From a virus (Duplodnaviria; Caudoviricetes), in IMG/VR virus record IMGVR_UViG_3300021256_004135, positions 1-64,000 of that record: DNA of 64,000 bases; one strand, given 5' to 3'. Shown piece after piece: positions 1 through 64,000 of this stretch. Positions within the stretch are counted from its first letter, which is position 1, and each line of letters starts with the position of its first letter. Under the pieces are notes generated by a model that made no database searches, was not told the DNA's origin, and saw nothing but the letters and a program-made list of their open reading frames with translations. The translations under genes were made by a program, and so were the position numbers.

Positions 1-225
1 GTCAACCGCGACAAGGCCCGTCAGAACAACGGCTTCTGGCTTGGCCAGATCAGCGGCAGCTATCGCTTCAACGAGAGCCGCGACTTCGTGGAGAAGTACA
101 ACGAGATGGTGAAGAAGGTCACCGTCAAGGACCTCCAGCGTCTCGCCGCCAAGTATGTCAACCTGAACAACTACGTCGCCGTCTCCCTCCGTCCGGAGAA
201 CCCCGACGCCGGCAGCGCCGAATAA
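1..225 (+). CDS. 3' end of probable M16-family (PqqL-like) zinc peptidase, partial
   Basis: Open frame 1 to TAA at 223-225: ...QNNGFWLGQI...YNEMVKKVTVKDLQRLAAKYV..., resembling M16 peptidase C-termini. Confidence 0.6.
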   Translation, partial: VNRDKARQNNGFWLGQISGSYRFNESRDFVEKYNEMVKKVTVKDLQRLAAKYVNLNNYVAVSLRPENPDAGSAE

Positions 226-240
226 TATCGACCCCAACAG

Positions 241-275
241 CAATAGGGACGCGGATGCCTTCCGCGTCCCTATTG
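241..275 (+). terminator. Hairpin, probable intrinsic terminator
   Basis: Perfect 15-bp stem CAATAGGGACGCGGA / TCCGCGTCCCTATTG with a 5-nt loop. Confidence 0.7.
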
Positions 276-289
276 TTATAATTACCACT

Positions 290-1090
290 ATGAGAAATCC
301 CGAAACAAGCAAACACGACTACGGCCACGGGCTGTTGATAGCCGGAGCCTACGGACGCTGCGGCTGCGCCATTCTGGCCGCCAGGGCGGCGCTGCGGAGC
401 GGCTGCGGGCTGGTGAGTGTGCACCTTCCCGCGCGATGCGTCGACGCCATGCAGACGGCCTTCCCCGAGGCCATGGTGGACATCGATGCCGACGACAGGC
501 TCTTCACCTCTCCCCCAGCCCACCTGGAATACTATTCGGCATTGGCCATAGGTCCCGGTCTGGGCACCGATACCGCCACCCAGGAGGCCCTGCTGGCCAC
601 GCTCCGCGCCTGGCCGCAGAACAAGCCACTGATTCTAGACGCCGATGCGTTGAACATCATGGCCCTGAGACCCGACATCCTGGCTGCCGCCAGGGGGCGA
701 GCACTGCCCACGGTGGTCACCCCGCACGAGCGGGAATACCGCCGCCTCTTCGGCGAGAGGGCGGCAACAGAGGTGGCGAAGCAGGAGGGCATGATTGTGG
801 TGTGCAAGGCGCATCGCACCCGCATCTACGCCCCCGATGGCACTGTGACAGAGAATCATACAGGCAATGCCGGAATGGCGACAGCAGGGAGTGGCGATGT
901 GCTTACAGGAATACTGTTAGGCATTAGTGCACAGAAAAAGAGCAACTTATACGAATCAGTATGTTTGGGAGTGAGAATTCATGGCGAAATTGGGGACCAA
1001 GCGGTGGAAAAACAGTCGCAATCAAGCCTTGTGGCATCGGACATGGTAGAAAATTTACGACTGGTAGAAGTCGAATTTACAGACGATTAG
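290..1090 (+). CDS. nnrD: ADP-dependent NAD(P)H-hydrate dehydratase (YjeF C-terminal domain)
   Basis: HDYGHGLLIAG, AIGPGLG, LDADALN, TPHERE and MATAGSGDVLTG motifs. Confidence 0.9.
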   Translation: MRNPETSKHDYGHGLLIAGAYGRCGCAILAARAALRSGCGLVSVHLPARCVDAMQTAFPEAMVDIDADDRLFTSPPAHLEYYSALAIGPGLGTDTATQEALLATLRAWPQNKPLILDADALNIMALRPDILAAARGRALPTVVTPHEREYRRLFGERAATEVAKQEGMIVVCKAHRTRIYAPDGTVTENHTGNAGMATAGSGDVLTGILLGISAQKKSNLYESVCLGVRIHGEIGDQAVEKQSQSSLVASDMVENLRLVEVEFTDD

Positions 1091-1120
1091 AACAAGAAGA
1101 ATAAAATATTTCAAAAAAAA

Positions 1121-1152
1121 TTTGGTGGGAATTAAAAAAGTGTGTATCTTTG
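1121..1152 (+). promoter_or_regulatory. Bacteroidota sigma-A promoter of the tRNA
   Basis: -33 TTTG (1121-1124) and -7 TATCTTTG (1145-1152). Confidence 0.75.
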
Positions 1153-1184
1153 CACCCGATTTCGAAAGAGAAATCAACCAACAT

Positions 1185-1258
1185 TCCTCCTTAGCTCAGT
1201 TGGTTAGAGCACCTGACTGTTAATCAGGGGGTCGAAGGTTCAAGTCCTTCAGGGGGAG
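1185..1258 (+). tRNA. tRNA-Asn (GTT)
   Basis: Acceptor stem TCCTCCT/AGGGGGA, D arm AGCTCAGTTGGTTAGAGC, anticodon arm CCTGA-CTGTTAA-TCAGG, T loop GGTTCAAGTCC. Confidence 0.96.
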
Positions 1259-1264
1259 CAACTT

Positions 1265-1312
1265 AGCGCTGACAATCAGCGCTTTTTCTTTTTATGTACC
1301 CGTTTTGTACCC
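1265..1312. other. Probable att-junction signals
   Basis: Inverted repeat AGCGCTGA-CAA-TCAGCGCT just after the tRNA, then tandem TGTACCC at 1295 and 1306, like tyrosine-integrase arm sites. Confidence 0.55.
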
Positions 1313-1432
1313 ACTTTTGACAAAGTTAGATGAAACGGTAAGCGACTTACCGAGACGGATAACTGGAAAATGAACATGGTATAAGAAAGATTCTCTCACG
1401 TCAGAAAAAGTTAGTACCTTTGCAAATTGAAA

Positions 1433-1525
1433 ATGTTTCTGGGTGTACCGAAAGGAGCCTGGAAAGCCAGGAGAAAAGGTTGGCTTATGCCGCCGAAAAT
1501 CCACCGAGCGGAATTGCGGTTTTAG
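1433..1525 (+). CDS. Candidate 30-aa basic peptide (or structured sRNA)
   Basis: MFLGVPKGAWKARRKGWLMPPKIHRAELRF*, between promoter TACCTTTG (1415-1422) and a terminator. Confidence 0.35.
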   Translation: MFLGVPKGAWKARRKGWLMPPKIHRAELRF

Positions 1526-1535
1526 TCCGAAGCTC

Positions 1536-1572
1536 AACAAAAGAGGGGATGCAATTGCACCCCCTTTTGTTT
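1536..1572. terminator. Bidirectional intrinsic terminator
   Basis: AACAAAAGAGGGGATGCAATTGCACCCCCTTTTGTT hairpin between convergent units. Confidence 0.7.
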
Positions 1573-1592
1573 TATCCATGTACAAGGACTGG

Positions 1593-2213
1593 CTACACCC
1601 ACCCAATCTTCGGAGCCTTGCACACCTCTTTCTTGAAAACAAACCAAGCATAACTGACCGCGCTACCGCCACCCTCCTTCATACGCAGAAAGTTGCCGTT
1701 CTTGGCACACAGCAGTCGGTCGGTGAACTGGAACACATTGTGGAGATAGCCCTTCTTGAAGAGCCTCTCATACCTACCCTTGCCCTCCAGGGCCGTAGTC
1801 TTCAAAAGGAAGATGGCCGGACAGCCCTTGGGCAGCACATCAAGCGAATGCTCGATAAACTCCGTGGCGTACTTGTACGGCGGATTGGTGAGGATGCAGC
1901 AGTCGCCGTCACAGATATTGGGATAAGCATTCTCTTGGAGGAAGTCCATCCGCACATGGCCATAGCCACGGTCGGCGAGGTCGGAGCTGAACACCGTCCT
2001 TCCCTTCTCGATGAGCCGCTTGCTCAAATGACCCGCGCCGCAGGCACATTCCCACACATACTGCGGCACGTCATACACCTCCAGCAGCCGGTCGATGGCC
2101 ATAGGATCTGTCGCGTAATAATCTCCGTCGGCACGTTCCGAGAGCGTGTGATTGGATGCGCCAAGTGTCTTATAGACGGAATGGTATCCGCCAGTCCAGT
2201 CCTTGCCACTCAT
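1593..2213 (-). CDS. Phage DNA amino-methyltransferase (probably N6-adenine)
   Basis: DYYATDP, WECACGAG (motif I) and TNPPY (motif IV); start MSGKDW overlaps the upstream stop (ATGA). Confidence 0.8.
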   Translation of the reverse strand: MSGKDWTGGYHSVYKTLGASNHTLSERADGDYYATDPMAIDRLLEVYDVPQYVWECACGAGHLSKRLIEKGRTVFSSDLADRGYGHVRMDFLQENAYPNICDGDCCILTNPPYKYATEFIEHSLDVLPKGCPAIFLLKTTALEGKGRYERLFKKGYLHNVFQFTDRLLCAKNGNFLRMKEGGGSAVSYAWFVFKKEVCKAPKIGWV

Positions 2214-2602
2214 TTCCCTAACCTCCTTTTGATGAACTTCAACACCAACTTGCCTATCATATATATAATGACAGCCCATCCGATGTAGATGAGAGTCTGC
2301 TGTAGCCACGACAGTTTCTTCTCCACCTCCTTGACCACAGTCTTCGGCACCTCGACCGGCACCTCCTCCTTCATCCTCAACGTGTCGTGCAGCCATTCCA
2401 CATGGCTCTCGAAGATGCTGTCGTGGATGAAGACGGTGTCGCCGTTGATGGTACGTGTGTGCCAGCGGTCTATATAGGTGCTGTCATGCACCTCGCGCAC
2501 GGTGTAGGTGGTATCGTGGATGGGGATATACTCCGTCTGCTTGCAAGACGAAAGGGCGCATAAAAGGGCGCACAAAACAATTAGTTTTATATTCAATCTC
2601 AT
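2210..2602 (-). CDS. Putative unimolecular spanin
   Basis: Lipobox LSSC after a hydrophobic signal, plus a C-terminal TM helix; lies in the lysis cassette. Confidence 0.65.
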   Translation of the reverse strand: MRLNIKLIVLCALLCALSSCKQTEYIPIHDTTYTVREVHDSTYIDRWHTRTINGDTVFIHDSIFESHVEWLHDTLRMKEEVPVEVPKTVVKEVEKKLSWLQQTLIYIGWAVIIYMIGKLVLKFIKRRLGK

Positions 2603-2661
2603 AATTCTCAATGTATTAAAATGGCACATAAATCATTTTCGTGAGGTCACGAAAATGATAG

Positions 2662-3132
2662 TCAAACGACCTCCACGGTCACTTTCTCCCCTGTCTTCTG
2701 GCAGGCCAACACCCTTGCGGCCAGCGCGTCCATATAGATACGCTCTCCGTCGAGCCGTCCAAGGACATTGTTCTTGCCCAGAAGGATGCAGCCCTCGGAG
2801 TGGTCTGCCGTCATACCGTTATGGATGAGGATGCCGGTGAAGCCGCCCACACGGAGCAGCATAGGAGCGTAGCACTTGTGCTTCTCCCACCATTGGATGG
2901 TGCAGTCGTACAGACCCGTAGGGATGGCCGTCTTGCCGAAGTCTTTCTCTACATGACTGTTGTCGGACTTCACCCAGTAGCCGTTGGCACCACCAGTCGG
3001 AACAAAGGGCATCACCTGCGTGACACCTCTGTCGGTGTCCTCCAAGGAGTCGCAGAAATACTTGCCGTCGATATACACCTTGCCGATGGTGTAGTCGTTC
3101 TTCCTTGCCTTGCGTTCAATCTTGATTTTCAT
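2662..3132 (-). CDS. DUF5675-like putative endolysin
   Basis: YTIGKVYIDG..FCDSLED, TAIPTGLY and ILIHNG...HSEGCILLG motifs; lies between holin-like and spanin-like genes. Confidence 0.7.
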   Translation of the reverse strand: MKIKIERKARKNDYTIGKVYIDGKYFCDSLEDTDRGVTQVMPFVPTGGANGYWVKSDNSHVEKDFGKTAIPTGLYDCTIQWWEKHKCYAPMLLRVGGFTGILIHNGMTADHSEGCILLGKNNVLGRLDGERIYMDALAARVLACQKTGEKVTVEVV

Positions 3133-3158
3133 ATTGGTTTGGTTTTGGTTACATTCAT

Positions 3159-3530
3159 TCAATAGCCAGACTGTGGCTCACGGTCGCCGCACCCTCTCCT
3201 CATACAGAGCTTCACCTCGTTGGTGGCCTTGTATACCTTGAGTTCAGTGTTTTCCTCCACCTTGGCGTTGTATGCCTCTCGTTGCGTACCCAACTGGATA
3301 TAGAGGGCATCAATCTTCGCATCCTTCTCCGCGATGACGCGCTCCTTTTCCTGGCACGCCTCCTGCCGCTCGTCGGCGATGGCCTTCCAGCCGTCAGCCA
3401 CCTTCTGCATATTGTCGAGTTGCGCGGCCACGACATCCGTCTTGGCTTTCTTGATGATGCTGGGGAGCGTGGCAAGCGTCACCAACGTGCCGCCGCCTAT
3501 CAGTCCTATAAAAGTGTCAAGCCATTCCAT
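3159..3530 (-). CDS. Putative holin (N-terminal TM plus coiled coil)
   Basis: Single N-terminal hydrophobic segment; immediately upstream of the endolysin. Confidence 0.5.
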   Translation of the reverse strand: MEWLDTFIGLIGGGTLVTLATLPSIIKKAKTDVVAAQLDNMQKVADGWKAIADERQEACQEKERVIAEKDAKIDALYIQLGTQREAYNAKVEENTELKVYKATNEVKLCMRRGCGDREPQSGY

Positions 3531-3539
3531 AGCGCGTTA

Positions 3540-4196
3540 TTAAATAATACTGGAGACATATTCGGACATGGGAGTCATCGCCTTGGACAGACTTCCGTAG
3601 AACTTTCCGTAGGCATCCATAGCAACATCAGGCACGATGAATTTCCTTATATCCGAGGCGGTATATTCCGTGCTGTTTAAGGGGGGCGTGACTGGCTGCA
3701 TGATAAGTTCCCTGACATTCCCCTTCGCAAAGCAGCCGTCACCAATCACCATGATGCCGCTCGGTATGATGACCTTCTCCAGCACCAACTGTTTGAAAGC
3801 CTCATCGGGAATCTCGGCATTAGGGATGATGAACGAGGGATCGTTGAAGAGGAAGTCCACATAGACGGTGCCTGCAGGGGCGGAGATACGGTTGCCGATC
3901 TCCGCCACCTCTCCATCGATGGCCACATACTGCACGCACGACACATCACCGCTGTAGACCACAGTATCTTCCGCCAGTCCTTCGGGGAATACCAACCGCA
4001 CCACATAGTCAGAGACGAAGAGGTAGTTGTTTGTCACCTCAGTGGTGTTGTTTATCACCGTTGTGCCACCGCCGCCAGAACCAGAGCCGCTGCCGGAGGT
4101 GAGACCCTGCACGGTAAGGCCGACATTGGCCATGATGCGGTCGAACTCCCTCGCGTTGGGGATGGGTGCAATCTGTTTGGATTGTATAGTTCTCAT
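3540..4196 (-). CDS. Virion-associated protein with short BspA-type LRR region
   Basis: Gly/Ser linker and EIPDEAF..LEKVIIPSGIMVIGDGCF motif. Confidence 0.5.
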   Translation of the reverse strand: MRTIQSKQIAPIPNAREFDRIMANVGLTVQGLTSGSGSGSGGGGTTVINNTTEVTNNYLFVSDYVVRLVFPEGLAEDTVVYSGDVSCVQYVAIDGEVAEIGNRISAPAGTVYVDFLFNDPSFIIPNAEIPDEAFKQLVLEKVIIPSGIMVIGDGCFAKGNVRELIMQPVTPPLNSTEYTASDIRKFIVPDVAMDAYGKFYGSLSKAMTPMSEYVSSII

Positions 4197-4281
4197 ATTT
4201 ATTGACTTTTTGTCTTGGTGAAAGACGGCGGTATCGCTCCGCCGCCCTCCTGGTTATGGTTGGTTAGTGTGGGAAGTTCGG

Positions 4282-5397
4282 TTAGTAGTTCAGCGCGGCC
4301 ACGGCATCGGGGGCGGCCTGATAGGTCACGGCGATGTTGTCGTCTGGAGTCACTCCGCTTTCGGGAGAGAAAGTGACAACAATCTCGTTATTACTCTTAA
4401 CCACCTGATAGTCCTCAAGATAATTCTGGGAGACACCGTTCACAGCCACGATGAGACTGTTTCTGAATTGTTCTGGGTGGAATGCCGGCAAAGCGAACTT
4501 GGGGTGCGCAGACAGACTGACGACAGCCACTGTGTCGTTCATAGTGATTGCTCCATAGGCGATACCGTTGGGACCAGTTCCAGCCTTCTTGTCCTTGAAG
4601 ACCAGCGTATGCAGCACAGGGTGCTTAACGGTGGGGAAGTTGCCCTTGGTGATGGTCAGCACACCGTTGCTGTAAGATGCGCCGGTGATGACATCTCCGC
4701 TGCCGCTGATGGTCACGCTCTTGACGGGAAGGTCGCTCTCGGTGAACTTGAGTTTGCCGTTACTGTCCACCTCAATCTTGGAGATGAACTTGCCGGAGGT
4801 GAGGTTAAGGACGTTGTTGGTCGCGCCGCTGATGCCAACGATGGCACCAGTGAGGTTCTGCTCAACCACCACGAAGTTGGCGAGCATGGTCTCAATGGCT
4901 GCGGCGGTATTCAAACTGGAGGATGTGGGCAGAGTGAAGTCCTGCTTGGCGATGAGGTAGTCGTTCATTTGCACCGTGGTGGAAGTGCCGACGAGTTGAC
5001 GACCGGCGCGGAACTCCTGACCTTTCTTGACGGTGGTCTGTGCCGTGGGGAGGTCGCCCTGGAAGCCGATGTTCGGAATGTAAGTGGCCAGTTGCGCGCT
5101 GATGAGGCTATTTACGTTGAGGTTGTTGCTGTTGTACAACTCCGCGAGCGCACCACTCTCGTTGAGGATGATGTACTGCTTGGTGGTACTCCCCGACACT
5201 ACGGTCAGCACGTCACCCACGCAGGCCAACGCGCTGTTCTTGGCGAAGCCGTAGGCAGTGTTCACGCCGGTGTCCGAGGAGGAGCCGAGCGAGGTGAAGT
5301 ACAGGTCGGGATGGTCGGGAAGCGCGTTGAGGCGTTTTACGGAACGGTCAAGCGGCATCTTGCCGCTGGCAGGGATGGTGGTTATCTTCTGTGCCAT
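4282..5397 (-). CDS. Tail fibre-like structural protein
   Basis: 371 aa, S/T/G/N rich, in the tail module. Confidence 0.5.
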   Translation of the reverse strand: MAQKITTIPASGKMPLDRSVKRLNALPDHPDLYFTSLGSSSDTGVNTAYGFAKNSALACVGDVLTVVSGSTTKQYIILNESGALAELYNSNNLNVNSLISAQLATYIPNIGFQGDLPTAQTTVKKGQEFRAGRQLVGTSTTVQMNDYLIAKQDFTLPTSSSLNTAAAIETMLANFVVVEQNLTGAIVGISGATNNVLNLTSGKFISKIEVDSNGKLKFTESDLPVKSVTISGSGDVITGASYSNGVLTITKGNFPTVKHPVLHTLVFKDKKAGTGPNGIAYGAITMNDTVAVVSLSAHPKFALPAFHPEQFRNSLIVAVNGVSQNYLEDYQVVKSNNEIVVTFSPESGVTPDDNIAVTYQAAPDAVAALNY

Positions 5398-5430
5398 ATC
5401 TCTTTGTCTTTTTACTGGTTAAACATCGGG

Positions 5431-6429
5431 TTATTTGTTGAGGAACTGGATACCCACACGCATACCTGCGGGAAGTTCGGCGGGCTGCCACACCCATACG
5501 TCATAAGCCACGGCCTCGGCACCGTTGGCACCCTCCACGGAGAAGCCGTCCTTCTTGGAGAAAGAGCCAATGACAGCGTTAAGGGAGTCGGGCTGGGTGG
5601 CACGGAGGGTCTTCACAGCATCCTTGGGAGCGGCCACGATAACGCACTTGTCGCCTTCCTGGACAGTGATGATATGGCTCGGCGAGTTGTCATTCTCCGC
5701 AGAGCGCAGGATCGTGGAGGCCGGAGCGGTGCTGCCAGTGAGCTTGCGGATGAGGGCGGAGGTGATTCCAGAAGTGTCACTGGTACTGCCGTAGAAATAC
5801 TTACGGTAGGCGGTGACTTTCTTCGAGGTCACGCTGGGCGTGGTGCCTGCGGCGATGGCCAGCGCGGTGGCGTTGTTGCCGAGCTGGGTCTTGGGAGTAG
5901 CACCGGCGGTGTAGGTGGCGTTGGCCGACACTTGCAGGTAGTCACCATCCTCCAGCGTCTTGCCCGTGGAGGGGTCGATATTCGTTGCGGCACCCTTGTT
6001 CAGCAGTTTGCTGGAGGTCGTGCCGGAGCAGCCCGTGGCGGGGCCGAACTGGTAGGAGCCTGGGTTGAAGGTCACGGTCGGCGCAAAGACAACTTGCTCT
6101 CCCACCTCGCGGTACACATCGGCGGTGAGGCTGGCCTTATCCACCAGCGTGGTGCTTCCTGCCTTGGAAGTATACTTCGTGGACAGCGACACCGAGGGAG
6201 CGGTCACGGTGGGGTTGTTGTCCTTGGTGAAGATTTCCTGGAGCAGTTCCTGGATGGTCTTCGGAGTCACTCCGTCGGCCTTGAAGCGGCTGATGGTCTT
6301 GTAGGTCTTCCCGCTGTCGAAGTCGGCAGAGGTGATGGCACCCACAGCGGAGGTCACGACAAGGTCGCTCTCCATAAGCACCTGGTCGAGGTCCACGCTC
6401 TCAATCTGTTTTCCTTTGATTTTGTTCAT
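5431..6429 (-). CDS. Virion structural protein (beta-rich)
   Basis: 332 aa, T/A/S rich, in the tail module. Confidence 0.5.
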   Translation of the reverse strand: MNKIKGKQIESVDLDQVLMESDLVVTSAVGAITSADFDSGKTYKTISRFKADGVTPKTIQELLQEIFTKDNNPTVTAPSVSLSTKYTSKAGSTTLVDKASLTADVYREVGEQVVFAPTVTFNPGSYQFGPATGCSGTTSSKLLNKGAATNIDPSTGKTLEDGDYLQVSANATYTAGATPKTQLGNNATALAIAAGTTPSVTSKKVTAYRKYFYGSTSDTSGITSALIRKLTGSTAPASTILRSAENDNSPSHIITVQEGDKCVIVAAPKDAVKTLRATQPDSLNAVIGSFSKKDGFSVEGANGAEAVAYDVWVWQPAELPAGMRVGIQFLNK

Positions 6430-6473
6430 CGTTTTTCAGAATTTGGTTATTGATTCGGTTAATTGACGTTGTT

Positions 6474-6815
6474 CTAATCATTTGTTATGTCGGCCAGCAC
6501 ATACACCTCGTCATCCTTGGAGAGGCCGTCGATGGCTATCCCCTGGCACTCACCCTCTCCGACTACTATCTCCTCGTAGTCATCCCCTCCGCCCCAGTAG
6601 CGCACACCGTTGATGAAGACCACGCTGCTGCCTGCCACGAACTTCTCGCGGCTGCGCCATTCACCACCGTCGCGGCTCTCCTCGGTGAGTACCGACTTGC
6701 CGCCGGCGGCTCCCACACGCTCGTCGACATACCGCTTCGTTGCGTAGTTGTTGAGCAGGGCGCGCACATCGCCCGACATTCTTCCTTTTCTTCCGCTTCC
6801 TATATTCAGTCCCAT
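6474..6815 (-). CDS. Hypothetical tail-region protein
   Basis: In-operon ORF with YATKRYVD and VFINGV motifs. Confidence 0.5.
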   Translation of the reverse strand: MGLNIGSGRKGRMSGDVRALLNNYATKRYVDERVGAAGGKSVLTEESRDGGEWRSREKFVAGSSVVFINGVRYWGGGDDYEEIVVGEGECQGIAIDGLSKDDEVYVLADITND

Positions 6816-6821
6816 AGCGCG

Positions 6822-7109
6822 TTAGAATTTAGGGTTTCCTGCTCCCCAGTAGACATCGTACTTGTCGAGCGGTATAGCGTCGGGGGCGAGTTCCATTATG
6901 GCCGCAGTCGTCCAGTCACCCACGGCAACTGGGAGGTCACTCATCTCCTTGTCGCACATGCAGCGGCAGCGGACGAGCATATCATCGGGGTACTCCACGC
7001 CCTCCTTCGGGCGTATATAAATGCTGAACGGATATTCAGTCTTGTAGCCTCTGGCGAGGCTCTCTATCCTTCCGTGGGATAGCACTCTGGTGTATTGGAA
7101 ATCTGCCAT
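6822..7109 (-). CDS. Hypothetical phage protein
   Basis: In-operon 95-aa ORF. Confidence 0.55.
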   Translation of the reverse strand: MADFQYTRVLSHGRIESLARGYKTEYPFSIYIRPKEGVEYPDDMLVRCRCMCDKEMSDLPVAVGDWTTAAIMELAPDAIPLDKYDVYWGAGNPKF

Positions 7110-7132
7110 ACTCTATATATTATATGTATTAT

Positions 7133-9475
7133 CTATTGTTTCGGTGTGACAACCAGCAATTCCGGCACTCCTATCGATGCCTGGCTTGCCACGCACATAC
7201 CCTCTCCAGTTCTCGGGTCTATGGTGCAGTGCTGCAAGCCCAACTCGTTGACAATAGGGTCGTTCTTCTGATTGATAAGAGACTTGCTCAACAAAGTGCT
7301 GCGGAGCTTGTTGAACTCCCCCTTGATGGTCAGGAACACCTCGTTGGCGGAATAGAGGCTGTTAATCATCTCGTTAATCTTGTTTCTGTCTGTGTTCTGC
7401 TTGCCAGTAAGGTCGTTGACCGTAGCCATAGACACCAGCCGCACGCCGCGTATGTCGGCATCCGCCTCCCTGATGATGCGCGACATCGGGCTGAACCGTG
7501 GAAAGATATGGGGATTGGGGCGCGGACGTGGCCGCACACGCATGGCCTCCACGGTCTCCGAGAGGTGCTTCGTCCAGTTGAATTTCAGCATCACAGCATT
7601 GGTGAGGGTGAGTTCGATGGAGCGGGGGTTGTTGAGGTACTGGCGGATGCCGGTGACACGCATCACAAGACCCTTGTAGCCGAAGAGCTGCACGTCAGTG
7701 ACCCTGATATGCTGGCCGAGGGAGAAGTATTCGGAGTGTTTGATATACAGAGGCTCGTACAGCTCGGTGTAGCGTTCCACATATTCATCCCACATCCGTT
7801 TTGCCCAGAGGCCGTCCACCGTGCCGTTGAAGGTGTAGTCCTCGCTGCCGTGGCGGTAGAGGTAATCTGTCATCTCTCTCAATGCTCGGTACTCCGCACC
7901 GTACTGGATGCCGCTGACATACTCCTCCGGCATAAGGCAATGGAACACCACATAGTGGTCGCCCACGGCAGGCACGAACAAGTCCTTGGGCATGATGATG
8001 CCGTCCTGGTCGGACTGGCAGAGCGGAATGCGCCACGCCTGCACAGGCTGGTTGTTGCTGTCGTAGAGGGTTTTGAGACTGACATTGGGATGCACGTTCT
8101 CACCCTCCCCCACGGTCTGTATCTCAAACTCCCTTCCCGCCAGCATCCCGTCCTGGAAGATGACCGTCATGGTCTCCCCAGGGGCGCAGAGGTTGGTGAG
8201 GTCGGGGCTGTCGATGTCGCAGATGTCGTAGTAGACCTCCGCACCGCTGTTTATCTGGCTCTGTGTGAGTTGCGTTCCGTTTGCACTGACCTGCAGGACA
8301 GCGTTCACGCCACCCACACGCATGGGGTATATCTCCGAAGCATCGAAAGCGGCCTCGACAGAGGTGCCGCGAGGGGAATAGTCGGGGTCGTAGTAGGTAT
8401 GTCTCACACGCTGGAGACTGTGGCCGTCATCGCTGGTTAGGAAGCAGGGCGTGGGAACCATCAGCAGATAGTCGAAGCGGTTGCCCTTGTCATCATACAA
8501 GACCTCATAGACATGCTCCCCAGTCTCCATTATCTGGTAGTCCTTGGCTTGGATATAGGTCTCGCCGTCGGCGGTTGTCCTGACGGTGGGGTTCTTGGAG
8601 AAGTAGAAAGCACCTCCGCTGTAGAAGCAGGCCACGCGCTTGGGGAGCAGCAGGGTCTGGCTGCGCTCGCCCTCATAGGTGGTGATGTCGTTCTCGGTGA
8701 CGGCGGTCTGGCCGTAGTGTTCGGGGATGTTCTGCTCGCCGCCGTGAATATAGAGGCGGTCGACGGGAGGCATGTCGCTGTCGTTGCGGCGCATGATGCC
8801 GCTGACGAAGCCGCCGCCCTTTCCATACCGCATCGGGAGCGGATGGTCGCGGTGGTACTCCACGCGGTGCAGAGCCACATAGTAGGTGTGCGTGCCGTCT
8901 GCCTCGACATCGGTCACTTCATACTCCGTCATAAAGGCATCGGCAACGGCTTTGACGGCATCCACGCAGTAGGCAAACTCATAGCATACCAGTTTCTTGT
9001 CGCCGTTATCGGCATAGCGGTTTCCGTCACGGCCTATGTAGGCTCCGTTGCTCTTCTGCTCCATGCCCTCGGTGTTGGCGTAGTCCACCTGCCAGGGGTT
9101 TCCGTCGCTGGCGGCGTTGAGGCAGTTGCAAACCATCTGGAGGTGTCCTCTGGCCGTCTCGGTGAAGGGGAACTTCAAGCGGTGGTCGGTGAGGTTGCGC
9201 ATCAAGGTGATATGCAGCAGATAGCCGATGGTGTACATCGTCATCACATAGTCATACTGACGCTCACTGACCTTGGTGACTTCGGGAGCGGCAAACAGTG
9301 TGTAACGCCGTCCGTCGAAGATGGTGTACGACTGGAGCGGCACGCTGACGCTCTGCTCCAGCGAGAAACGCACGGCCAGCAGGTCGAAGCCCATGAGCTG
9401 CGTGTCGCGGTAGCTGTCATCGTCCACCTCCACGGTGAGGAGAACCGTGCCATTGGGTCTGTACAAGGTCATCAT
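7133..9475 (-). CDS. Tail tip / baseplate hub (Tal-like) protein
   Basis: 780 aa, downstream of a Dit-like gene; LPMRYGKGGG, YIHGGEQNIP and IYP motifs of Bacteroidota phage tail proteins. Confidence 0.7.
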   Translation of the reverse strand: MMTLYRPNGTVLLTVEVDDDSYRDTQLMGFDLLAVRFSLEQSVSVPLQSYTIFDGRRYTLFAAPEVTKVSERQYDYVMTMYTIGYLLHITLMRNLTDHRLKFPFTETARGHLQMVCNCLNAASDGNPWQVDYANTEGMEQKSNGAYIGRDGNRYADNGDKKLVCYEFAYCVDAVKAVADAFMTEYEVTDVEADGTHTYYVALHRVEYHRDHPLPMRYGKGGGFVSGIMRRNDSDMPPVDRLYIHGGEQNIPEHYGQTAVTENDITTYEGERSQTLLLPKRVACFYSGGAFYFSKNPTVRTTADGETYIQAKDYQIMETGEHVYEVLYDDKGNRFDYLLMVPTPCFLTSDDGHSLQRVRHTYYDPDYSPRGTSVEAAFDASEIYPMRVGGVNAVLQVSANGTQLTQSQINSGAEVYYDICDIDSPDLTNLCAPGETMTVIFQDGMLAGREFEIQTVGEGENVHPNVSLKTLYDSNNQPVQAWRIPLCQSDQDGIIMPKDLFVPAVGDHYVVFHCLMPEEYVSGIQYGAEYRALREMTDYLYRHGSEDYTFNGTVDGLWAKRMWDEYVERYTELYEPLYIKHSEYFSLGQHIRVTDVQLFGYKGLVMRVTGIRQYLNNPRSIELTLTNAVMLKFNWTKHLSETVEAMRVRPRPRPNPHIFPRFSPMSRIIREADADIRGVRLVSMATVNDLTGKQNTDRNKINEMINSLYSANEVFLTIKGEFNKLRSTLLSKSLINQKNDPIVNELGLQHCTIDPRTGEGMCVASQASIGVPELLVVTPKQ

Positions 9476-9966
9476 TGTCCGCTGTTAAGTTGAGTCAGTA
9501 TGGAGAATTTCAAGTAGATGGCCTTATCTGTCATCAGAGCCTCCATGAGGTAGGTGGCACCCGTGACAAATCTGAACTCCCCAGCCACAGGCTGCATGAC
9601 CATGACGGGGGTGTTCTTGGTGTCGGAAACTATGACCCTCTCATTCGCAGCCTTGAAGATGACGGAAAAGCGTGCGAAAGGTATGTTGAAGCCTATCACG
9701 ATGGTGGAGACGCGGTCTACAGTGCTGTAGAGTATTCCGCTCTGGAAGAACTTGGCTGTCAGTTCAATCTTTCCGCCGCTGGCGGTGATGTCCATCTGGG
9801 CGTTGCAGGGCAGATAGAGTTCCGACAAGAGTTTGTCGCGCACCCTGTCGGGCGAGATCCTGCTCATCTTGCCGGTGGAGAGGTCGAAACCATACATCTC
9901 GAAGGACGTATTGCTCTGCGACGGCAGCGTGGAACCTTGTACCACTTCTATCTCTGTCAATGCCAT
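9472..9966 (-). CDS. Hypothetical tail-region protein
   Basis: In-operon ORF with ATGA coupling to the next gene. Confidence 0.55.
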   Translation of the reverse strand: MALTEIEVVQGSTLPSQSNTSFEMYGFDLSTGKMSRISPDRVRDKLLSELYLPCNAQMDITASGGKIELTAKFFQSGILYSTVDRVSTIVIGFNIPFARFSVIFKAANERVIVSDTKNTPVMVMQPVAGEFRFVTGATYLMEALMTDKAIYLKFSILTQLNSGQ

Positions 9967-9970
9967 AGTC

Positions 9971-10891
9971 TTATACGTTTATTGCCAAAGCTCTGTTATC
10001 CGAATCAACCAGTATCGCGCCGCTCTCCGTACCCAGCACACGCACCACGATTATCTCCTCCGCCGTGCCGTAGTTAAGCACGGTGAGAGTGACGCTAAAG
10101 TCGCACCAGACCTCGCCATTATCAGTTATACGGAAGGTCTTGATGCTGTTGCTCTTGTAGTGACAGCCAAAGGAATAGCCCATCGCCGTCAGCGTGCGCT
10201 CCTGCGGAAGGAGCAGCTCGGTGAAGAGGGCATCCCAATACGTCCAGAAGGTGCCGATGTTGGCGGTATGGAGATGAAGGTTAAGGGTGAGGTCGCGGCT
10301 CTTGACGCATACCGTTCCGCCCTCGTCATAGGTGCTGCCGGCGCTGTACTTGGAGTTACGGCGGAGCCGCTGGCGTATGTCTGCCCAACGACGGACGTTG
10401 GCCTCGGTGCCTTCCGTGACCCTGCACCCGAAACGAGCAAGGTCTATGTTGTCGAGGCGGTAGCCGTCGCTCTGCACGACATTGGCCGTTGGAGGCGTGA
10501 CGCTGCGTCTGATTATCTCGTCCTCCGCGAAGGTGAGCGTGGGGATGCCGTGCCGCATGTATAGGGAGAGGTTGCCGTTGCTGACAAGGCGCAGACGATA
10601 GGTCTTGGCGAGACGGGGGAAGTAAAAGTCGTGATAGACAGCGGACTTCAGCATCGCGAGGAAGGCATCCGCACTGGCTATATTCCTTATGTGGAACGAC
10701 AACTGAATCTGGCGGCTGTCGAGGACAGGTAGGTCAAGGTCTGCCTCCACGCCGTCATATTCCGCCCAGTCGTTGTAGGCCACGGCCTTCAACGGCGGCA
10801 TCTGCACCAATGCCTTGCCGCAGCCGTCCTGAAGGTACACCCCATAGGCGGTAAAGGCATCGGTATCATCTATTTTCATGCGTCCCTGCAT
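9971..10891 (-). CDS. Distal tail (Dit-like) protein
   Basis: Two similar halves, NDWAEYDGVEADL motif; first tail gene after the tape measure. Confidence 0.6.
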   Translation of the reverse strand: MQGRMKIDDTDAFTAYGVYLQDGCGKALVQMPPLKAVAYNDWAEYDGVEADLDLPVLDSRQIQLSFHIRNIASADAFLAMLKSAVYHDFYFPRLAKTYRLRLVSNGNLSLYMRHGIPTLTFAEDEIIRRSVTPPTANVVQSDGYRLDNIDLARFGCRVTEGTEANVRRWADIRQRLRRNSKYSAGSTYDEGGTVCVKSRDLTLNLHLHTANIGTFWTYWDALFTELLLPQERTLTAMGYSFGCHYKSNSIKTFRITDNGEVWCDFSVTLTVLNYGTAEEIIVVRVLGTESGAILVDSDNRALAINV

Positions 10892-10912
10892 CGTGCGGAA
10901 GAAATTTCACGA

Positions 10913-10991
10913 TGCAAAAGTACGCACTATTTTCAAGGTATAAAGCCTTTTGAATCAGCGCGTTTTGGATGATTTTCCATCATCCAAAAGA
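10913..10991 (-). promoter_or_regulatory. Putative late promoter/operator element, copy 1
   Basis: Minus-strand TACTTTTG plus inverted repeat TTTTGGATGA-N7-TCATCCAAAA; closely similar to 26315-26393. Confidence 0.7.
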
Positions 10992-11019
10992 TTGTAAAAA
11001 AAGGGTGTAAAAAGATAGG

Positions 11020-11727
11020 CTATGAGAGGTATTCCATCCACAGCCTCTTATTCTCTTTCCAGAACTTATCGGGCGAGAATCCAGGGGCTGGCCTATACAT
11101 GGTATCAGTTATCTTGATGTCAGTCAGCATATTCAAAGGCCATATCTTTTCTATACGATAGTTTGTATGACCCAGAACATACCAGACGTAATCCTTCAAA
11201 ACCAAGCCCCTCGGCTCAAAATGCTCTTGAAAATATGGAAATCTGTTCTTCGGGTCATGGTAGTATAAATCAACACACTTCTGCTGGCGGATGGCATCCA
11301 TCAGGATATTCACATTCTCCACTCCAGTGGACTTGCAATCGATGTACATATACTTCTTGTCCTCTTCCGAATCCTGAAACTGCCTCATTGCCGCCGATGC
11401 CTCAAAAGCCATAAGGAACGGCATTGTCCAAGGATTGCTATCGCTCTTCGGTTCTTCCACCAAACGGTAACGATACCTTCTGTTTTCTTCCGACAATGCT
11501 TTCTTTCCAACCTCGTGCTGCAGGCGGCTATCGCACTCTATTTTGATGCCAAATCTGTCGCGGAGTTCTTTCAGATAGTTATGGAATGTCCTTTTGGGCA
11601 GAATCTTCTCCATATTCGGCTCATCGACAAGTTTGTCTATCAATTGGTCGAATGTGATGCCAGTCTCTCCGGCTCTGCGGAACTGTGCAACCAGCCAAGA
11701 AAGCATTTCCAAATTTTTGTAGTCCAT
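11020..11727 (-). CDS. WYL-domain transcriptional regulator
   Basis: N-terminal wHTH (LPKRTFHNYLKELRDRFGIKI) and a WYL domain (AIRQQKCVDLYY, EPRGL...WYVLG). Confidence 0.8.
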   Translation of the reverse strand: MDYKNLEMLSWLVAQFRRAGETGITFDQLIDKLVDEPNMEKILPKRTFHNYLKELRDRFGIKIECDSRLQHEVGKKALSEENRRYRYRLVEEPKSDSNPWTMPFLMAFEASAAMRQFQDSEEDKKYMYIDCKSTGVENVNILMDAIRQQKCVDLYYHDPKNRFPYFQEHFEPRGLVLKDYVWYVLGHTNYRIEKIWPLNMLTDIKITDTMYRPAPGFSPDKFWKENKRLWMEYLS

Positions 11728-11922
11728 CTGATGTTTTTTTTCTCCGTGCAAAGGTACAAAAAATAATTTGTATGCAAAATAAATGTCACACAAGTGTTAA
11801 AGTACCAGACCATAAAATATTTATAAATCAACAATCTAACCACCTTCAAAAAAGATAATAAAAAGACCTCTTCGTATTACTAATGTAGAGCTCTCCCAAA
11901 ATAACATCAAAAAATAAACAAT

Positions 11923-13548
11923 ATGAAAACCGACAAAAAACAAATTTCAGAGCCTACAACCAACAACAAGGTGGAGGCGAAAAACAACAGTCAGTCGCCG
12001 AAGATTCCACCAACTCCCATTCCCATCGAGTTGGCTGACGTAGTGAAGAACGAGAATGAGTATCTGGAGTATCTCGTCTGGAAGGGAGCGGACGACCGCT
12101 ATGGGTATGATATAGGTGAGGAGATAAAAAGTCGAATCACTTATGAACTCAATGTGATTAAGAAAAAGGGTGTTGCAGGATATTTCCTGATGTTTTGGAA
12201 CATCGTCAGAGCTGCTCGTGAGGAACTGGGCGTGCTTGTGGGACCAGGAAGAGGACGCACACCTGGCTCCATCGTGGCTTACTGTCTACGCATCACCGAC
12301 ATTGACCCGATACGATATGGATTGCTTTTTGAGCGTTTCTATAGCACTCAGAGCAAGGGGCTTCCAGACATAGCCATAGACGTTGAAAGCGAAGGCAGGC
12401 AGAAAGTAATCACATGGTTAAAAAAATATTATGGCGAGAAATGCGTTGCACATATCATTACCCAAGGAACAACAGGCTTAAAGTATACTATGGCAGACTT
12501 ACAGCGAATGGAGAGGATGCCTATCGAAATGTACAACGCCCGTCAACGGTATATTCCAGAAAATGAACGGCACATTGGCATCGGTGCGATTAGTATTATC
12601 ATTGCGCCTGAAGACATTAGCAACATAGTGCCTGTATTCGAGGTATTTGACAAATCGAGCGGAGAGAAACTGCGCGCCATCGCAAATGATGACAGTGCTA
12701 TTAAGGATGCCGGACTTGTAAGAATAGGACTACTTGGGCTTAACGTGCTGTCTGTTATAAAGAGTTGTGTGTCCAGGATCAAGAAAACCACAGGCAAGGA
12801 AATCGATATGAAAGCCATTCCTCTCGATGACGAAGCCACCTTAAAAATCTTCAACGAAGGGAATACTATCGGCGTATTTCTGTTTGAGAGTACGGGTATG
12901 CGTATGAAACTGCGCAAATTGAGGTCACTGTCTTTCAAAGACCTTGTTGCCGCCGAAGCCCTCTATCGGCCAGGAACAATGGGTTTATTCGGAAAATTTA
13001 TAGACAGAATAAACAGAGAGGAAGATATAACATACCTCTTGCCGGAAATGGAGCAATGCCTGGGAAGTACCTACGGCCTAACTATCTATCAAGAGCAAAT
13101 CATCCAATTAAGCCAGATATTGGCCGGTTTCACCCCAGGTGAGAGTGCTGTTTTAATCAGAGCAATCTGCCTCAGAAAAAAGGACATTCTCGACTGGTTG
13201 GAAATACAATTCATGGATGGGGGAATGAAGAAAGGACATCCCAAAGATATCCTTGAACAGATATGGAACCAATGGAAAACGGAAGGGTGTAAAATATTCT
13301 ATAAAAGCCACTCAACATGTTACACAATGATGGCATTCCAGACAGCATACCTCAAGGCACACTATCCGGCAGAATTTATGGAAATATTGATAAACCAAGC
13401 CCGAGACGATGAAGCCCGAATGAATGAACTGATAGCTGATTGCCAAGCCAACGGACTTGTCGTAGAGGATGAGACTGCCAAGGTTAAGATTGGAGATGGC
13501 ATTGTTGTAAATATTGATAGAAAGAAGGTCAGAAATGCAAACCAATAA
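11923..13548 (+). CDS. Truncated DnaE-like (Pol III alpha) protein, predicted catalytically inactive
   Basis: VGPGRG, ITDIDP..YGLLFERF, GVFLFESTGM, LYRPG, YQEQ and KSHSTCY...YLKAHYPAEF motifs; PDIAID and GLVRIGLLGL replace PDxDxD and GLxKxDxLGL; no PHP or OB domain. Confidence 0.85.
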   Translation: MKTDKKQISEPTTNNKVEAKNNSQSPKIPPTPIPIELADVVKNENEYLEYLVWKGADDRYGYDIGEEIKSRITYELNVIKKKGVAGYFLMFWNIVRAAREELGVLVGPGRGRTPGSIVAYCLRITDIDPIRYGLLFERFYSTQSKGLPDIAIDVESEGRQKVITWLKKYYGEKCVAHIITQGTTGLKYTMADLQRMERMPIEMYNARQRYIPENERHIGIGAISIIIAPEDISNIVPVFEVFDKSSGEKLRAIANDDSAIKDAGLVRIGLLGLNVLSVIKSCVSRIKKTTGKEIDMKAIPLDDEATLKIFNEGNTIGVFLFESTGMRMKLRKLRSLSFKDLVAAEALYRPGTMGLFGKFIDRINREEDITYLLPEMEQCLGSTYGLTIYQEQIIQLSQILAGFTPGESAVLIRAICLRKKDILDWLEIQFMDGGMKKGHPKDILEQIWNQWKTEGCKIFYKSHSTCYTMMAFQTAYLKAHYPAEFMEILINQARDDEARMNELIADCQANGLVVEDETAKVKIGDGIVVNIDRKKVRNANQ

Positions 13549-13715
13549 AGACAACGAACTTGGTGTCATGTGTAAAATAAATGTAATGCAAAAGTTAATA
13601 TACCCGTGCGGAATTTTCACTCAAAACACTAACTGACAACTAATTGCATTTTTGATAAAAAGTTCTTGTTGGAAGTCATTCGTATTATATAAGCAGATAG
13701 TAATTGCAACACGGT

Positions 13716-14246
13716 ATGAAAACGACAAAGGAAAACACCCAGAAGAAGAGCCTCGACGAGGCCATCGCCAACGCCGCCAATGCGTGCAAAGTTATCTGCG
13801 CCATCAATGCCCGCTTCGCCCAGAATGGCCTCCCCATGCTCGTGATGAGCGACACCCACGGTATGACGGGAGAGAAAGGCAACCGCACCCTCTGTATCGA
13901 CAGCGACGACCTGGCTCTCCTCAACGCCATCAGTATGCGCGAGGCATTGCAAGTCGCTGACTTGGCTGTCAAAATCAAGCAGCGCGGCAACAATCCCTAC
14001 CCTCCTATCAATGTAATTCTCAGCGGCGACACCCGCAGGGGAATGTATTGGGCAAATCTGCTGGATGAGCTGCTGGCCCTCCACCTCAAGAGCCTGCCGT
14101 TCTCCTCGCTCTACCGCGGCAAGCACTATGATGGCAAGGGTCTCTTCATCATCGCCTCCGACCTGCCGGTGGCCGAGCTGAAAAGGGGCTTCCCGAAACT
14201 GTACTCTGATGTCATACTCCTGGAGGAAACACCTTCGGGAGTATGA
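13716..14246 (+). CDS. Hypothetical protein
   Basis: 176-aa ORF with GC-rich codon bias. Confidence 0.6.
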   Translation: MKTTKENTQKKSLDEAIANAANACKVICAINARFAQNGLPMLVMSDTHGMTGEKGNRTLCIDSDDLALLNAISMREALQVADLAVKIKQRGNNPYPPINVILSGDTRRGMYWANLLDELLALHLKSLPFSSLYRGKHYDGKGLFIIASDLPVAELKRGFPKLYSDVILLEETPSGV

Positions 14247-14321
14247 CTTCTCAATTGTTAAAAACTCGGCTGATTGAGAAGAAATTCGTATTTTTGCATT
14301 ATCAAATAAAACTATAATATT

Positions 14322-15047
14322 ATGAATATTACAAACAAAAAAGGAACAATTTTAAGAGATTTAGAGTCTTGGAGAAAAGGTTTTATCGAAGTTGACACAG
14401 AATTACATTGGCAAAAAGGATATAGTGCATATTCATTGGCCGAATTTATACTTAATCATAATGGATTGCATCTAATTAACAACCTGTTGCAAGAAGTATC
14501 TGACAAAAAGTATAACATAAGTTCCGCAATAAAGGCATGTATAGAGCATGAATCGAAGTTTGACAATTATAGACGGGGACGAATGCAGGATCTTGCCATT
14601 TTTGGAGAAAACGGAACTTTCTTTATTGGCGTTGAAGCAAAGGTAGATGAAACATTTGGTGGCACAATACAAGAGGCATACAATGACGGCGTAAAAGAAA
14701 AGGAAGAAAATCCTAATAGTAAAAAGACACAAAGAGTTCTTGAACTCGTAAAAAAATACTACAACCAGAACGACATAACAGAAGAAATCGGTAAGTATCG
14801 ATATCAGTTACTTCATTACCTCGCCGGTTCGATGGCTGAGAATTACAAACTTGTTCTTATGCCAGTAATCGTTTTTCATACCAAAGAATGCCCAATTGTC
14901 AATGGACCAAACAACAAACAGGACTATATTAACTTTATGAAGAGTCTGAATTTCAAAGAGTCGCATACAAAAGATGGTTATATGGCGTTTTACAACAATA
15001 TTGATGGCATAGAGATATACTCTTTCTACATAGAAATAGATTTATAA
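14322..15047 (+). CDS. PD-(D/E)XK-superfamily nuclease-like protein (DUF6946-like)
   Basis: EH...QDLAI...VEAKVDETFG and RYQLL motifs; own promoter TATTTTTG at 14289; AT-rich. Confidence 0.6.
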   Translation: MNITNKKGTILRDLESWRKGFIEVDTELHWQKGYSAYSLAEFILNHNGLHLINNLLQEVSDKKYNISSAIKACIEHESKFDNYRRGRMQDLAIFGENGTFFIGVEAKVDETFGGTIQEAYNDGVKEKEENPNSKKTQRVLELVKKYYNQNDITEEIGKYRYQLLHYLAGSMAENYKLVLMPVIVFHTKECPIVNGPNNKQDYINFMKSLNFKESHTKDGYMAFYNNIDGIEIYSFYIEIDL

Positions 15048-15049
15048 TT

Positions 15050-15649
15050 TTGACGATTCTCCACCTATCCGACACTCACGGCAAACATAGAGAACTCACC
15101 AATATGCCCTACGCTGACATACTGGTGCATAGCGGCGATTTCACTATGGCTGGCGGTGATATGGAAGCCCTTGACTTCATAGAATGGCTCTGTGATTTAC
15201 CCTACAAGCACAAAATTTTCATTGCCGGCAACCATGATGATTGTATGCTGGATGCCACGTTGGAAGGTCTGCCGAATGATGTGCATTATCTTTCCGATAG
15301 TGGTATCACCATTGACGGTATATCATTCTACGGAACTCCTATGTTTGTCACATTTGAGGGTGAGGATTTGAAAGAAATAGAACATTACGAACAAATACCA
15401 GACAACATTGATATTCTGATAACCCATCGTCCTCCTCTCGGCATTCTGGACAGTATCGATGACAAACTGCACTACGGCAGTTCCATTCTACTGGATAAGG
15501 TCTCTAAAATCAAACCCAAGATGCACCTATTCGGACACGTTCATGCCGCATACGGGACAATTGACTGGAAAGGAATAACATTCAGCAATGCTGGTGTTAC
15601 AGATTGGAAGTATGATGTTCGGTACGCCCCAAGGTTGCTGACATACTAA
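15050..15649 (+). CDS. Calcineurin-like metallophosphoesterase
   Basis: SDTH, HSGDFT, AGNHD, THRPP and FGHVH motifs. Confidence 0.9.
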   Translation: MTILHLSDTHGKHRELTNMPYADILVHSGDFTMAGGDMEALDFIEWLCDLPYKHKIFIAGNHDDCMLDATLEGLPNDVHYLSDSGITIDGISFYGTPMFVTFEGEDLKEIEHYEQIPDNIDILITHRPPLGILDSIDDKLHYGSSILLDKVSKIKPKMHLFGHVHAAYGTIDWKGITFSNAGVTDWKYDVRYAPRLLTY

Positions 15650-15861
15650 AAAGAGGCAGTCAACTCGTGACCGCCTCGCTTCACATTAAAAAATAGGGTT
15701 TATGAAAAACCTTTATGTATAAAAAAACGTAACTGTTCCAATATTATTGTATCTCGAAAACCAGGAAAAAAAGCGGCACCCTGAAAAAGAGTGCCGTTTC
15801 TTGTTTGTGATATTGTAACTTCCGGTGACATAATTACGCGATATTACCCGTTTTATTGTGT

Positions 15862-18800
15862 TCACGACGACCTCAACTGCATACCTCTCGACTGCATATC
15901 CCTCATAATGTTCTTGATGACGTGTAACTCCTCGGTGTTCGTCTCTATACGCTGCACGCTACCGTATATGGCCGCCACAGTCTGCTGTATGATGATGGTG
16001 TTGTCACGGATGGAAGCCGTATCCTCCTGAATGGCCGTGGCGCGGCCTCCGAGGTCGTCGATGCTCTCCTGCGAGGCTTGCGCGAAACCCCTCGACGAGG
16101 CCGTGCGGTCTCTGGCGGAATCCTCCAACCCAATACCGGCAGCATTTAGTTGATTTAGTAGACTCTGATACAACTCCTTTGCACCATCAATCTGCGTTCT
16201 CAATCCATCCGCAAGACCCACAAAAGCCTCGTTAGTCCAGATATAGTTTCCAAATTCATCCTGGTCAAGTCCAGCATTGGCGGCATAGTCCTGGAGATAC
16301 TTATTAAGCCTCTGCATCAACGGCTGCACAAACACGGTCTGCGTGACCATGTTACGAATCATATCATCAATACTCTCATTGATTTTATCGATGGCCGCCT
16401 CGAAATTGGTTCCAAACTTCTTGAAGATGTCAAGCCACGTATTCACAATACTTTGGAAGTCGGAGCCTGCCAGACTCTCAAACATATTCCTCAAAGAATC
16501 CGTCATCTGGTATTCTATCTCGCGGATATTACGAAGAGCCTCCGCCGCCTTTTCCTCGTCACCGGCCAGAAGACTTGCAAGATACTCGGCTTCATAGATA
16601 TTCTTGTTAATCTGTAGAGCTTGGTTGTTGAGATTGAATAGGTTTGTACTGTCGAATGAGTTATCCCAATAGGCTTCCTCAAACTCCTTTTTCAAAGCCT
16701 CCAGCCTTTCATACTGATTCTGCACGTATCCAGCAATAGCCCATCCTATACCGTTGGCAATGGAATAATCCATATTGCTTCTGGTGAAGTCCGAGTGAGA
16801 CACCGAGTCCCCGATAGCCTGTAAAGCAGCATCAAAAATGGTGTTGAAAATCCTTGCGCTGATATGCGGTATGTCCGTTCCGAACATAAAGTTACCAGTG
16901 CCACCGGCATCGTTGTACATCATTTCCCTAAGTCTCATGGCCGCTGCCGTGTAGTACATCTGCCATTCATAAGGCAAGGCTGCCGGATTGTTTGTGTACA
17001 ACGCTCCCCACATACCATTTCCCTCCGGCGTTATTCCGTAGCCGTTTCGGTTCATCGCGTCTCTCCAAGCCCACGCGCTTCGGGTCGTGTTGAACCTATT
17101 TTCGTCAAGGGTGTTGAAGAACTCCAGCATAGCCGAAGCGTAGTTTTTGTAGTCGAGACCCGTAATGGTGCCTGCCATCGACTTGACACTCGCGTTGATA
17201 CTATTGATGCCAGACAGTATGTCGGACATATATGAGATAGATTCTTCCACACGGGCTTGATATTCCGCCTCTTTCTGCGCTTCGCTCTTGAAAATGGAAG
17301 TCAGCACCCCTTGGCCGATGCCCAGCACCGCACCGATGAGTGCGCCCCATCCGCCTCCTATCTGCGCACCGGCGGCTGCATAGCCTCCGGCGGTACTGAT
17401 GGTGTCGGCGATGCTCTGGAAGGTATCGGCCATCTTCTCCAGATGGGCGTTGTTGGTAGCCTCCGCGAACTCCCTCATGGCACTGGCAAGTCCGCTGGCC
17501 AGAGACGAAATTTTCTGTAGGCCGTTCAAGAGAAACTCCACGCCCTGCTCCACGGTCTCCTTGCTATCGCCACTGAAAGCGTCCTTGAAGGCATCCTTTA
17601 GCGTGTAACCGCCCTTGCCCATCTGCTGTATCTCACGCTTGACCTTGCGGACATTCTCGATGAACTGGCGAAACTCCGCCTCGGTGGTATTGCTGTCGCC
17701 ATACTCGTTTCGGAACTCCTCCAAGGTCATCTTCTCCATCTGACGGAGCTTCTCGATGGCTATCTTGACATTGGCGTAGGTCTGCTCGGCAAAGACATCG
17801 CCGATAGAGTTTTCGATGAACTCACGCTGTATGTTCCTCATACTCTCGGAATACTGGCGTTCCAGTTCCTTGAGGGCGGCTTGCATGGCTTTTTTCTTCT
17901 TGGGGTCTGTCTCCACCATCATGGCGGACTGCAACTCCCTGCGTTTCTGCTCGCTCTCCTCGGTGAGTTCCGTGACCTTCTGCTGGTATCCGGCATAGTC
18001 GCCTATGAGTTCGGCGTAGAGTTCCTTCATCTTGGCGCGGTACGCCTCATCGAAGAGCGCGAGCTGATCCTGCGTAGCTCCCTTCTCCTCCAGCACCTTG
18101 CGGTCTTCCTGATAGCGGCGTTCAAGATTGAGACGCTGCGACAGAAAGGACTGGCTCTGACCTATGGCCTCGCGCATGGCCTCGGCCTCCTGCTGTCGCC
18201 ACTTGGCATCGGCGTTATCGCGGATGGTCTGCATCTCGTTGTATATCTCCACCATACCCTCTCGGTACGCTTCCAGTTCCTCGGTGGAGAGACCACTGTT
18301 CTCATCCACGGTCTTGTCGGCGGCGTAGGGGTTGGCCTTCTCGTCCTGGTCTGGATGCGCAGCAGCCCATTCCTTGGCTTTGAGTCCCTTCCACTTGCGC
18401 TCCTTCTCTTTCTCCTGCTCGTCAATCTGCGCCACCTCTTTCTCGTGATTGAGTTTGAGCTGCCGCAGGGTCTTTTTCAAGCCGTCCGCCATCGCGTCGA
18501 TACTTATCTGCTCGATGTCCCACTGGGTCTGCTGCTCCATTCTCGCCGTGGCCTCGCGGTAGGCAGCCAGTGCTTTGAGGTATTCCTTCTTCAACCGCTC
18601 GCATTCGGCCTCGTACTTCTCCAGCCGTTTGAGGTCGTCATTGTCGGGGGCTTCCTCGATATTGGCCCCTTTGAGTATCTCGGCGGCTTTCTTGGCGGCA
18701 TCGGACTGCTTCTCAATGAGGTCGTTGAGTTTCTTTTCAGCCTCCTTGTACGCTTCCTCGTCTGCCTGGTAACGCCGTTTCGCCTCGTCGAATGCCCTCA

Positions 18801-20325
18801 CGCTGAACGGCGTATGCAGCGCGTCGTAGTCCTGATAGCCGGGGGTGTTCCTGTTGGCCTCCAAGTCGTCGTACATGAACTGCTGGGCGGAGTTGTATCT
18901 GGTGGCGGCCTCGTCATAAGCCTCCTTGGCCTTGACATACTCCTTGGCGGCTTTCATGATGTCCTCGTCGAGAGAGGCGGCAATGGCGCGCTGCACCTGC
19001 GCGCTGACAAAGGCATCGGTGTTCTTGACAAGGAGGTTCTCCGCATCCGCCACGCTGTGGATGGACACGCCCAGGTCGTCGAAGGCTTTCTTGTTCTTCT
19101 CGATAAACTTCTTCTTCTCCTCCAGGGAGTCCCCTATCTTGTTCCACTGGTTCTGGAGCTTCTTTATCCCGGCCACGGGCGCGCTGCCCAGTTCGCCGAC
19201 CTTCTCCTTGAACTCCTCCACGGCTTTCTTCGCCTCCTCGATTTTCTCTTTCTGCTCTTTCTGTCTCCGCACAAAGATGCCTATGATGCTCACGGCTGCG
19301 GTGGCTGCTGTGAGGATGAGTCCGAGGGGGTTGGCGCGCAACGCCGCCCACAACGCCCTGACGCTCACCGTGGCGGTGGTCGCACCCATGGAGACACCGA
19401 TGAAGGCGGTCTTGAGTTTCGACAGCATAAGCATGAAGGCGGAGTTCTTCTGGAGCGTCCGCATCACGGTCTGGAGTCCCATCATGGCGGCGATGCAGCC
19501 CTGCACCTTGGTCTGCACCTTCTGGAGGTCTTCGCTCGCCGTACCGAAGATAGCCAAGGCACCCTGCACCGCGCTGAACCCTCCCACCAGTCCTTGCAGA
19601 CCCGACACAGCACCCTGCAAGCCAGCGGTGTTGGTGGCCAACAGTTGGGTCTCCTTGTTGACCTCGTTGATGGTCATGCCAAGGTCACGGGCTTTGGCTT
19701 GCAGTTCCTTGTAGGCATCGGAGCCTTTGACGGCGGCCACGGCCATCTCGCCGCCCTGCTCCCTCGCGGACAGTATCATCTGCTGCATCTCGCCTCTGAC
19801 CTGCATCAGTTGGGTGCGCAGCCGTGTGTGGGTGTTGCCTGCCTCCTCCGCGCTGTGGGTGATGTTCTTGAACTTGCCGTCCTGATCCTGCAAGGTGCGT
19901 GTGACTTCGGCAATCTCCTTGCCCACGTCCTTGTACATCCCTATCATGCCGCCCAGTTCACGCTGCCACTCTTTGAGTTCCATTGACTTGGCATCGTTGC
20001 CCGACATGAATGCCTGCGCCGCAGCGTGGCCGAGTTTATCGTATTCCTTTTGGAGCGTCCTGATAGCCTCCTGGTTGGCGTTGGCAAGCGGCTCGACCAT
20101 AGCCCACGCCGTCTCTATATCCTTGCCCACGGCGGCAATCTGCTCTCCCATCTTGCCCAGTTTGCCGCCAGACATCTTGGTCATGCTGTCCAGCCTCTCG
20201 CCCGATTGCTGCACGCTCTCCGTCAGGGCCAGCACGCCGCTCTGCGCACGGTCGAGACCGGCGTAGAACTCTTTCTCGTCGAGGCCGAGTCGGATGTAAA
20301 TGTCTCCGCTGTTGTCGTTGTCCAT
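15862..20325 (-). CDS. Tape measure protein
   Basis: 1487 aa, helical/coiled coil, ANPLGLIL motif; follows the tail chaperones. Confidence 0.88.
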   Translation of the reverse strand: MDNDNSGDIYIRLGLDEKEFYAGLDRAQSGVLALTESVQQSGERLDSMTKMSGGKLGKMGEQIAAVGKDIETAWAMVEPLANANQEAIRTLQKEYDKLGHAAAQAFMSGNDAKSMELKEWQRELGGMIGMYKDVGKEIAEVTRTLQDQDGKFKNITHSAEEAGNTHTRLRTQLMQVRGEMQQMILSAREQGGEMAVAAVKGSDAYKELQAKARDLGMTINEVNKETQLLATNTAGLQGAVSGLQGLVGGFSAVQGALAIFGTASEDLQKVQTKVQGCIAAMMGLQTVMRTLQKNSAFMLMLSKLKTAFIGVSMGATTATVSVRALWAALRANPLGLILTAATAAVSIIGIFVRRQKEQKEKIEEAKKAVEEFKEKVGELGSAPVAGIKKLQNQWNKIGDSLEEKKKFIEKNKKAFDDLGVSIHSVADAENLLVKNTDAFVSAQVQRAIAASLDEDIMKAAKEYVKAKEAYDEAATRYNSAQQFMYDDLEANRNTPGYQDYDALHTPFSVRAFDEAKRRYQADEEAYKEAEKKLNDLIEKQSDAAKKAAEILKGANIEEAPDNDDLKRLEKYEAECERLKKEYLKALAAYREATARMEQQTQWDIEQISIDAMADGLKKTLRQLKLNHEKEVAQIDEQEKEKERKWKGLKAKEWAAAHPDQDEKANPYAADKTVDENSGLSTEELEAYREGMVEIYNEMQTIRDNADAKWRQQEAEAMREAIGQSQSFLSQRLNLERRYQEDRKVLEEKGATQDQLALFDEAYRAKMKELYAELIGDYAGYQQKVTELTEESEQKRRELQSAMMVETDPKKKKAMQAALKELERQYSESMRNIQREFIENSIGDVFAEQTYANVKIAIEKLRQMEKMTLEEFRNEYGDSNTTEAEFRQFIENVRKVKREIQQMGKGGYTLKDAFKDAFSGDSKETVEQGVEFLLNGLQKISSLASGLASAMREFAEATNNAHLEKMADTFQSIADTISTAGGYAAAGAQIGGGWGALIGAVLGIGQGVLTSIFKSEAQKEAEYQARVEESISYMSDILSGINSINASVKSMAGTITGLDYKNYASAMLEFFNTLDENRFNTTRSAWAWRDAMNRNGYGITPEGNGMWGALYTNNPAALPYEWQMYYTAAAMRLREMMYNDAGGTGNFMFGTDIPHISARIFNTIFDAALQAIGDSVSHSDFTRSNMDYSIANGIGWAIAGYVQNQYERLEALKKEFEEAYWDNSFDSTNLFNLNNQALQINKNIYEAEYLASLLAGDEEKAAEALRNIREIEYQMTDSLRNMFESLAGSDFQSIVNTWLDIFKKFGTNFEAAIDKINESIDDMIRNMVTQTVFVQPLMQRLNKYLQDYAANAGLDQDEFGNYIWTNEAFVGLADGLRTQIDGAKELYQSLLNQLNAAGIGLEDSARDRTASSRGFAQASQESIDDLGGRATAIQEDTASIRDNTIIIQQTVAAIYGSVQRIETNTEELHVIKNIMRDMQSRGMQLRSS

Positions 20326-20332
20326 CTGACAG

Positions 20333-20515
20333 TTATTTCATGTTGTTGATGAGTTGGAGGTACATATCGCGGTTGCGCGGGTCTTGCGCGTAGAGGACAT
20401 CCTTGCCGTCCTTGCCCTTCTGCTTCTTCTCCCCATCGTCGAGACTCGGTATCACCGCGCCGTAGAGGATGAGGTTGGCATAGGAGAGGTTATAGAGGAT
20501 GTCCTTGAAGGGCAT
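20333..20515 (-). CDS. Tail assembly chaperone, C-terminal (frameshifted) part
   Basis: The -1 frame relative to the upstream gene is open from 20623 to 20333. Confidence 0.6.
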   Translation of the reverse strand: MPFKDILYNLSYANLILYGAVIPSLDDGEKKQKGKDGKDVLYAQDPRNRDMYLQLINNMK

Positions 20516-20538
20516 TCTGTACCATTTCGAGAACGACC

Positions 20539-21021
20539 CTACCGTTGCCCAGATGCTGTCGTTTCCGCTTTCGTCGCCTTGGTGATGTTTATCCCTGACA
20601 GGAAAGCGGTAAGCGCGAAAAAATCAGCCACCTGCATCCTGCGTATCAGCACCGTCATGGCCTCGTTGAGGGTACGCGAGGTGTGTCTGGCGAGGAGCGT
20701 CCGGCCTTTGCGCTCAATCCTACGGCGGCAGATAGCCCTTCCTATCCACCCGAACTGCCCCCACCACGCACCGACGAGCATGATGGCCACTATCCTGCCC
20801 ACGCCGCCGCAGTCCTTGGCGTAGCGGAGGGTCTTGGTGATGATGTCCATCTCGCTCTTCGCCGCCATGTCCGTGGGCAACTGGCTTATCTCCGCCGAGA
20901 GCATGATGAGTGTCGCCGCCGTGGGCTGCGCTACGCGGTAGGTGCGGTGTCCTATCTGTATGCGGCTGTGCTGCTGGAGGATGACATTCTCCGTCTGCCG
21001 CTCTATGGTCTCTTTCTTCAT
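20539..21021 (-). CDS. Tail assembly chaperone
   Basis: Lies between major tail and tape measure genes; in-frame T-TTT-TTC slippery site. Confidence 0.7.
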   Translation of the reverse strand: MKKETIERQTENVILQQHSRIQIGHRTYRVAQPTAATLIMLSAEISQLPTDMAAKSEMDIITKTLRYAKDCGGVGRIVAIMLVGAWWGQFGWIGRAICRRRIERKGRTLLARHTSRTLNEAMTVLIRRMQVADFFALTAFLSGINITKATKAETTASGQR

Positions 21022-21038
21022 TGTGTTCCTTTCTTTGA

Positions 21039-21069
21039 AAAAAGGGACACCCCATGCGAGGATGTCCCC
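21039..21069 (-). terminator. Intrinsic terminator after the major tail gene
   Basis: Minus strand GGGACATCC..GGGTGTCCC followed by T6. Confidence 0.6.
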
Positions 21070-21108
21070 CATCGAACTTAATACTATGACGAAACGCTGA
21101 CGGCTCGT

Positions 21109-21843
21109 TTAGAAGGATTTCAGCACGACACCGTCCATCCTGACCTCCGTGAGCGAACCTGCCGAGGTGACACCCTCGAAGACGGCTTGCGTGGCCGTAG
21201 AGCTGCTCTTCTTGGTGAGGCCGATGATGTTGTTGCCCACCTTGATGGTGGCGGAGATGGTGCTGTTGAGATTGGTGCCGGTGACGGTGAGTTCCGCAGT
21301 ACCGGCCGTAAGGGTGGCCGGAGTGTCGCGCTCCTGGGTAGCCACGACGGAGCTGCCCACCTTCAGGGAGAAGCCGCTGGCCACGGCAGCGGAGGCCGTG
21401 TAAGGCTGCACGGTGTTCTCGCCCTCGGCGGGAACGAGACCCATGACGGTGTAGGTGTAACGCCAGCCGTCGGTGGTGTTGTACTCCTGCAGGGCCTTGA
21501 CGGTGCCTTTCTTGATGAGGATGCCTGGGCAGGTCTCGTCCTCCACGGGGATGACGCGCACGGCGAAGAAGCCCTGCACCACACCGTCGTTGTCAGCGAA
21601 GGGCAGCGGAACGCCCTTCTTGACGAAGACTCCCACGGTGAGCTGGTAGGTGTTCTTGCCAGCCAGTTTGTCGATGACCTGACCGCCCTCAATCTTGGCC
21701 TCCAGGTCGGTGCCTTCGTTGGTGGTCAGCACCACGGAGCCTTCCACCGGCTCCAGAATCTGACCCCAGGTGCCGGTCGTCGGGAAGGCGTTGCCACTCC
21801 AGCGGAGATACTCCACACGGCATTTTCCAAAGTTTACATCCAT
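21109..21843 (-). CDS. Major tail (tube) protein with C-terminal Ig-like extension
   Basis: Position; LEAKIEGG motif; beta-rich C-terminus. Confidence 0.7.
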   Translation of the reverse strand: MDVNFGKCRVEYLRWSGNAFPTTGTWGQILEPVEGSVVLTTNEGTDLEAKIEGGQVIDKLAGKNTYQLTVGVFVKKGVPLPFADNDGVVQGFFAVRVIPVEDETCPGILIKKGTVKALQEYNTTDGWRYTYTVMGLVPAEGENTVQPYTASAAVASGFSLKVGSSVVATQERDTPATLTAGTAELTVTGTNLNSTISATIKVGNNIIGLTKKSSSTATQAVFEGVTSAGSLTEVRMDGVVLKSF

Positions 21844-21885
21844 AATGTTTTTCCTTTCTTTTGGTTATTGGTTAATGGTTGATTG

Positions 21886-22302
21886 TCAATAGTGTTCGTT
21901 GAGCAACTTAAAGTCCATCTTGAGCGACACGAAATGCTCCTTGATGTCCGGCTCTTTGAGGGTGGTTATCATCCCCGACGGACGGAAGAGGATGCCCGTG
22001 GCCCTGGTGAGGGCTTTCGGGAGGGTCGCCGCCCATTGCTCCAGAGTGTCGGTGCGGCGTTTGTCTTTGAGGACGGCTCCGCTGGCCACCGTGATGTCGG
22101 GAACATAGACGTTGATGAGGCACGACCCTTTCTGCACCTGCTTGTTGTCGCCGGTCAGCGACCGCACCACGATGTCCTCCTTGTTCTGGTCGTTGCCGTT
22201 CTGGGTGGGGCGCATACCGCTGTAGTACACTTCGCCGTTTATCGGCAAGACCATCGCTTTGAGGGCGTTGTACAGTATGGTTTCCAGTTGTCCTCCCGTC
22301 AT
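21886..22302 (-). CDS. Tail terminator / neck protein
   Basis: Position and size; INVYVPDI motif. Confidence 0.55.
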   Translation of the reverse strand: MTGGQLETILYNALKAMVLPINGEVYYSGMRPTQNGNDQNKEDIVVRSLTGDNKQVQKGSCLINVYVPDITVASGAVLKDKRRTDTLEQWAATLPKALTRATGILFRPSGMITTLKEPDIKEHFVSLKMDFKLLNEHY

Positions 22303-22721
22303 AGTTGCATCTCGTTTATCAAGGAACTGACTATCTCGTCCATCCTGAACCGCGCCCCGTCCAGCACCACATGGCCGCTGCGCTCCACATAGAGGGCATA
22401 GCGCATACCGGCCACGACTATGAGCGTAGGACTGTCGGTGGAGAGTTCCGAGACGGCCTTGTGCAAGGCTGCAAGTCCTTCACTCTCACCATCTCCGCCA
22501 CCGAATCCGCCGACCTTCACCAGCCTTCCCTCCACGGCCACGCCGTAGCCGATGGATGCCGTAAGACGGCCTGTGACATCGTTATAGGTCTTGGTATCTC
22601 TGGCCACCTCGCAGAAGCGGTCTCCCACCTTGGCGAGGAAGTCCGCCTCGATGAGCCGCACCCTGTTGGGAAGGTTTCTCAACAGCCCCATAGCACCGCT
22701 GCTGTCGCACGTCATACCCAT
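22299..22721 (-). CDS. HK97 gp10-like neck protein
   Basis: YNDVTGRLTASIGY and VAGMRYALYVE motifs. Confidence 0.7.
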   Translation of the reverse strand: MGMTCDSSGAMGLLRNLPNRVRLIEADFLAKVGDRFCEVARDTKTYNDVTGRLTASIGYGVAVEGRLVKVGGFGGGDGESEGLAALHKAVSELSTDSPTLIVVAGMRYALYVERSGHVVLDGARFRMDEIVSSLINEMQL

Positions 22722-23182
22722 AGCTCCACAGTATTGGTGAGATGGTAGTATTCGATGCGCTGCACCTGGTAGAAGCCAAGTTCGCCCTTGTCGTCGTGGC
22801 GGAGCGACACCGCCGAAGGGTGGAAGTCGCTCCCCACGTCTTCAAGGTTGCAGGTGACGGAATAGCGGCACGACTTGTAGTCGCCATCGTCGTAACTACC
22901 CTTGCGGTGTTCCGTGACGGTGGTGATGGTGCATCTGACCTCCGCCATCTGCTGCTTGGGCAGAGCCACGGGATAACCCTCGCTGTCAAGGTCTGCCACT
23001 CGCTCCGTCTGCGGCTCACCGCCACCGTTCTCCAATTCCAGAGAGGTCAGAGTCAACGTCATGGCATCGCGGTTGCCTTGCTGTAGGCTGACGGTGATAG
23101 GCTCGGAGAGCGTGAGAGGCTCTTCGGGTACTGCCACACCGTGGCTGTAGTAGCGCATGATGCCGTTGGGGAATATCTGCAT
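22712..23182 (-). CDS. Head-closure-like protein
   Basis: Position in the neck module. Confidence 0.5.
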   Translation of the reverse strand: MQIFPNGIMRYYSHGVAVPEEPLTLSEPITVSLQQGNRDAMTLTLTSLELENGGGEPQTERVADLDSEGYPVALPKQQMAEVRCTITTVTEHRKGSYDDGDYKSCRYSVTCNLEDVGSDFHPSAVSLRHDDKGELGFYQVQRIEYYHLTNTVELWV

Positions 23183-23201
23183 GGTGGTGAGGGGTTTAGA
23201 T

Positions 23202-23531
23202 TTACCACATATCCGAGCGGTCTGTGATGGTGGAGAGTTCCTCTCCGGCTTCGCCGATGAGCGGCTCACCGTACTGGCGGTATATGGCGTTGGCTGTACC
23301 GCGTATGCCCGCTGGGTTCTGTGCCGTGATGGAGCCTCCCTGGGAGAGATTGACCATCGTCAGTACCAGACGCAGTGTGTCGGCATAGGCCAGACGGAAT
23401 GCCTTGCTGTCGGCTATATCCTTGGTATAGTCGGCAGCAGGCTCCGCGCCACGGCAGATGAGTTTCTCTTCGGCCTGCGCGTCCGTCAGAGGGTAATTTA
23501 CCCTCGCCTTTATCGCCTCAAGTACGGTCAT
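23202..23531 (-). CDS. Head-tail connector protein
   Basis: MTVLEAIK, NLSQGG and ANAIYRQYGE motifs; position. Confidence 0.6.
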   Translation of the reverse strand: MTVLEAIKARVNYPLTDAQAEEKLICRGAEPAADYTKDIADSKAFRLAYADTLRLVLTMVNLSQGGSITAQNPAGIRGTANAIYRQYGEPLIGEAGEELSTITDRSDMW

Positions 23532-23932
23532 GCGCCCTTCTTCTTACGGTTGGAGGTGGACTTGGGAGCGGCGGCTTTGGGTCTGCCACCCTTGGACTTG
23601 GGAGCGGCCTTCGGCTCGGCTTCCTTCTCCGTTTCGGGAGCAGGATCTACAGCGGCGGTTTCTTCCTCCTCGGCTGGAGTCTCCTCTTCCACAGAGGTTT
23701 CTTCCTCCATCGGGGTCTCATCCACCGCAGCGGCCACCACATCGGCGGCTTCGCATTCGGCCTCTTCGTTGACTAACGTGTGGTCTGTCTCCGCGACCAG
23801 TTCGCACAGCCCCAGCTCCACAAGGCGGGCGGCACGCTTTTCATCGTCGATGTAGAGCGTCTCACCCACCTCGTGGTTAAGCAGGAAGTTGTGCTTGTCA
23901 CGGAACTCCGATATGACTTTGAGTTGCTTCAT
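23528..23932 (-). CDS. Hypothetical protein with acidic linker and basic tail
   Basis: In-operon ORF after the capsid gene. Confidence 0.6.
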   Translation of the reverse strand: MKQLKVISEFRDKHNFLLNHEVGETLYIDDEKRAARLVELGLCELVAETDHTLVNEEAECEAADVVAAAVDETPMEEETSVEEETPAEEEETAAVDPAPETEKEAEPKAAPKSKGGRPKAAAPKSTSNRKKKGA

Positions 23933-23938
23933 AACACT

Positions 23939-25027
23939 TTATGCCTGGGGGGTGGTGGTGTCAAGGGTGTAGATGCGGTCCACGTTGTTGATGACGGGTA
24001 CGGCCATAGCCTGTGCCTTGGTGAACTCCATCAGAGGCTCCTGCTCGCTGTACTGCGACACAAGCGTATAACTGTTGGCGGTCTGGTAGGAGACACCGGC
24101 CACGGGGCGAGTCTCCTCGGCGCACGAGGTGTACACGAGGTCTCCGACACGCTCATCGCAGCAGAAGACTACCATGCCGCTCTTCCAAGCCTTGTGGTTG
24201 GTGCGCTTGCCGTTGACCTCGGTGCGCGTGGTGCGAGCCACACGGATGAGTTCAGTACCCCACTGGCGCTGGAAGAGGTCGCGGAGCTGGTCGAAGGAAA
24301 GCGCGGGGACATTGCTGCCACCGCCGACATAGTTCTGCTGGAAGCCGAAGAGACCGCGAATCTCCGAGTTCTTGTAGAGGGCGCGGAGGACGATGTCGTC
24401 GGCATAGGCGAAGCGGATGGCGTTGCCGTCGGCGTTGGCCTGGTCGAGGATACCCACCACGTCGTCCACGGGATTGGCGGCGGCGTTGTTCCACGGCATG
24501 GCCACACCCTTCATGTTTTCGGGGAGATAGTGCATGTCGATGCGCACACCTTGGCCGATGTTGTTGGTGGCCAGTCCAATGCCGGTCGAGAACATCGAGA
24601 GGAAGATGTCCTCCAGACGCTCGTCGATGCCGTTGATGACCACGGGAACGTCGGAGAAGATACGATTGATGATGTCCTCTTCGGGGCGGTTCTGCGCAAT
24701 CATCGAGTCGATGTTCTTCATCTCCACCTCGTTCATGGAACGCTTCATGGCCAGTTTGGGAATCTCACCCACGTAGGTCATCAGGCTGTCACGGCTCTTG
24801 AGCGGGGTCTCGGAACCCAGGGCCACGACATCGGCGGCGACGTTCTGGTACTGCGCGGAGATGGCAGCCCAGCGGCCATCGGCGGAATAGCGCGGCGTGA
24901 GCAACTGGCGGAAGAGGAACGGGATGGCGCGGTTGTTCAGGGAGCGACCGTTGAGGTACTCCGTGACGGACAGCACATAGTTGGGGAAGTATCTCTCAAC
25001 TTGCTGGGGGAATAGGGATTGGTTCAT
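23939..25027 (-). CDS. Major capsid protein
   Basis: 362 aa; AADVVALGSETPLKSR and GEIPKLAMK motifs; follows scaffold and decoration genes. Confidence 0.8.
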   Translation of the reverse strand: MNQSLFPQQVERYFPNYVLSVTEYLNGRSLNNRAIPFLFRQLLTPRYSADGRWAAISAQYQNVAADVVALGSETPLKSRDSLMTYVGEIPKLAMKRSMNEVEMKNIDSMIAQNRPEEDIINRIFSDVPVVINGIDERLEDIFLSMFSTGIGLATNNIGQGVRIDMHYLPENMKGVAMPWNNAAANPVDDVVGILDQANADGNAIRFAYADDIVLRALYKNSEIRGLFGFQQNYVGGGSNVPALSFDQLRDLFQRQWGTELIRVARTTRTEVNGKRTNHKAWKSGMVVFCCDERVGDLVYTSCAEETRPVAGVSYQTANSYTLVSQYSEQEPLMEFTKAQAMAVPVINNVDRIYTLDTTTPQA

Positions 25028-25066
25028 GGTTGTTTTTCTTTATTAGGTTATGGTTGAATGGTTTGG

Positions 25067-25489
25067 TTAGGTGGTGGGTACGTCAGCGGCCTCCTCCTTG
25101 ACGAACATGATGTGCGGCAGAGCGGCCTTGATTTCGGCGGTAATCTCATAGGGGCAAGCCACCTCGTTGACCACACCGGCGGTGAGGATGGCGGCGGCTT
25201 TCTTCTTGGTGGTGGTAGCCTCCACAAGGCCGCAGTAGTTGTAGCCTTGGGGCTTGTTGTAGGTGGTTGTGGTCACTCCCTCGGTGGTGGTGACGTTGGG
25301 TTTCAGCGGCTTGTAGTTGCCGTTTCCGTCCGTAATGACGGGAAGGCCGGCGGGGACAATCTCGTCGGGATAGTCCGTGCAGTCCAGGGCGCGGCCTGCC
25401 TCGATGCCCGCGATGTGCTTGCGGATGACGATGCCGTCCTTGCCGCCCAGCACCTGCGTGCCTTCTCCCATGTAGTTGATGTTCTGCAT
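25067..25489 (-). CDS. Head decoration-like protein
   Basis: 140 aa, immediately upstream of the capsid gene. Confidence 0.6.
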   Translation of the reverse strand: MQNINYMGEGTQVLGGKDGIVIRKHIAGIEAGRALDCTDYPDEIVPAGLPVITDGNGNYKPLKPNVTTTEGVTTTTYNKPQGYNYCGLVEATTTKKKAAAILTAGVVNEVACPYEITAEIKAALPHIMFVKEEAADVPTT

Positions 25490-25519
25490 TGTTGTGATGG
25501 TTTTGGGTTTGACTTCGGT

Positions 25520-26290
25520 TTACTTCTTCTGCTCCGAGGGAAACAGTTTGGCCACCATGCCATCAGTGTCGGCCTTGGTGACTTCCTTGTTCCCGAACTG
25601 CGGGATGCCGTTCCGCGTGGGCAGGAAATTGGTCTTGATTTCGTTGGCATACTTCGTCAGGATCTCGTCAATCTTGGCATCGTCGGCATCGTCGGTGATG
25701 TCGGCGAAGCCGTGGGCTATCATCCAGTCGGGAATGCCTTTCGACTTTGCCTTGCTGTTGATGGCTTCTTTTCTGGCGGCAGCGGCCCGCGCAGCGTCCT
25801 CCTTGGTCTTGGCATCCTCGAAGTCCTTGAGTTTCTTGTCGCTCTCGTTCTTCGCCTTCTCGATGGCATCGAGCTTGTCCTGCCATTCTTTCTCACGCTT
25901 CTCACGTTCCGCCTTCTCCTTCTTGTACCATTCAGGCGTGTTCTTGTCCTCGGCTGGAGGTGTCACGGGCTGCTTTTCGGGATGCGCGGACTTGTAGTCG
26001 TCAAGCTCCTTCTGAACCTTGGCGATGGCGGCGGCGTGTTCCGTCTTGGCAGACTCGGCCTTGGTGTTGGCCTCGTTCTGGGTCTTCGTCACAGCGTCCT
26101 GAACCCTCTTGTCGTTAGACTTTTGCAGGTCTTCCAGATAGGCTTTCTGGCCGGCCACGATGCCCTGGAGGTTTTCGTCCGTTACCAACTTGGTGCCTGC
26201 CAGCATCTCCGCCAGTCCCGAAAGAATACCGTCACCTAACCCAAGATGGGCATACTCTTGTTTTAGGGCGTTCAAAATTTTGTCTTTCAT
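25520..26290 (-). CDS. Capsid scaffolding protein
   Basis: K/E/A-rich coiled coil; first gene of the head block. Confidence 0.65.
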   Translation of the reverse strand: MKDKILNALKQEYAHLGLGDGILSGLAEMLAGTKLVTDENLQGIVAGQKAYLEDLQKSNDKRVQDAVTKTQNEANTKAESAKTEHAAAIAKVQKELDDYKSAHPEKQPVTPPAEDKNTPEWYKKEKAEREKREKEWQDKLDAIEKAKNESDKKLKDFEDAKTKEDAARAAAARKEAINSKAKSKGIPDWMIAHGFADITDDADDAKIDEILTKYANEIKTNFLPTRNGIPQFGNKEVTKADTDGMVAKLFPSEQKK

Positions 26291-26314
26291 TTGGATATGA
26301 TTTTTGATTTCGGG

Positions 26315-26393
26315 TGCAAAAGTACACACTATTTTCAGCATATAAAGCGTTTTGTATCAGCACGTTTTGGACGATTTTAGTTCATCCAAAAGA
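26315..26393 (-). promoter_or_regulatory. Putative late promoter/operator element, copy 2
   Basis: Minus-strand TACTTTTG plus TTTTGGACGA-N7-TCATCCAAAA; similar to 10913-10991. Confidence 0.7.
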
Positions 26394-26503
26394 AAGACCG
26401 AAAAGAGCCTAAGAAGAGACGATTTTTCTTAAAAAATTGCATTTCTGGAATAATATTCCTACTTTTGCATTTTTAATTTGAAAGTTCAATGATATTATAG
26501 TTT

Positions 26504-27115
26504 ATGGATAATGACAAAAACAAAATAATACGCCAAGTAAAACCATTTTCAATAAGAACAAATCGTATCAGATTAAACACCGTAAGTCCTTTTATAGAGG
26601 AAAGTGAAGATTTCAAAAATGCAAAGTTACCTGAGCCTCCTTCACATAAATTCACGGTATCATACGACAAATATTCATATCACATACAAGGTGACGGAAG
26701 AGATTTTCTGATAAGCAAACCTACAAGACTAATGAATGGAAAATCCCCAGAAAGGAATCTTGCTGAAAAGGTACGGGAATTACGCGGTTTAATGAAATCG
26801 TCTGGGAAGGATTGCTATTTCGACATACCAGACAAACTGAAAGAATACATTTACAGTTCTCTTTTTGGGGGCAGAACTGGTGTAATTCGGGAGCACATTG
26901 TCGGACATCATCTTGAATATGAATTTTTTATATACGATGGCACACATGACATTCTTGAATACTATGAACATCTAAATCATCTTCCATTTCATTTAATATC
27001 CTCAAAAGAGGATAAGATTCTCTCAAAAATTCGAGAAATTGAGAAACCCTTCGGGTTTATTAAATGGGATATTTCCAAAGCGCCATCATTGAGAAATATA
27101 ATACATGTATCTTAA
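26504..27115 (+). CDS. Hypothetical AT-rich moron protein
   Basis: 203-aa ORF with promoter TACTTTTG at 26460. Confidence 0.55.
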   Translation: MDNDKNKIIRQVKPFSIRTNRIRLNTVSPFIEESEDFKNAKLPEPPSHKFTVSYDKYSYHIQGDGRDFLISKPTRLMNGKSPERNLAEKVRELRGLMKSSGKDCYFDIPDKLKEYIYSSLFGGRTGVIREHIVGHHLEYEFFIYDGTHDILEYYEHLNHLPFHLISSKEDKILSKIREIEKPFGFIKWDISKAPSLRNIIHVS

Positions 27116-27194
27116 CAGTCTCTCCAAAGTTTAATATCAACTTACATACATCCACAATAAAAAAAGGAGTTTTCCGTTGTATTATGGATTGATT

Positions 27195-27560
27195 ATGCAG
27201 GAATATCTGGTCATATCGACGAGCGTTGATTTGATGCGCGTGGCCTCGGAAGACATTGTATTCATATCTTCTGACGGCAACTATTCCTCGTTTGTCTTCA
27301 CCTACGGCGAGTCGCGTGTCGTGACTATGCAGCTCGGCCAGGTGGAGCGTCTGCTGGCAGAGCAACTCGCACACAGCGGAGCGGACTTCATCCGCATAGG
27401 CAAGAGCCTCATCATCAACCGCAACTTCATCAGTTACATAAACTTACCCAAGCAGCAATTGGTGCTGTCCGACGGCCATTCCTCCAGTCACAGTCTCACC
27501 GCATCCAAGGAGGCGTTGAAGCAGTTGAAGGAGTTAATCGAGAAAGGATTGAACAAATGA
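27195..27560 (+). CDS. Stand-alone LytTR DNA-binding protein
   Basis: IVFISSDGNYS and FIRIGKSLIIN motifs. Confidence 0.8.
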   Translation: MQEYLVISTSVDLMRVASEDIVFISSDGNYSSFVFTYGESRVVTMQLGQVERLLAEQLAHSGADFIRIGKSLIINRNFISYINLPKQQLVLSDGHSSSHSLTASKEALKQLKELIEKGLNK

Positions 27561-28417
27561 CAAAGATGAGTGATATAAACGACAACGAAATCCGTGTCAT
27601 CGGTGGTGACGGCGGAGGCGGCGGAAAGAAACGCCTGCCGTGGTGGGTGTGGGTGATTGTCGGCGTAGTGGCGGTTGCCATCGCCGTGGTTGCTTTGTGG
27701 CCGAAACCGCAGCCCGAAGAGCCTACCGTTCCCAACACCACGACCGTGACCGAGCCGGAGACCACCGACATCTGGCACAGCAACACGGACAACTCCCTCC
27801 CCTCCTGCACCATAGTAACCGACACACTCATCGACACCCTTCATCTGCGTATCTTCACCCCCTATAACGCCACTCCCGAACTCCACATAGGACGGCTCGA
27901 CACCGCCAACACCGACATCATACTGGCTGCTATGGCCGCTGACTTACGCCGCGACAATGGTCGAATTGTCGGAGCATTCGTTCACGCCGGTGAACCTCTT
28001 TCATGGGGTCTCTCCAAGCGCGGCTACTGCGCCATCTTTGACGGACAGATTACCATCGGCGTTGCCGAGAACTCTCCGCTCTTTGAGCAGGCCACCGAGC
28101 AGGGCGGCTACTTCTTCCGCCAGTATCCCGCTGTGGACAAAGGCGTGATGGTTGAGAACAACCCAGAGAACGCCTCCTTCCGCCGCGCCCTCTGCCTGCT
28201 GAACGGCAAGGTGTGCATCATAGCCTGCACCGACCGTGTTCTGATGAACGATTTCAGCGCCACCCTTGTGAAGCTCGGAGTTAGCGAGGCCATCCTGCTT
28301 GTCGGCGGTACTGCCGACGGCTGGTGTCGCACCGATGACGGCAAGATGATACGTCTCGGCTCGTCCTATGCCCAAAACGCGAAATACATGAACCATATAG
28401 TGTTCCGTAAGCAATAA
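27557..28417 (+). CDS. Membrane-anchored phosphodiester glycosidase (NAGPA)-like protein
   Basis: N-terminal TM; FFRQYPAV, RRALC and LGVSEAILLVGG motifs. Confidence 0.55.
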   Translation: MTKMSDINDNEIRVIGGDGGGGGKKRLPWWVWVIVGVVAVAIAVVALWPKPQPEEPTVPNTTTVTEPETTDIWHSNTDNSLPSCTIVTDTLIDTLHLRIFTPYNATPELHIGRLDTANTDIILAAMAADLRRDNGRIVGAFVHAGEPLSWGLSKRGYCAIFDGQITIGVAENSPLFEQATEQGGYFFRQYPAVDKGVMVENNPENASFRRALCLLNGKVCIIACTDRVLMNDFSATLVKLGVSEAILLVGGTADGWCRTDDGKMIRLGSSYAQNAKYMNHIVFRKQ

Positions 28418-28470
28418 CAGCACGTCCGCCGAAGGCGTTTTGAGGTACGAAACCCGACCTCGGAACGCAT

Positions 28471-28546
28471 TTCATACAACATCGGATATACTTCATACAA
28501 TGCCCGCCAGAACCCTCTGACGGGTGCTTTTTTATGTGTACTTTTG
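28471..28546 (+). promoter_or_regulatory. Putative LytTR operator and promoter
   Basis: TTCATACAA-N12-TTCATACAA (28471-28500) upstream of TACTTTTG (28539-28546). Confidence 0.6.
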
Positions 28547-28550
28547 CGGC

Positions 28551-30104
28551 ATGAAACGACTGATACACATAGTAGGAATATTGCTGCTGACTTCTTGCCA
28601 TCAACCCTCTGGAGTAGATGTTCGGGATACAACAGACAACATCACGGAAAACACAGTATGCCAGAAGGACTATCACATGGAACCCGTCATTTATGACACC
28701 ATTTTCGGGCATTTCATCACTCCGAGGCACACCGACACTCTCATACTCAAGTATTACTCTGCAACAACCAATAGATTGGTAGATAGCATAGCCGTGGGAA
28801 ATCGCACAGACATGGATGCCGCACCGTGGTTCTATGCACAAGGCATAGGCATCAGAGTGTACCTTCCCGATGGCACATTGGTTCATACCCAACCCAATGC
28901 TACAGGACTGATTTGCGCTATTCCGCTCAACAATCTGTTGCCCAAGACCAACGCACTGGCTATCGTTTGGTATCCAAGACAAGAATCTGGTATTATGCCA
29001 TGCCGTATTGTCTCCATAGAAAATGGCCAATGGACAGAATTGGGCTCTTTTATGGTGAACACCAATTTCTTTCCCGATACACTAACCGATGGAATGATTG
29101 ATGATTTCCTGGAGAAACATAACGGCATCTGGATGTATCGGGATTATGATGAACAAATGCGATGGTACGAAGAACATGAGGAGAAATGCCCGATGAAACC
29201 GTTAAGAAACATTCTTGACACCAAGTCAAAAGTGTATAATTTCCAAGAGAACCTCGATTACCTCTGCTTCTTGGGTTTTTATGAATATGTATGGGCATTT
29301 GAACATTACGCCGTTGATTCCGCCGATGTTGATTCAGTCGCCATTCAAGCAAGAAAGATGAATCTACGGATGACTCCATACAAAACGTTACCAGAAATAA
29401 AAAAGGAATTTAACGAACTGTTCGACAATTGGTTATACTGTTACAACACCTACAGACGGGACCTATGGCTACAAATAATACGCTCTCGTATGCGGTTTCA
29501 TCTCTCCAATCCAGTAACTTATCGCTATTGGCAACCAACCAGCGAGTACAATCCATTCAAAGTATCCATCTCACCAGATAAGAAATATAAGTTCTATACA
29601 ACAAGGGATGTTTGTGATGGAACGGCTGGAGAGTGGATAACTTTCTATCAGTATATTGACGATAAGGGAAATATCACATGTAAGGAGTGGCAGGATGACC
29701 GACGTTTCGACTGCCAAGGAAATGTTATTGGTGTCTGGCAGTTCACTCATCACGACACAACATTCTATGTTCTAAAGAGTGTATGGCAGGGCAGCTCCTG
29801 CGAGTGGGCATACTGTATGGAGATTGCCACATTTGACAAAGGCATTCCAACTTACCATATACACTTCTTCCCCGATATGAAGGAATACAACGAAATCAAG
29901 AAGTGGTCGTATGTGAATGGAGAGTGGGAAGAAAGTGATTGGGTAAAAGAGGACGGTTCATATTGCGTAAGTTATACATGTCGATTTCTTGACGTAAACT
30001 ACAATTTCAATCCTAAAACATTGACTGTCACCGCAACGACACAAGCCGATACCGGAGATGCTGTCATAACAAAAAGATGGAAATTAAAGACCAGCAATGA
30101 ATAA
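28551..30104 (+). CDS. Lipoprotein of unknown function
   Basis: Lipobox LLTSC. Confidence 0.65.
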   Translation: MKRLIHIVGILLLTSCHQPSGVDVRDTTDNITENTVCQKDYHMEPVIYDTIFGHFITPRHTDTLILKYYSATTNRLVDSIAVGNRTDMDAAPWFYAQGIGIRVYLPDGTLVHTQPNATGLICAIPLNNLLPKTNALAIVWYPRQESGIMPCRIVSIENGQWTELGSFMVNTNFFPDTLTDGMIDDFLEKHNGIWMYRDYDEQMRWYEEHEEKCPMKPLRNILDTKSKVYNFQENLDYLCFLGFYEYVWAFEHYAVDSADVDSVAIQARKMNLRMTPYKTLPEIKKEFNELFDNWLYCYNTYRRDLWLQIIRSRMRFHLSNPVTYRYWQPTSEYNPFKVSISPDKKYKFYTTRDVCDGTAGEWITFYQYIDDKGNITCKEWQDDRRFDCQGNVIGVWQFTHHDTTFYVLKSVWQGSSCEWAYCMEIATFDKGIPTYHIHFFPDMKEYNEIKKWSYVNGEWEESDWVKEDGSYCVSYTCRFLDVNYNFNPKTLTVTATTQADTGDAVITKRWKLKTSNE

Positions 30105-31104
30105 AGCAACCATTATCACAATCGTAGTGTCTATGCTTCTTTGCTCCTGCGGAGGAGTGGACAAGCCACAGACACCGTCAGCCCACCGTGGCGTGTACCA
30201 TTGGAAGACCACCTATAACCCCACCGACTGGGAGAAGAAGTGGATGAAAGACCACAAGGTGGACAAGCTCTACGTCAAACTCTTCGACGTGGAGCCAGGA
30301 AGCAAGAATGGTCATGCCGACTACAGTATGGTGCCAGTTGCCACCACACGCTTTGTGCAGGACTTGCCTGATAGTATGGAGGTTGTGCCGGTGGTCTACA
30401 TCACCGTTGATGCCATCCGCGAGATGGATGCCAAAAATCAATGGTGTAATCCATACAATTACTATGCCGACATGCTTGTTGAGCGTATCAACAAGATGAT
30501 GCAGCAGAATGGGAAACCTCAATTCCGAGAGGTGCAACTGGATTGCGACTGGACTGCACAGACAAAGGAGACTTACTTCCGACTCTGCATCGATGTAAGG
30601 AGGATTCTCCATTCGCAAGGAAAGATACTCAGCGGCACTCTACGCTTGCATCAGTTGCGTGAAGTGGAGCAGCCTGATGAGGTGTGTTATGGTGGAGAAG
30701 ACACCATTCCCTTTGACCGCAGCCTACTGATGTGCTACAATACTGGCCGTCTGCAAGACCCTGATACAAAGAACTCCATCCTTGACTTTGATGACGTGAA
30801 GCCTTACTTAAAACAGTACCACTCCGACAATCTGCCCCGTACCGATGTAGCATATCCAGTCTATACCTGGGGCGTGGACTTTGATGACGAGGGTAAGTTT
30901 GTACGCCTCGTGAACTCACAACAGATAATCGAGGAGAAGTGCCATAATCTCCGTGTGGAGACAGGCGAGCCGGATGCGATCCTGCAAACACAGTCCTCCC
31001 TGCCGACCCTTGACACCGCCCACACCGTCATTCTTTACCATCTTGATTCGTTGAACCTTTCAAAGTACAGTTATGAAGATATTGAAGCCTTTTATTCTCG
31101 TTAG
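30097..31104 (+). CDS. Lipoprotein with GH18-like/TIM-barrel (DUF3142-like) domain
   Basis: Lipobox LCSC; VQLDCDW, TLRLHQ and LLMCYNTG motifs. Confidence 0.6.
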   Translation: MNKATIITIVVSMLLCSCGGVDKPQTPSAHRGVYHWKTTYNPTDWEKKWMKDHKVDKLYVKLFDVEPGSKNGHADYSMVPVATTRFVQDLPDSMEVVPVVYITVDAIREMDAKNQWCNPYNYYADMLVERINKMMQQNGKPQFREVQLDCDWTAQTKETYFRLCIDVRRILHSQGKILSGTLRLHQLREVEQPDEVCYGGEDTIPFDRSLLMCYNTGRLQDPDTKNSILDFDDVKPYLKQYHSDNLPRTDVAYPVYTWGVDFDDEGKFVRLVNSQQIIEEKCHNLRVETGEPDAILQTQSSLPTLDTAHTVILYHLDSLNLSKYSYEDIEAFYSR

Positions 31105-33412
31105 TCTGCTCTTCCCAGCGGCACAAACCCTCGCTTGCGGTCCCTACTATTCCGCACCAGAGGACATGAACATCTACCGTCTGCTGCCATACGGTAAAGA
31201 GTTGAGGTATTATGACCCCTATTTTGACAACTTCAGGGTGAAGAACATTCTCCTATGGAGCAAACAGACTGGTTTCAAAGATACCACGTTGATTCGTGAT
31301 GACATCTATAGTTCTTGGCCACCAGAGCAATGGGAGGAATGTCTAAAGTCAGAACAATATGGAGAGTTATATTCTGGTCAATATGAGAGTCGTGGCGTAT
31401 TGGCAGGGAACCCTTTTCCGCAGCATCTGATAAACAGCCATGATGAAGATGCCATTCGGCTTCTCTATTGGTCAAAACTGTACGAAAGCATACGCGATGC
31501 CCAGCGTTCCCCTTGGTACTACTGCAAAGGTCTTTCCGGCGAGGAACACATGGAGTTATCGGACTTGGCAGACAGCGCGATGGCTCACACCAAAGGTAAA
31601 TACCGCGACCGATACATCTTCCTTGCCATCAAATCGCTTTGGGCATCCAGACGGTTTGACGAGTGCATTGAGTTCTATAGCAAGCACAAGCGTCATCTAC
31701 AGAATACCATATTCCACGCTCCGGCGGACGACTACTATTCCCGCTGTCTCTGCGAGGTGGGGCGTGATGACGAGGCTGTGAAGATATACCTTCGGAGGGG
31801 CGATGTCACTTCACTGTCATGTATAACGGGTGGCAGTCTTCCGCGTATGCTGGAGATGGTGGGCAAAGCATCCCCCAACAGTCCTATGCTGGCTATGGAG
31901 TTGCAGCGTGTACTGCACACTCTTGAGAACAACTACTACTATTTCGACCAGCATTTGGCCAACGCCTCCGACTACTACAATGCCGACTCGCTGTTGCCCG
32001 TGGTACTCCGCTTCGCTGATAATACCCGACAGCCCAATCGTGCCATCTGGCAATATACTGCCGCTTGTCTGCTTGACTATATGGGGAAGCCTGCCAAAGG
32101 CTTGAAGTATATACGCAATGCCAATTCTTCCGACCCGTTCCTCTCGCAATCCATCCGTGTGCTGCGCTTCTACCTGCATTCCAAGACCGATCCTGTTGGC
32201 AACAAACTGGAACAATATGCTATCGAGGAGGTGCAATGGATGGACAGCATCCTTTGTAAGGAATGGGAACAACTCACCTCAAAAGAGCGTACCTTGCTGT
32301 TAAAGAACATGATGCCGTGGTGCAATTACAGCATACGATGCTGTTATATGTACGATGCCATGCGCCGAATCATGCTGCCTGACAGTGTTGGTTTATGCTC
32401 CCGACTGGCTGCTGCAGGTCGAACCACACGCGCCTTGCAGATGGCCAACACCGCCGACAACCGCATCTACATTTTGGCACGGAACACTCCGTCTTGCAAA
32501 GGAAAAAATCTTGAAAAATATGAGTGGTGGTACGATGAAAATGAACATAAAGGGGCATCGACTTATATCTGGATAAACGATAAGAAAGATACGGCTTGCT
32601 ACACGTTGGAGGCCACCAGTATGAACAGTTACCGCAACGCCATGTTCCTCTTGGCAGACGGAATGACAGCTCGCCAGTTAGAACGCTACCGCCAAAGACA
32701 ACTGCGTCCGCAAGACACCATCGACCGTTGGTTCAACGAGCGAGGCTACACGGCTTCCGACTACTGGCAAGACATCATCGGAACTCACTACATACGTGAG
32801 CGAAATTATAACGCTGCTATTGCACACCTGAAATACGTCTCTACCCATTACCAGTTAAGGATGAACGTGGAGTTTGCTTTCGACCCATTCGGCATCGACC
32901 GCTCGCAGAAGAGTAACGACAGCACCCACTATAAACTACATTTCGCGAAGCGTATGCGCAGTCTGGAATGGCGTATGAACCACGGAGATGCCGACAGTCG
33001 CGGACTGGCCATGCTTGAATACTCCATCGGTTTACGCAATAGTTTTGACCGATGCTGGGAACTAACCACCTATGGCGTAAATGGGTATGAGAATGACCGA
33101 TACTATAGCATGCGAGATTTCAAAGCCAACCATTTATGGGGAACACCAGACCCACAAAGCTTTATGGCAGAACACTTGGCCGTTTATGCTCCCACGGCTT
33201 TCGCTGATGCCGACAGCCTACAATCCCGTGCTTTCCGTACCTTGCAAAGCGATGAGGCTCGCGCAAAATATGAGCTGCGGCTCTGTAATTTTGCCACCGT
33301 CAGGAAACGCTATGCCAACACCGAGACAGGAAAGCACCTTGCTCTTGTATGTGACGAAAGCGGACTATATCAGGGATGGCTTATGAAAAATAATTGGCAG
33401 AAAAAAATATAA
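31073..33412 (+). CDS. Secreted TPR-like helical protein
   Basis: Signal peptide ending TLACGP; helical repeats; overlaps the upstream lipoprotein gene. Confidence 0.6.
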   Translation: MKILKPFILVSLLFPAAQTLACGPYYSAPEDMNIYRLLPYGKELRYYDPYFDNFRVKNILLWSKQTGFKDTTLIRDDIYSSWPPEQWEECLKSEQYGELYSGQYESRGVLAGNPFPQHLINSHDEDAIRLLYWSKLYESIRDAQRSPWYYCKGLSGEEHMELSDLADSAMAHTKGKYRDRYIFLAIKSLWASRRFDECIEFYSKHKRHLQNTIFHAPADDYYSRCLCEVGRDDEAVKIYLRRGDVTSLSCITGGSLPRMLEMVGKASPNSPMLAMELQRVLHTLENNYYYFDQHLANASDYYNADSLLPVVLRFADNTRQPNRAIWQYTAACLLDYMGKPAKGLKYIRNANSSDPFLSQSIRVLRFYLHSKTDPVGNKLEQYAIEEVQWMDSILCKEWEQLTSKERTLLLKNMMPWCNYSIRCCYMYDAMRRIMLPDSVGLCSRLAAAGRTTRALQMANTADNRIYILARNTPSCKGKNLEKYEWWYDENEHKGASTYIWINDKKDTACYTLEATSMNSYRNAMFLLADGMTARQLERYRQRQLRPQDTIDRWFNERGYTASDYWQDIIGTHYIRERNYNAAIAHLKYVSTHYQLRMNVEFAFDPFGIDRSQKSNDSTHYKLHFAKRMRSLEWRMNHGDADSRGLAMLEYSIGLRNSFDRCWELTTYGVNGYENDRYYSMRDFKANHLWGTPDPQSFMAEHLAVYAPTAFADADSLQSRAFRTLQSDEARAKYELRLCNFATVRKRYANTETGKHLALVCDESGLYQGWLMKNNWQKKI

Positions 33413-33515
33413 TTCGTATCTTTGCATTTTGGATTTTCGCCACAGACTCTATCAAAATTAAGTTTTATAATGTGAAATAATCAAGGGAGAAACATTTATA
33501 TGTACTAAAGTTGAC

Positions 33516-34169
33516 ATGTCCAGTATACCCAACATCTTTCAAAAAACAGAAAAACAACATACTCCAACAGAAGGTATGATGTGTGATGCCCGTATACAGA
33601 GGAACTATATCGTACCTATTTTTTGCAGCAACGGAACAAGTTGTGGATGTGGTTTCTTTGTCGGGAATTTGTTCTTTACATCTGGGCACGTCATTGCAAA
33701 TATGCCAGAACCACACATTATTATTGCCTCCCGCAACATTCCATTGGCCAAGAACATCCAAGTGACATACCAGAATAATCCTGATGATGCCAACGGCTAT
33801 GACATCGCGGTATTCAATATTGATGGTATGGAGAGCGATTTGGAGTTTTGTTCTGGGAATATTGAAACAGGAATGTGTCTTGACAGTATCAGTTTCCTGG
33901 AGACAAGCCAAGGAACAGAATCCATCTTTTGTACTGCAAATGTACTTGGTGAGGATATGCGGGAAGGAAATTACTACGGTATTGAGACTTCAAAAGCACT
34001 CAAGGCAGGGTGCAGCGGAAGTCCCGTGTTCCTCAATGGCAAGGTCGCTGGCATTATTACCAAAGGAAACAATAATGGGGATAACACTCCTTGTACCGAA
34101 GAATTACCCCTTAATTTCTGCTTCGTATTGTCATCCAAAGCAATAATGCGTCTGATAGAATCACTTTGA
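33516..34169 (+). CDS. Trypsin-like serine protease
   Basis: TSGHV, YDIAV and GCSGSPV catalytic triad motifs; promoter TATCTTTG at 33417. Confidence 0.8.
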   Translation: MSSIPNIFQKTEKQHTPTEGMMCDARIQRNYIVPIFCSNGTSCGCGFFVGNLFFTSGHVIANMPEPHIIIASRNIPLAKNIQVTYQNNPDDANGYDIAVFNIDGMESDLEFCSGNIETGMCLDSISFLETSQGTESIFCTANVLGEDMREGNYYGIETSKALKAGCSGSPVFLNGKVAGIITKGNNNGDNTPCTEELPLNFCFVLSSKAIMRLIESL

Positions 34170-34676
34170 TATTCTATCTCCGCAGAAGTCCTTCCTCTTG
34201 CATTTGGCGCAGTGGGTTCCCTGCCACACGCTGTCGAGATGGTCGGCAGCGGCATCCACCAGCGAAGGCTCGTCGGTGAGTATTCCAGCCTCAAAGTTAC
34301 GGTTGCCTTCGCCCTTCATACCGATACCGGCACCAGTGAGGTTGGCGGAGCCTATGTAGGCCACTGCACAGTCGAATATCATTATCTTGAAGTGTACACG
34401 CGGACAGAGCTTGCGTTCCAGTTTTGACCACAGCCCAGGGTACTTGTCGAAGTCCTCGCGAAAGTTCTCACCTGGCTCTTTGGCGTGGAGCAATCGTACC
34501 TCTACGCCTCGCTTGAGCAGCTTGTCGAGAATGGATAGGAACGGAACGACATCCTTGCCGCTGCCGACATACAAGTCTTTTAGGTCAGCCGTGCCTATCC
34601 ATAGGTCGTGCTTGACCTTCTCGCAATGCGATAGGACATCAGTGTAGTGGTCTCTGTCGGCAATGTACTTTATCAT
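34161..34676 (-). CDS. Phospholipase D-family (single HKD) nuclease-like protein
   Basis: HFKIMIFD...IGSANLT...NFEAG; C-terminal CxxC...C. Confidence 0.8.
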   Translation of the reverse strand: MIKYIADRDHYTDVLSHCEKVKHDLWIGTADLKDLYVGSGKDVVPFLSILDKLLKRGVEVRLLHAKEPGENFREDFDKYPGLWSKLERKLCPRVHFKIMIFDCAVAYIGSANLTGAGIGMKGEGNRNFEAGILTDEPSLVDAAADHLDSVWQGTHCAKCKRKDFCGDRISK

Positions 34677-35281
34677 ACGGACTTAACGGTATCTTCCATC
34701 AAAGACGATGCGAAACCATCGGCCAGTTGCAGGATTGAACACAACGGGTACTTGTCTTTGGCCGCATTGAGATTGCCCAGGGCCTCACGACTCTGAAACG
34801 GCAAATCCCAGGCCGTCATGTGCCAGCGGATGGCTGCAATCTCCGCATCTGTCAAGTCCAAACCCAGACGGAGCAGTATGATGACGCTTTTCTCTCCGTG
34901 ACCAAGAGGGAAGTTGCTGTAGTCCACGGTATAGCCGTCGTACTCTTCCCATCGCCCAAAACTGTTCTGGCGCTTCTTCTTAACCTCCTTGTACACGTCG
35001 GCTTTGCACACGTCGTGCAGCAAAGTGGCGATAGCGATGCTGTCCTCTGGCAGCTGTTCCTCCAATGAAGGGTTAAGGCTCAATGCCGTGGCACGCAGAC
35101 GCATGGCTGCGGTATATACGTTGAGGGAGTGGTCTGCCAGACCGCCCTCGTAGTTGCCGTGGAAGTTGGTGGAGGCAGGAGCCATGAAGAATCCGCTCCC
35201 TTTCAGCCAGTCCATCACCTCGTCGATACCTTGTCGGTCAGTTTTGTCGAGGATTTCAAGTATCTTGTCTTTGGTTGTCAT
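34673..35281 (-). CDS. HD-domain phosphohydrolase
   Basis: APAS..FHG..EGGL..HS, LLHDVCK, GHGEKS and AIRWHM motifs. Confidence 0.85.
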   Translation of the reverse strand: MTTKDKILEILDKTDRQGIDEVMDWLKGSGFFMAPASTNFHGNYEGGLADHSLNVYTAAMRLRATALSLNPSLEEQLPEDSIAIATLLHDVCKADVYKEVKKKRQNSFGRWEEYDGYTVDYSNFPLGHGEKSVIILLRLGLDLTDAEIAAIRWHMTAWDLPFQSREALGNLNAAKDKYPLCSILQLADGFASSLMEDTVKSV

Positions 35282-35295
35282 TATCTTTCTTCGTT

Positions 35296-35661
35296 TTAGT
35301 CTATTTTCGCTTTGTTCTGGAAAATTTCCTGAATCCTTTCAAAATTATACATATCAGCCATTCCTAAATATTCGGCGGCTTTTATAGCATCGCTCGTATA
35401 TGTCACTAACCAATAATCGGTTTTAATACGGTAATATTCTTTGTCTTTCTCTATCTTTGCCCAAATTATGCAACATTCCATATCACCCTCCGGCAACTTG
35501 ATAGCGGCTTCCAACGCATCTCTCTCACTCTCATAGATACTACAATTCTTTATTATCTCTCTCTGCTTTTCAGTATATTCGGGATGTGCTTCCATGCGAG
35601 ACTTGGCACTCTCATAGAGATAACGCAATTGTTCTTGATTTATTCTATATCCATATTCCAT
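35296..35661 (-). CDS. Hypothetical protein
   Basis: In-operon AT-rich ORF. Confidence 0.55.
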   Translation of the reverse strand: MEYGYRINQEQLRYLYESAKSRMEAHPEYTEKQREIIKNCSIYESERDALEAAIKLPEGDMECCIIWAKIEKDKEYYRIKTDYWLVTYTSDAIKAAEYLGMADMYNFERIQEIFQNKAKID

Positions 35662-35716
35662 AATCTCCGCTTCCGATTATTGACAGTCTGCGATTCGCTT
35701 CGTCGTGAAAAACGTA

Positions 35717-37003
35717 TCATTTCCGAAGTCTCTTCAATATCTCACCATATACATCCCGTTCTTTCGTATTGAGGTTATTTCTCGATAGTTTCTGCACAAG
35801 AGGATGCTCGTTGACGATAAATCTGTTTTCAAACTTTTCCATCTCGTCTCCAATAAGAGACTTCCATTGTTTCTCTGAACGCATCACCAAGAAAAGTGCA
35901 TCTGGCTCTTCATAGAGAATCCTGCGGATAAGATGCTTTGCGTAATATTGTGTTGGCAGGGTTTCCATCTTAAAATGAGACCCCATCTCTTTAGAAAAGT
36001 ATGGAATATATTGAATAAGTGCAATCTTCTTCATAAAGTCGTACTTCTCATCCTTCAGGTCTTCCTTGATGTCATCCATCATCCTTCGCCAGTAGCCATC
36101 ACCAATCACATTATCCTCTTCGTTAAACACGACAGAGCTGCCTTCCTCGAAGCATATATTGTCGTACAGAGACGAAAGGAAGGTTTCCCTGTGCTTCTCG
36201 TCAAGCATGGAGACCAACTGACCGTTCAGCCGCTCCACATAGCCAGGATTGAGGCTCAATATTACAAGTTTAGGATTTCGTAAATTGCCTCGGTAAGGCT
36301 CAGGGGGAATGTTGAGAATAAACTGCTTGTCATTTGCCTTTTTGTGCCGTTCATTGTAGTCTTCTATCACTCTACGGTCTCCCTCATAAACAGCCTGCTC
36401 GTCCTCGGCGAGACGGATGCTCCACGGACTGTGTCGGAAACACTGCCATTTGTTGTAGACGGCCGGCCAGGGATTAGAACATTCTAAATCGACCATAGAG
36501 AAGTGTTCGTCATACTGACACGGTTTCATAAGGAAATCCTGCATCTCCTCTCTCGACATACCTCTCAATACAGACTCATCCATGCGCATCTTCTTCAGTT
36601 CATGGCGGTGTGAATAGTCATTCACGGTGTACCGCATCATCAGTTCGTCTTTCAGCAGTTGCACCACATCCTCCAGTTTCACCCTGTCCTCGTCAAACAG
36701 GAAACTCCATGCCTTGCCTGTACGAAGATACATTATTGTTGCTGCCATACCGTTCTTGTACTGGTGCTCTCTTGAATACGGGGCATAGTCACGGACACGT
36801 TCTCTAATCTCCTCTACAAGATCAAAGCCGTGATAAAGTACGTATGCAAGATGTATGGCACGTTTCTCCATAGGTAATTGATTGTACTCATGGCAACCAG
36901 GCTCAAGCATGGCTTTTATGCCATAGGGAAGCGTCAGCCTCTCGCCAAATTCATGGTACTGTTGATAATTGAAGTCCATAGCATTGAATTTAATATCCTT
37001 CAT
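35717..37003 (-). CDS. Two-domain protein with C-terminal uracil-DNA-glycosylase-like domain
   Basis: PPEPYRG...VILSLNPG and QYIPYFSK motifs; start uncertain (37003 or 36979). Confidence 0.5.
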   Translation of the reverse strand: MKDIKFNAMDFNYQQYHEFGERLTLPYGIKAMLEPGCHEYNQLPMEKRAIHLAYVLYHGFDLVEEIRERVRDYAPYSREHQYKNGMAATIMYLRTGKAWSFLFDEDRVKLEDVVQLLKDELMMRYTVNDYSHRHELKKMRMDESVLRGMSREEMQDFLMKPCQYDEHFSMVDLECSNPWPAVYNKWQCFRHSPWSIRLAEDEQAVYEGDRRVIEDYNERHKKANDKQFILNIPPEPYRGNLRNPKLVILSLNPGYVERLNGQLVSMLDEKHRETFLSSLYDNICFEEGSSVVFNEEDNVIGDGYWRRMMDDIKEDLKDEKYDFMKKIALIQYIPYFSKEMGSHFKMETLPTQYYAKHLIRRILYEEPDALFLVMRSEKQWKSLIGDEMEKFENRFIVNEHPLVQKLSRNNLNTKERDVYGEILKRLRK

Positions 37004-37754
37004 ACATTGAGAAAACCACACTTTGCATTTCTTCTGGGAGCATGTAAACCGCGCTCTTCCACATCTCTTTCGGCACTCCGTAATATGCCTCGGCAATACC
37101 GCCAGTTATATTAGCGATGGTGTCGCTATCACCTCCGAGGGATACCGCAATACGGATGGCGCTCTCGAAGTCTTGGCTCTCCAAAAAACACCCAATGGCC
37201 TGCGGAACGCTTCCCTGACACGTTTCGTTAAATTGGTAGCGGGGACGTATCTCATCGATGGTGAAGTTGAGGTCATAGCCGTACAATTTCTCAACCATCT
37301 TCCTAATTTCCTCCTTGGGTCTGCGCTCTTCTGCCATAAGGATACAGTCCGTAATAGCCATCGCGCCCTTTATTCCCTCTGGGTGGTTGTGGGTGCAGAC
37401 TGCGGAAGCCGTGGCCCACGTCAATGCCTGCTCGCGATTGCCTTTTGCAAGGAATGCACATGGAGAGACGCGCATCGCCGAGCCGTTGCCGAAAGAGTCA
37501 TACGGTTTTGGATTCTTGGACAGCAGCCATTTGAAAAAGCGCCCACCGTAACCACGGTTAGGGTACTTGCGGCCATACTCGTGCATCACCTCCCCGAAGG
37601 GTCTTTTGCTCAAAATGGCATCGGCTACAGCCACGGTCATAACCGTGTCATCGGTGAACTTGCAGTCTGGATGGAAGAACTCAAACTCTGTTGAACGGTG
37701 GTTGTGAAATTCAAATCGCGACCCTACAATGTCGCCAATAATTGCTCCTATCAT
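36990..37754 (-). CDS. ADP-ribosylglycohydrolase (DraG/ARH family)
   Basis: GAIIGDIVGS, FTDDT, SFGNGSAMR, THNHPEG and GGDSDT motifs. Confidence 0.92.
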   Translation of the reverse strand: MIGAIIGDIVGSRFEFHNHRSTEFEFFHPDCKFTDDTVMTVAVADAILSKRPFGEVMHEYGRKYPNRGYGGRFFKWLLSKNPKPYDSFGNGSAMRVSPCAFLAKGNREQALTWATASAVCTHNHPEGIKGAMAITDCILMAEERRPKEEIRKMVEKLYGYDLNFTIDEIRPRYQFNETCQGSVPQAIGCFLESQDFESAIRIAVSLGGDSDTIANITGGIAEAYYGVPKEMWKSAVYMLPEEMQSVVFSMYEGY

Positions 37755-37780
37755 ACTGTATATGTTTTATTTGTTTATAT

Positions 37781-38911
37781 TCAATAACAAGGTGTTCCTT
37801 TTATAGTTCCTGCCGGTGGGAATGGTAGTGGTTCCGTTGTGCCAAGCATAACACCATTGTCGAGGCAACATGCCATGTCTTCAAAGGCATAGAACAACTG
37901 CCCCTGCTGTGCGAGATGGAGTGCGTGCCGGAACCATTTCTTGTACGCAGGATCACTTCCCTTCGCAGCCTTCACGAGTTTCGGGTACTCCTTGCAGAAA
38001 CGGTCAGCAGCCTTTTGAATGTCGAGAGTAGGGTCTTCGTCCTGGAACAGATTTCCAAACGAGATATTCACCGTTGTCGGTCCCCATGACTGGTCTGCAC
38101 ATATCGCTCCGCATTGCTCATAGGTATTGCTCTTGGTTGTGGCGATGCAACGCCAGGATAAGTGTACCGAAGGACAGATGCGCAACAGTTCATAGCCGCG
38201 ATTATGCAGTTCCGCTATTACCCTTAACTCAAAGATATAGGGATATATCCACATTTGTTCCTGGAGTGCCTTGTATATTGCAAGCACATCCTCGGGGCGC
38301 TCGTTACAGTAACACCAGTGAGGAGTGCGGCTCATGCGGGTGGCTATAATGCCGAGACAGTAAATGTTGCGTATGTACTCAAAATCAGCGGGGGTAATCT
38401 TGTCAAACACATTTATCCAAGAAAGATACGAAAAGCACAGCCCAAGATGCTCCTCAAACCCCTCGTGGCCTTTCTCTATCTCTGGGATATAGGAGAAAAT
38501 CCTATCCCAATATGATTTTGTCCTGTTGTCGAAAAAGAGCTTGTACTCCTCACGGGCTTCACGTTTCCCAAGCAATGTAAGAGACTCATCCCAAAAACAA
38601 TCCGCAAAAATGCTCTCCATCTGTTCGTTGCAAAAAATGACGATTCGTTCCTTCTCGTCAAAACAATCCCGTAGATACGCGAAAATGCAACGGAGAATGG
38701 CACGTGCAGTTTCATGGTCGTTCATTCCTCCCATCGGATAAAATGCGATTACGTTTGAGCCATCCTTTTTCATCTTCCTAAAGGCTTCCTTAATTGCATC
38801 AGACAGAATCCTGCCAGTCCCCATACCTTTATGGAGACAAGCATGGGTTTTAATGCTATCGAGTTGTTTTTTATCTGTCGTGATTTCAATGTAACTTGAA
38901 TACGTATTCAT
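37781..38911 (-). CDS. Multidomain protein, possible degenerate macro domain at the N-terminus
   Basis: VIAFYPMGG..ETARAILRCI...IVIFC resembles the C-terminal half of a macro domain. Confidence 0.4.
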   Translation of the reverse strand: MNTYSSYIEITTDKKQLDSIKTHACLHKGMGTGRILSDAIKEAFRKMKKDGSNVIAFYPMGGMNDHETARAILRCIFAYLRDCFDEKERIVIFCNEQMESIFADCFWDESLTLLGKREAREEYKLFFDNRTKSYWDRIFSYIPEIEKGHEGFEEHLGLCFSYLSWINVFDKITPADFEYIRNIYCLGIIATRMSRTPHWCYCNERPEDVLAIYKALQEQMWIYPYIFELRVIAELHNRGYELLRICPSVHLSWRCIATTKSNTYEQCGAICADQSWGPTTVNISFGNLFQDEDPTLDIQKAADRFCKEYPKLVKAAKGSDPAYKKWFRHALHLAQQGQLFYAFEDMACCLDNGVMLGTTEPLPFPPAGTIKGTPCY

Positions 38912-38929
38912 AGTGTACCTCCATATCTG

Positions 38930-39658
38930 TCAAAACTCCAAGCGGAAACTGCCGCTTTCCTTCATGTGGTTGTAGCTCTCCTCATCGAAGCAGAAGAGCT
39001 TGCGCTTGCGCCCCATCACTCCGCATCGCTCCGCGAGGTCAGCCATCTTGTCGCTGGCACCCGACTCATCCTCCACCTCACGCAGCACGCCGGTCTGCAT
39101 CATCTTCTTGTGGAAGTTACGGCGGTCGAAATGCACCCCAAGGATGCTCTCATAGAGGCGTTGCAGGTCGCCGATGCCGAACTTCTCCTCCAGCAGACCG
39201 AAACCGATAGGCTCGAAGTGGATGTCCTGGCGGATGCGACTCATCGCCTGACGGAGTATAAAGTCGTGGTCGAATGCCAACTGCGGAATGTCGTCGATAG
39301 CCCACCACTTGGCGTTGGCGGCATCGTCACCGCCCTTCACCTCGGACTGGCGAGCCAGCGCGTAGAACGCTATGGATACGATACGCTCACGGGGGTCACG
39401 GTGTACGCCGCTGAACGCTCCCAACTGCCGGATGCTGCTGGTCAGGATCAGTCCAGTCTCTTCTTTCAGTTCACGCGACGCGCACTCTTCGGCTGTCTCA
39501 TCCATACGCATGAAACCTCCTGGGAACGCCCACATACCTTTGTATGGGTCGAGGCCACGCTGAATAAGCAACACCTTGAGTTTATGGCCGTCAAAGCCAA
39601 ACACCACGCAGTCCGTGGCTACCGCAGGATGGGGATATTCGTATTCGTATTTTGCCAT
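38930..39658 (-). CDS. nrtR: NrtR-family Nudix-wHTH regulator
   Basis: Nudix box GG..E...ASRELKEETG, RDPRERIVS, LAFDH and DRRNF motifs. Confidence 0.88.
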   Translation of the reverse strand: MAKYEYEYPHPAVATDCVVFGFDGHKLKVLLIQRGLDPYKGMWAFPGGFMRMDETAEECASRELKEETGLILTSSIRQLGAFSGVHRDPRERIVSIAFYALARQSEVKGGDDAANAKWWAIDDIPQLAFDHDFILRQAMSRIRQDIHFEPIGFGLLEEKFGIGDLQRLYESILGVHFDRRNFHKKMMQTGVLREVEDESGASDKMADLAERCGVMGRKRKLFCFDEESYNHMKESGSFRLEF

Positions 39659-39678
39659 AATCGTATGCAATCTTTTGA

Positions 39679-39833
39679 TGCGTAAATTTTACGCAAAAGT
39701 ACAACTTAAATTCAAACTGACAAAATATTTTTGCGTATTTTTTACGCAATGTAAAATAATTCACTTGTATTCAAAATGATAGTATTGAAAATATTTTTGA
39801 ATACCACGCTAAATATTGCGTATTTTTTACGCA
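39679..39833. promoter_or_regulatory. Three NrtR-type operators
   Basis: TGCGTA-W5-TACGCA palindromes at 39679, 39732 and 39817 (GT-N7-AC core), overlapping the minus-strand TACTTTTG. Confidence 0.8.
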
Positions 39834-39910
39834 TTTTTGGCCATTAAAACACAAAAAATGCCCACCACGCACACGCATGATGGGCTGCTAACAAAGATGA
39901 AGACTCGCCG

Positions 39911-40438
39911 TTACCAGCGGCGATAGTAGCACCAATTTAGGTTAGAGTAATATACGCCGTCAAGCCGGTGCCATGAGCCAAAGAGTTTCACCTCGTCACC
40001 GCGCATGAAGATGAAACGCGATGCACCGCGCTTGCGGTCTACATAATCCCACAACTTCTTGTTGCCCCACCCAACGACCTCTAATTTAGGCAGAAATAGC
40101 TCTCTAAAGAAGATTTCGCTGTCGGTCATATCATCGTGCGACTCGATGGGCAAAATGCCGTTATGGGCAAACCACACGCCGCTTTCGCGGTCAAAGAACG
40201 GATGGCAGTTGGCACGGCTGACTGAGCCGTGGGTGGCCAGTCTAAAATGGATGATGCAGTCGGCACTCTTCTTGCGCTTCTGTATGGCCTTGGTAAAGTA
40301 CCGAAACGAAAGAGTCTTGCAGCAATGTCCGTCGCTGTCGGCAAAGCCGATGCCGTGGCGGTTATACATAAAGACGGCTTCTAACGTCTGTATTGTCGGC
40401 GTTTCTACGCCTGCAGGGATATAAAGGATGCAGCACAT
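39911..40438 (-). CDS. Class II glutamine amidotransferase-like (Ntn) protein
   Basis: N-terminal MCC; HFRLATHG, NCHPF, FAHNG and TDSE motifs. Confidence 0.8.
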   Translation of the reverse strand: MCCILYIPAGVETPTIQTLEAVFMYNRHGIGFADSDGHCCKTLSFRYFTKAIQKRKKSADCIIHFRLATHGSVSRANCHPFFDRESGVWFAHNGILPIESHDDMTDSEIFFRELFLPKLEVVGWGNKKLWDYVDRKRGASRFIFMRGDEVKLFGSWHRLDGVYYSNLNWCYYRRW

Positions 40439-40478
40439 AATTGATTGTATTTTGGTTGATTATTAGACATTTAACTTG

Positions 40479-41426
40479 TTAAGCAGAAAGTAACTGGTCT
40501 ACCATTGCCATGCCTGCAAAGGCGTTGGCACGGTCTTTGAAAAAGCTCTTTTCATCGTCAGTCAAGAAAGGCACATCGTCAATAGAGCGGACTGGCGCAT
40601 TGAGACGGTGGTCGGCTGACCAATGCACCAGTTTGATGCAGAAACGCGCCCAATAACTGATTTTGTCATAGTCGGTTGTGCCTTGGTGATGGCGAAACTC
40701 AATAGTGTGGTGTCTGCCCCACGCCTCGCAGTTGATTTTATAGTAGCGGTCATGGTTCATGGCCTCGCCAACTTGTCTAAAGGTACGCGCGCGCACAATA
40801 GAGTCCACGTTGCCGCCAAGTTTCTTGGCATAGTAATTCTCGCGGCGGCTGGGTGACATAAAAGAGTCAATGACGCTTTCAAGGTAATAGTAGTTTGCAA
40901 AGGTGTTGCCGTATTGTTTTTCGGTGATACGACCGCCTACATGGATATGCAGGCCAGTCGAGCGGTTGACCATTGCACCACATTCACGCAGCGAGGCGCA
41001 GCAGGCTTTCAAGGTGTCGAAACCGCCTCTCGCGCCGTTGAGGATGGGCGAAACGCACTCGATGGGATTCTCGCCTCGGATAGAGCCGTCCGAAACCAGT
41101 TTATAGTACGTGTCATTGTCGCGGTGGTTGTAACCCTCGCTGTGCATTTCAAGTCCGCGCTCGGTGGCCTTATTTATAAGTTCATTCACGCGCACGTGAT
41201 AGCACTCAATCTCTACGCCGAAGGTGTACCGCGCCAGTATTTGGTCGATGGTGTACTCTACGACTGGCCGTGCCGCCCTGCCCTCTCGTCCGGCCATACG
41301 CTCGGCGAAAAAGAGATTTTGAATGTCGGTGGCCGTGAGACCGATTTTGAGCAACTTCTCGCGCTTCACATCGTGCGAGGTGTCCTCTTTCATAATTTCG
41401 TTGGCTTGCTCTCTAATTGTCTTCAT
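40479..41426 (-). CDS. Amidoligase (COOH-NH2 ligase) family protein
   Basis: TFGVEIE, DGSI, ECVSPIL, GLHIHV and TIEFRH motifs. Confidence 0.85.
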   Translation of the reverse strand: MKTIREQANEIMKEDTSHDVKREKLLKIGLTATDIQNLFFAERMAGREGRAARPVVEYTIDQILARYTFGVEIECYHVRVNELINKATERGLEMHSEGYNHRDNDTYYKLVSDGSIRGENPIECVSPILNGARGGFDTLKACCASLRECGAMVNRSTGLHIHVGGRITEKQYGNTFANYYYLESVIDSFMSPSRRENYYAKKLGGNVDSIVRARTFRQVGEAMNHDRYYKINCEAWGRHHTIEFRHHQGTTDYDKISYWARFCIKLVHWSADHRLNAPVRSIDDVPFLTDDEKSFFKDRANAFAGMAMVDQLLSA

Positions 41427-41446
41427 AGTTGTTAGTTTTTTAATTG

Positions 41447-41617
41447 TTATTATACTATTTGTTTTAACTTTCGGATGCAAAATTACAACAATTATTTTAA
41501 TTGGCAAAATTATTTTGCATAAAAATTAAACATTTAACATTAACCGAAATGCAACTAACTTAAAATGAACACAATAATTTTTTGAGCAGTAATTAAAATT
41601 AACATTTTAATAGGCCA
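41447..41617 (-). repeat. About 170-bp AT-rich promoter/operator unit, copy 1
   Basis: Colinear similarity to 51426-51596; palindrome ATTAAAAT-TAAC-ATTTTAAT. Confidence 0.75.
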
Positions 41618-41700
41618 ATTTTCGCTGCAAAAAGAAAATATTTTTTGTCAATTAAAATAATTATTGTAATTTTGCAGCGAAATTAAAACAACAATTTAAT

Positions 41701-42006
41701 ATGAATATAAGAGATAATGTTAAGAGGTGTTGCGACTTACGGGGAATAACCCAGAAAGAACTGGCCGCAAAATTGGGAGTGACTGACATCAGTCTCAACG
41801 CCACGCTCAAAGAAGGCAGAGACCCGCGCGTCAGCACCGTGAAGAAAATCGCCGACGCCCTGGAGGTGGACATCGCCGAGTTGCTCTCCGACCGTCCGCA
41901 GCAGACCATCGAGCCGGAGGTGGTGCATGTTCCGTACATCCGCTGCCCCCATTGCGGCAAGGAGATAGACGTGTTTGTCAAGCCCCGTGAGGAGCAGCAA
42001 GCCTGA
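41701..42006 (+). CDS. XRE-family HTH regulator with C-terminal CPHC motif
   Basis: ITQKELAAKLGV and TVKKIADALEV motifs. Confidence 0.88.
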   Translation: MNIRDNVKRCCDLRGITQKELAAKLGVTDISLNATLKEGRDPRVSTVKKIADALEVDIAELLSDRPQQTIEPEVVHVPYIRCPHCGKEIDVFVKPREEQQA

Positions 42007-42028
42007 CCATATCCGCGACATACGGACA

Positions 42029-42057
42029 TAAAAAAAGCCCGCACACCGGCGGGCTTT
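42029..42057. terminator. Bidirectional terminator
   Basis: AAAGCCCGC-ACACCG-GCGGGCTTT between convergent genes. Confidence 0.7.
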
Positions 42058-42075
42058 AACTCTTGTTCCCATCAA

Positions 42076-43359
42076 TCAAAACGGGACATCCTCCTCTTCC
42101 AACATTCCCTCTTCGACACTCTGAACGCTCCTGGTCTCTGTGGAGAGTTGCATGTCCTGCAGCTCCTCAAAAGACAAGAGTTTGCGATACTTGTCCGGCA
42201 ACGGACTCTCTCCGAGCATTCCCACATTCACCATCTGATATATCCGCATCAGCCAATCTCGTATCTCCGACGGAACGAGTTCTGGATACGCATCGTCCAT
42301 GGTTACGAAAAAACGTGCCGCCAGAACCTTGTTCAATTCGGCAAACCGCACTATGGCTTCGGCCATTCCCAACTGCCCCATCGCCCATAAAGCCAGTCCC
42401 ACACCATCAAAGGAGAGAAGCGAGCGGTCGTGGCCAATGCGTGGCTTGTCTTCTATGCCGAAATACCTCGGAAGATAAAACCCCTTCACGTCCAGCCAGT
42501 AATTCCAGTAATAAGTTCCATCCAGACCTCGGAAGTCATCTATCCGAAAGTATTCTTTGTCTTCGGCATTGAAACGGACGACTGAATCATTGACCTCACC
42601 CCATGTCAGAATATACGACACTTCCGATGCTATGCTTCTGTACATCATCTTTTCGATGTCGCTATATCTCTCTTCCATTCTCAATGAAAGGATTGTCCTC
42701 AACTTCTCCGTGGGGGTGAGCCGGTCAAGACGCACCTCTTCTGGATGCTCTGCCCCAATGCGTTTGTACACCCAATCCAGTCCTTTGATACTCGCAAGCC
42801 TATCCCTATGGCGATAGATGTACTCCGTAGGGAAATGCGCCAGTATCGCGGTGGCGGCATCGTCATCCCCCGACTCGAAGGCTTGCGCCACACCCTCGGA
42901 ATAGCACTCTTCCCAATGTCTGCTGATTTTGGAGTATGCCCACTGGCGTTCTTTCTTGGTCGGCTGATGTAGCATGAAGAGGACAATTTTTCTCTTGCCG
43001 TTCTCCGATGCAAGACGGTACCTGGTCTTCAACTGTTCCCGAAGCAGCCCCTTGCGCTTGCATCCCTCGGATGACAGTTCCTTCATCGTGGCCTCGATGG
43101 GTTTGTTCTGCTTCTGTGCGAGACGGTGTTCCAATCCTCTGCGCCTGACGAGGCCGAGGAACATGCTGTAACGCGGACTACCATTTCTCTCGCGACCGAC
43201 CACCATAGCAACGCCTCTGTTGAAGTAATAATCCTCCACAAGGTCAAGCAGTTCATTGTCAGGGAGCGTCACAGCAAGGGTGTATACCACCTTGTTGGAG
43301 CCGTGGCTGTCCTGCTGCCAGTATTCATCTATCCGTTTCCTTGTCTCTTTCGGTGTCAT
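42076..43359 (-). CDS. Hypothetical helical protein ending in EEEDVPF
   Basis: 427-aa ORF directly downstream of dnaB. Confidence 0.6.
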   Translation of the reverse strand: MTPKETRKRIDEYWQQDSHGSNKVVYTLAVTLPDNELLDLVEDYYFNRGVAMVVGRERNGSPRYSMFLGLVRRRGLEHRLAQKQNKPIEATMKELSSEGCKRKGLLREQLKTRYRLASENGKRKIVLFMLHQPTKKERQWAYSKISRHWEECYSEGVAQAFESGDDDAATAILAHFPTEYIYRHRDRLASIKGLDWVYKRIGAEHPEEVRLDRLTPTEKLRTILSLRMEERYSDIEKMMYRSIASEVSYILTWGEVNDSVVRFNAEDKEYFRIDDFRGLDGTYYWNYWLDVKGFYLPRYFGIEDKPRIGHDRSLLSFDGVGLALWAMGQLGMAEAIVRFAELNKVLAARFFVTMDDAYPELVPSEIRDWLMRIYQMVNVGMLGESPLPDKYRKLLSFEELQDMQLSTETRSVQSVEEGMLEEEDVPF

Positions 43360-43374
43360 TGTGAGTGGTTTTTG

Positions 43375-44967
43375 TTATGAAAAATCCAGGTCGTTGTCGG
43401 TGGGCATTTGAGGCGGAATGTACGGCGGCTCCGTCTTGTCTTCTATTATCGGAGGCAAAATGGGGTTGCCGTCATTGTCCACCTGCATCTCACCAGCAGG
43501 GTTGTCGAAGTTGTCATTCGGCTTTATCTCCGCGTTCATCTTGGAGTCGTATATCACCGGCTCGTTGAATACTGGGAAATCACGGAACCTCACGTATTTG
43601 CCCTCAAACATCAGCGGACACACTCCCGTGTCGCCGGAACGGAACTTCAATATATGGATATTGGCCAGATTCACCGTGCTGTTACCATTCTCATCCTGCT
43701 CCATACCATATTTCTCCGGCCTATGGATAGCCATCACAATGTCCGCATCCTGCTCGATGGCACCCGACTCACGCAAGTCCGACAACATAGGTATAGCCAT
43801 TGGGCGGTCTTCCACCTTACGACTGAGCTGCGACATGGCCAGAACAGGAATTTCCAACTCCTTCGACATCTCCTTCAACTGGCGAGAGATGTTGCTGATT
43901 TCCTGCTCACGGTTACGGTTTCTGTTGGCATCGGGCGCACCGTTCATCAACTGGAGATAGTCGATGAACACCATCTTGATGCCGTAACGCTGTTTCAGCC
44001 TACGGCATTTTGCGCGCATCTGGAAGATGTCAATTCCAGCGCTGTCGTCAATGTAAAGCGGAGCCTTTCTCAAACTCAATATCTTGTCGGCCATACGTTC
44101 TTTCTCAAACTTGTTCAGATTGGCTGACTTACGCAGCCTGCTGGCCGGTATCTCCGTCTCCGCCGACAACAGACGCGCCACCAGCTCGTCTCCAGTCATC
44201 TCCAGAGAGAAGTAGGCCACAGGCTTATGGAAGTTTACGGCGATATTCTTTGCCATCGTGAGGCCGCAAGCCGTTTTGCCCATAGCAGGACGGGCGGCAA
44301 GAATGATAAGGGTACCTGGCTGGAATCCCGCTATGCGGCGGTCAAGTTCCATGAAGCCAGACAATACGCTGCGGTCATCCTCCGGCTTTTCCGACAGAAA
44401 CGTCTTCTGCGCATTGCTCATCAGAGAGTCCATGCTTTGGCTGTCGCGGCTGAAACTCTTCTCGCTCACTTCCATCAAACCCTTTTGTGCATCGTCAAGC
44501 AGTTGCACCACATCGCACGTTTCATCGTAGGCCGCCTTGATACTTTCCGTAGAGGTACGTATCACCTCACGCTGCATATATTTCTCCGTCAGGATCTGCA
44601 AATGGTATTCCATGTGGGCGGCGGACACCACATTGGATGTGAGCTGCGAGATATAGAATGCGCCGCCCGCCGCCTCCAGATTTCCCTCTCTGCGCAGTTC
44701 CTCCACAACCGTCAGCATATCCACGTCATACTTGCAGTTCATCAGCATCCGTATGGCGGAGAAGATGATTTGATGCTCCGTCTTGTAAAACAGCCCCTCG
44801 TGCATATCGTATATATGACCGAACAGAGCCTCCTGGTCGAGCATCATCGCCCCAAGTACGCTTTTCTCCAACTCCACGGCCTGCGGCGGCACCATGCCGT
44901 TTATCTCACCCGCCTGCGCGAAGGTGAGCCGCGTTTTCCTTCTTTGTAATGTATTAGTGTTTTCCAT
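43375..44967 (-). CDS. dnaB: Replicative DNA helicase DnaB (host-like, full length)
   Basis: PPQAVELEKSVLG, AARPAMGKT, FSLEM, DYLQL, SQLSR and LRESGAIEQDAD motifs. Confidence 0.93.
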   Translation of the reverse strand: MENTNTLQRRKTRLTFAQAGEINGMVPPQAVELEKSVLGAMMLDQEALFGHIYDMHEGLFYKTEHQIIFSAIRMLMNCKYDVDMLTVVEELRREGNLEAAGGAFYISQLTSNVVSAAHMEYHLQILTEKYMQREVIRTSTESIKAAYDETCDVVQLLDDAQKGLMEVSEKSFSRDSQSMDSLMSNAQKTFLSEKPEDDRSVLSGFMELDRRIAGFQPGTLIILAARPAMGKTACGLTMAKNIAVNFHKPVAYFSLEMTGDELVARLLSAETEIPASRLRKSANLNKFEKERMADKILSLRKAPLYIDDSAGIDIFQMRAKCRRLKQRYGIKMVFIDYLQLMNGAPDANRNRNREQEISNISRQLKEMSKELEIPVLAMSQLSRKVEDRPMAIPMLSDLRESGAIEQDADIVMAIHRPEKYGMEQDENGNSTVNLANIHILKFRSGDTGVCPLMFEGKYVRFRDFPVFNEPVIYDSKMNAEIKPNDNFDNPAGEMQVDNDGNPILPPIIEDKTEPPYIPPQMPTDNDLDFS

Positions 44968-44990
44968 ATTGTGCTTGCAGTGTTATTATA

Positions 44991-45653
44991 CTATTGTCCA
45001 TATTTCATTATCTTATAGATTTTATCCGCTTGATCCTGGCTGCGGAAGGCCAGATTGTCCAAACCGTCGAAGAACTCCTTGGAGGGTTCCCGCTGTCTCT
45101 CTTCCCGATGCAATGCCACGAGATACGCCGCGAATACCTTCTCCACCAGAGACTCCAACACACCATCCTCTGGATAGCGGCGGTAGTCGTAGTCCGTGAA
45201 GTTGTCAAAGCCCCACCACTCGATGAACTCCGCCAGCCGTGGCCACAGACCGCCGAGCCGGATGAACGCCTTCACCATCGCGGAATAGGACTCCGACGGC
45301 TTGTCGAATGGCATCTCTCTGATGGTAGAGAACAACACGTCGCCGAACTGCGGCGTGAACCACTGCATCTGCCAACTGTCGGAGACTATGTCACGCACCG
45401 GCCATGCCACCGCACCCCAGAGTTTCTTGTCATCCTGCGGAACATTCAGTTCCTTGAACTCTTCCAGCAACTGTATGAACTTATTCCTGGCATAAGCCCG
45501 CGCATTGGCTTTCATCATCTTAATCAGAAGCCACGCAATGGTGTTCTTCGGCCACCGAAGATTGGGGTTGGCATCCCAGTCCGCACGCGCTATCTTGTAG
45601 GCGGCGGAGTAATCCTCAAGGTCTTGGAAGTATTTCATCTGTTTGTAAGACAT
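44991..45653 (-). CDS. Hypothetical helical protein
   Basis: 220-aa in-operon ORF with FIEWWGFDNF motif. Confidence 0.55.
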   Translation of the reverse strand: MSYKQMKYFQDLEDYSAAYKIARADWDANPNLRWPKNTIAWLLIKMMKANARAYARNKFIQLLEEFKELNVPQDDKKLWGAVAWPVRDIVSDSWQMQWFTPQFGDVLFSTIREMPFDKPSESYSAMVKAFIRLGGLWPRLAEFIEWWGFDNFTDYDYRRYPEDGVLESLVEKVFAAYLVALHREERQREPSKEFFDGLDNLAFRSQDQADKIYKIMKYGQ

Positions 45654-45683
45654 AGTCTTATCCGCTTTATTATCATTGTATTT

Positions 45684-46115
45684 CTATTCCGTTTTGGGGA
45701 TGTCCGGCAACCTCAACACCAATTCCAATTTATCCAAGTCTATAGAGGCATTGAGTAGCCTCATCAAGAACATCCCGATGATGCCGTTCATACCCAAACC
45801 ACACTCCCGAAGAGATTCGTTGATTGCCCTGGTGTCAGTACCGGCGCATGGTATGTCGGTCAACAGCACAGCGTTAAGGTTGAATGCCACATTATATGAG
45901 TGTGATACAGAGGAGTTTCCCATAAGCGACGTGGCATTGTTTATGATAGGAGGTATCTCCTCCGCACCTATCTCCTTGGCAAATGTCTCGTCGATGAAGC
46001 AGACATTAGCCCCCGTGTCCACGAGGAAGTACCCCTCGTGGTCGTTCACGATGAGTTTAACCAACGGCATATCAGCGGTTTTTACCCCTTCCTCAAAAGA
46101 TAGATTCAAGTTCAT
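45684..46115 (-). CDS. Retropepsin-like aspartic protease
   Basis: FLVDTGAN and GIIGMFLM motifs. Confidence 0.8.
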   Translation of the reverse strand: MNLNLSFEEGVKTADMPLVKLIVNDHEGYFLVDTGANVCFIDETFAKEIGAEEIPPIINNATSLMGNSSVSHSYNVAFNLNAVLLTDIPCAGTDTRAINESLRECGLGMNGIIGMFLMRLLNASIDLDKLELVLRLPDIPKTE

Positions 46116-46453
46116 ATCTCTAATTATTAGATTGTTGCAAAATTTCACATTGTTGTTTGTATTCTGGCATCACGCTAACTTTCATGTTCTGTAGCCCCTT
46201 ATATTCCGACCTTCATCGGCTCGTCCGTCTGCAAAAATAAGGCATAAAACAATACCCTTTTTCAACATCGGCCTGAAGTTATAAACTCTGCGTATCGCAC
46301 AGTATAACAACAAAATACATTTCAATTATATTCCTCTTATTTTCAGTCGTCAAGCCTTACACCCTTCTCCAAGCATCACGTTGTCAGCATCGGATTTTTT
46401 TATCAACACCACCCTCGTATGGTTTCTTATGAACAGGTTGAAAACTTTCTCCG

Positions 46454-46903
46454 TCAGAAGGGTGTGTTGTCATCGTCCCACGGCAGGTCATTCTCATGTG
46501 GAAGTATCTCTGACGGCTGGTTTTGTGTCTGTTGCGTACCGCTTGCTGGGTTCCATGTATAGGTCGGCGCGACACTGATGGGGGCCGTGCCTGCAGGTGG
46601 TGGAGTTGTCGCAGCAGCGGCCACATACTGCATGATGTTGAAGCACCGCAGCGTAGTGTAGTAGTTGCCGTTCTTGGCCTCACGGCTCTCGGCGTAGAAA
46701 CTGACCCTTACCGGCTCCCCGATATTGATACCGTTGAGCATAGAAAGGCGTTCCTCACCGAACAGCTCGAATGCAACTGGGCGAGGATAGTCGCCGTCAC
46801 GCATGATGACGAAACCGCCCTTCATCTTCTTGGTGCCGTCTCCAAACGTCACCTCCTCCTGCTGGAGGATTCTGTACATTGTTCCGTTGATTTCCATAGT
46901 CAT
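46454..46903 (-). CDS. DUF3127 OB-fold SSB-like protein
   Basis: YPRPVAFELFG and ESRE..GNYYTTLRCF motifs; acidic tail DDDNTPF. Confidence 0.75.
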   Translation of the reverse strand: MTMEINGTMYRILQQEEVTFGDGTKKMKGGFVIMRDGDYPRPVAFELFGEERLSMLNGINIGEPVRVSFYAESREAKNGNYYTTLRCFNIMQYVAAAATTPPPAGTAPISVAPTYTWNPASGTQQTQNQPSEILPHENDLPWDDDNTPF

Positions 46904-47025
46904 TTCATTTGATGATTTCTGGGTGCAAAAGTACCGTAAAACAAGACTGCCAGAAGAGCCGTGCAAGGCTTGCATTCCTAATTCATTCTTTTTTCGTATC
47001 TTTGCAGCAAAATTATAGAAGAATT

Positions 47026-48474
47026 ATGACTTGGTATTATATTGTCCTTATTGTTGTTGGAGTGCTTTTGCTCTCCCTGCTGGTATTTCTTGTTTGCAAA
47101 ACCCTATGGGGGCATCATGTCAGATGGGAGGGCGGCTTTATTGGGTTTCTGCAAGCATTTGACTATGTGGCGCGTTTATATGCCATGAAATGGCACATCT
47201 GGCGACCCAAGCCACTGAAAGTTTTGAAGAGACCGAACCATAAAGAGATTTCAAAAGACAAAAAGGACAAAGCCGACAAGACTATAAACAAAAGGGGTAC
47301 TCTTTCTCCTGAAAAGATAGCAGAAATTGAGAGGAAGAACCAGGAATATGCTACAATAATGCAGAAAGAGAAAGAAGAGGAGAAGAAGTGGGATAGTGAA
47401 AATCTATTCCATGCGCGTGCCGCATTGCGTATCAACAAATCCATACCGTTCAATTTCGACTTGGGAGACAGCCACAAACGGCTGGCAATATACTATGAGC
47501 AGAGTTATGACGAGAATATAAACAACTACATCAGAACCCACTACGAAGAGTTGGCTCACTTATTCAAGTCTTATTCGCATGACATTACATTTGTCTATTT
47601 CCCAATGATGCTGGAGAACATACAAGAATCCATCCAATACAACAATCCCGACGCGCTCATTGGTGACATTTCACATAACACTCCAGAGTCTTTATATAAT
47701 ATCATAACGGAGAACATTGTCAAGATACCGACAAGCAATCCGATGATTCTGATTACCGACTACTACAATTCCGCCGGCTATCCGAAAGAGAAACTCGGAG
47801 ACACCGCAATGAGTTGTTTCTGTATTGAGTTGGAATACCAAAACGACGAACAATTTTCGGCAGTCCTTCAAAAACACGCGAAACAATTCAACCACGATTA
47901 CGCCGTCTTTTATCAGATACATACACCCAAAGGAAAGGATGTCGCGGACGGAACACCTATTAACGAGATTGCCAAAGAGATACAAACCCGCATAAACCAG
48001 TTGTATGCAATGGGTGTGAGCGAGTATGTTATTGGCCAGATTGTATCGCTCCCCAAACCGAAATTGAGCCAGCTGCTCATCACCGAGGACTTCCGCATTA
48101 TGCTTCCTGACTACAACAATATGGAAATCAAGATGCCCACATTATCAAAAACACTATTCCTCTTTTACCTCAACCATCCCGAAGGTGTGTTGTTCAAGGA
48201 GCTGCGAGACCATAAAAAGGAGCTGTCGGAAATCTACCGCAGCATATCACCGCTTGAGGATATGGATAAGATGAAGAAAAGCATCGAAGACATCGTGGAC
48301 AGCACCAAGAACTCCGTAAACGAAAAATGCAGCAGAATTAGAGCCGCATTTGTATCACAATTTAATGATAACCTCGCCCAAAACTACTACATAACCGGCT
48401 ATTCTGGGAAACCCAAAAAGATAGCCCTTGATAGGTCTTTGGTCATTGACAAGTCCGGCCTTCTGAAATTATAG
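47026..48474 (+). CDS. Membrane-anchored protein with C-terminal putative wHTH-like domain
   Basis: N-terminal TM; LPDYNNMEI, FYLNHPEG and NEKCSRIR motifs; promoter TATCTTTG at 46997. Confidence 0.55.
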   Translation: MTWYYIVLIVVGVLLLSLLVFLVCKTLWGHHVRWEGGFIGFLQAFDYVARLYAMKWHIWRPKPLKVLKRPNHKEISKDKKDKADKTINKRGTLSPEKIAEIERKNQEYATIMQKEKEEEKKWDSENLFHARAALRINKSIPFNFDLGDSHKRLAIYYEQSYDENINNYIRTHYEELAHLFKSYSHDITFVYFPMMLENIQESIQYNNPDALIGDISHNTPESLYNIITENIVKIPTSNPMILITDYYNSAGYPKEKLGDTAMSCFCIELEYQNDEQFSAVLQKHAKQFNHDYAVFYQIHTPKGKDVADGTPINEIAKEIQTRINQLYAMGVSEYVIGQIVSLPKPKLSQLLITEDFRIMLPDYNNMEIKMPTLSKTLFLFYLNHPEGVLFKELRDHKKELSEIYRSISPLEDMDKMKKSIEDIVDSTKNSVNEKCSRIRAAFVSQFNDNLAQNYYITGYSGKPKKIALDRSLVIDKSGLLKL

Positions 48475-49863
48475 ACCAGTATTACCGGCACTCTGTGCCT
48501 GCTTCTCCGCCACAATCTTCGCCACCTCCTCCTCTGGGCTATCCGTCAGCGACAGTCTCCGCACCGCCTCGTCGAGCGACACCAGGCCAGCGGTGTACAG
48601 CCCCTCCAGTTTCTGCCAATTCTCCTTCTCGTCCTCCCCGAAAGGCTCCGAGAACTCGAACTTAATCTTCAACTCATCCAGTTTCTTCTCCATCTCTGGG
48701 TGTAGGAACTTCAACACGGCGATGATGACGTTCTTGTCGCGGTCCACCAGCTCCTCGTATATCTCCATGCGGTTGGCGCGCTTGAGGTAGCCCAGTATCA
48801 TGGCGTTCTTGATAGCCACACCCGACAGCGTTCCGAGACCTTTGAGTTTCTCGAAGGAAAAGTCCGGCGTGAAGGTGTCGAACAGTATGCTCTTCTCCAA
48901 GTCCTCCTTCTCGGCGGCTCGCAGCTCGGAAGCCTGGGGTGGATTGACATACTCAAATCGGGAATCTCTGCCAGTGACTTGCATCAGTTTGGCCGGAGTG
49001 TTGGGGTCAACCATGCTGTTTATGACATCCGTGGTGGCCACGGCGATTGGGTCTGCGAAGTAGTTGTTGGTGTCGCCTATCTTGCTGTCTATTTCCTCCT
49101 CACGTGCCATTCGGGGTTCCGCGCCCTCCCAGGACTTCGGCTGCTGGTAGTAGATGAGGTTAATCTTGTGCGTGGGGTTGGGATAAGGCTTCACGCTCCA
49201 GCCCACGGCCTCCTTCTGAGTGAAGTAAGAGGCATCCTCCGTCAGAAAGTCCCAGTGCTGCACATAGCGGCCATTGGCGGAACGGAGCTTGTACCCGAAA
49301 GCCACGGCCACCAACTTGCCGTACTGGTCTTTGAGGGTGCGGAGGTCGTAGCCCAGGGAGCGTGCCAGGATGACCACGTTGCAATGGGGAGTATTGTCAT
49401 CGTCGCGGTAGAGGTGGTAGTACTTGGCACATTCCGTTTCAGATCCTGCGAGGCGTTTCACCTTGCGCATCGTGCTGTCGAAACGCTGCTCGGAGAGGAA
49501 GTCCGTAAACAGTTTATACGCCTCGTCGTCGCCCTCCACCTTGCGCCACAGTATAGGATTGCCAAGGAGGAAAAACAGCTCTATCTCATTGATATACCGC
49601 TGGCGGCACCTGGGGAGCTTGCAGGTGATGTACGGCTGCTTGTTCTTGGGAACGCGGTTGGGGCGGCGCATGATGTCGTGCTTCTGCGGCCAGTATTCCT
49701 TGATGGCGTTGTCCACGTCGGTCTCGTTGGAGTTCATCAGGTTGATGGCGTGCGGCACATCGCCGGAGGCCACATACTCGAAGAGCGTGCGTTCCGCGCC
49801 GGTGGCGTTGAGGATAAGGTTGCGGAAGAAATTGTGTATACCGCTTACGAAATTGGACTGCAT
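48469..49863 (-). CDS. Portal protein (SPP1 gp6-like)
   Basis: 464 aa; YINEIELFFLLGNP, NNYFADP and LSGVAIK motifs. Confidence 0.85.
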   Translation of the reverse strand: MQSNFVSGIHNFFRNLILNATGAERTLFEYVASGDVPHAINLMNSNETDVDNAIKEYWPQKHDIMRRPNRVPKNKQPYITCKLPRCRQRYINEIELFFLLGNPILWRKVEGDDEAYKLFTDFLSEQRFDSTMRKVKRLAGSETECAKYYHLYRDDDNTPHCNVVILARSLGYDLRTLKDQYGKLVAVAFGYKLRSANGRYVQHWDFLTEDASYFTQKEAVGWSVKPYPNPTHKINLIYYQQPKSWEGAEPRMAREEEIDSKIGDTNNYFADPIAVATTDVINSMVDPNTPAKLMQVTGRDSRFEYVNPPQASELRAAEKEDLEKSILFDTFTPDFSFEKLKGLGTLSGVAIKNAMILGYLKRANRMEIYEELVDRDKNVIIAVLKFLHPEMEKKLDELKIKFEFSEPFGEDEKENWQKLEGLYTAGLVSLDEAVRRLSLTDSPEEEVAKIVAEKQAQSAGNTGL

Positions 49864-49983
49864 GGTTGGTTACGGTTTGTGGTTTGACGTGCAAAAGTAC
49901 GTCATTTTCACCGTGTAACGTATGCCGTTGCAGTCTCTCGCGTTGGATGTCGGACGGTCGTTACAAAGAAATCCCAGAATGGG

Positions 49984-50244
49984 CTATTCTTTGCCTATGA
50001 AGTAGAGGTCAATCACGCTGCCCTCTCTGGAGATGATGGTGGCGTCGGGCTGCACGTCAGGATCGAGTGCCGCGCGTTTCGGGTCTTCTCGGTGTACGTA
50101 GATGTGCGCAGGAACGGTGATGTGCTGGTCTGTGCCGTGGAGGTCGCTGGTCAGCCAGCCGTCAGCACTTACCACGCCCCACATTGTGTTGTCCACCCCA
50201 AGGCGGTTGAGGCGGTCGATGATGGTCATTTCTCTCTGTGTCAT
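49984..50244 (-). CDS. Hypothetical protein
   Basis: Small ORF in an early-type cluster. Confidence 0.5.
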   Translation of the reverse strand: MTQREMTIIDRLNRLGVDNTMWGVVSADGWLTSDLHGTDQHITVPAHIYVHREDPKRAALDPDVQPDATIISREGSVIDLYFIGKE

Positions 50245-50297
50245 ATTGCTTTCGGTTTTACGGTGTACATTCGTCTGTTGAAACGGTCTATCACAAG

Positions 50298-50468
50298 TCA
50301 CCTGCAGGCGGTGTTGTCGGTTGCCGCTTGGCTTGCCACGGCTCTCGCCTCGCGCAGTATGTCATAACAAGCGTACAGCGCGTAGGTGTAGCCCACTTGG
50401 ATGATGGCGCAGCGCGTAGGGCATTCGCGCGCCGTGTCAAATGCTTTTTGTCGGTCTATGCGTATCAT
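50298..50468 (-). CDS. Hypothetical protein
   Basis: 56-aa in-operon ORF. Confidence 0.35.
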   Translation of the reverse strand: MIRIDRQKAFDTARECPTRCAIIQVGYTYALYACYDILREARAVASQAATDNTACR

Positions 50469-50479
50469 ATTATATGGTA

Positions 50480-50746
50480 TTATTGGTTGGTGTTCAATAC
50501 AAAGCCGATGCCTGCATTGGAGGCTGCATCGGCCAATTCTTCCATGTACCTCGGCGCAAAAGTTCGGTGTATGCCATCGGCGTGTATGGATGCCTCGCAA
50601 GTGCCGTCCTCATAGCGCATCACATTGATAACGTGACGCTCGATGCCGTTGTCGGTGTCAAGGGTCTCGCGCCAATGCCATGCACCCTCGCCGTCATAGT
50701 TGAAGTTGTTTTTGGCCAGAAGATAGGCCGAAATGGGCGTTTTCAT
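50480..50746 (-). CDS. Hypothetical protein
   Basis: 88-aa in-operon ORF. Confidence 0.5.
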   Translation of the reverse strand: MKTPISAYLLAKNNFNYDGEGAWHWRETLDTDNGIERHVINVMRYEDGTCEASIHADGIHRTFAPRYMEELADAASNAGIGFVLNTNQ

Positions 50747-50756
50747 ATCTATACTA

Positions 50757-51083
50757 TTATGCAATGCTGATAAGGTTGGCTTTCTTGAAGCAGCGGAAAT
50801 CCCTGCGCTCGGTGTCATAGTAGGTCTGCACCGTGTCGTTGGCCCTGCGGCCACTCTGCGCCACGTCCGGCACTATATTGTCCGCAAGTGTGCCGTATGC
50901 CTCGCGTATGCTGCCGTCCACCTTTTGAAAGTAGAACTTGACAATGCGCAATTTCATGGCCATCTTTAATTTGATGTTGCGCCACGCCGTTCTCAACGCC
51001 TCGGCCATTGTCATGCCGTTGGTCTTTACAAACTGCCACGCCAGTTGCATGACATCGCTTAAAAGTTGGTTTCTCGTTTTCAT
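50757..51083 (-). CDS. SH3/Sm-like beta-barrel (WYL_2-like) phage protein
   Basis: FYFQKVDGSIREAYGTL and YYDTERRDFRCFK motifs. Confidence 0.7.
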   Translation of the reverse strand: MKTRNQLLSDVMQLAWQFVKTNGMTMAEALRTAWRNIKLKMAMKLRIVKFYFQKVDGSIREAYGTLADNIVPDVAQSGRRANDTVQTYYDTERRDFRCFKKANLISIA

Positions 51084-51095
51084 CTTGTTATATAT

Positions 51096-51413
51096 TTAAT
51101 CGGTTGTTCTATAGTAATATTCTGCATCCTCGCCCGTGAGGTTTTCACCGCACCATGCGTCCAGTCCGCGCCACAGCTCGTCATATTCACGCGCCAGTTC
51201 TTCATTGTGCTGGTAGTGCTGCCATATTTTGTGGTTCAGTACCATTACCAACTCGGTGAGATAGACGATGTTGTCGCGCCATCCGGCCACGGCTCTGTTG
51301 TAGGTGTCGCGCACGGCCTTTACACCGAATCGGTCGGCTATTGAAAAGTCCATCCAAAAAGTGGTCTTGGGCGTATAGCCGTTTTCTGCCATTATTGCTT
51401 CAAATGCGTTCAT
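51096..51413 (-). CDS. Hypothetical phage protein
   Basis: 105 aa; first gene after repeat copy 2. Confidence 0.6.
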   Translation of the reverse strand: MNAFEAIMAENGYTPKTTFWMDFSIADRFGVKAVRDTYNRAVAGWRDNIVYLTELVMVLNHKIWQHYQHNEELAREYDELWRGLDAWCGENLTGEDAEYYYRTTD

Positions 51414-51425
51414 ATTATTTTGTAT

Positions 51426-51596
51426 TTATTATATTCTTTGTTTTAATTTTCTAATGCAAAATTACATATTTTATTTTAATTGACAAAATATTTTTTCAAA
51501 ATAATTAAACATTTAACATTAACCAAAATATAACATACTTAAAATAAACACTATAATAATATGCAACAAGATTAAAATTAACATTTTAATTTGCCA
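51426..51596 (-). repeat. About 170-bp AT-rich promoter/operator unit, copy 2
   Basis: Colinear similarity to 41447-41617. Confidence 0.75.
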
Positions 51597-51692
51597 CAAA
51601 AGCACACTTTCTCGCGCTCTGTTTAGCAAAAAATGACTATATTTGCACTTGCATTCTACACGAAAGCAAACACAAAAGTAAAGAGTAACACA

Positions 51693-52118
51693 ATGATAGG
51701 ACTACGCGACGGTTGGAAGATATACGTGGGCATCGCTCCCTGGTACTGTGGGGAGGGCGAGGACTGGCACGACGGTCTGTATCATATCAAAGAAGGTCTC
51801 CCCGCATTACCCTCACGAGGAGACTTCTTCCGCCCATCGACAGCAGCATACAATGCGATGGAGGCTGTTTTCGGAGAACAACCCTGCAAAGACTGCCCAG
51901 ACAAGAACGGAGGATGTATGTGTCATAATTATGGTCGCAGCCCCATACTCCACACCAGCGACTGCAACTATGTGATGGATGTATGCTTCTTCCAGGAAGA
52001 GAAGGAGATAATAATAATCTTGACTTGTGAAGTTGGCGAGCCAGTCGTTTCCGTCTCAAAGGGAAGCGACACAAACCTCAAATTAAGACTTATGGCAAAG
52101 GTGTTGGGTAAATCCTGA
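51693..52118 (+). CDS. Hypothetical Cys-rich protein
   Basis: CKDC...CMC motif. Confidence 0.5.
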   Translation: MIGLRDGWKIYVGIAPWYCGEGEDWHDGLYHIKEGLPALPSRGDFFRPSTAAYNAMEAVFGEQPCKDCPDKNGGCMCHNYGRSPILHTSDCNYVMDVCFFQEEKEIIIILTCEVGEPVVSVSKGSDTNLKLRLMAKVLGKS

Positions 52119-52129
52119 CACACCAAGTG

Positions 52130-53008
52130 TCAGTTCCTATCCTTGAAGAAATCAGCCCAGTATGGATTTTCCTTGTCGAATATCTCCTTCTGCTCCTTGG
52201 TCAGTTTGTAGGGATAGTCGGCAAATAGGTTGAAGATGGTCTTCTTGTCAAATGAGAACAGATGCTCTCCCTTGCTTTCTGGATTGTCTATCCAGTATAT
52301 CTGGTCATCAGGGTTTTCCTTGTAGAACATTCCGTTATTCAGCACCTCACATACCCATCCAAAGGCTCTGGCCATCCGCTTCTCCGAGTCGATGAAGTGG
52401 CCACCTGGATTCCATTCCAGCACCGTTTCGATGCCCTGGGCGGAAACCAACTCGTGCTGCTTCCGAATAGCGTCGTCCACATGGGCCATGACGGGGTTCT
52501 TGGTGCGGAACTCCCTGTCACCGAGACTGAGGTACACAGCATTGCTGTGAATCTCCTTCCCATCAATATAGTCAGCCCATTGAGAATACCAGACAGATGG
52601 TGAAGCGGCGGCGATACCGTCGCAGATGTCGGAGTTGTAACCAGCCCACAATGCGAACAGTCCGGCCAGAGAGTAGCCGCCGAGGACAATCTTCATTGCT
52701 CCCCAGCGTTCCTGCAGGGTGGGGATTAGGACATTTTTGACATAACCAAGTGTCATTTCCGCACCATCACCGAAAGGCTGCTTGCCGAAGGTTGGCGGTG
52801 CCGGCCACGGAGTGAGTTCCGACATCCAGTCCTTGATACCGAAGGCCACCAGGTTGAAGGGAGCGTCGGTGTGGCTGCATATCAGCTCCACCTCGCTATC
52901 AAGTAGGCTCTGGTCGTGGTCATCCACGGGTTGGAGCAGCAGGATCTGCGCACCGTCCGTTGTGTAGATGGTGCAATCACGTCCTCCTATGGTCTCCGTA
53001 GTCTTCAT
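52130..53008 (-). CDS. Alpha/beta esterase fused to a small C-terminal domain
   Basis: GYSLAG nucleophile elbow and GGHF; extra domain begins MFYKENPDD. Confidence 0.75.
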   Translation of the reverse strand: MKTTETIGGRDCTIYTTDGAQILLLQPVDDHDQSLLDSEVELICSHTDAPFNLVAFGIKDWMSELTPWPAPPTFGKQPFGDGAEMTLGYVKNVLIPTLQERWGAMKIVLGGYSLAGLFALWAGYNSDICDGIAAASPSVWYSQWADYIDGKEIHSNAVYLSLGDREFRTKNPVMAHVDDAIRKQHELVSAQGIETVLEWNPGGHFIDSEKRMARAFGWVCEVLNNGMFYKENPDDQIYWIDNPESKGEHLFSFDKKTIFNLFADYPYKLTKEQKEIFDKENPYWADFFKDRN

Positions 53009-54216
53009 TTCCAGATGCTGCTGTCTTTGCCGGAGCCAATCTCAAAGTGCAACTTGGCAATTCCAAGGTCAAGACCGGCGAATGGTCCATGCCCTTCTGT
53101 AGCCATCACCTTGCCGTCAGCCATCTGTGCAAAGCGGAAGTTTTGCTTGTTCATCGCCGAGGGAGCCAGCATAACACACTCGATACCTTTCTTGAACCAG
53201 TCGTGCGTATAGGCAAGCGAGGCCACTTCCTCGATAGGTTTGCTGGTGTGTGCGATACCCTGGGTTGTACCATAACCGATGGAGATAACGGCCACATACT
53301 TCTCATCCTTGCCGACCTGCACGGCCTTCTCCTTGGAGAAAGAGCCAGCCACCCAGCAAGTGTTCAATCCCATCTGCTGCGCCATTAGCACAAGCCGCTC
53401 TCCCTCATAGCCGAGTTTCACTTTCAAGTCATCGGTCTTCTTTCCCACCAGGGCGATATAGTTCACCGCGCCGGAGAACTTGCAGTATTTGGCGAGGAAG
53501 CCGGAGAAAGCCTTTGGCTCATTCTGAATAAGTTGTATATGCAGACCTCTGTCGGTGTTAATGCTTTCAATCTTCGCTTGTAAGGCAGCAACATGTTCAT
53601 CCGACAAGGGCTGTTCCTTATACTGTCGCACGGAATGGCGTGCCTTAATCGCTTCTTCTATGGTCATCTTGTATTTCTTGTATACGTAATCGAACAATAT
53701 GTCATAACTGTATGGGCGGAGGTCGTGGACATCCTTGTAGCCATCAGCAGCTTCGGTCAGCACTCCGGCCAGTTCCGCACCGACTTCGCCTGCCATCATC
53801 TGCGGGTCTGGAGACAGTCCGCACCGCAGCAGGTCAAGACGGTCGGCATCAAAACAAATATCCACCGTGATGTCTTCCGCATTCTTCTCAAAGGTGTGAT
53901 GGTAACAGGCTGTCCTCAACTTTCCAATTTGCTCGTCACTTAACTCACTCATATAGGTATCTCTGACCTTGTCAATCAGTTCCGCCGCGTTGGGACCGTG
54001 TTCGGTGCAACAGCCGTCATCTGTCCGCATGGAGTCATGGGTGTACGCGAACCATGATATGACCTCTTTGTCGGCCTCTGGACAGACTTCCGCCATAAGC
54101 AAGCCGAATGCCTCCACTCTTTTCCAATGGTTGAGGCCGTGAATCCTTGAGCAGGATGCCGCCTCATTGGTTCGGTGGACGTAATCTATGAATGCGTTCA
54201 GTTTCGTTCTGTCCAT
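53005..54216 (-). CDS. HD-domain / nitroreductase fusion
   Basis: IHGLNHW..THD..CFDADRLDL, then MTIEEAIKARHSVRQY...LAPSAMNKQ. Confidence 0.75.
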   Translation of the reverse strand: MDRTKLNAFIDYVHRTNEAASCSRIHGLNHWKRVEAFGLLMAEVCPEADKEVISWFAYTHDSMRTDDGCCTEHGPNAAELIDKVRDTYMSELSDEQIGKLRTACYHHTFEKNAEDITVDICFDADRLDLLRCGLSPDPQMMAGEVGAELAGVLTEAADGYKDVHDLRPYSYDILFDYVYKKYKMTIEEAIKARHSVRQYKEQPLSDEHVAALQAKIESINTDRGLHIQLIQNEPKAFSGFLAKYCKFSGAVNYIALVGKKTDDLKVKLGYEGERLVLMAQQMGLNTCWVAGSFSKEKAVQVGKDEKYVAVISIGYGTTQGIAHTSKPIEEVASLAYTHDWFKKGIECVMLAPSAMNKQNFRFAQMADGKVMATEGHGPFAGLDLGIAKLHFEIGSGKDSSIWK

Positions 54217-54227
54217 ATTGTATCCTC

Positions 54228-54761
54228 CTATCTCACCCTTTCCATGTGATAGCCCATCCGTTTCAACTGCATGGCCATACCGAAGAGGTAGAGCTGCCGC
54301 AAACATGTCACATAGGCATCGAAAGCCTCCTTGGTGCCTGGCTCTATCTGCTCACGTATTAGGTCGAAGTTCACCCTCGTGGCGCACTCGCTGACCACTT
54401 GGGATAGGTCTTCATATTCTTCTCCACGTACCATCAGCACGTCCTCGCAGATGTACTCATCCAAGGAATCGTAGCCACGCTTATCGCGCATGTAGAGGTA
54501 GAGGTCTTCTATCTGGGAGTATATCTCCCACTCATCATCCCACAGCTTGGCCACGGCCATTCCGATATACATCATCCAGCCAAGGCTGGCCACGGGATAG
54601 TCGCGGTACTCACGCGCACCGTCGGGAATATATGACTGACCTATCGACTCCCACTTGTCCGTCACATCGGGGCATTCAGGAAGCCGCTCGTCGACTTTTC
54701 CTATTTCCACAAGGTACTGGAGCAGGCTTTTATGTATCGTATTCTCAAACTTATCTGCCAT
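54228..54761 (-). CDS. Hypothetical protein
   Basis: 177-aa ORF; minus-strand TATCTTTG promoter just upstream. Confidence 0.6.
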   Translation of the reverse strand: MADKFENTIHKSLLQYLVEIGKVDERLPECPDVTDKWESIGQSYIPDGAREYRDYPVASLGWMMYIGMAVAKLWDDEWEIYSQIEDLYLYMRDKRGYDSLDEYICEDVLMVRGEEYEDLSQVVSECATRVNFDLIREQIEPGTKEAFDAYVTCLRQLYLFGMAMQLKRMGYHMERVR

Positions 54762-54824
54762 TGTATCATTACACTAATGAAGATGCAAAGATACAAAAAT
54801 AAACTGACATGGCAGCGAAAATCT

Positions 54825-56123
54825 TTAGTACGGAACGTCATCCGCCGTCACCCTGACAGACCGCAGTATGCGACCGAGCAACTTCCCAAGCACATAATAC
54901 CTTACCGCGTCAATGGCGTGGTTGAAGGCATCGATAGGAACATTCACAAAATTGCCGTCCTTGTCTTTCGACCAGGTGTAGCTCCGAAACTCGTTGATGA
55001 GGTTCTGCGAGCGCCGCGTGACGTGTATGCGGAGGGTCTTCATCTTGTCGATACCGGCCAGTACAGATCCTGCTCCCTTCATCACGGGATAGATAAGGAT
55101 GCCAGCGTTGGCAATCTCCTGAATAAGACGGGGGTCTGCGCTGTCGGCCATCACCTCCAGACCATTGCCCTTGGCTCCCAGTTCGCGTATGATGTCCTTG
55201 GAGAGCATCTGCGGGGCATAGAAGAGTTCGTCGAGGTAGAGGTCATCGCCCAGCAGACCGCACCGTATGCCTGCGGAGGGGTCTTGCGTGAAGCCAAAGT
55301 CCAGACCCAGAGCCTGGTGCTTGCAGCCTTCGGGGAACTCATCCACAATATCCCAGTTCTCAAAGACAACACCCTCCACCTCGTCAGCCCAACGCCCCAT
55401 GATGGTATGGGCGTACTGCTGCGGATTGGTCTCCTTGATGCGCTTTACCTCGGAAAGGAACTCCTCGGAGAGGTTCTCAAGATTATCGAGGTAAGTGGTG
55501 TGGATATGCAGAACGGAAGGGTTGGTGCTTATCTGAACGGGAACGCCGTCGAAGTATTCTATGCGGTGGGAGTTCTCAATGTATTTTTTGTAGATGAAGT
55601 GGTGCTTATCCGTGGGGTTCATCACGATGATGATGCGGTTCTGGATACCCTTCTGTCGGATGGAGAGCATAATGGTCATAAACTCACGCTCGCTCGTCCA
55701 CTCCTCGGCCTCGTCACACACGAAGGTGGTGATGCCGTGGATGGACTTGAGTTTGGCCGTCTGGTTTCCGCTGCTGGTCTTGATGCCTCGGAACATTATC
55801 TTCGAGCCGGTCTTGCGGTTCACCACGTCCTGCTTGGTGGCGTGGAAGTATTCCGCCACATCGTCGGCCTCGACCTTTTCAAGAAACTCTGGGATGACGG
55901 ATAGCTCGGCGGAGGTCATCGTGTAGCGGGAGAAGAGGATGTTATGGACTATCCGTTCCTCCTGGCCGTACTTGTTTGTGGCCATCTGAAACTCAAAGGA
56001 AAGTCTTTCAAGGAATGTGGAGACAGCGTAAGACTTGCCGCTTCCGCGCCCTCCCGTGATAAGGATGATGGGTTTGGAAGTGTCGGCATATAAGGGATAA
56101 TATACGGAATGGGTCTTTATCAT
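54825..56123 (-). CDS. terL: Terminase large subunit (PBSX/SPP1 type)
   Basis: GGRGSGKS, DEAEE, GLDFGF and NHAIDAVRY motifs. Confidence 0.93.
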   Translation of the reverse strand: MIKTHSVYYPLYADTSKPIILITGGRGSGKSYAVSTFLERLSFEFQMATNKYGQEERIVHNILFSRYTMTSAELSVIPEFLEKVEADDVAEYFHATKQDVVNRKTGSKIMFRGIKTSSGNQTAKLKSIHGITTFVCDEAEEWTSEREFMTIMLSIRQKGIQNRIIIVMNPTDKHHFIYKKYIENSHRIEYFDGVPVQISTNPSVLHIHTTYLDNLENLSEEFLSEVKRIKETNPQQYAHTIMGRWADEVEGVVFENWDIVDEFPEGCKHQALGLDFGFTQDPSAGIRCGLLGDDLYLDELFYAPQMLSKDIIRELGAKGNGLEVMADSADPRLIQEIANAGILIYPVMKGAGSVLAGIDKMKTLRIHVTRRSQNLINEFRSYTWSKDKDGNFVNVPIDAFNHAIDAVRYYVLGKLLGRILRSVRVTADDVPY

Positions 56124-56563
56124 TGCTCGTCGTCACTCTCTTCGGCCTGCATCTTATCTGCCGTCATCTCCAACTCTATCCACTTGTGGATGTCAATGCC
56201 CTTGGTTGCAATAGTATGATGCACCGTGGCCTCCTCGCCGAAGCCCTCATCCTTGCCGAGGGTGGTCATAAAGTAGCGGAGCATCTGCGGGTCGGGATGT
56301 TCCTGCCAGCCCACGAACTTGCCTTTCTCCATGATGGGAACACCGAAAGCCACGGCCTGCGCCGTGGAGACAGCCTTGTCGAAGGTGCGCATACGAGCCT
56401 CGTAGAGGGCATCGTCGAACTCCTCGTCCTCGTTGCACCAGCGGCGGAGCATCTTGCGAGACACGCCAAGCATACGCGCCGCCTCGGAGAGGTTTCCGCC
56501 GGTGGCGGCCAGCACCTTTTCCAGTTTCTCTACTGGAGGCTTCTTATAGGGTTTGCTTGGCAT
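56120..56563 (-). CDS. terS: Terminase small subunit
   Basis: N-terminal HTH; ATGA-coupled to terL. Confidence 0.7.
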   Translation of the reverse strand: MPSKPYKKPPVEKLEKVLAATGGNLSEAARMLGVSRKMLRRWCNEDEEFDDALYEARMRTFDKAVSTAQAVAFGVPIMEKGKFVGWQEHPDPQMLRYFMTTLGKDEGFGEEATVHHTIATKGIDIHKWIELEMTADKMQAEESDDEQ

Positions 56564-56646
56564 ATCGGTTATGGTATATGGTTATGGTTTTCATCGGTTT
56601 GCCCTCGCGCGTGCACGTGAAGACTGGGAACTATGGGACATTTGGA

Positions 56647-57510
56647 CTACAATCCGAGCCGCTGCATGAACTCCTTTCCGTCGATTATCATCGAGGCCGT
56701 GAAGCGGTAGCCCGTGAGGTCGCAGAACTCCAACTGGTCGTCCACGTTGTCGAACTTGAGCATCACATATACGGTGTTGTCGGCATTCCGCGTGTCAGAG
56801 ATTTCGTTGTTGCGCTGCTTCTTGGCCTTGATGTCCTCCTTGCTCTCATGGGGCTGCTCGGCACGGTCTTGGGCTATCTGGTCGAAACTCTTCTCCTCTT
56901 TGTCGAGGTCGAAGGTGGGTGTCTGGCGGGGCGCGGGCATGGGGGCGAGGAAGTCGTCACCCATATCCTCCATCGGAGAGGCGGCAGGGTTGGTGTCATC
57001 CGTGACGAGGGTAATGTCATCGTGGAGAGCGACAAGTGCCTTCATGTCATCATCGGAGAGTCCGACATGGGAGAGGTCAATCTCACCCACATAGGGGGCG
57101 ATGAGGTTGTAGTCGGCTTTGCTGTTGCCCACAGCCATGTAGGTCATCTGCTCCTTCTCCGTCTTGTCATCGAACTCAACTACCTCGACCTTCAACTTGT
57201 AGTCCTTCTCCTTTGAGCCGTCGTACTTGTTGATGATGTCGAGGGCCTGCACACGGCGGTGTCCGTCGATGAGGTTTCCGCTGAGTCTGTTCCAGACGAT
57301 GCCTCCGAGGTATCCGTTGCGCTTGATGTTGTCCACCTGCTGGCGGATTTGCTTGTCGGTGTGCCGCTTGGGGTTGTAGGGGTTAAGCGTCACTTGGCTC
57401 CGCAGGATCTCCTGCGTGAGGCTCTGGCGTATCTCCTTGGGCGCTTTCGGCTTCTTCGGCTGCTTTTCTTGCGGCTGCTTCGGCTTGTTTTCTTGCTTGC
57501 TCTTGCTCAT
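56647..57510 (-). CDS. ParB/Srx N-terminal domain protein
   Basis: NPYNPK and LIDGHRRV motifs. Confidence 0.8.
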   Translation of the reverse strand: MSKSKQENKPKQPQEKQPKKPKAPKEIRQSLTQEILRSQVTLNPYNPKRHTDKQIRQQVDNIKRNGYLGGIVWNRLSGNLIDGHRRVQALDIINKYDGSKEKDYKLKVEVVEFDDKTEKEQMTYMAVGNSKADYNLIAPYVGEIDLSHVGLSDDDMKALVALHDDITLVTDDTNPAASPMEDMGDDFLAPMPAPRQTPTFDLDKEEKSFDQIAQDRAEQPHESKEDIKAKKQRNNEISDTRNADNTVYVMLKFDNVDDQLEFCDLTGYRFTASMIIDGKEFMQRLGL

Positions 57511-58180
57511 ATTCCTTGATTATGAATTGTGTCCTTGGGAAAATGGTGTATATGCGGTGGAGGTCTTCGGGATAGTTTGCCTGTAGGTATTTCAGATACC
57601 AATAGTCGCTGACATCGCATCCGCATGACTGGCCTCCGCCGCCGTAGGCTTCGGGGGATTTGAGATTGTTGCGCTTGATGTATTCCAGTATGTCGGCGTT
57701 CTTATAGGTCGAGAGGGGGTAGAACTTCTTGCCTTTCCAGCAGATGCTCTCCTTGCCGTCCTTGTAGGAGCGGAGCATGAGGCGGCGGTTGAGGCTGTCC
57801 GACTGCTTGAAGCCCAGACAAGCCCACTCGATGCCAGTCTTCTCCCTCACCTTGTCGATGATGTCGGAGAGCTTCCACAGTCGCTGGTTGGGGTTGCGCT
57901 GCACACCCATGAAGCCGTACTTGACCCACGAATAGTAGCCGTAGTGCGGCACCTGCATCCACTCCGTGTTGGGGTACTTCTTCGCCGCATAGCGGTGGAA
58001 GGGGGCTATGTGGTCGAGGTTGGGCACGACATACATATAGACGCAGACGATGCGTTTGAAATGCGGTGCCACAAGGTCGAGGAGGGCGATGCTGTCCTTG
58101 CCGGAGAGCGAGTGCATCAGGATGATACTGTCGGTCTCCTTGGCTATGTCGGACACTATCTCTTTGGCGCGTTCCAGCAT
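57383..58180 (-). CDS. PAPS-reductase-family (PP-loop) protein
   Basis: SGKDS, GFKQSDSLNRR and YPLSTY motifs. Confidence 0.8.
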   Translation of the reverse strand: MLERAKEIVSDIAKETDSIILMHSLSGKDSIALLDLVAPHFKRIVCVYMYVVPNLDHIAPFHRYAAKKYPNTEWMQVPHYGYYSWVKYGFMGVQRNPNQRLWKLSDIIDKVREKTGIEWACLGFKQSDSLNRRLMLRSYKDGKESICWKGKKFYPLSTYKNADILEYIKRNNLKSPEAYGGGGQSCGCDVSDYWYLKYLQANYPEDLHRIYTIFPRTQFIIKEYEQEQARKQAEAAARKAAEEAESAQGDTPEPHAGDPAEPSDA

Positions 58181-58186
58181 AAGGCG

Positions 58187-58492
58187 TTACTTTTTCTTAC
58201 GGTAGAGTTTGAGGTCAGACTTCATGGCCACCTTGTGGAGCGGCCCCAGGGCGGTGTAGTAGTCGAGGTCAGCCATCAGCACGCGGTCGTCGCGGTCTTC
58301 CACCACCACATACCTTGTGTAGGCATCGGAGGGGTCAACCACGTCCTTGTACATCACCACGGCATCCTTCTCAATCTTCTTGTGGTTTGGAGCCTGCGCC
58401 AGCATCACGTCGCGCGCCTGCTCGTTGGTGAGGCTGCGGCGCAGATTGCGGTAGTCGGGGTTGGTCTCCCTTACGCTCATCATCTCTTTCAT
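58187..58492 (-). CDS. Hypothetical protein
   Basis: In-operon ORF. Confidence 0.5.
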   Translation of the reverse strand: MKEMMSVRETNPDYRNLRRSLTNEQARDVMLAQAPNHKKIEKDAVVMYKDVVDPSDAYTRYVVVEDRDDRVLMADLDYYTALGPLHKVAMKSDLKLYRKKK

Positions 58493-58503
58493 GGCCGTGG
58501 GGG

Positions 58504-58701
58504 TTATTGATGGCTTGCAGCCAGTTTTGCATAACTCTTCTCCGGCAGAAGGGAGCGGATGCCGTCGAGGACGTTGCCGCCGTTCAGCTCGGTCTCAATG
58601 GTCTCGTCGTACTCCGCGAGTTCCTGCGCGGTGAGGTCTTCCGGCACGAGGCCGTAGTCGCGGAGTTCGTCCTTGATTTGCTCTATGTGTTTCAGTTCCA
58701 T
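58504..58701 (-). CDS. Hypothetical acidic protein
   Basis: 65-aa in-operon ORF. Confidence 0.5.
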   Translation of the reverse strand: MELKHIEQIKDELRDYGLVPEDLTAQELAEYDETIETELNGGNVLDGIRSLLPEKSYAKLAASHQ

Positions 58702-58725
58702 CGTTGTGTTGTTTTATCGGTTTGA

Positions 58726-59316
58726 CTATCCTCTCTTCTTGGTGTACGACCAGCCGAATCGCTTGGCCAGCCGCTTGTTGATTTCATGGTAGTGGGTTAT
58801 CGTGGCACGGTCGAGTTGGGAGTTGCCATAGTTTCGCTTGGCGATATACCTCTGACGGTCTCCAGTCACCTCGCGCTCTATCTCTCTGAACGCCTGCTGC
58901 ACCTCTCTCGGAGTGACACCCCAGTAGCCTTTGGCAGGCCGCTTGATGGAGAAGGTGTAGGTCGGTGTGACGGCACGTATCTCCTTTGCGTTATGCCAGA
59001 TGGCGGTCTTGATGTCGTCGAGGCTGAACGAGTTGCCTATGGCCATTACGCCCTTCTTGCCCAAGGCACGGGGGTGGTTGTGGGTGATGATGGAGTTCTT
59101 GGGGAGGTCTACGATGTTCTGCACCTTGTTACCTTTGCCATGGAAGCTCTTGACGAAGTTGCCCTTGCTGTCGAAGACGTGGAGTTCCTCGTCCTTCTTG
59201 CGGCGGATGCTGCGCTCTGTACCCAGTATGTTCTCGCGCATCAGCCTTGTGTATCCTTTCTCGGTCTCGCCGACGGAGGTGCCGTGTCCGCCGACGGTGT
59301 ACGGTTCTTTGCCCAT
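58726..59316 (-). CDS. Basic JAB/MPN-like metal-binding protein
   Basis: E...THNHP...SFSLDD (JAMM-like) motif. Confidence 0.5.
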   Translation of the reverse strand: MGKEPYTVGGHGTSVGETEKGYTRLMRENILGTERSIRRKKDEELHVFDSKGNFVKSFHGKGNKVQNIVDLPKNSIITHNHPRALGKKGVMAIGNSFSLDDIKTAIWHNAKEIRAVTPTYTFSIKRPAKGYWGVTPREVQQAFREIEREVTGDRQRYIAKRNYGNSQLDRATITHYHEINKRLAKRFGWSYTKKRG

Positions 59317-59421
59317 ATCGTTTTATCTGTGTAGAGTTTCACTTTTCGTTGCTTTATAAAATTGAAAATGTGAAGTCTACACTGTAAAACTTCACCCTTT
59401 GCGCCTCTCTCGGCTCACCGT

Positions 59422-59559
59422 CTAACGCATGATGCGCGGACGGCGGCGAGCGGCTGCGCCCATGCTGGACACACGTCCCTGCCAGTATCTCTCCTCGGTG
59501 CGGTAGCGCGTCACGCTGCCGTCGGGGTTCTGACGCTGGGCATAATACTCACGTGCCAT
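59422..59559 (-). CDS. 45-aa Arg-rich protein (not in ORF track)
   Basis: MAREYYAQRQNPDGSVTRYRTEERYWQGRVSSMGAAARRRPRIMR*, preceded by AAGGAGGT. Confidence 0.6.
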   Translation of the reverse strand: MAREYYAQRQNPDGSVTRYRTEERYWQGRVSSMGAAARRRPRIMR

Positions 59560-59610
59560 GATTACCTCCTTTTTTAATGGTTAGACAATTGGTTATGGTT
59601 GAAAGGGGCA

Positions 59611-60057
59611 TTAAAGCCCCTTGCTGCTGACGATGTCGCAGACGTGAAACCAGAAGAACCACGGACGCTCTTCGGCAGGCAGTTTGGCGTACTGCTGCCA
59701 CTCGTTGTCGTAGTCGTGGAATCCGAACTTCTCGCCCAGCATTTCAATGTCCTCTTTGCACATACACGCGAGACCGCAATAGTCAAGCAGCACGTCGAGA
59801 GAGTAACGACCGCCTCTGTCGTAGAAATGGATGGCGAAAATGTCCTTCATCGGCCATTCGCGCTTGTCGCCCTTGCCCTCGGCTTCGAGCTTAGCGTTGC
59901 GTTCAAGTTTCTTGGGGTCAAGAAACATCTCGCAGTTCTTGTTGGAGTAACTCCTGATTTCGACCGTCTTCTCGCCGCTGGCGATGGCCTTGGCGTGTGT
60001 CTTGTAGATGGTCAGGCTGTAAGCCTCTTCTTTCTGTCCGTTGAACTCAATCTGCAT
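59611..60057 (-). CDS. ASCH-domain protein
   Basis: AIASGEKTVEIR (GxKxxExR) motif. Confidence 0.7.
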   Translation of the reverse strand: MQIEFNGQKEEAYSLTIYKTHAKAIASGEKTVEIRSYSNKNCEMFLDPKKLERNAKLEAEGKGDKREWPMKDIFAIHFYDRGGRYSLDVLLDYCGLACMCKEDIEMLGEKFGFHDYDNEWQQYAKLPAEERPWFFWFHVCDIVSSKGL

Positions 60058-60301
60058 AACTTTTCATGTGTTATTTAATACAAATATTTACTGCAAAAGT
60101 ACATATAATTTACTAATTACACAAATATTTTTGCAAAATATTTTGTATATAATTTTATTTCAGTTATTTATGTTTATAATATTATTGGCTTTAATGGTAA
60201 ATAATAGCCATTTTTGATGTCTTTTAGGGCTTAAATTTTACTAAAAGATAAATATTTTACCACGCCAGTAAACTGCCGCGTCGGAATATCCAGCACAAGC
60301 C

Positions 60302-60736
60302 TTACGGCGGCTCGTTCTCCGTACCCTCTTCACCGCAGAGGGCATTGACGGCGGTCTCACACGCTTTGGAAGCGATGATCCTGAAGGCAGGGTCGTTGAA
60401 GTAGAGGAAGGCCAACGTGCCTCGGTAGTAGCTCAACAGCCGCGTGTCCATGTTGAGGTAGCGTCGCGCGTAGCGGCGGATGGTGCGATTGTTCTTAGAA
60501 ACGCTGCGGAAGAGGTTGTGGGGCTGGATGAGGTAGAAGGCGGTGTAGAGTTCCGCACGGGTGGCCAGCCCCTTTTCAACTCCATCCAGGACGGCGGCAC
60601 AGGCGTTGTGCATCTTCTCCATCTCGCCGTCGGTGAGCGCGCATTGCGCGAAGACATTCCGCTCCAGTCCTTTCAGTTGCTCGTGGATGACATACAAGTG
60701 GAGCATGGTCTTGATGTCGTAAATCTTTTTCTTCAT
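60302..60736 (-). CDS. Hypothetical phage protein (possible DNA binder)
   Basis: 144-aa ORF at the end of an early/middle operon. Confidence 0.5.
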   Translation of the reverse strand: MKKKIYDIKTMLHLYVIHEQLKGLERNVFAQCALTDGEMEKMHNACAAVLDGVEKGLATRAELYTAFYLIQPHNLFRSVSKNNRTIRRYARRYLNMDTRLLSYYRGTLAFLYFNDPAFRIIASKACETAVNALCGEEGTENEPP

Positions 60737-60757
60737 CTTTGTTATTGTTGTTGATTG

Positions 60758-61159
60758 TTAGCGGTTTGATTGTGCGGGTATGGCCATCCTCGCCATCTCC
60801 TCCACCCTCTTGGCGATGGTAGTGCGCAGGGTGACGATGGTGGCGTGGGTCATCAGCTGCTGGGGAGTGAATTTCAGCACCACCCATCCCATCTCGGCGG
60901 CAGCGTTGAACTTCTCCATATCCTTTATATACCCCTGGGGTCGGTTGTGACGACCATAGCCCCACACGCCTCCGTCGCACTCGACGGCTATCTTGAGGGC
61001 TGGCACAGCATAGTCGAAACGCCACTTGCGGGTGCCGTGGAAGCGGTACTCACGCACCATATCCACATTAAGCTCTGACTTGCAGTAGGCGGTAAAGAGG
61101 TCTGTTGGGGCGGTGTCGGAGCCGCTGATCCTGCGGCGGTGTGGATTGCGGTATATCAT
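60758..61159 (-). CDS. DUF559/Vsr-like endonuclease
   Basis: EYRF..RKWRFDYA..IAVECDGG..H...DMEKFN..GWVVLKF. Confidence 0.75.
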   Translation of the reverse strand: MIYRNPHRRRISGSDTAPTDLFTAYCKSELNVDMVREYRFHGTRKWRFDYAVPALKIAVECDGGVWGYGRHNRPQGYIKDMEKFNAAAEMGWVVLKFTPQQLMTHATIVTLRTTIAKRVEEMARMAIPAQSNR

Positions 61160-61350
61160 TTGCCGCCTCCCTCCTCGATACGAACACGGAGATACATATC
61201 CCCGTCGTTGCAGTGGTCAATGACCTCAATGTGTTTGAGGCGGAGCCTGACGGCCTCCTCCAGGGCGAGCCGGAAGGCGCAGACGCTCCTCCGCTCGCAG
61301 CCGACACCTTTGCAGTGCCGGTAGTCATGGTTGAATCTGATGTTTGCCAT
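61156..61350 (-). CDS. Small Cys-rich hypothetical protein
   Basis: HCKGVGC..CAFR; ATGA coupling to the next gene. Confidence 0.5.
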   Translation of the reverse strand: MANIRFNHDYRHCKGVGCERRSVCAFRLALEEAVRLRLKHIEVIDHCNDGDMYLRVRIEEGGGK

Positions 61351-61578
61351 AGGAAAATGTGTTATGTTTTTTGCTTGAAATGCTGTTTTTGGTGCCAAAA
61401 TCTGGGCGCAAAAAATGATATTTTTTGAAAAAAGTTTGCAAGTTACTGGTTTTCAGTATAGGTTTTTTGACTCGTGATTGGAGTTATCTCATTTTTATTG
61501 TGTACTTTTGCATCGTGAAATCAAAGAGTAAATAATCACATAGAAGTTGCGCCCGACACGGACAAGGGTATATATATT

Positions 61579-61944
61579 ATGGAGAAAGCACTAAAAAGAA
61601 TGACCGCAGCGGAACTGGAACTCGCCAAGCCCGAACATCTGGCCAAACGGTCGGCCATGCCGAAGTATGAGAAGCGCGGCATCCGCTTCACCGACGTGAT
61701 GGTGGAGCCTGGCGGACGCTACCGCTACGACATCGTGACCGTCAACGGAATCAAGGCCGAGCGTATTACCATGCACGAGTTGAACTCCATGCTCGGAATA
61801 GGAACTGAACGCATACGCGCTGGTGTTCAAATCAAAAAACACGATGAGCAATTGCTGCTGCGTCTCCGCCAGTATCAAGAGAAGTGGCCAGACCTATGCA
61901 AATACATCAAGGCCAACGATGCCAAATGGCAGGATATAGAATAA
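61579..61944 (+). CDS. Hypothetical protein
   Basis: Own promoter TACTTTTG at 61503 and downstream terminator. Confidence 0.6.
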   Translation: MEKALKRMTAAELELAKPEHLAKRSAMPKYEKRGIRFTDVMVEPGGRYRYDIVTVNGIKAERITMHELNSMLGIGTERIRAGVQIKKHDEQLLLRLRQYQEKWPDLCKYIKANDAKWQDIE

Positions 61945-61987
61945 GTTGTTTTTAAGTTGTTTTAGTTACGCCATAACTTGACAACAG

Positions 61988-62020
61988 AAAAGGGTCTGCT
62001 TTATAGGAGCAGGCCCTTTC
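61988..62020. terminator. Bidirectional terminator
   Basis: AAAGGGTCTGCT...AGCAGGCCCTTT hairpin between convergent genes. Confidence 0.65.
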
Positions 62021-62045
62021 GGTTTATAATATATGATAAAAGAAA

Positions 62046-62321
62046 TCAGCCTTTCACAGCTTTGTCGATGACATCCTCTTCCACCAGCCTAACGCCGCAT
62101 TCTGGACAGCAGCCGAGGGCTTCGGCCTTGTATGTTCCGCCGCAGTCGCAATCCATATCCACCGCCCAGCCGAGGCTAAAATCAACATTCATCGGCTTAC
62201 CGCAGCGGTCGCAGTAAAGTGTTCCCTTGCCAAGGACTCCTATGCCATAGTTCCGCTCGAACTTGTGGCCACATTTGTGGCAGTGCAGTTTGCTCGTCAC
62301 TCCCATATCTCTATAGCTCAA
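62046..62321 (-). CDS. Zinc-ribbon protein
   Basis: CxxC, CxxC, CxC and CxxC motifs. Confidence 0.65.
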   Translation of the reverse strand: MSYRDMGVTSKLHCHKCGHKFERNYGIGVLGKGTLYCDRCGKPMNVDFSLGWAVDMDCDCGGTYKAEALGCCPECGVRLVEEDVIDKAVKG

Positions 62322-62838
62322 AGGTTTTTATCTCGCAGTTCCCCAAGGTGTATGAGGCGAACTCCTCGTTCTCCATCGGCTGGAAGTAGTTGGTGAAGAC
62401 GCGACAGATGCCGTTGTGAGCCACCACAAGGGCATCCTCGTTCCGCTGTTTCAGCATCTCTATGAAAGGATACACTCTGGCTGCGACATCAAGGTAAGAC
62501 TCACCGCCCTCGTAGCGTTTGAAGTATTTTCGTTTCTCCGACTGGTATTCGGCATTGGTGCGGACAGTTCCCTCGTATTTGCCAAAGTTCATCTCGTTGA
62601 TACTTGCGCAGACCTCCAGACGGCAGTCCTTGTGTCTGTCGGCCACCATCATGCCCGTGACCATAGCGCGCTGGAGCTGCGAGGTGTAGACCACATCCAA
62701 GTGGACGTTAGCCATCTCCTCGGCCAACTTTTCGGCTTGACGGATGCCATTGTCGTTGAGCGGAATGTCCGTCATCCCCTGCACCCAGTCCTTCACATTC
62801 CAGATGGTCTCTCCGTGCCTTGTCAAATATATCTTCAT
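62311..62838 (-). CDS. Histidine phosphatase family protein
   Basis: RHGET, SQLQRA, EMNFG and VAHNG motifs. Confidence 0.9.
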   Translation of the reverse strand: MKIYLTRHGETIWNVKDWVQGMTDIPLNDNGIRQAEKLAEEMANVHLDVVYTSQLQRAMVTGMMVADRHKDCRLEVCASINEMNFGKYEGTVRTNAEYQSEKRKYFKRYEGGESYLDVAARVYPFIEMLKQRNEDALVVAHNGICRVFTNYFQPMENEEFASYTLGNCEIKTFEL

Positions 62839-62851
62839 AATTTCCTCCAGC

Positions 62852-63778
62852 TCACCATTTCCTTAAATCAGACGAACTCTCCACCACATCTTCAATATCA
62901 TCAGGAAGGTTATAGAAGAAATCCATCCCAGTCACCTTCTCCACCTCATCCACACTTAACAGATAATAATCGAGTGGATGGCCTTCTCCATCATTCTTGT
63001 ATATGAAGCCCATCGCTTGTGGTTTCTTCCCAAGTCTCAACACAACTTTGAAGAAAGCATCGGGAACACCTACTTTATTAGCACCCATCGTGGCATAGTC
63101 ATCACTATAGAAAATGGGGCCAGTTGCAATGTATACCTCTCCGTAGTGCTTTGCCCAGCCACGGCACCTTCTTTCAAGATACTCCCAATTATTCTGATTT
63201 AAGGTGCTGTTTTGTGGACACATATTAGTCAGCAGGAAAGATTGGTGCATGGCATCCCTGCTCCACTTATTATCACCTGCAGGACATAGATGTCCGTGGT
63301 CGATAGGAAGCCCCGTATTATACCAGTCACTCAACTCCTGCCTTCCGCCTTCCACCTCCATATCTTCGTAATATGGAACACCTTTTCTGCTAAAAGGACC
63401 ATCAACGTGTTCACGGGTCAACTTCCAGGCAACCCAGTTGGCATTCTTGGTCTGATTGTTGTAGGAGGTGATATAACCAACCCGTTTCAGCATCTGTTCC
63501 GGCCGTTTTACAGTCATCCGAGGAAGTTCAATCCTATATAAGTCCTCATCGGTAAGAGTCTCATTAACTTGCAGGGTTGGAGTATCATCTACTTTGTCAT
63601 CCTCGACCGCAGATGCACTGACGGCATTCACCTCATCCTCATTCCAACTTTTCTCACTGCTCACGAATGGAGCAATCTCATCCAAGTCATCAGCAGAATC
63701 ACTGCTTGGACTGACAAGTTTAATGATAAAGGCAAGGAGAATAATGCCGGAGAACGTAAATATGAGAACTTTTTTCAT
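62852..63778 (-). CDS. Exported DNA/RNA non-specific endonuclease (NucA/EndG family)
   Basis: N-terminal TM; ANWVAW, DHGHLCPA and TNMCPQ...N...WEYLE motifs. Confidence 0.9.
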   Translation of the reverse strand: MKKVLIFTFSGIILLAFIIKLVSPSSDSADDLDEIAPFVSSEKSWNEDEVNAVSASAVEDDKVDDTPTLQVNETLTDEDLYRIELPRMTVKRPEQMLKRVGYITSYNNQTKNANWVAWKLTREHVDGPFSRKGVPYYEDMEVEGGRQELSDWYNTGLPIDHGHLCPAGDNKWSRDAMHQSFLLTNMCPQNSTLNQNNWEYLERRCRGWAKHYGEVYIATGPIFYSDDYATMGANKVGVPDAFFKVVLRLGKKPQAMGFIYKNDGEGHPLDYYLLSVDEVEKVTGMDFFYNLPDDIEDVVESSSDLRKW

Positions 63779-63790
63779 ACCGCATCATTA

Positions 63791-64000
63791 TTACAGCGCA
63801 TACACAGCCAGAAAAAATCCCTTACTATCCTTCCACATATTCCATCCATTCACGGTTTTCCCCATCACAACAGATGCAGCATATATCGGGTCTTTGAATA
63901 TCTCATCAGCCTTTAACCTATAGCCAGTCCTTTCACGGGTGCAATTCTCATTTATGACATTTACTCTCAAACGTCCGACAGCAGATTGGTCAAATTTTGC
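63791..64000 (-). CDS. 3' end of DUF4357-like protein, partial
   Basis: FKDPIYAASVVMGKTVNGWNMWKDSKG motif. Confidence 0.55.
   Translation of the reverse strand, partial: AKFDQSAVGRLRVNVINENCTRERTGYRLKADEIFKDPIYAASVVMGKTVNGWNMWKDSKGFFLAVYAL

Follow-up and report, generated by a model that had tools for sequence, protein, structure and literature searches.

A modular WYL regulator, nuclease and phosphoesterase cassette of Bacteroidales, carried in a prophage with a truncated DnaE and putatively serving defence

Transcription regulators of the HTH-WYL type stand at the head of several bacterial systems. The promoters controlled by DriD, PafBC, CapW and BrxR answer a nucleic-acid or nucleotide signal, and DNA-damage regulons are also under WYL regulators. 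Shedu-type and other polymorphic PD-(D/E)XK defence nucleases combine a shared PD-(D/E)XK core with highly variable surroundings and are exchanged between conserved loci. The island analysed here, at positions 11020-15649 of the window (the whole 64,000-nucleotide stretch of viral DNA), encodes a WYL regulator, a fragment of the DNA polymerase III alpha subunit (DnaE), a 176-residue protein (P176), a nuclease of the DUF6946 family and a metallophosphoesterase (MPE), and all five open reading frames were confirmed. No published description of such a cassette was found. Judged from sequence comparison, the island is most likely a putative anti-phage or anti-mobile-element defence, a modular cassette of rumen and gut Bacteroidales that is carried here as a prophage moron; the probability of this reading is put at roughly 0.5.

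The prophage that carries the island belongs to rumen Bacteroidales, and the site is the gap between the tape-measure gene (15862-20325, minus strand) and the next tail gene (9971-10891, minus strand). The sequence-only reading had placed the island between the tape measure and Dit; the PHROG match agrees with the former, whereas the latter matches only the PHROG family 'tail protein' and had received its label from position. Downstream of the island the tail genes are restarted by a copy of a phage promoter (10913-10991, minus strand), recognised by alignment, which ends in TACTTTTG as its -7 box and has a second copy at 26315-26393. The gap between the island and the tape measure contains two terminator-like hairpins (15677-15653 and 15796-15774, within 15653-15796, minus strand). 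The island has 43% GC, compared with ~55% for the host prophage and 0.51-0.55 for the flanks, and its genes, as had been remarked before, differ among themselves, from 0.34 for the DUF6946 gene to 0.57 for P176.

At all loci with flanks of useful length the GC content of the island is 6-15 points under that of the flanks. The flanks differ at nearly every locus, the settings including a prophage tail module and chromosomal sites, and the neighbours of the cassette include HepT/MNT, HEPN, a PvuRts1I-like enzyme and a DNA methylase. The location of the present copy in a prophage would suit a counter-defence or host-takeover module serving the phage, in which the MPE would break down host DNA or the signalling nucleotides of immunity while the nuclease would be directed at competitors. 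The MPE resembles MPPED2, a protein with weak cyclic-nucleotide phosphodiesterase activity, and this likeness also favours the counter-defence view. Moreover, one report describes a mycobacteriophage metallophosphoesterase that disrupts host DNA and blunts host defence (PMC12287305). The contexts speak against such a role: none of the tail genes of the present prophage lies near any cassette copy found outside its lineage, the annotated flanks there are cellular, with genes like secA, queC/queF and lpxC, and P176 was not found on further IMG/VR contigs. In addition, the terminators insulate the island from the late tail operon, its own promoters resemble those of morons expressed in lysogens, and a WYL regulator with swappable nucleases is typical of host-side immunity. 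A module in the service of the phage is thus very improbable.

Comparison of the loci shows which genes belong together. The WYL and P176 genes are adjacent and divergent in 14 of 14 species-level loci and at the most distant P176 relative, and the MPE gene follows downstream in each of the 12 loci with enough sequence. A lack of co-occurrence elsewhere had been named beforehand as refuting the sequence-only reading, and this condition fails: in every complete locus examined, WYL, P176 and MPE are present together with a nuclease between them. It is P176, not DnaE, that always accompanies the WYL gene. Across unrelated contexts, homology covers exactly the span from the stop codon of the WYL gene to the stop codon of the MPE gene. 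Within this span modules are swapped: three variants of the same prophage are 96-100% identical in WYL, P176 and MPE, yet they carry either the 541-residue DnaE fragment or an 890-residue DnaE with a WG-repeat protein in one slot, and either DUF6946 or p354 with an MBL protein in the other, and one of the swap junctions is the start codon of the MPE gene.

The free exchange of the genes between the two ends, the separate promoters and the unlike GC content of the genes might also indicate independent morons in a recombination hotspot, where WYL-P176 and MPE would be recombination anchors for unrelated cargo and the DnaE fragment a hitch-hiker from a chromosomal site beside dnaE. The MPE gene indeed adjoins host dnaE at one locus (L038), lies within ~6 kb of a host-like DnaE gene at another (L083) and occurs alone in many genomes. 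However, both ends always move jointly into unrelated contexts, with homology stopping at their stop codons, and the variable slot almost always carries a nuclease gene, translationally coupled to MPE. Purifying selection acts on the DnaE fragment (dN/dS 0.19-0.27), which forms an island-only clade nested within Bacteroidales host DnaE and bears the island's own regulatory region. Truncated dead DnaEs also adjoin related MPEs in two distant genomes of the Bacteroidales, one of them with the order DnaE, small open reading frame, DUF6946 and MPE; the arrangement of DnaE, DUF6946 and MPE thus returns at ~30-45% protein identity. Unrelated cargo between anchors is for these reasons quite unlikely, and a single modular cassette is the preferred reading.

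The WYL gene (11020-11727, minus strand) encodes 235 residues from its ATG, or 257 residues if the TTG at 11793 is the start. As had been proposed, it is a WYL regulator gene divergent from the DnaE pseudo-enzyme gene on the opposite strand; the match to Pfam PF13280 (E 3e-7) exceeds the curated cut-off, and the PADLOC matches (WYL model, E 7e-12) are to generic CRISPR-associated WYL regulator models only. The AlphaFold model has a moderate overall pLDDT of 70 and a poorly modelled linker; it begins with three helices followed by strands, as in a (winged) HTH DNA-binding domain, and residues 150-210 form a beta-rich domain with pLDDT 76-92. The predicted fold is similar to PafBC, DriD, CapW and BrxR in Foldseek (E 8e-7 to 5e-4, ~260 columns, probability 1.00), with the activators PafBC and DriD as the best matches. 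Pfam shows no WCX domain and the chain ends at residue 235 after one C-terminal helix, while the regulators of more distant cassettes are WYL-WCX proteins. The gene is under purifying selection (dN/dS 0.07-0.13).

P176 (13716-14246, plus strand), which translates to 176 residues from ATG, had been listed as an unknown open reading frame and proves to be a real gene, conserved in all loci and down to 44% identity, with dN/dS of 0.24-0.64. It matches no family in Pfam, NCBIfam or PADLOC, and its own family is tiny: it comprises 60 clusters and supplies 14 representatives in a set of 1.84 billion proteins. The model has a pLDDT of 82; its best structural matches are all AAA+ cores at Z 4.4-6.0, values within the stated noise range of the tool, and the Foldseek search returned nothing significant. 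The loop at the Walker A position reads SGDTRRGM and has no lysine (AAA+ consensus GxxxxGK[ST]); the model weakly suggests an AAA+-like alpha/beta fold lacking the Walker A lysine.

The upstream regions of the DnaE fragment and P176 are homologous over ~170 nt in a full-length alignment of 18 intergenic regions, and the regulatory region is therefore duplicated in this island. Copy 1, 5' of the DnaE fragment (11728-11922, plus strand), carries the conserved block at 11773-11806, with a TTCGTATT box further on at 11871-11878; copy 2, 5' of P176 (13549-13715, plus strand), has the block at 13571-13604 and the TTCGTATT box at 13679-13686. The two blocks constitute a 34-nt direct repeat, D1, and the -7 boxes of both regions are non-canonical. 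At loci lacking the DnaE gene the copy-2 region is the sole WYL-P176 intergenic region. Across the P176 stop codon lies an inverted repeat, I7 (14208-14250, plus strand), a hairpin whose 19-nt arms are 84% complementary and which has no T-run after it. It precedes a promoter for the nuclease and MPE genes (14274-14298, plus strand) with the canonical Bacteroidetes -7 box TATTTTTG (TAnnTTTG) at 14289-14296. This box, which agrees with the earlier claim that the nuclease has its own promoter, is also kept in other loci, 5' of whichever variable gene comes after P176. The caveat that the genes might form separate transcription units was correct, as three units are predicted.

The variable slot is occupied here by a predicted nuclease of 241 residues (14322-15047, plus strand), which matches PF22187 (E 1e-21) and PDDEXK_4 (E 3e-3). 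Pfam clan CL0236 is the PD-(D/E)XK clan. DUF6946 has been placed in this clan (PMC10584680). The predicted catalytic core is present as D90 and E105-A-K107, and the suspicion of a nuclease motif was in this way borne out. In other loci the slot before MPE holds DUF6946, REase-ARP or ~300-residue proteins, 11 of 13 of which have an ID...E-x-K core, often together with a beta-CASP MBL protein; in related MPE loci the product of the gene upstream of MPE is either a DnaQ-like exonuclease or a nuclease of the beta-CASP MBL type. The DUF6946 gene is one allele among many that replace one another at this position.

The MPE gene (15050-15649, plus strand; 199 residues) starts with a TTG located 2 nt past the nuclease stop codon. 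The product is the calcineurin-like phosphoesterase that had been expected, with a match to Pfam Metallophos (E 1e-11) and all five metal-binding motifs (DxH, GD, GNHD, H and GHxH) intact in the translation. Its closest solved structure is MPPED2 (E 3e-32), whereas chains of Mre11 or SbcD all failed the E 0.01 cut-off. The PADLOC scan proposed earlier identified the protein as defence candidate PDC-S10 (E 7.8e-73, model positions 10-213 of 223). The gene is under purifying selection (dN/dS 0.08-0.16) and patchy, with copies in 19 of the 301 genomes from the order and 10 of the 401 from the phylum, and in none of 14 control genomes. Outside Bacteroidales most MPE relatives are not accompanied by WYL, P176 or DnaE, which counts against the cassette reading.

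The DnaE fragment (11923-13548, plus strand) comprises 541 residues with a palm, a shortened thumb and fingers. It matches Pfam DNA_pol3_alpha (E 1e-49, profile positions 1-167 of 260) and the finger domain (E 7e-46), and no PHP, beta-binding, HhH or OB domain was found by Pfam. It aligns with residues 381-868 only of Taq Pol III alpha, matches solved Pol III alpha structures with E 3e-78 and is ~41-44% identical to host DnaE in palm and fingers. Relative to the Taq enzyme, PDIDTDF has become PDIAIDV and KMDFLGL has become RIGLLGL, so that the catalytic triad reads A, D, G, with the first and third aspartates lost. The call of a pseudo-enzyme from the bare sequence was therefore right. The loss is general in the family of 541-545 residues: the first aspartate is alanine in 55 of 55 sequence clusters, and the third is glycine, asparagine, arginine or lysine in the 52 clusters that match the motif pattern. 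The protein would accordingly keep a DNA-binding polymerase core and would be unable to catalyse synthesis. Its proposed membership in the cassette holds for five of the 14 species-level loci and fails as a constant feature; it is an optional accessory, neither core nor junk, and because it is missing from the other nine loci, the cassette works without it.

The longer DnaEs of other islands (885-890 residues) retain the PHP domain and all three catalytic aspartates, and they are among the facts that would fit a DNA-damage response or repair moron. Here the WYL protein would be an ssDNA-sensing activator of the PafBC or DriD type, switching on end-processing enzymes (PD-(D/E)XK and beta-CASP nucleases and an Mre11-like phosphoesterase), the long forms would contribute repair synthesis through a shortened DnaE that is still active, and the 541-residue form would be a degenerate derivative. 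The structural resemblance of the regulator to these two activators, the P176 and DnaE promoters, whose want of a canonical -7 box fits activator dependence, and one related cassette directly upstream of host dnaE are in its favour. Against it, the nuclease slot is hypervariable, and the AT-rich composition foreign to the flanks, the patchy distribution (6% of the order) and the many insertion contexts are typical of conflict genes, not of repair genes. Furthermore, most loci have no polymerase and that of the present island is dead, partners of the ligase, Ku, RecA-like or Y-family polymerase kind are missing, and the nearest solved relative of the MPE is not of the Mre11 type. A repair function seems unlikely.

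For the preferred reading, a defence cassette, three units may be envisaged. The first is the divergently transcribed HTH-WYL regulator. The second is P176, plus the pseudo-polymerase where present, each behind its own copy of the regulatory region. The regulator would control these promoters by sensing a nucleic-acid or nucleotide signal, in the manner of DriD, PafBC, CapW and BrxR. The third unit, from the canonical promoter, would produce the hypervariable PD-(D/E)XK nuclease, often a beta-CASP MBL nuclease as well, and the coupled MPE. Nuclease and phosphoesterase would be the effector pair, with P176 and the pseudo-polymerase as induced modulators or targeting factors. Several points weigh against defence: MPE is the only island protein that matches a defence-candidate model, and PDC-S10 is itself only a candidate; WYL regulators also govern DNA-damage regulons, and beta-CASP nuclease, phosphoesterase and polymerase are all repair-type activities; nine of the 14 loci do without the pseudo-polymerase; the fold assigned to P176 is weak; and because there are three separate promoters, the genes may act independently.

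A more speculative and rather doubtful proposal is that Bacteroidales repeatedly made truncated dead pseudo-polymerases from DnaE which serve a nuclease-phosphodiesterase immune cassette under WYL control: they would either sense DNA junctions and so steer the effectors to foreign DNA in replication, or act as a decoy for phage factors aimed at the polymerase core. The role as bait or primer-template sensor that the sequence-only reading had suggested is neither strengthened nor contradicted by the present results. In DnaE the replisome contacts to epsilon, the beta clamp and tau are made by the PHP domain and the C-terminal part; the fragment has no PHP domain and lacks the whole C-terminal part, and the range of decoy targets is therefore narrower. 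If the proposal is true, P176, possibly AAA+-like, and the DnaQ-like exonucleases near related MPEs would point more broadly to immune parts taken from the replisome.

The island shares with BrxR/BREX, CapW/CBASS, DriD and PafBC the arrangement of a divergent HTH-WYL regulator beside a nuclease-type operon, and the predicted fold of the regulator matches theirs over its full length. It differs in that the regulator has 235 residues and no detected WCX domain, and in that the PADLOC scan assigned neither P176 nor the DnaE fragment to a component of BREX or CBASS. The island does not fit the ImuA-ImuB-DnaE2 cassette, which unites a full-length DnaE2 with a Y-family ImuB and a RecA-like ImuA: no Y-family polymerase or RecA-like protein was matched by Pfam or NCBIfam in the present island or among the island proteins of three other loci (L010, L001 and L011), and the DnaE is truncated and inactive. 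With DnaE and DnaE2 (ImuC) the fragment has palm and finger homology in common, but it is without PHP, beta-binding, HhH and OB domains, has retained a single catalytic aspartate of three, lacks ImuA/ImuB-type partners and is restricted to the island, unlike a replicative or SOS polymerase. Unlike Shedu, the slot nucleases match neither the Shedu domain DUF4263 of Pfam nor a named restriction-enzyme family, save DUF6946 and REase-ARP, and they are always paired with the MPE. The 199-residue MPE, finally, matches the PDC-S10 model over almost its full length; PDC-S10 is a single-gene candidate, whereas the island MPE gene invariably closes a cassette of several genes and is translationally coupled to a nuclease gene that can be exchanged.

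The island at 11020–15649 is read here, with a probability of about one half, as a WYL-controlled nuclease/phosphodiesterase defence cassette. It consists of five genes with a GC content of 0.43 against 0.51–0.55 in the prophage flanks, and the source record is an IMG/VR provirus of 103.6 kb. The tape-measure gene lies on one side (15862–20325, minus strand; PHROG tape-measure match, E 4e-52) and a tail gene on the other (9971–10891, minus strand; PHROG 'tail protein', E 3e-53), for which 'Dit', as the sequence-only reading called it, is a name given by position only. Terminator-like hairpins are located 3′ of the tape-measure gene. A promoter-bearing element of ~80 nt, ending in TACTTTTG (TAnnTTTG box), lies 5′ of the tail gene at 10913–10991, directly after the island, and a second copy is found about 15 kb off at 26315–26393. 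The hairpins and the duplicated element imply that the tail operon is broken by the island and then restarted, so that the prophage tolerates within this operon a moron island of 4.6 kb, by termination after the tape-measure gene and restart from the duplicated promoter. The sister prophage L010 carries two additional minus-strand genes, encoding a rhodanese-domain and a lipocalin-like protein, between the metallophosphoesterase (MPE) and tape-measure genes (L010:18289–19208), suggesting that the site between tape-measure and tail genes gathers further cargo.

The WYL regulator (11020–11727, minus strand; Pfam WYL, E 3e-7) has no detectable WCX domain, and its AlphaFold model (pLDDT 70) gives matches to PafBC, DriD, CapW and BrxR. 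P176, the 176-residue product of 13716–14246 (plus strand), has no match in Pfam, PHROG, NCBIfam or PADLOC. Its model (pLDDT 82) bears a weak likeness to AAA+ cores (highest Z 6.0), the lysine is missing from the Walker A position, where the sequence is SGDTRRGM, and a Foldseek search returned nothing significant. The gene is partly duplicated in L023 (8768–9529), where a 253-aa form has its N-terminal part repeated, and L016 has a second copy of 121 aa with 39% identity (8419–8784). The nuclease gene (14322–15047, plus strand) encodes a DUF6946 protein (Pfam E 1e-21) with D90...E105-x-K107 present, a family that Pfam assigns to clan CL0236 (PMC10584680). The last product, MPE (15050–15649, plus strand), matches the PADLOC candidate PDC-S10 (E 8e-73), retains five of five metallophosphoesterase motifs and has MPPED2 as its closest solved structure (E 3e-32). 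The dN/dS values are 0.07–0.16 for WYL and MPE and 0.24–0.64 for P176. A mycobacteriophage metallophosphoesterase is reported to have a counter-defence role (PMC12287305), a precedent for the quite improbable alternative that the island is a phage counter-defence module.

Linkage was followed at the same prophage site (L007, L010, L030–33), at chromosomal loci (L001, L011, L053, L054) and in 14 species-level genomes (L016–L029), all of them rumen/gut Bacteroidales MAGs. The WYL and P176 genes are divergently transcribed neighbours at each locus examined, and MPE is the last cassette gene in every locus of sufficient length. The remotest relative of P176 recovered from 1.84 billion representative proteins also adjoins a WYL gene, of 235 aa. 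The sequence-only reading had proposed that regulator, inactive DnaE and effectors may form one system; constant co-occurrence elsewhere holds for WYL, P176, a nuclease and MPE. The gene for the DnaE fragment is facultative, being present in 5 of the 14 species-level loci. Its absence from the other nine, L018 among them, rules it out as a core component. Flanking genes differ in nearly all loci, none of the tail genes of this phage occurs at non-prophage loci, and at loci with enough flanking sequence for a comparison the GC content of the island is 6–15 points below that of its surroundings. Between unrelated contexts, DNA homology runs from the WYL stop codon to the MPE stop codon and ends there; the island contains no integrase, transposase or terminal repeats that would mark a transposon or integrative element. 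In this prophage lineage no empty site was found, and the WYL gene adjoins every copy of the tail gene. Neither P176 nor the tail protein was found on other IMG/VR contigs, and the INPHARED phage set gave a single short DNA match of 67%. That unrelated morons accumulated in a recombination hotspot is an unlikely alternative.

Two observations concern possible routes of insertion. In the chromosomal locus L019, a 323-nt direct repeat (8746–9068 and 14581–14891, 93% identical) encloses the island together with ~1 kb of extra DNA. This repeat may be an att-like duplication left behind by an insertion; the locus showed no integrase. Transfer RNA genes are a classic address of genomic islands, and in one chromosomal context a tRNA-Ser gene (L001:8910–8999) lies ~100 nt from the WYL end.

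The frame defined by WYL, P176 and MPE holds two variable slots. The position between P176 and MPE is occupied by DUF6946 in the window, by REase-ARP in L011, or by unannotated proteins of ~300 aa, 11 of 13 of which have a readable ID...E-x-K core. It is usually followed by a β-CASP MBL nuclease of 425–428 aa related to RNase J and aCPSF1, and the start codon of MPE is overlapped or abutted by the preceding gene. In three variants of the same prophage, WYL, P176 and MPE are 96–100% identical and both slots differ. For DnaE, the alternatives are the 541-aa form and one of 890 aa that is accompanied by a WG-repeat protein and a 113-aa ORF; for the nuclease, they are DUF6946 and, as in L007, p354 together with the MBL nuclease. 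These differences within the same frame indicate cassette exchange. WG-repeat (PF14903) proteins overlap or abut the long, catalytically intact DnaE at L010:12666–13616, L053:1462–1758 and L054:8582–9004, and another occurs at L016:8880–9785, in a locus without DnaE.

The regulatory DNA suggests three transcription units. The region of ~170 nt 5′ of P176 is homologous over its full length to the region 5′ of the DnaE fragment, with conserved blocks AAAATAAATGT-N5-CAA-N2-GTTAA and TTCGTATT, and loci without DnaE have a single copy, between WYL and P176. A canonical −7 box is absent from both copies. A hairpin 3′ of P176 is followed by a canonical Bacteroidetes −7 box (TAnnTTTG), which is kept ahead of whatever nuclease comes next. 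The WYL protein thus probably governs the P176 and DnaE promoters, with the nuclease–MPE unit apparently under a promoter of its own. In the proposed cassette, P176 and, where present, the pseudo-polymerase would be induced modulators or targeting factors.

The DnaE fragment (11923–13548, plus strand) is a 541-aa piece of Pol III α in which Pfam recognizes palm and fingers only. Compared with Taq Pol III α, the first catalytic Asp is replaced by Ala and the third by Gly, and ~40 thumb residues are missing. Ala is found at the first position in all 55 clusters of the 541–545-aa family, and Gly, Asn, Arg or Lys takes the place of the third Asp in the 52 clusters with a readable motif. The uniform length (exactly 541 or 545 aa in 53 of 55 clusters) and a dN/dS of 0.19–0.27, about 0.2, rule out a pseudogene or decaying polymerase remnant. 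An ImuABC-type mutasome is ruled out by the absence of the partner genes. In a quick tree with midpoint rooting, in which the host row L045, a wrong-frame ORF, forms an aberrant long branch (it was left out of the later FastTree only), the island DnaEs group in a single clade, with an SH-aLRT support of 100, that branches off the host DnaEs of rumen Bacteroidales. The long stem of this clade and the 40–44% identity to host DnaE rule out a recent capture from the present host dnaE. Three forms occur within the clade: a long one of 885–890 aa, in which PHP and the whole triad are preserved, the dead one of 541 aa, and one of 476 aa, which has kept the Asp but lost other motifs. The long forms are scattered rather than grouped, and the 541-aa and 476-aa forms are each long single branches. 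Intermediate stages, from active long through N-terminally truncated to catalytically dead, are seen in nature. The cassette surrounds every DnaE of the clade whose locus was examined. The C-terminal β-binding, HhH and OB region is missing from all island forms, and the fragment lacks the regions of DnaE that contact ε, the β clamp and τ. Were it the bait for phage replisome inhibitors or the primer-template sensor suggested from the sequence, the only part of DnaE left for it to imitate or exploit would therefore be the core that binds DNA and nucleotides. That these genes make up a DNA-damage or repair moron is a doubtful alternative.

Among the genomes sampled, 19 of 301 from the order and 10 of 401 from the phylum have a PDC-S10-type MPE, and none of 14 control genomes has one. 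Within the order, a WYL(-WCX) gene lies no more than a few kb away in about half of 16 MPE neighbourhoods, and the gene just upstream of MPE, where identifiable, encodes a nuclease: REase-ARP (L086), β-CASP MBL (L080) or DUF6946 (L085). In two other Bacteroidales it encodes a DnaQ/RNase T-family 3′–5′ exonuclease (L076:8932–9423, L079:8558–9076), another replisome-like fold beside an MPE of this type. MPEs sampled outside the order have none of these partners nearby, except for one WYL gene ~6 kb away. Two deeply diverged, truncated DnaEs of the wider order adjoin related MPEs, in the order small ORF, DnaE724, small ORF, DUF6946, MPE in L085 and MPE, small ORF, DnaE382 in L082. In each, Ala replaces the first catalytic Asp and there are further losses. 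The FastTree places them on long branches that do not belong to the island clade, which makes an independent origin possible. The small ORFs beside them (p161, p133 and p153) have no BLAST similarity to P176. At L038:7001–11650, and also in L039 and L040, a cassette of WYL-WCX, REase-ARP, a 397-aa protein and MPE lies directly upstream of the full-length host dnaE (1313 aa), hinting that captured dnaE pieces may originate from such a site.

The fixed frame with swappable nucleases, the foreign base composition, the many contexts and the patchy distribution all point to a conflict system, as do the WYL regulator, the PADLOC candidate gene, the defence and toxin–antitoxin neighbours and the carriage as an insulated prophage moron. 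In the literature on WYL with Pol III α and metallophosphoesterase, REase-ARP or PDC-S10, no description of the cassette was found, nor was a paper found on a DnaE-derived pseudo-enzyme in a defence context. If defence is confirmed, P176 would be a rare orphan protein constantly paired with a WYL regulator, and PDC-S10 would be placed in a multi-gene setting whose logic of fixed phosphoesterase, swappable nuclease and WYL switch can be tested. The dead DnaE would then be, to our knowledge, the first Pol III α-derived pseudo-enzyme under selection in an immune-type cassette.

What the first reader, a model, noticed from the sequence alone, without database searches (positions are those of the whole stretch)
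11923..13548. DnaE pseudo-polymerase: intact 541-codon ORF missing two of three catalytic aspartates
Seen: PDIAID and GLVRIGLLGL where active DnaE has PDFDVD and GLVKFDFLGL (E. coli D401, D403, D555), so the D401 and D555 equivalents are Ala and Gly. GRGS is GRGR, the HAGG motif is lost, much of the thumb appears deleted in frame, and the PHP, OB and C-terminal domains are absent. The palm/fingers scaffold is kept with no stop or frameshift. Inference: selection for a non-catalytic role (decoy, dominant-negative inhibitor or DNA binder) rather than random decay.
Basis: partly seen in the sequence, partly recalled or inferred. Interest (0 to 1): 0.8.

Follow-up and report, generated by a model that had tools for sequence, protein, structure and literature searches.

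The report
Selected dead mini-DnaE in WYL cassette
This prophage gene is a shrunken copy of the bacterial replicative DNA polymerase that can almost certainly no longer copy DNA, yet natural selection keeps it intact and it always travels with a WYL-type regulator, nucleases and a phosphoesterase in mobile, defence-like gene cassettes of rumen Bacteroidales, a combination I found described in no paper.

Summary
The ORF at 11923..13548 (+) encodes 541 aa with a confidently folded DnaE palm and fingers. It has no PHP, HhH, OB or C-terminal domains and only a disordered thumb stub. Two of the three catalytic aspartates are replaced (A151, G269), along with GRGS and HACG.

It is not a pseudogene:
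- About 55 cluster representatives keep the same losses and open frames.
- dN/dS is 0.20-0.32 (p about 2e-21).
- The old active-site sheet is the most relaxed region.

It derives from a Bacteroidales DnaE paralogue. Its ~885-aa sister forms keep PHP and all catalytic motifs, and host MAGs carry a normal dnaE as well.

The gene heads a modular cassette: divergent WYL regulator, DnaE-like slot, a 176-aa unknown protein, a nuclease slot, and a PDC-S10 metallophosphoesterase. The cassette occurs in this prophage's tail module and at several chromosomal sites. Two other lineages (at most 46% identity), dead through different substitutions, have homologous partners.

I infer a non-catalytic binding subunit (sensor, decoy or scaffold) of a defence-like system. 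That function is not shown.

The scan has noted similar dead mini-DnaE genes before on other DNA. I found no published description.

The parts
11020..11727 (-). WYL-domain regulator of 235 aa, transcribed divergently from the DnaE-like gene. The ORF as listed runs on to a TTG at 11793, but the conserved start is MDYKN at 11727.
   Evidence: Pfam WYL E 3e-7. PADLOC WYL E 7e-12. Present next to the DnaE-like gene in every cassette examined. The start was set from alignments A3 and A7.
11728..11922 (.). Divergent control region. It holds a minus-strand TACCTTTG (Bacteroidetes -7 type box) at 11749..11756, 22 nt upstream of the WYL start. It also holds a near-palindrome TGTATG-N12-CACACA at 11769..11792, which is a candidate operator.
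   Evidence: The block is conserved even in the most divergent cassettes L005, L029 and L030. The box was located. The pattern count itself is not above chance, and the repeat finder reported no inverted repeat, so the operator assignment is inference.
11923..13548 (+). Dead mini-DnaE of 541 aa. Disordered N-tail 1-22; N-palm 23-180 (nt 11989..12462); thumb stub 181-215 (12463..12567); C-palm 216-275 (12568..12747); fingers 276-510 (12748..13452); beta-hairpin tail 511-541 (13453..13545).
   Evidence: AF2 pLDDT 85.8 and pTM 0.84. Foldseek TM about 0.8 to 2hpi, 7pu7 and 5lew. dN/dS 0.20-0.32.
12373..12375 (+). Codon for A151, at the position of the first catalytic aspartate (E. coli D401, Taq D463).
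   Evidence: Ala in all ~55 clade representatives.
12727..12729 (+). Codon for G269, at the position of the third catalytic aspartate (E. coli D555, Taq D618).
   Evidence: In the clade it is G (46), N (6), K (1) or R (1), and never D.
13716..14246 (+). P176, a 176-aa protein of no known family that recurs with the 541-, 476- and 885-aa forms.
   Evidence: Alignments A2 and A5. 60 relatives, none with a Pfam domain. AF2 pLDDT 82. Only weak AAA+/P-loop-like resemblance, Z 6-7. In the 476-aa cassettes it lies 13 nt upstream of the DnaE-like gene.
14322..15047 (+). DUF6946 protein, probably PD-(D/E)XK nuclease-like, occupying the variable nuclease slot.
   Evidence: Pfam DUF6946 E 1e-21 and PDDEXK_4 E 0.003. 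The slot holds a 354-aa gene plus a beta-CASP/MBL gene in L001, L004 and L009, and REase-ARP in L005.
15050..15649 (+). Calcineurin-like metallophosphoesterase, the conserved last gene of the cassette.
   Evidence: Pfam Metallophos. PADLOC PDC-S10 E 8e-73. 83-97% identical across cassettes. 46% identical in the distant L038 cassette.

Best explanation
The ORF encodes a pseudo-polymerase: a domain-reduced paralogue of Bacteroidales DnaE (palm plus fingers only) that selection maintains and that has lost its polymerase chemistry. It is the first structural gene of a mobile cassette controlled by a divergent WYL regulator, which also carries P176, a nuclease-type gene and a PDC-S10 metallophosphoesterase. 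The cassette sits here as cargo between the tail and tape-measure genes of a rumen Bacteroidales prophage.

Shown:
- The losses are real.
- The fold is intact.
- Purifying selection acts on the gene.
- It descends from a ~885-aa sister form with intact catalytic motifs.
- The cassette recurs at several genomic sites.
- Other dead mini-DnaE lineages have homologous partners.

Inferred:
- The protein works by binding, not by catalysis. It would be a sensor, decoy or scaffold subunit that couples an infection or DNA-damage cue to the cassette's nuclease and phosphoesterase effectors.
- The system serves phage-host conflict (defence or superinfection exclusion) under WYL-mediated repression.

I put about 0.85 on 'selected non-catalytic mini-DnaE that belongs to this cassette'. 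I put about 0.3 on the specific sensor/decoy-of-a-defence-system mechanism.
For: 1. Catalytic loss is fixed. A151 is present in all ~55 clade representatives. Position 269 is G, N, K or R and never D. HACG and the GRGS serine are also replaced, while most other DnaE-invariant residues are kept.
2. Selection is evident. Pairwise dN/dS is 0.20-0.32 with dS up to 0.45 across five independent DNA copies without stops. There are 104 non-synonymous against 101 synonymous differences over 1274 and 349 sites, p 2e-21. The region holding the former active-site strands is the most relaxed (0.34-0.45). N-palm (0.13-0.22), fingers (0.18-0.25) and the C-tail (0.03-0.30) are constrained.
3. The fold is intact: pLDDT 85.8, pTM 0.84, TM about 0.8 to solved DnaE structures.
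4. Origin is clear. The 541-, 476- and ~885-aa forms make one clade (support 100) among Bacteroidales DnaE. The ~885-aa forms keep PHP, PDIDxDF, HACG and KxDFLGL, and they share the N-terminal peptide and C-tail with the 541-aa form.
5. It is an accessory gene. Host MAGs carry a full dnaE as well, and only 4 of 261 species genomes of that family carry the dead form.
6. The cassette is conserved. WYL, DnaE-like, P176, a nuclease slot and Metallophos occur together in the prophage tail slot (window, L004, L031-33) and at four or more other sites (L001/L010, L005, L029, L030). Recombination breakpoints lie 36 nt into the ORF and just upstream of P176.
7. Convergence is seen. P0155 (598 aa; DIIID, KMN) sits with WYL/WCX, MBL and a PDC-S10 phosphoesterase. 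P0181 (510 aa; SIQFD, EIY) sits with a PDC-S26 PD-(D/E)XK nuclease and WYL/WCX. Metallophos, MBL and WYL are homologous across these cassettes.
8. The setting is defence-like: PDC-S10 and PDC-S26 matches, a mad3/mad8-like neighbour in L001, HepT/MNT next to L005, and a methylase and resolvase next to L029.
Against: - No functional data exist. Expression, loss of activity, protein-protein contacts and any anti-phage effect are untested.
- PADLOC has no model that matches any DnaE-like form.
- PDC-S10 and PDC-S26 are only candidate systems, and both are defined as single genes. The neighbours could therefore be independent cargo in a hotspot that happens to share a regulator.
- P176 is missing from the L038 and L040 cassettes, so not every partner is core.
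- Sister forms with intact catalytic motifs occupy the same slot. The ancestral job may therefore have needed polymerase or PHP chemistry, and the dead form may do something different.
- No ligand or target for a sensor or decoy role is identified.
Confidence: 0.6

Rival explanations
1. It is a decaying relic. The ORF would be an in-frame-deleted pseudogene of the ~885-aa cassette polymerase that has not yet acquired stops.
For: The protein has lost three domains and its catalytic residues. The 541 lineage has a long stem (0.6) on the tree. The active-site sheet is relaxed (omega 0.34-0.45).
Against: dN/dS is 0.20-0.32 with p 2e-21. About 55 clusters and six independent DNA copies (window, L001, L009-L011, G016), diverged to dS about 0.4, all have open frames of constant length. 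The core is confidently folded. Other lineages show convergent dead forms.
Confidence: 0.04
2. It is still an enzyme. The reduced palm would catalyse some nucleotidyl transfer, such as untemplated synthesis or signal-nucleotide formation, using D153 plus non-canonical ligands, as Pol-beta-fold nucleotidyltransferases do.
For: The C-family palm is a Pol-beta-like fold (established knowledge). D153, R110, R349, K461 and H463 near the nucleotide pocket are retained. Sister forms keep full catalytic motifs. The phosphoesterases in the cassette could process a nucleotide product.
Against: Two of the three metal-binding carboxylates are replaced by Ala and Gly. Position 269 varies freely among G, N, K and R, which is not the behaviour of a catalytic residue. 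The sheet that carries these residues is the least constrained part of the protein. In E. coli DnaE, mutating these aspartates abolishes activity (established knowledge).
Confidence: 0.08
3. It is a dominant-negative replication poison. When the WYL repressor is released, the dead polymerase would compete with host or phage Pol III at primer ends and stall replication, giving abortive infection.
For: It is a dead copy of an essential enzyme under a dedicated regulator, and WYL regulators of the BrxR/CapW/DriD type respond to DNA damage or ssDNA (established knowledge).
Against: Every known replisome-docking element is absent: the internal beta-clamp motif and HhH domain, the OB fold, the tau-binding CTD, and the PHP surface that binds epsilon. 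The thumb that grips duplex DNA is reduced to a disordered stub. Competition at primer ends would therefore be weak.
Confidence: 0.08
4. It is an independent passenger. The mini-DnaE would be one of several unrelated cargo genes in a recombination hotspot, functionally unconnected to P176, the nuclease and the phosphoesterase.
For: The cassette is mosaic, with slots swapped independently. PDC-S10 and PDC-S26 are defined as single-gene candidates. The content between the DnaE-like gene and Metallophos varies widely.
Against: The pairing of DnaE-like, WYL and nuclease/phosphoesterase genes survives divergence to 38-46% identity in the DnaE-like gene and 46% in Metallophos. It also survives relocation to at least five genomic sites. 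The gene order is kept, with the DnaE-like gene directly beside the WYL promoter region.
Confidence: 0.15
5. It is a maintenance or replication factor of a mobile element. The mini-DnaE would serve the propagation of the island or prophage, for example by origin or primer recognition, and not defence.
For: It has replicase ancestry. It occurs on a prophage and next to a resolvase in L029. Earlier scan notes place similar genes on tRNA-integrated islands (unchecked).
Against: In this prophage it lies in a low-GC cargo island inside the tail module, not in a replication module. The chromosomal copies in L001, L005 and L030 have no integrase or replication genes within the cassette. The dead forms cannot synthesise DNA.
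Confidence: 0.05

Closest known systems
DnaE1-type DNA polymerase III alpha subunit (C-family replicase; Taq 2hpi/3e0d, E. coli 2hnh/5fkw, M. tuberculosis 5lew/7pu7)
   Same: The palm and fingers are homologous: 42-53% identity to Bacteroidales DnaE segments, TM about 0.8 to solved structures, and most invariant non-catalytic residues kept.
   Different: There is no PHP, HhH/beta-binding domain, OB fold or CTD, and the thumb is reduced to a stub. Two of the three catalytic Asp residues and two further active-site motifs are replaced. The gene is accessory, patchily distributed, and carried on a mobile cassette. The 2026 survey of bacterial polymerases lists only PolC and DnaE1-3, calls PHP universal in the family, and describes no inactive C-family group (PMC12926913).
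ImuB, the catalytically dead Y-family polymerase of the ImuA'-ImuB-DnaE2 mutasome
   Same: It is a polymerase paralogue that lost its catalytic carboxylates yet is conserved and works as a non-enzymatic adaptor in a damage-inducible gene cassette (established knowledge; summarised in PMC12926913).
   Different: ImuB has a different fold (Y-family). It keeps a clamp-binding motif and has a defined role in translesion synthesis. No ImuA, RecA or PolY partner is present here.
BrxR/CapW-type WYL regulators heading defence islands
   Same: A WYL protein is transcribed divergently from, or beside, a variable block of nuclease-type genes on mobile DNA. The relatives in L038 and L040 carry WYL plus WCX domains.
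   Different: None of the regulated genes belongs to a validated defence system. The 235-aa regulator here gives only a WYL hit, and its HTH and WCX were not demonstrated.
PADLOC candidates PDC-S10 (metallophosphoesterase) and PDC-S26 (PD-(D/E)XK)
   Same: The window's last cassette gene matches PDC-S10 (E 8e-73). The nuclease beside the dead DnaE P0181 matches PDC-S26 (E 3e-41).
   Different: Both are catalogued as single-gene candidates without a DnaE-like partner, and neither is experimentally validated to my knowledge.
Non-canonical prokaryotic PolX proteins that lack polymerase activity (PMC9226535)
   Same: They are a precedent for a bacterial polymerase family with members that have lost synthesis and are kept for another role.
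   Different: Those proteins keep an active PHP exonuclease, which supplies the function. Here the PHP domain is deleted.

Membership tests
C-family DNA polymerase (DnaE-type Pol III alpha) | Homologous palm and fingers domains | tested here: met
   Pfam PF07733 E 1e-49 and PF17657 E 7e-46. PDB phmmer E 3e-78. Foldseek TM about 0.8.
C-family DNA polymerase (DnaE-type Pol III alpha) | Three catalytic aspartates (E. coli D401, D403, D555) | tested here: not met
   The equivalent residues are A151, D153 and G269. The substitutions are fixed across the clade.
C-family DNA polymerase (DnaE-type Pol III alpha) | N-terminal PHP domain | tested here: not met
   There is no PF02811 hit in the protein or anywhere in the 103.6-kb record. 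Sister ~885-aa forms do have it.
C-family DNA polymerase (DnaE-type Pol III alpha) | Thumb, beta-binding/HhH, OB and tau-binding C-terminal domains | tested here: not met
   The thumb stub is 36 residues and disordered. The protein ends after the first hairpin of the beta-binding domain. NCBIfam scores are far below every equivalog cut-off.
Pseudogene | Frame disruption, or dN/dS near 1 | tested here: not met
   No stops occur in six independent copies. dN/dS is 0.20-0.32 with p 2e-21.
BrxR/CapW-like WYL-regulated defence island | WYL-domain regulator adjacent to the cargo operon, with a conserved control region | tested here: met
   The regulator is present in all cassettes.
BrxR/CapW-like WYL-regulated defence island | wHTH-WYL-WCX architecture of the regulator | tested here: inconclusive
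   Only the WYL domain is detected in the window's 235-aa protein. WCX is detected in the L038 and L040 regulators.
BrxR/CapW-like WYL-regulated defence island | Cargo confers phage resistance | not testable with these tools
   This needs plaque or efficiency-of-plating assays.
PADLOC PDC-S10 candidate | Match to the PDC-S10 profile (applies to the neighbouring gene at 15050..15649, not to the DnaE-like ORF) | tested here: met
   E 8e-73. The L038 homologue gives E 2e-67.
ImuB-like dead-polymerase adaptor of a mutasome | Co-occurrence with ImuA/RecA-like and DnaE2 genes, plus a clamp-binding motif | tested here: not met
   No such genes occur in any cassette. The C-terminal region that carries the clamp motif in DnaE is absent.

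The most novel reading that the evidence does not exclude
Mini-DnaE pseudo-polymerases would be the sensing subunits of a widespread, undescribed family of WYL-regulated anti-phage systems in gut and rumen Bacteroidales (and possibly Clostridia). A stripped-down, catalytically dead mimic of the host replicase core would act as bait for a phage factor or replication intermediate that normally engages DnaE. Engagement would release the linked nuclease and metallophosphoesterase effectors. If so, PDC-S10 and PDC-S26 are parts of multi-gene systems and not single-gene ones.
Probability: 0.2. Interest if true: 0.9.

Novelty: new variant of a known kind. Interest (0 to 1): 0.72.

Why it matters
Catalytically dead polymerase paralogues that act as adaptors are known for the Y family (ImuB). 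None is described for the C family, whose members are treated as active replicases that always carry PHP (PMC12926913). Here the C-family core has been miniaturised and inactivated, and other lineages have done the same through different substitutions. Each time it stays under selection and stays linked to a WYL regulator plus nuclease or phosphoesterase genes on mobile DNA. That points to an unrecognised non-enzymatic use of the replicase fold, probably in phage-host conflict. It also gives a concrete five-gene cassette, small enough to clone, on which the idea can be tested. Finally, it suggests that two PADLOC single-gene candidates (PDC-S10, PDC-S26) have unnoticed partners.

Tried and rejected
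No binding test was made.
- Scans of viral contigs with the 541-aa and 476-aa proteins found no relative. The scan with the 890-aa form found only ordinary compact phage DnaE polymerases at 33-35% identity. These are more distant than host DnaE and do not belong to this clade.
- PADLOC has no model that matches any DnaE-like form.
- P176 remains unassigned. Foldseek against the PDB gave nothing below E 0.02. VIA-align gave only Z 6-7 to AAA+/P-loop cores, which is within the range of common arrangements. A profile search against PDB sequences gave nothing. The ESM Atlas had no usable hit. No host paralogue was found in three MAGs. I therefore do not assign it a fold family.
- I tested the 'island of mimics of essential proteins' lead from an earlier scan note. 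L004's 111-aa gene gives consistent but non-significant GyrA/ParC matches (Pfam E 0.008; PDB E 0.2-1.3). The 113-aa gene gives nothing meaningful. The lead is unproven.
- Promoter and operator search: TANNTTTG is not over-represented, and no inverted repeat passed the repeat finder. Only the cross-cassette conservation of the block supports a control element.
- Six full-text literature searches found no description of a dead or PHP-less C-family protein or of this cassette.
- The pseudogene reading is rejected on dN/dS and recurrence.
Full report
OBSERVATION

The ORF at 11923..13548 (+) exists as described: 541 codons with no internal stop. Pfam detects only the C-family palm (DNA_pol3_alpha, residues 46-213) and fingers (DNA_pol3_finger, 276-437). 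All NCBIfam DnaE equivalogs score far below their cut-offs, because only about 500-800 of their roughly 1100 positions are matched.

In the residue-level alignment to Taq Pol III alpha:
- LPDIAID faces MPDIDTD.
- GLVRIGLLGL faces GLLKMDFLGL.
- GPGRGR faces GPGRGS.
- GIGAIS faces SVHAAG.

The equivalents of E. coli D401 and D555 are therefore A151 and G269, and D153 (D403) is kept. The thumb is cut to a 36-residue stub, whereas full-length DnaE has 74-101 residues there. About 400 N-terminal and 370 C-terminal residues of a Bacteroidales DnaE have no counterpart. The 103.6-kb provirus record holds no PHP domain and no second C-family fragment that could complement the ORF.

AlphaFold2 gives a confident model (pLDDT 85.8, pTM 0.84). 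Only residues 1-22, the thumb stub (182-215) and the last 16 residues are disordered. The model superposes on solved DnaE structures at TM about 0.8.

NOT A SINGLETON AND NOT DECAYING

The protein database holds about 55 90%-identity clusters of 541-545 aa at 82-100% identity. DNA copies occur in four species-level rumen Bacteroidetes MAGs and in several metagenome contigs.

Across all representatives the first aspartate is Ala. The third is G (46), N (6), K or R, and never D. HACG is GAIS or DANR, and the GRGS serine is R, Y, H or C. The fingers motifs YRPGTM, QEQII and KSHS are kept.

Pairwise Nei-Gojobori dN/dS among five independent copies is 0.20-0.32, with dS up to 0.45. For window against L001 there are 104 non-synonymous and 101 synonymous differences over 1274 and 349 sites (Fisher p about 2e-21).

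Constraint is uneven in an informative way:

| Region (residues) | dN/dS |
|---|---|
| N-palm (23-180) | 0.13-0.22 |
| C-palm with the former active-site strands (216-275) | 0.34-0.45 |
| Fingers (276-510) | 0.18-0.25 |
| Clade-specific C-tail (511-541) | 0.03-0.30 |

This is the pattern expected of a protein kept for its fold and surfaces after catalysis was given up.

ORIGIN

Two sister groups are closer to the query than any ordinary DnaE, which is at most 45% identical:
- An ~885-aa group (P0056-P0064, 48-53% identity).
- A 476-aa group (P0066-P0072, about 49%).

The ~885-aa proteins have PHP, palm, a full thumb and fingers, with PDIDxDF, HACG and KxDFLGL all intact. They lack HhH, OB and CTD. 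They share the query's N-terminal peptide (MKTD.K.ISEP) and its unusual C-terminal hairpin tail. The 476-aa proteins lack PHP and the whole thumb but keep the three aspartates. A 747-aa variant (P0065) has PHP but no thumb.

In a maximum-likelihood tree the three forms make one clade (support 100, stem 0.8) nested among Bacteroidales DnaE. The 541 and 476 lineages sit on long stems (0.6 and 1.0), and the ~885-aa forms sit on short ones. The tree leaves the order of events as a polytomy. The different deletion boundaries argue for separate reductions.

Host MAGs carry a normal full-length dnaE (open frames of 1309-1341 aa) in addition to the dead copy. Only 4 of 261 species genomes in that family have the dead form.

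GENOMIC SETTING

The ORF lies in a low-GC (41-49%) island between a phage tail protein (9971..10891, phrog_6305) and the tape-measure gene (15862..20325). Both of those are on the opposite strand, in a 53-59% GC structural module.

The island contains five genes:

| Coordinates | Gene | Evidence |
|---|---|---|
| 11020..11727 (-) | WYL regulator | |
| 11923..13548 (+) | Dead DnaE | |
| 13716..14246 (+) | P176, unknown | |
| 14322..15047 (+) | DUF6946 / PD-(D/E)XK-like | |
| 15050..15649 (+) | Metallophosphoesterase, PADLOC PDC-S10 (E 8e-73) | |

The same architecture recurs with every form of the DnaE-like gene:
- In the same prophage slot (L004, L031-33).
- Beside secA and a mad3/mad8-like ATPase (L001, L002, L010).
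- Beside a HepT/MNT pair (L005, L006).
- Beside a methylase and resolvase (L029).
- Beside queuosine genes (L030).

The nuclease slot varies. It holds DUF6946 here, a 354-aa gene plus a beta-CASP/RNase J-like MBL hydrolase elsewhere, or REase-ARP. WYL, P176 and Metallophos are homologous throughout.

The cassette is mosaic. Window 3917-11958 is 96.5% identical to L004, and that stretch includes the first 36 nt of the ORF. Identity then falls to 66-69%, and it returns to 97% at 13569, just upstream of P176. So the DnaE-like gene occupies a slot exchanged by recombination. In L004 that slot also carries a WG-repeat gene and a 113-aa gene.

The divergent intergenic region holds a block conserved in all cassettes. 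It includes a minus-strand TACCTTTG 22 nt upstream of the WYL start, and a TGTATG-N12-CATACA palindrome that is one mismatch off in the window.

CONVERGENCE IN OTHER LINEAGES

Among the best 150 hits in the 50%-identity representative library there are further compact DnaE-like clusters without a thumb, often without PHP, and some with substituted carboxylates. Examples:
- P0155: DIIID, KMN.
- P0181: SIQFD, EIY.
- P0252, P0261 and P0210.

These are complete genes inside contigs.
- P0155 lies between a WYL/WCX regulator and a 320-aa gene, an MBL hydrolase and a PDC-S10 phosphoesterase.
- P0181 lies between a 200-aa gene and a PDC-S26 PD-(D/E)XK nuclease plus a WYL/WCX regulator.

Across these cassettes Metallophos is 46% identical, MBL 28%, and the WYL proteins 22-26%, while the DnaE-like genes are 38-45% identical to the window's. 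The 113-aa partner also recurs next to a thumbless 724-aa form (L044).

Repeated loss of catalytic residues by different substitutions, with retention of the fold and the same partners, is the strongest argument that polymerase chemistry is dispensable for what these proteins do in the cassette.

MECHANISM

Shown: a selected, folded palm-fingers protein lacking two metal ligands, tied to a WYL regulator and nuclease or phosphoesterase genes on mobile DNA.

Inferred: it acts by binding. Everything that docks DnaE to the replisome is gone (clamp motif and HhH, tau-binding CTD, PHP-epsilon surface). So is everything that grips DNA (thumb, HhH, OB). This makes a dominant-negative replisome poison or a duplex-DNA sensor less attractive. 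The active-site sheet is the least constrained part, which argues against a conserved nucleotide pocket.

I therefore favour a protein-level role as bait or scaffold that links a cue to the effectors, with operon expression gated by the WYL regulator. Regulators of this class (BrxR, CapW, DriD, PafBC) respond to DNA damage or ssDNA, by established knowledge.

This mechanism is a hypothesis, and I give it about 0.3. That the ORF is a functional non-catalytic member of this cassette I hold at about 0.85.

COMPARISON WITH WHAT IS KNOWN

By descent it belongs to the C-family. It fails the family's defining functional features: three carboxylates, PHP, thumb and C-terminal domains.

The 2026 survey of bacterial polymerases recognises only PolC and DnaE1-3. 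It calls PHP universally present, discarded truncated sequences, and lists inactive homologues only for the Y family and for exonuclease domains (PMC12926913).

The nearest functional analogy is ImuB, the dead Y-family polymerase adaptor of the mutasome, but no mutasome partners are present here. The setting resembles BrxR-type WYL-headed defence islands. Six full-text searches found no description of the protein or the cassette.

EARLIER NOTES OF THIS SCAN

A first-reader note covers this same stretch as a candidate WYL, dead DnaE, nuclease and phosphoesterase system (e1-5885035). A word search returned 38 notes in at least 34 other genomes about dead mini-DnaE genes. Several place them beside WYL regulators, nucleases or a phosphoesterase in Bacteroidales or Clostridia islands (for example e1-5224881 and e1-4251402).

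These are unchecked AI notes. They agree with what I found independently in L038 and L040, but they are not independent evidence. One note (e1-4079431) proposes islands of mimics of several essential proteins. My test of that idea here was inconclusive.

VERDICT

The gene is a conserved pseudo-polymerase of the C family within a recurrent, mobile, WYL-regulated cassette. Its job is unknown, and a binding role in phage-host conflict is the best current guess.

Noticed in passing
L004:12723-13058 (also L029:12725-13060 and L030:4851-5186; the gene is absent from the window): The 111-aa cassette gene gives repeated weak matches to one segment of GyrA/ParC (Pfam DNA_topoisoIV E 0.008; PDB ParC/GyrA E 0.2-1.3). 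It may be a second miniaturised fragment of an essential DNA enzyme in the same operon, but the matches are not significant.
   Followed up: partly
L038:5938-6903 and L038:7001-8797: The WYL/WCX regulator and the neighbouring dead DnaE (P0155) share a 22-residue stretch at 86% identity (blastp E 2e-6). This may be a recombination or duplication scar at the gene junction.
   Followed up: no
window 1185-1259: A tRNA-Asn (GTT) gene lies near the left end of the window. It is a possible attachment site or boundary of the provirus.
   Followed up: no
window 26000-48000: This long stretch has lower GC (44-49%) than the 53-59% GC structural module at 1-26 kb. The provirus record may include a second module of different origin, or host flank.
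   Followed up: no
L004:16289-17208 against window 15650-15861: L004 carries an extra rhodanese gene and a lipocalin-like gene between the phosphoesterase and the tape-measure gene. The window lacks them, so this is a third independently variable slot in the same prophage hotspot.
   Followed up: partly
L004:10666-11616, L031:11663-12613, L029:8582-9004, L030:1462-1758: WG-repeat (PF14903) genes accompany only the PHP-containing DnaE-like forms. In L004 and L031 the gene overlaps the polymerase stop codon by 8 nt, which suggests translational coupling. These genes are absent from the 541-aa and 476-aa cassettes.
   Followed up: partly
L001:836-3199: The 787-aa ATPase upstream of the chromosomal cassette matches both mad3 (E 4e-62) and mad8 (E 5e-27) of the MADS defence system, as an apparent fusion.
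   Followed up: no
L040:8544-9662: The PD-(D/E)XK nuclease directly downstream of the dead DnaE P0181 matches the PADLOC single-gene candidate PDC-S26 (E 3e-41). PDC-S26, like PDC-S10, may therefore have an unrecognised mini-DnaE partner in some lineages.
   Followed up: partly
window 11728-11793: The mechanical ORF call for the WYL gene (257 aa, TTG start) over-extends by 22 codons into the promoter block. The conserved start is MDYKN, giving 235 aa.
   Followed up: yes
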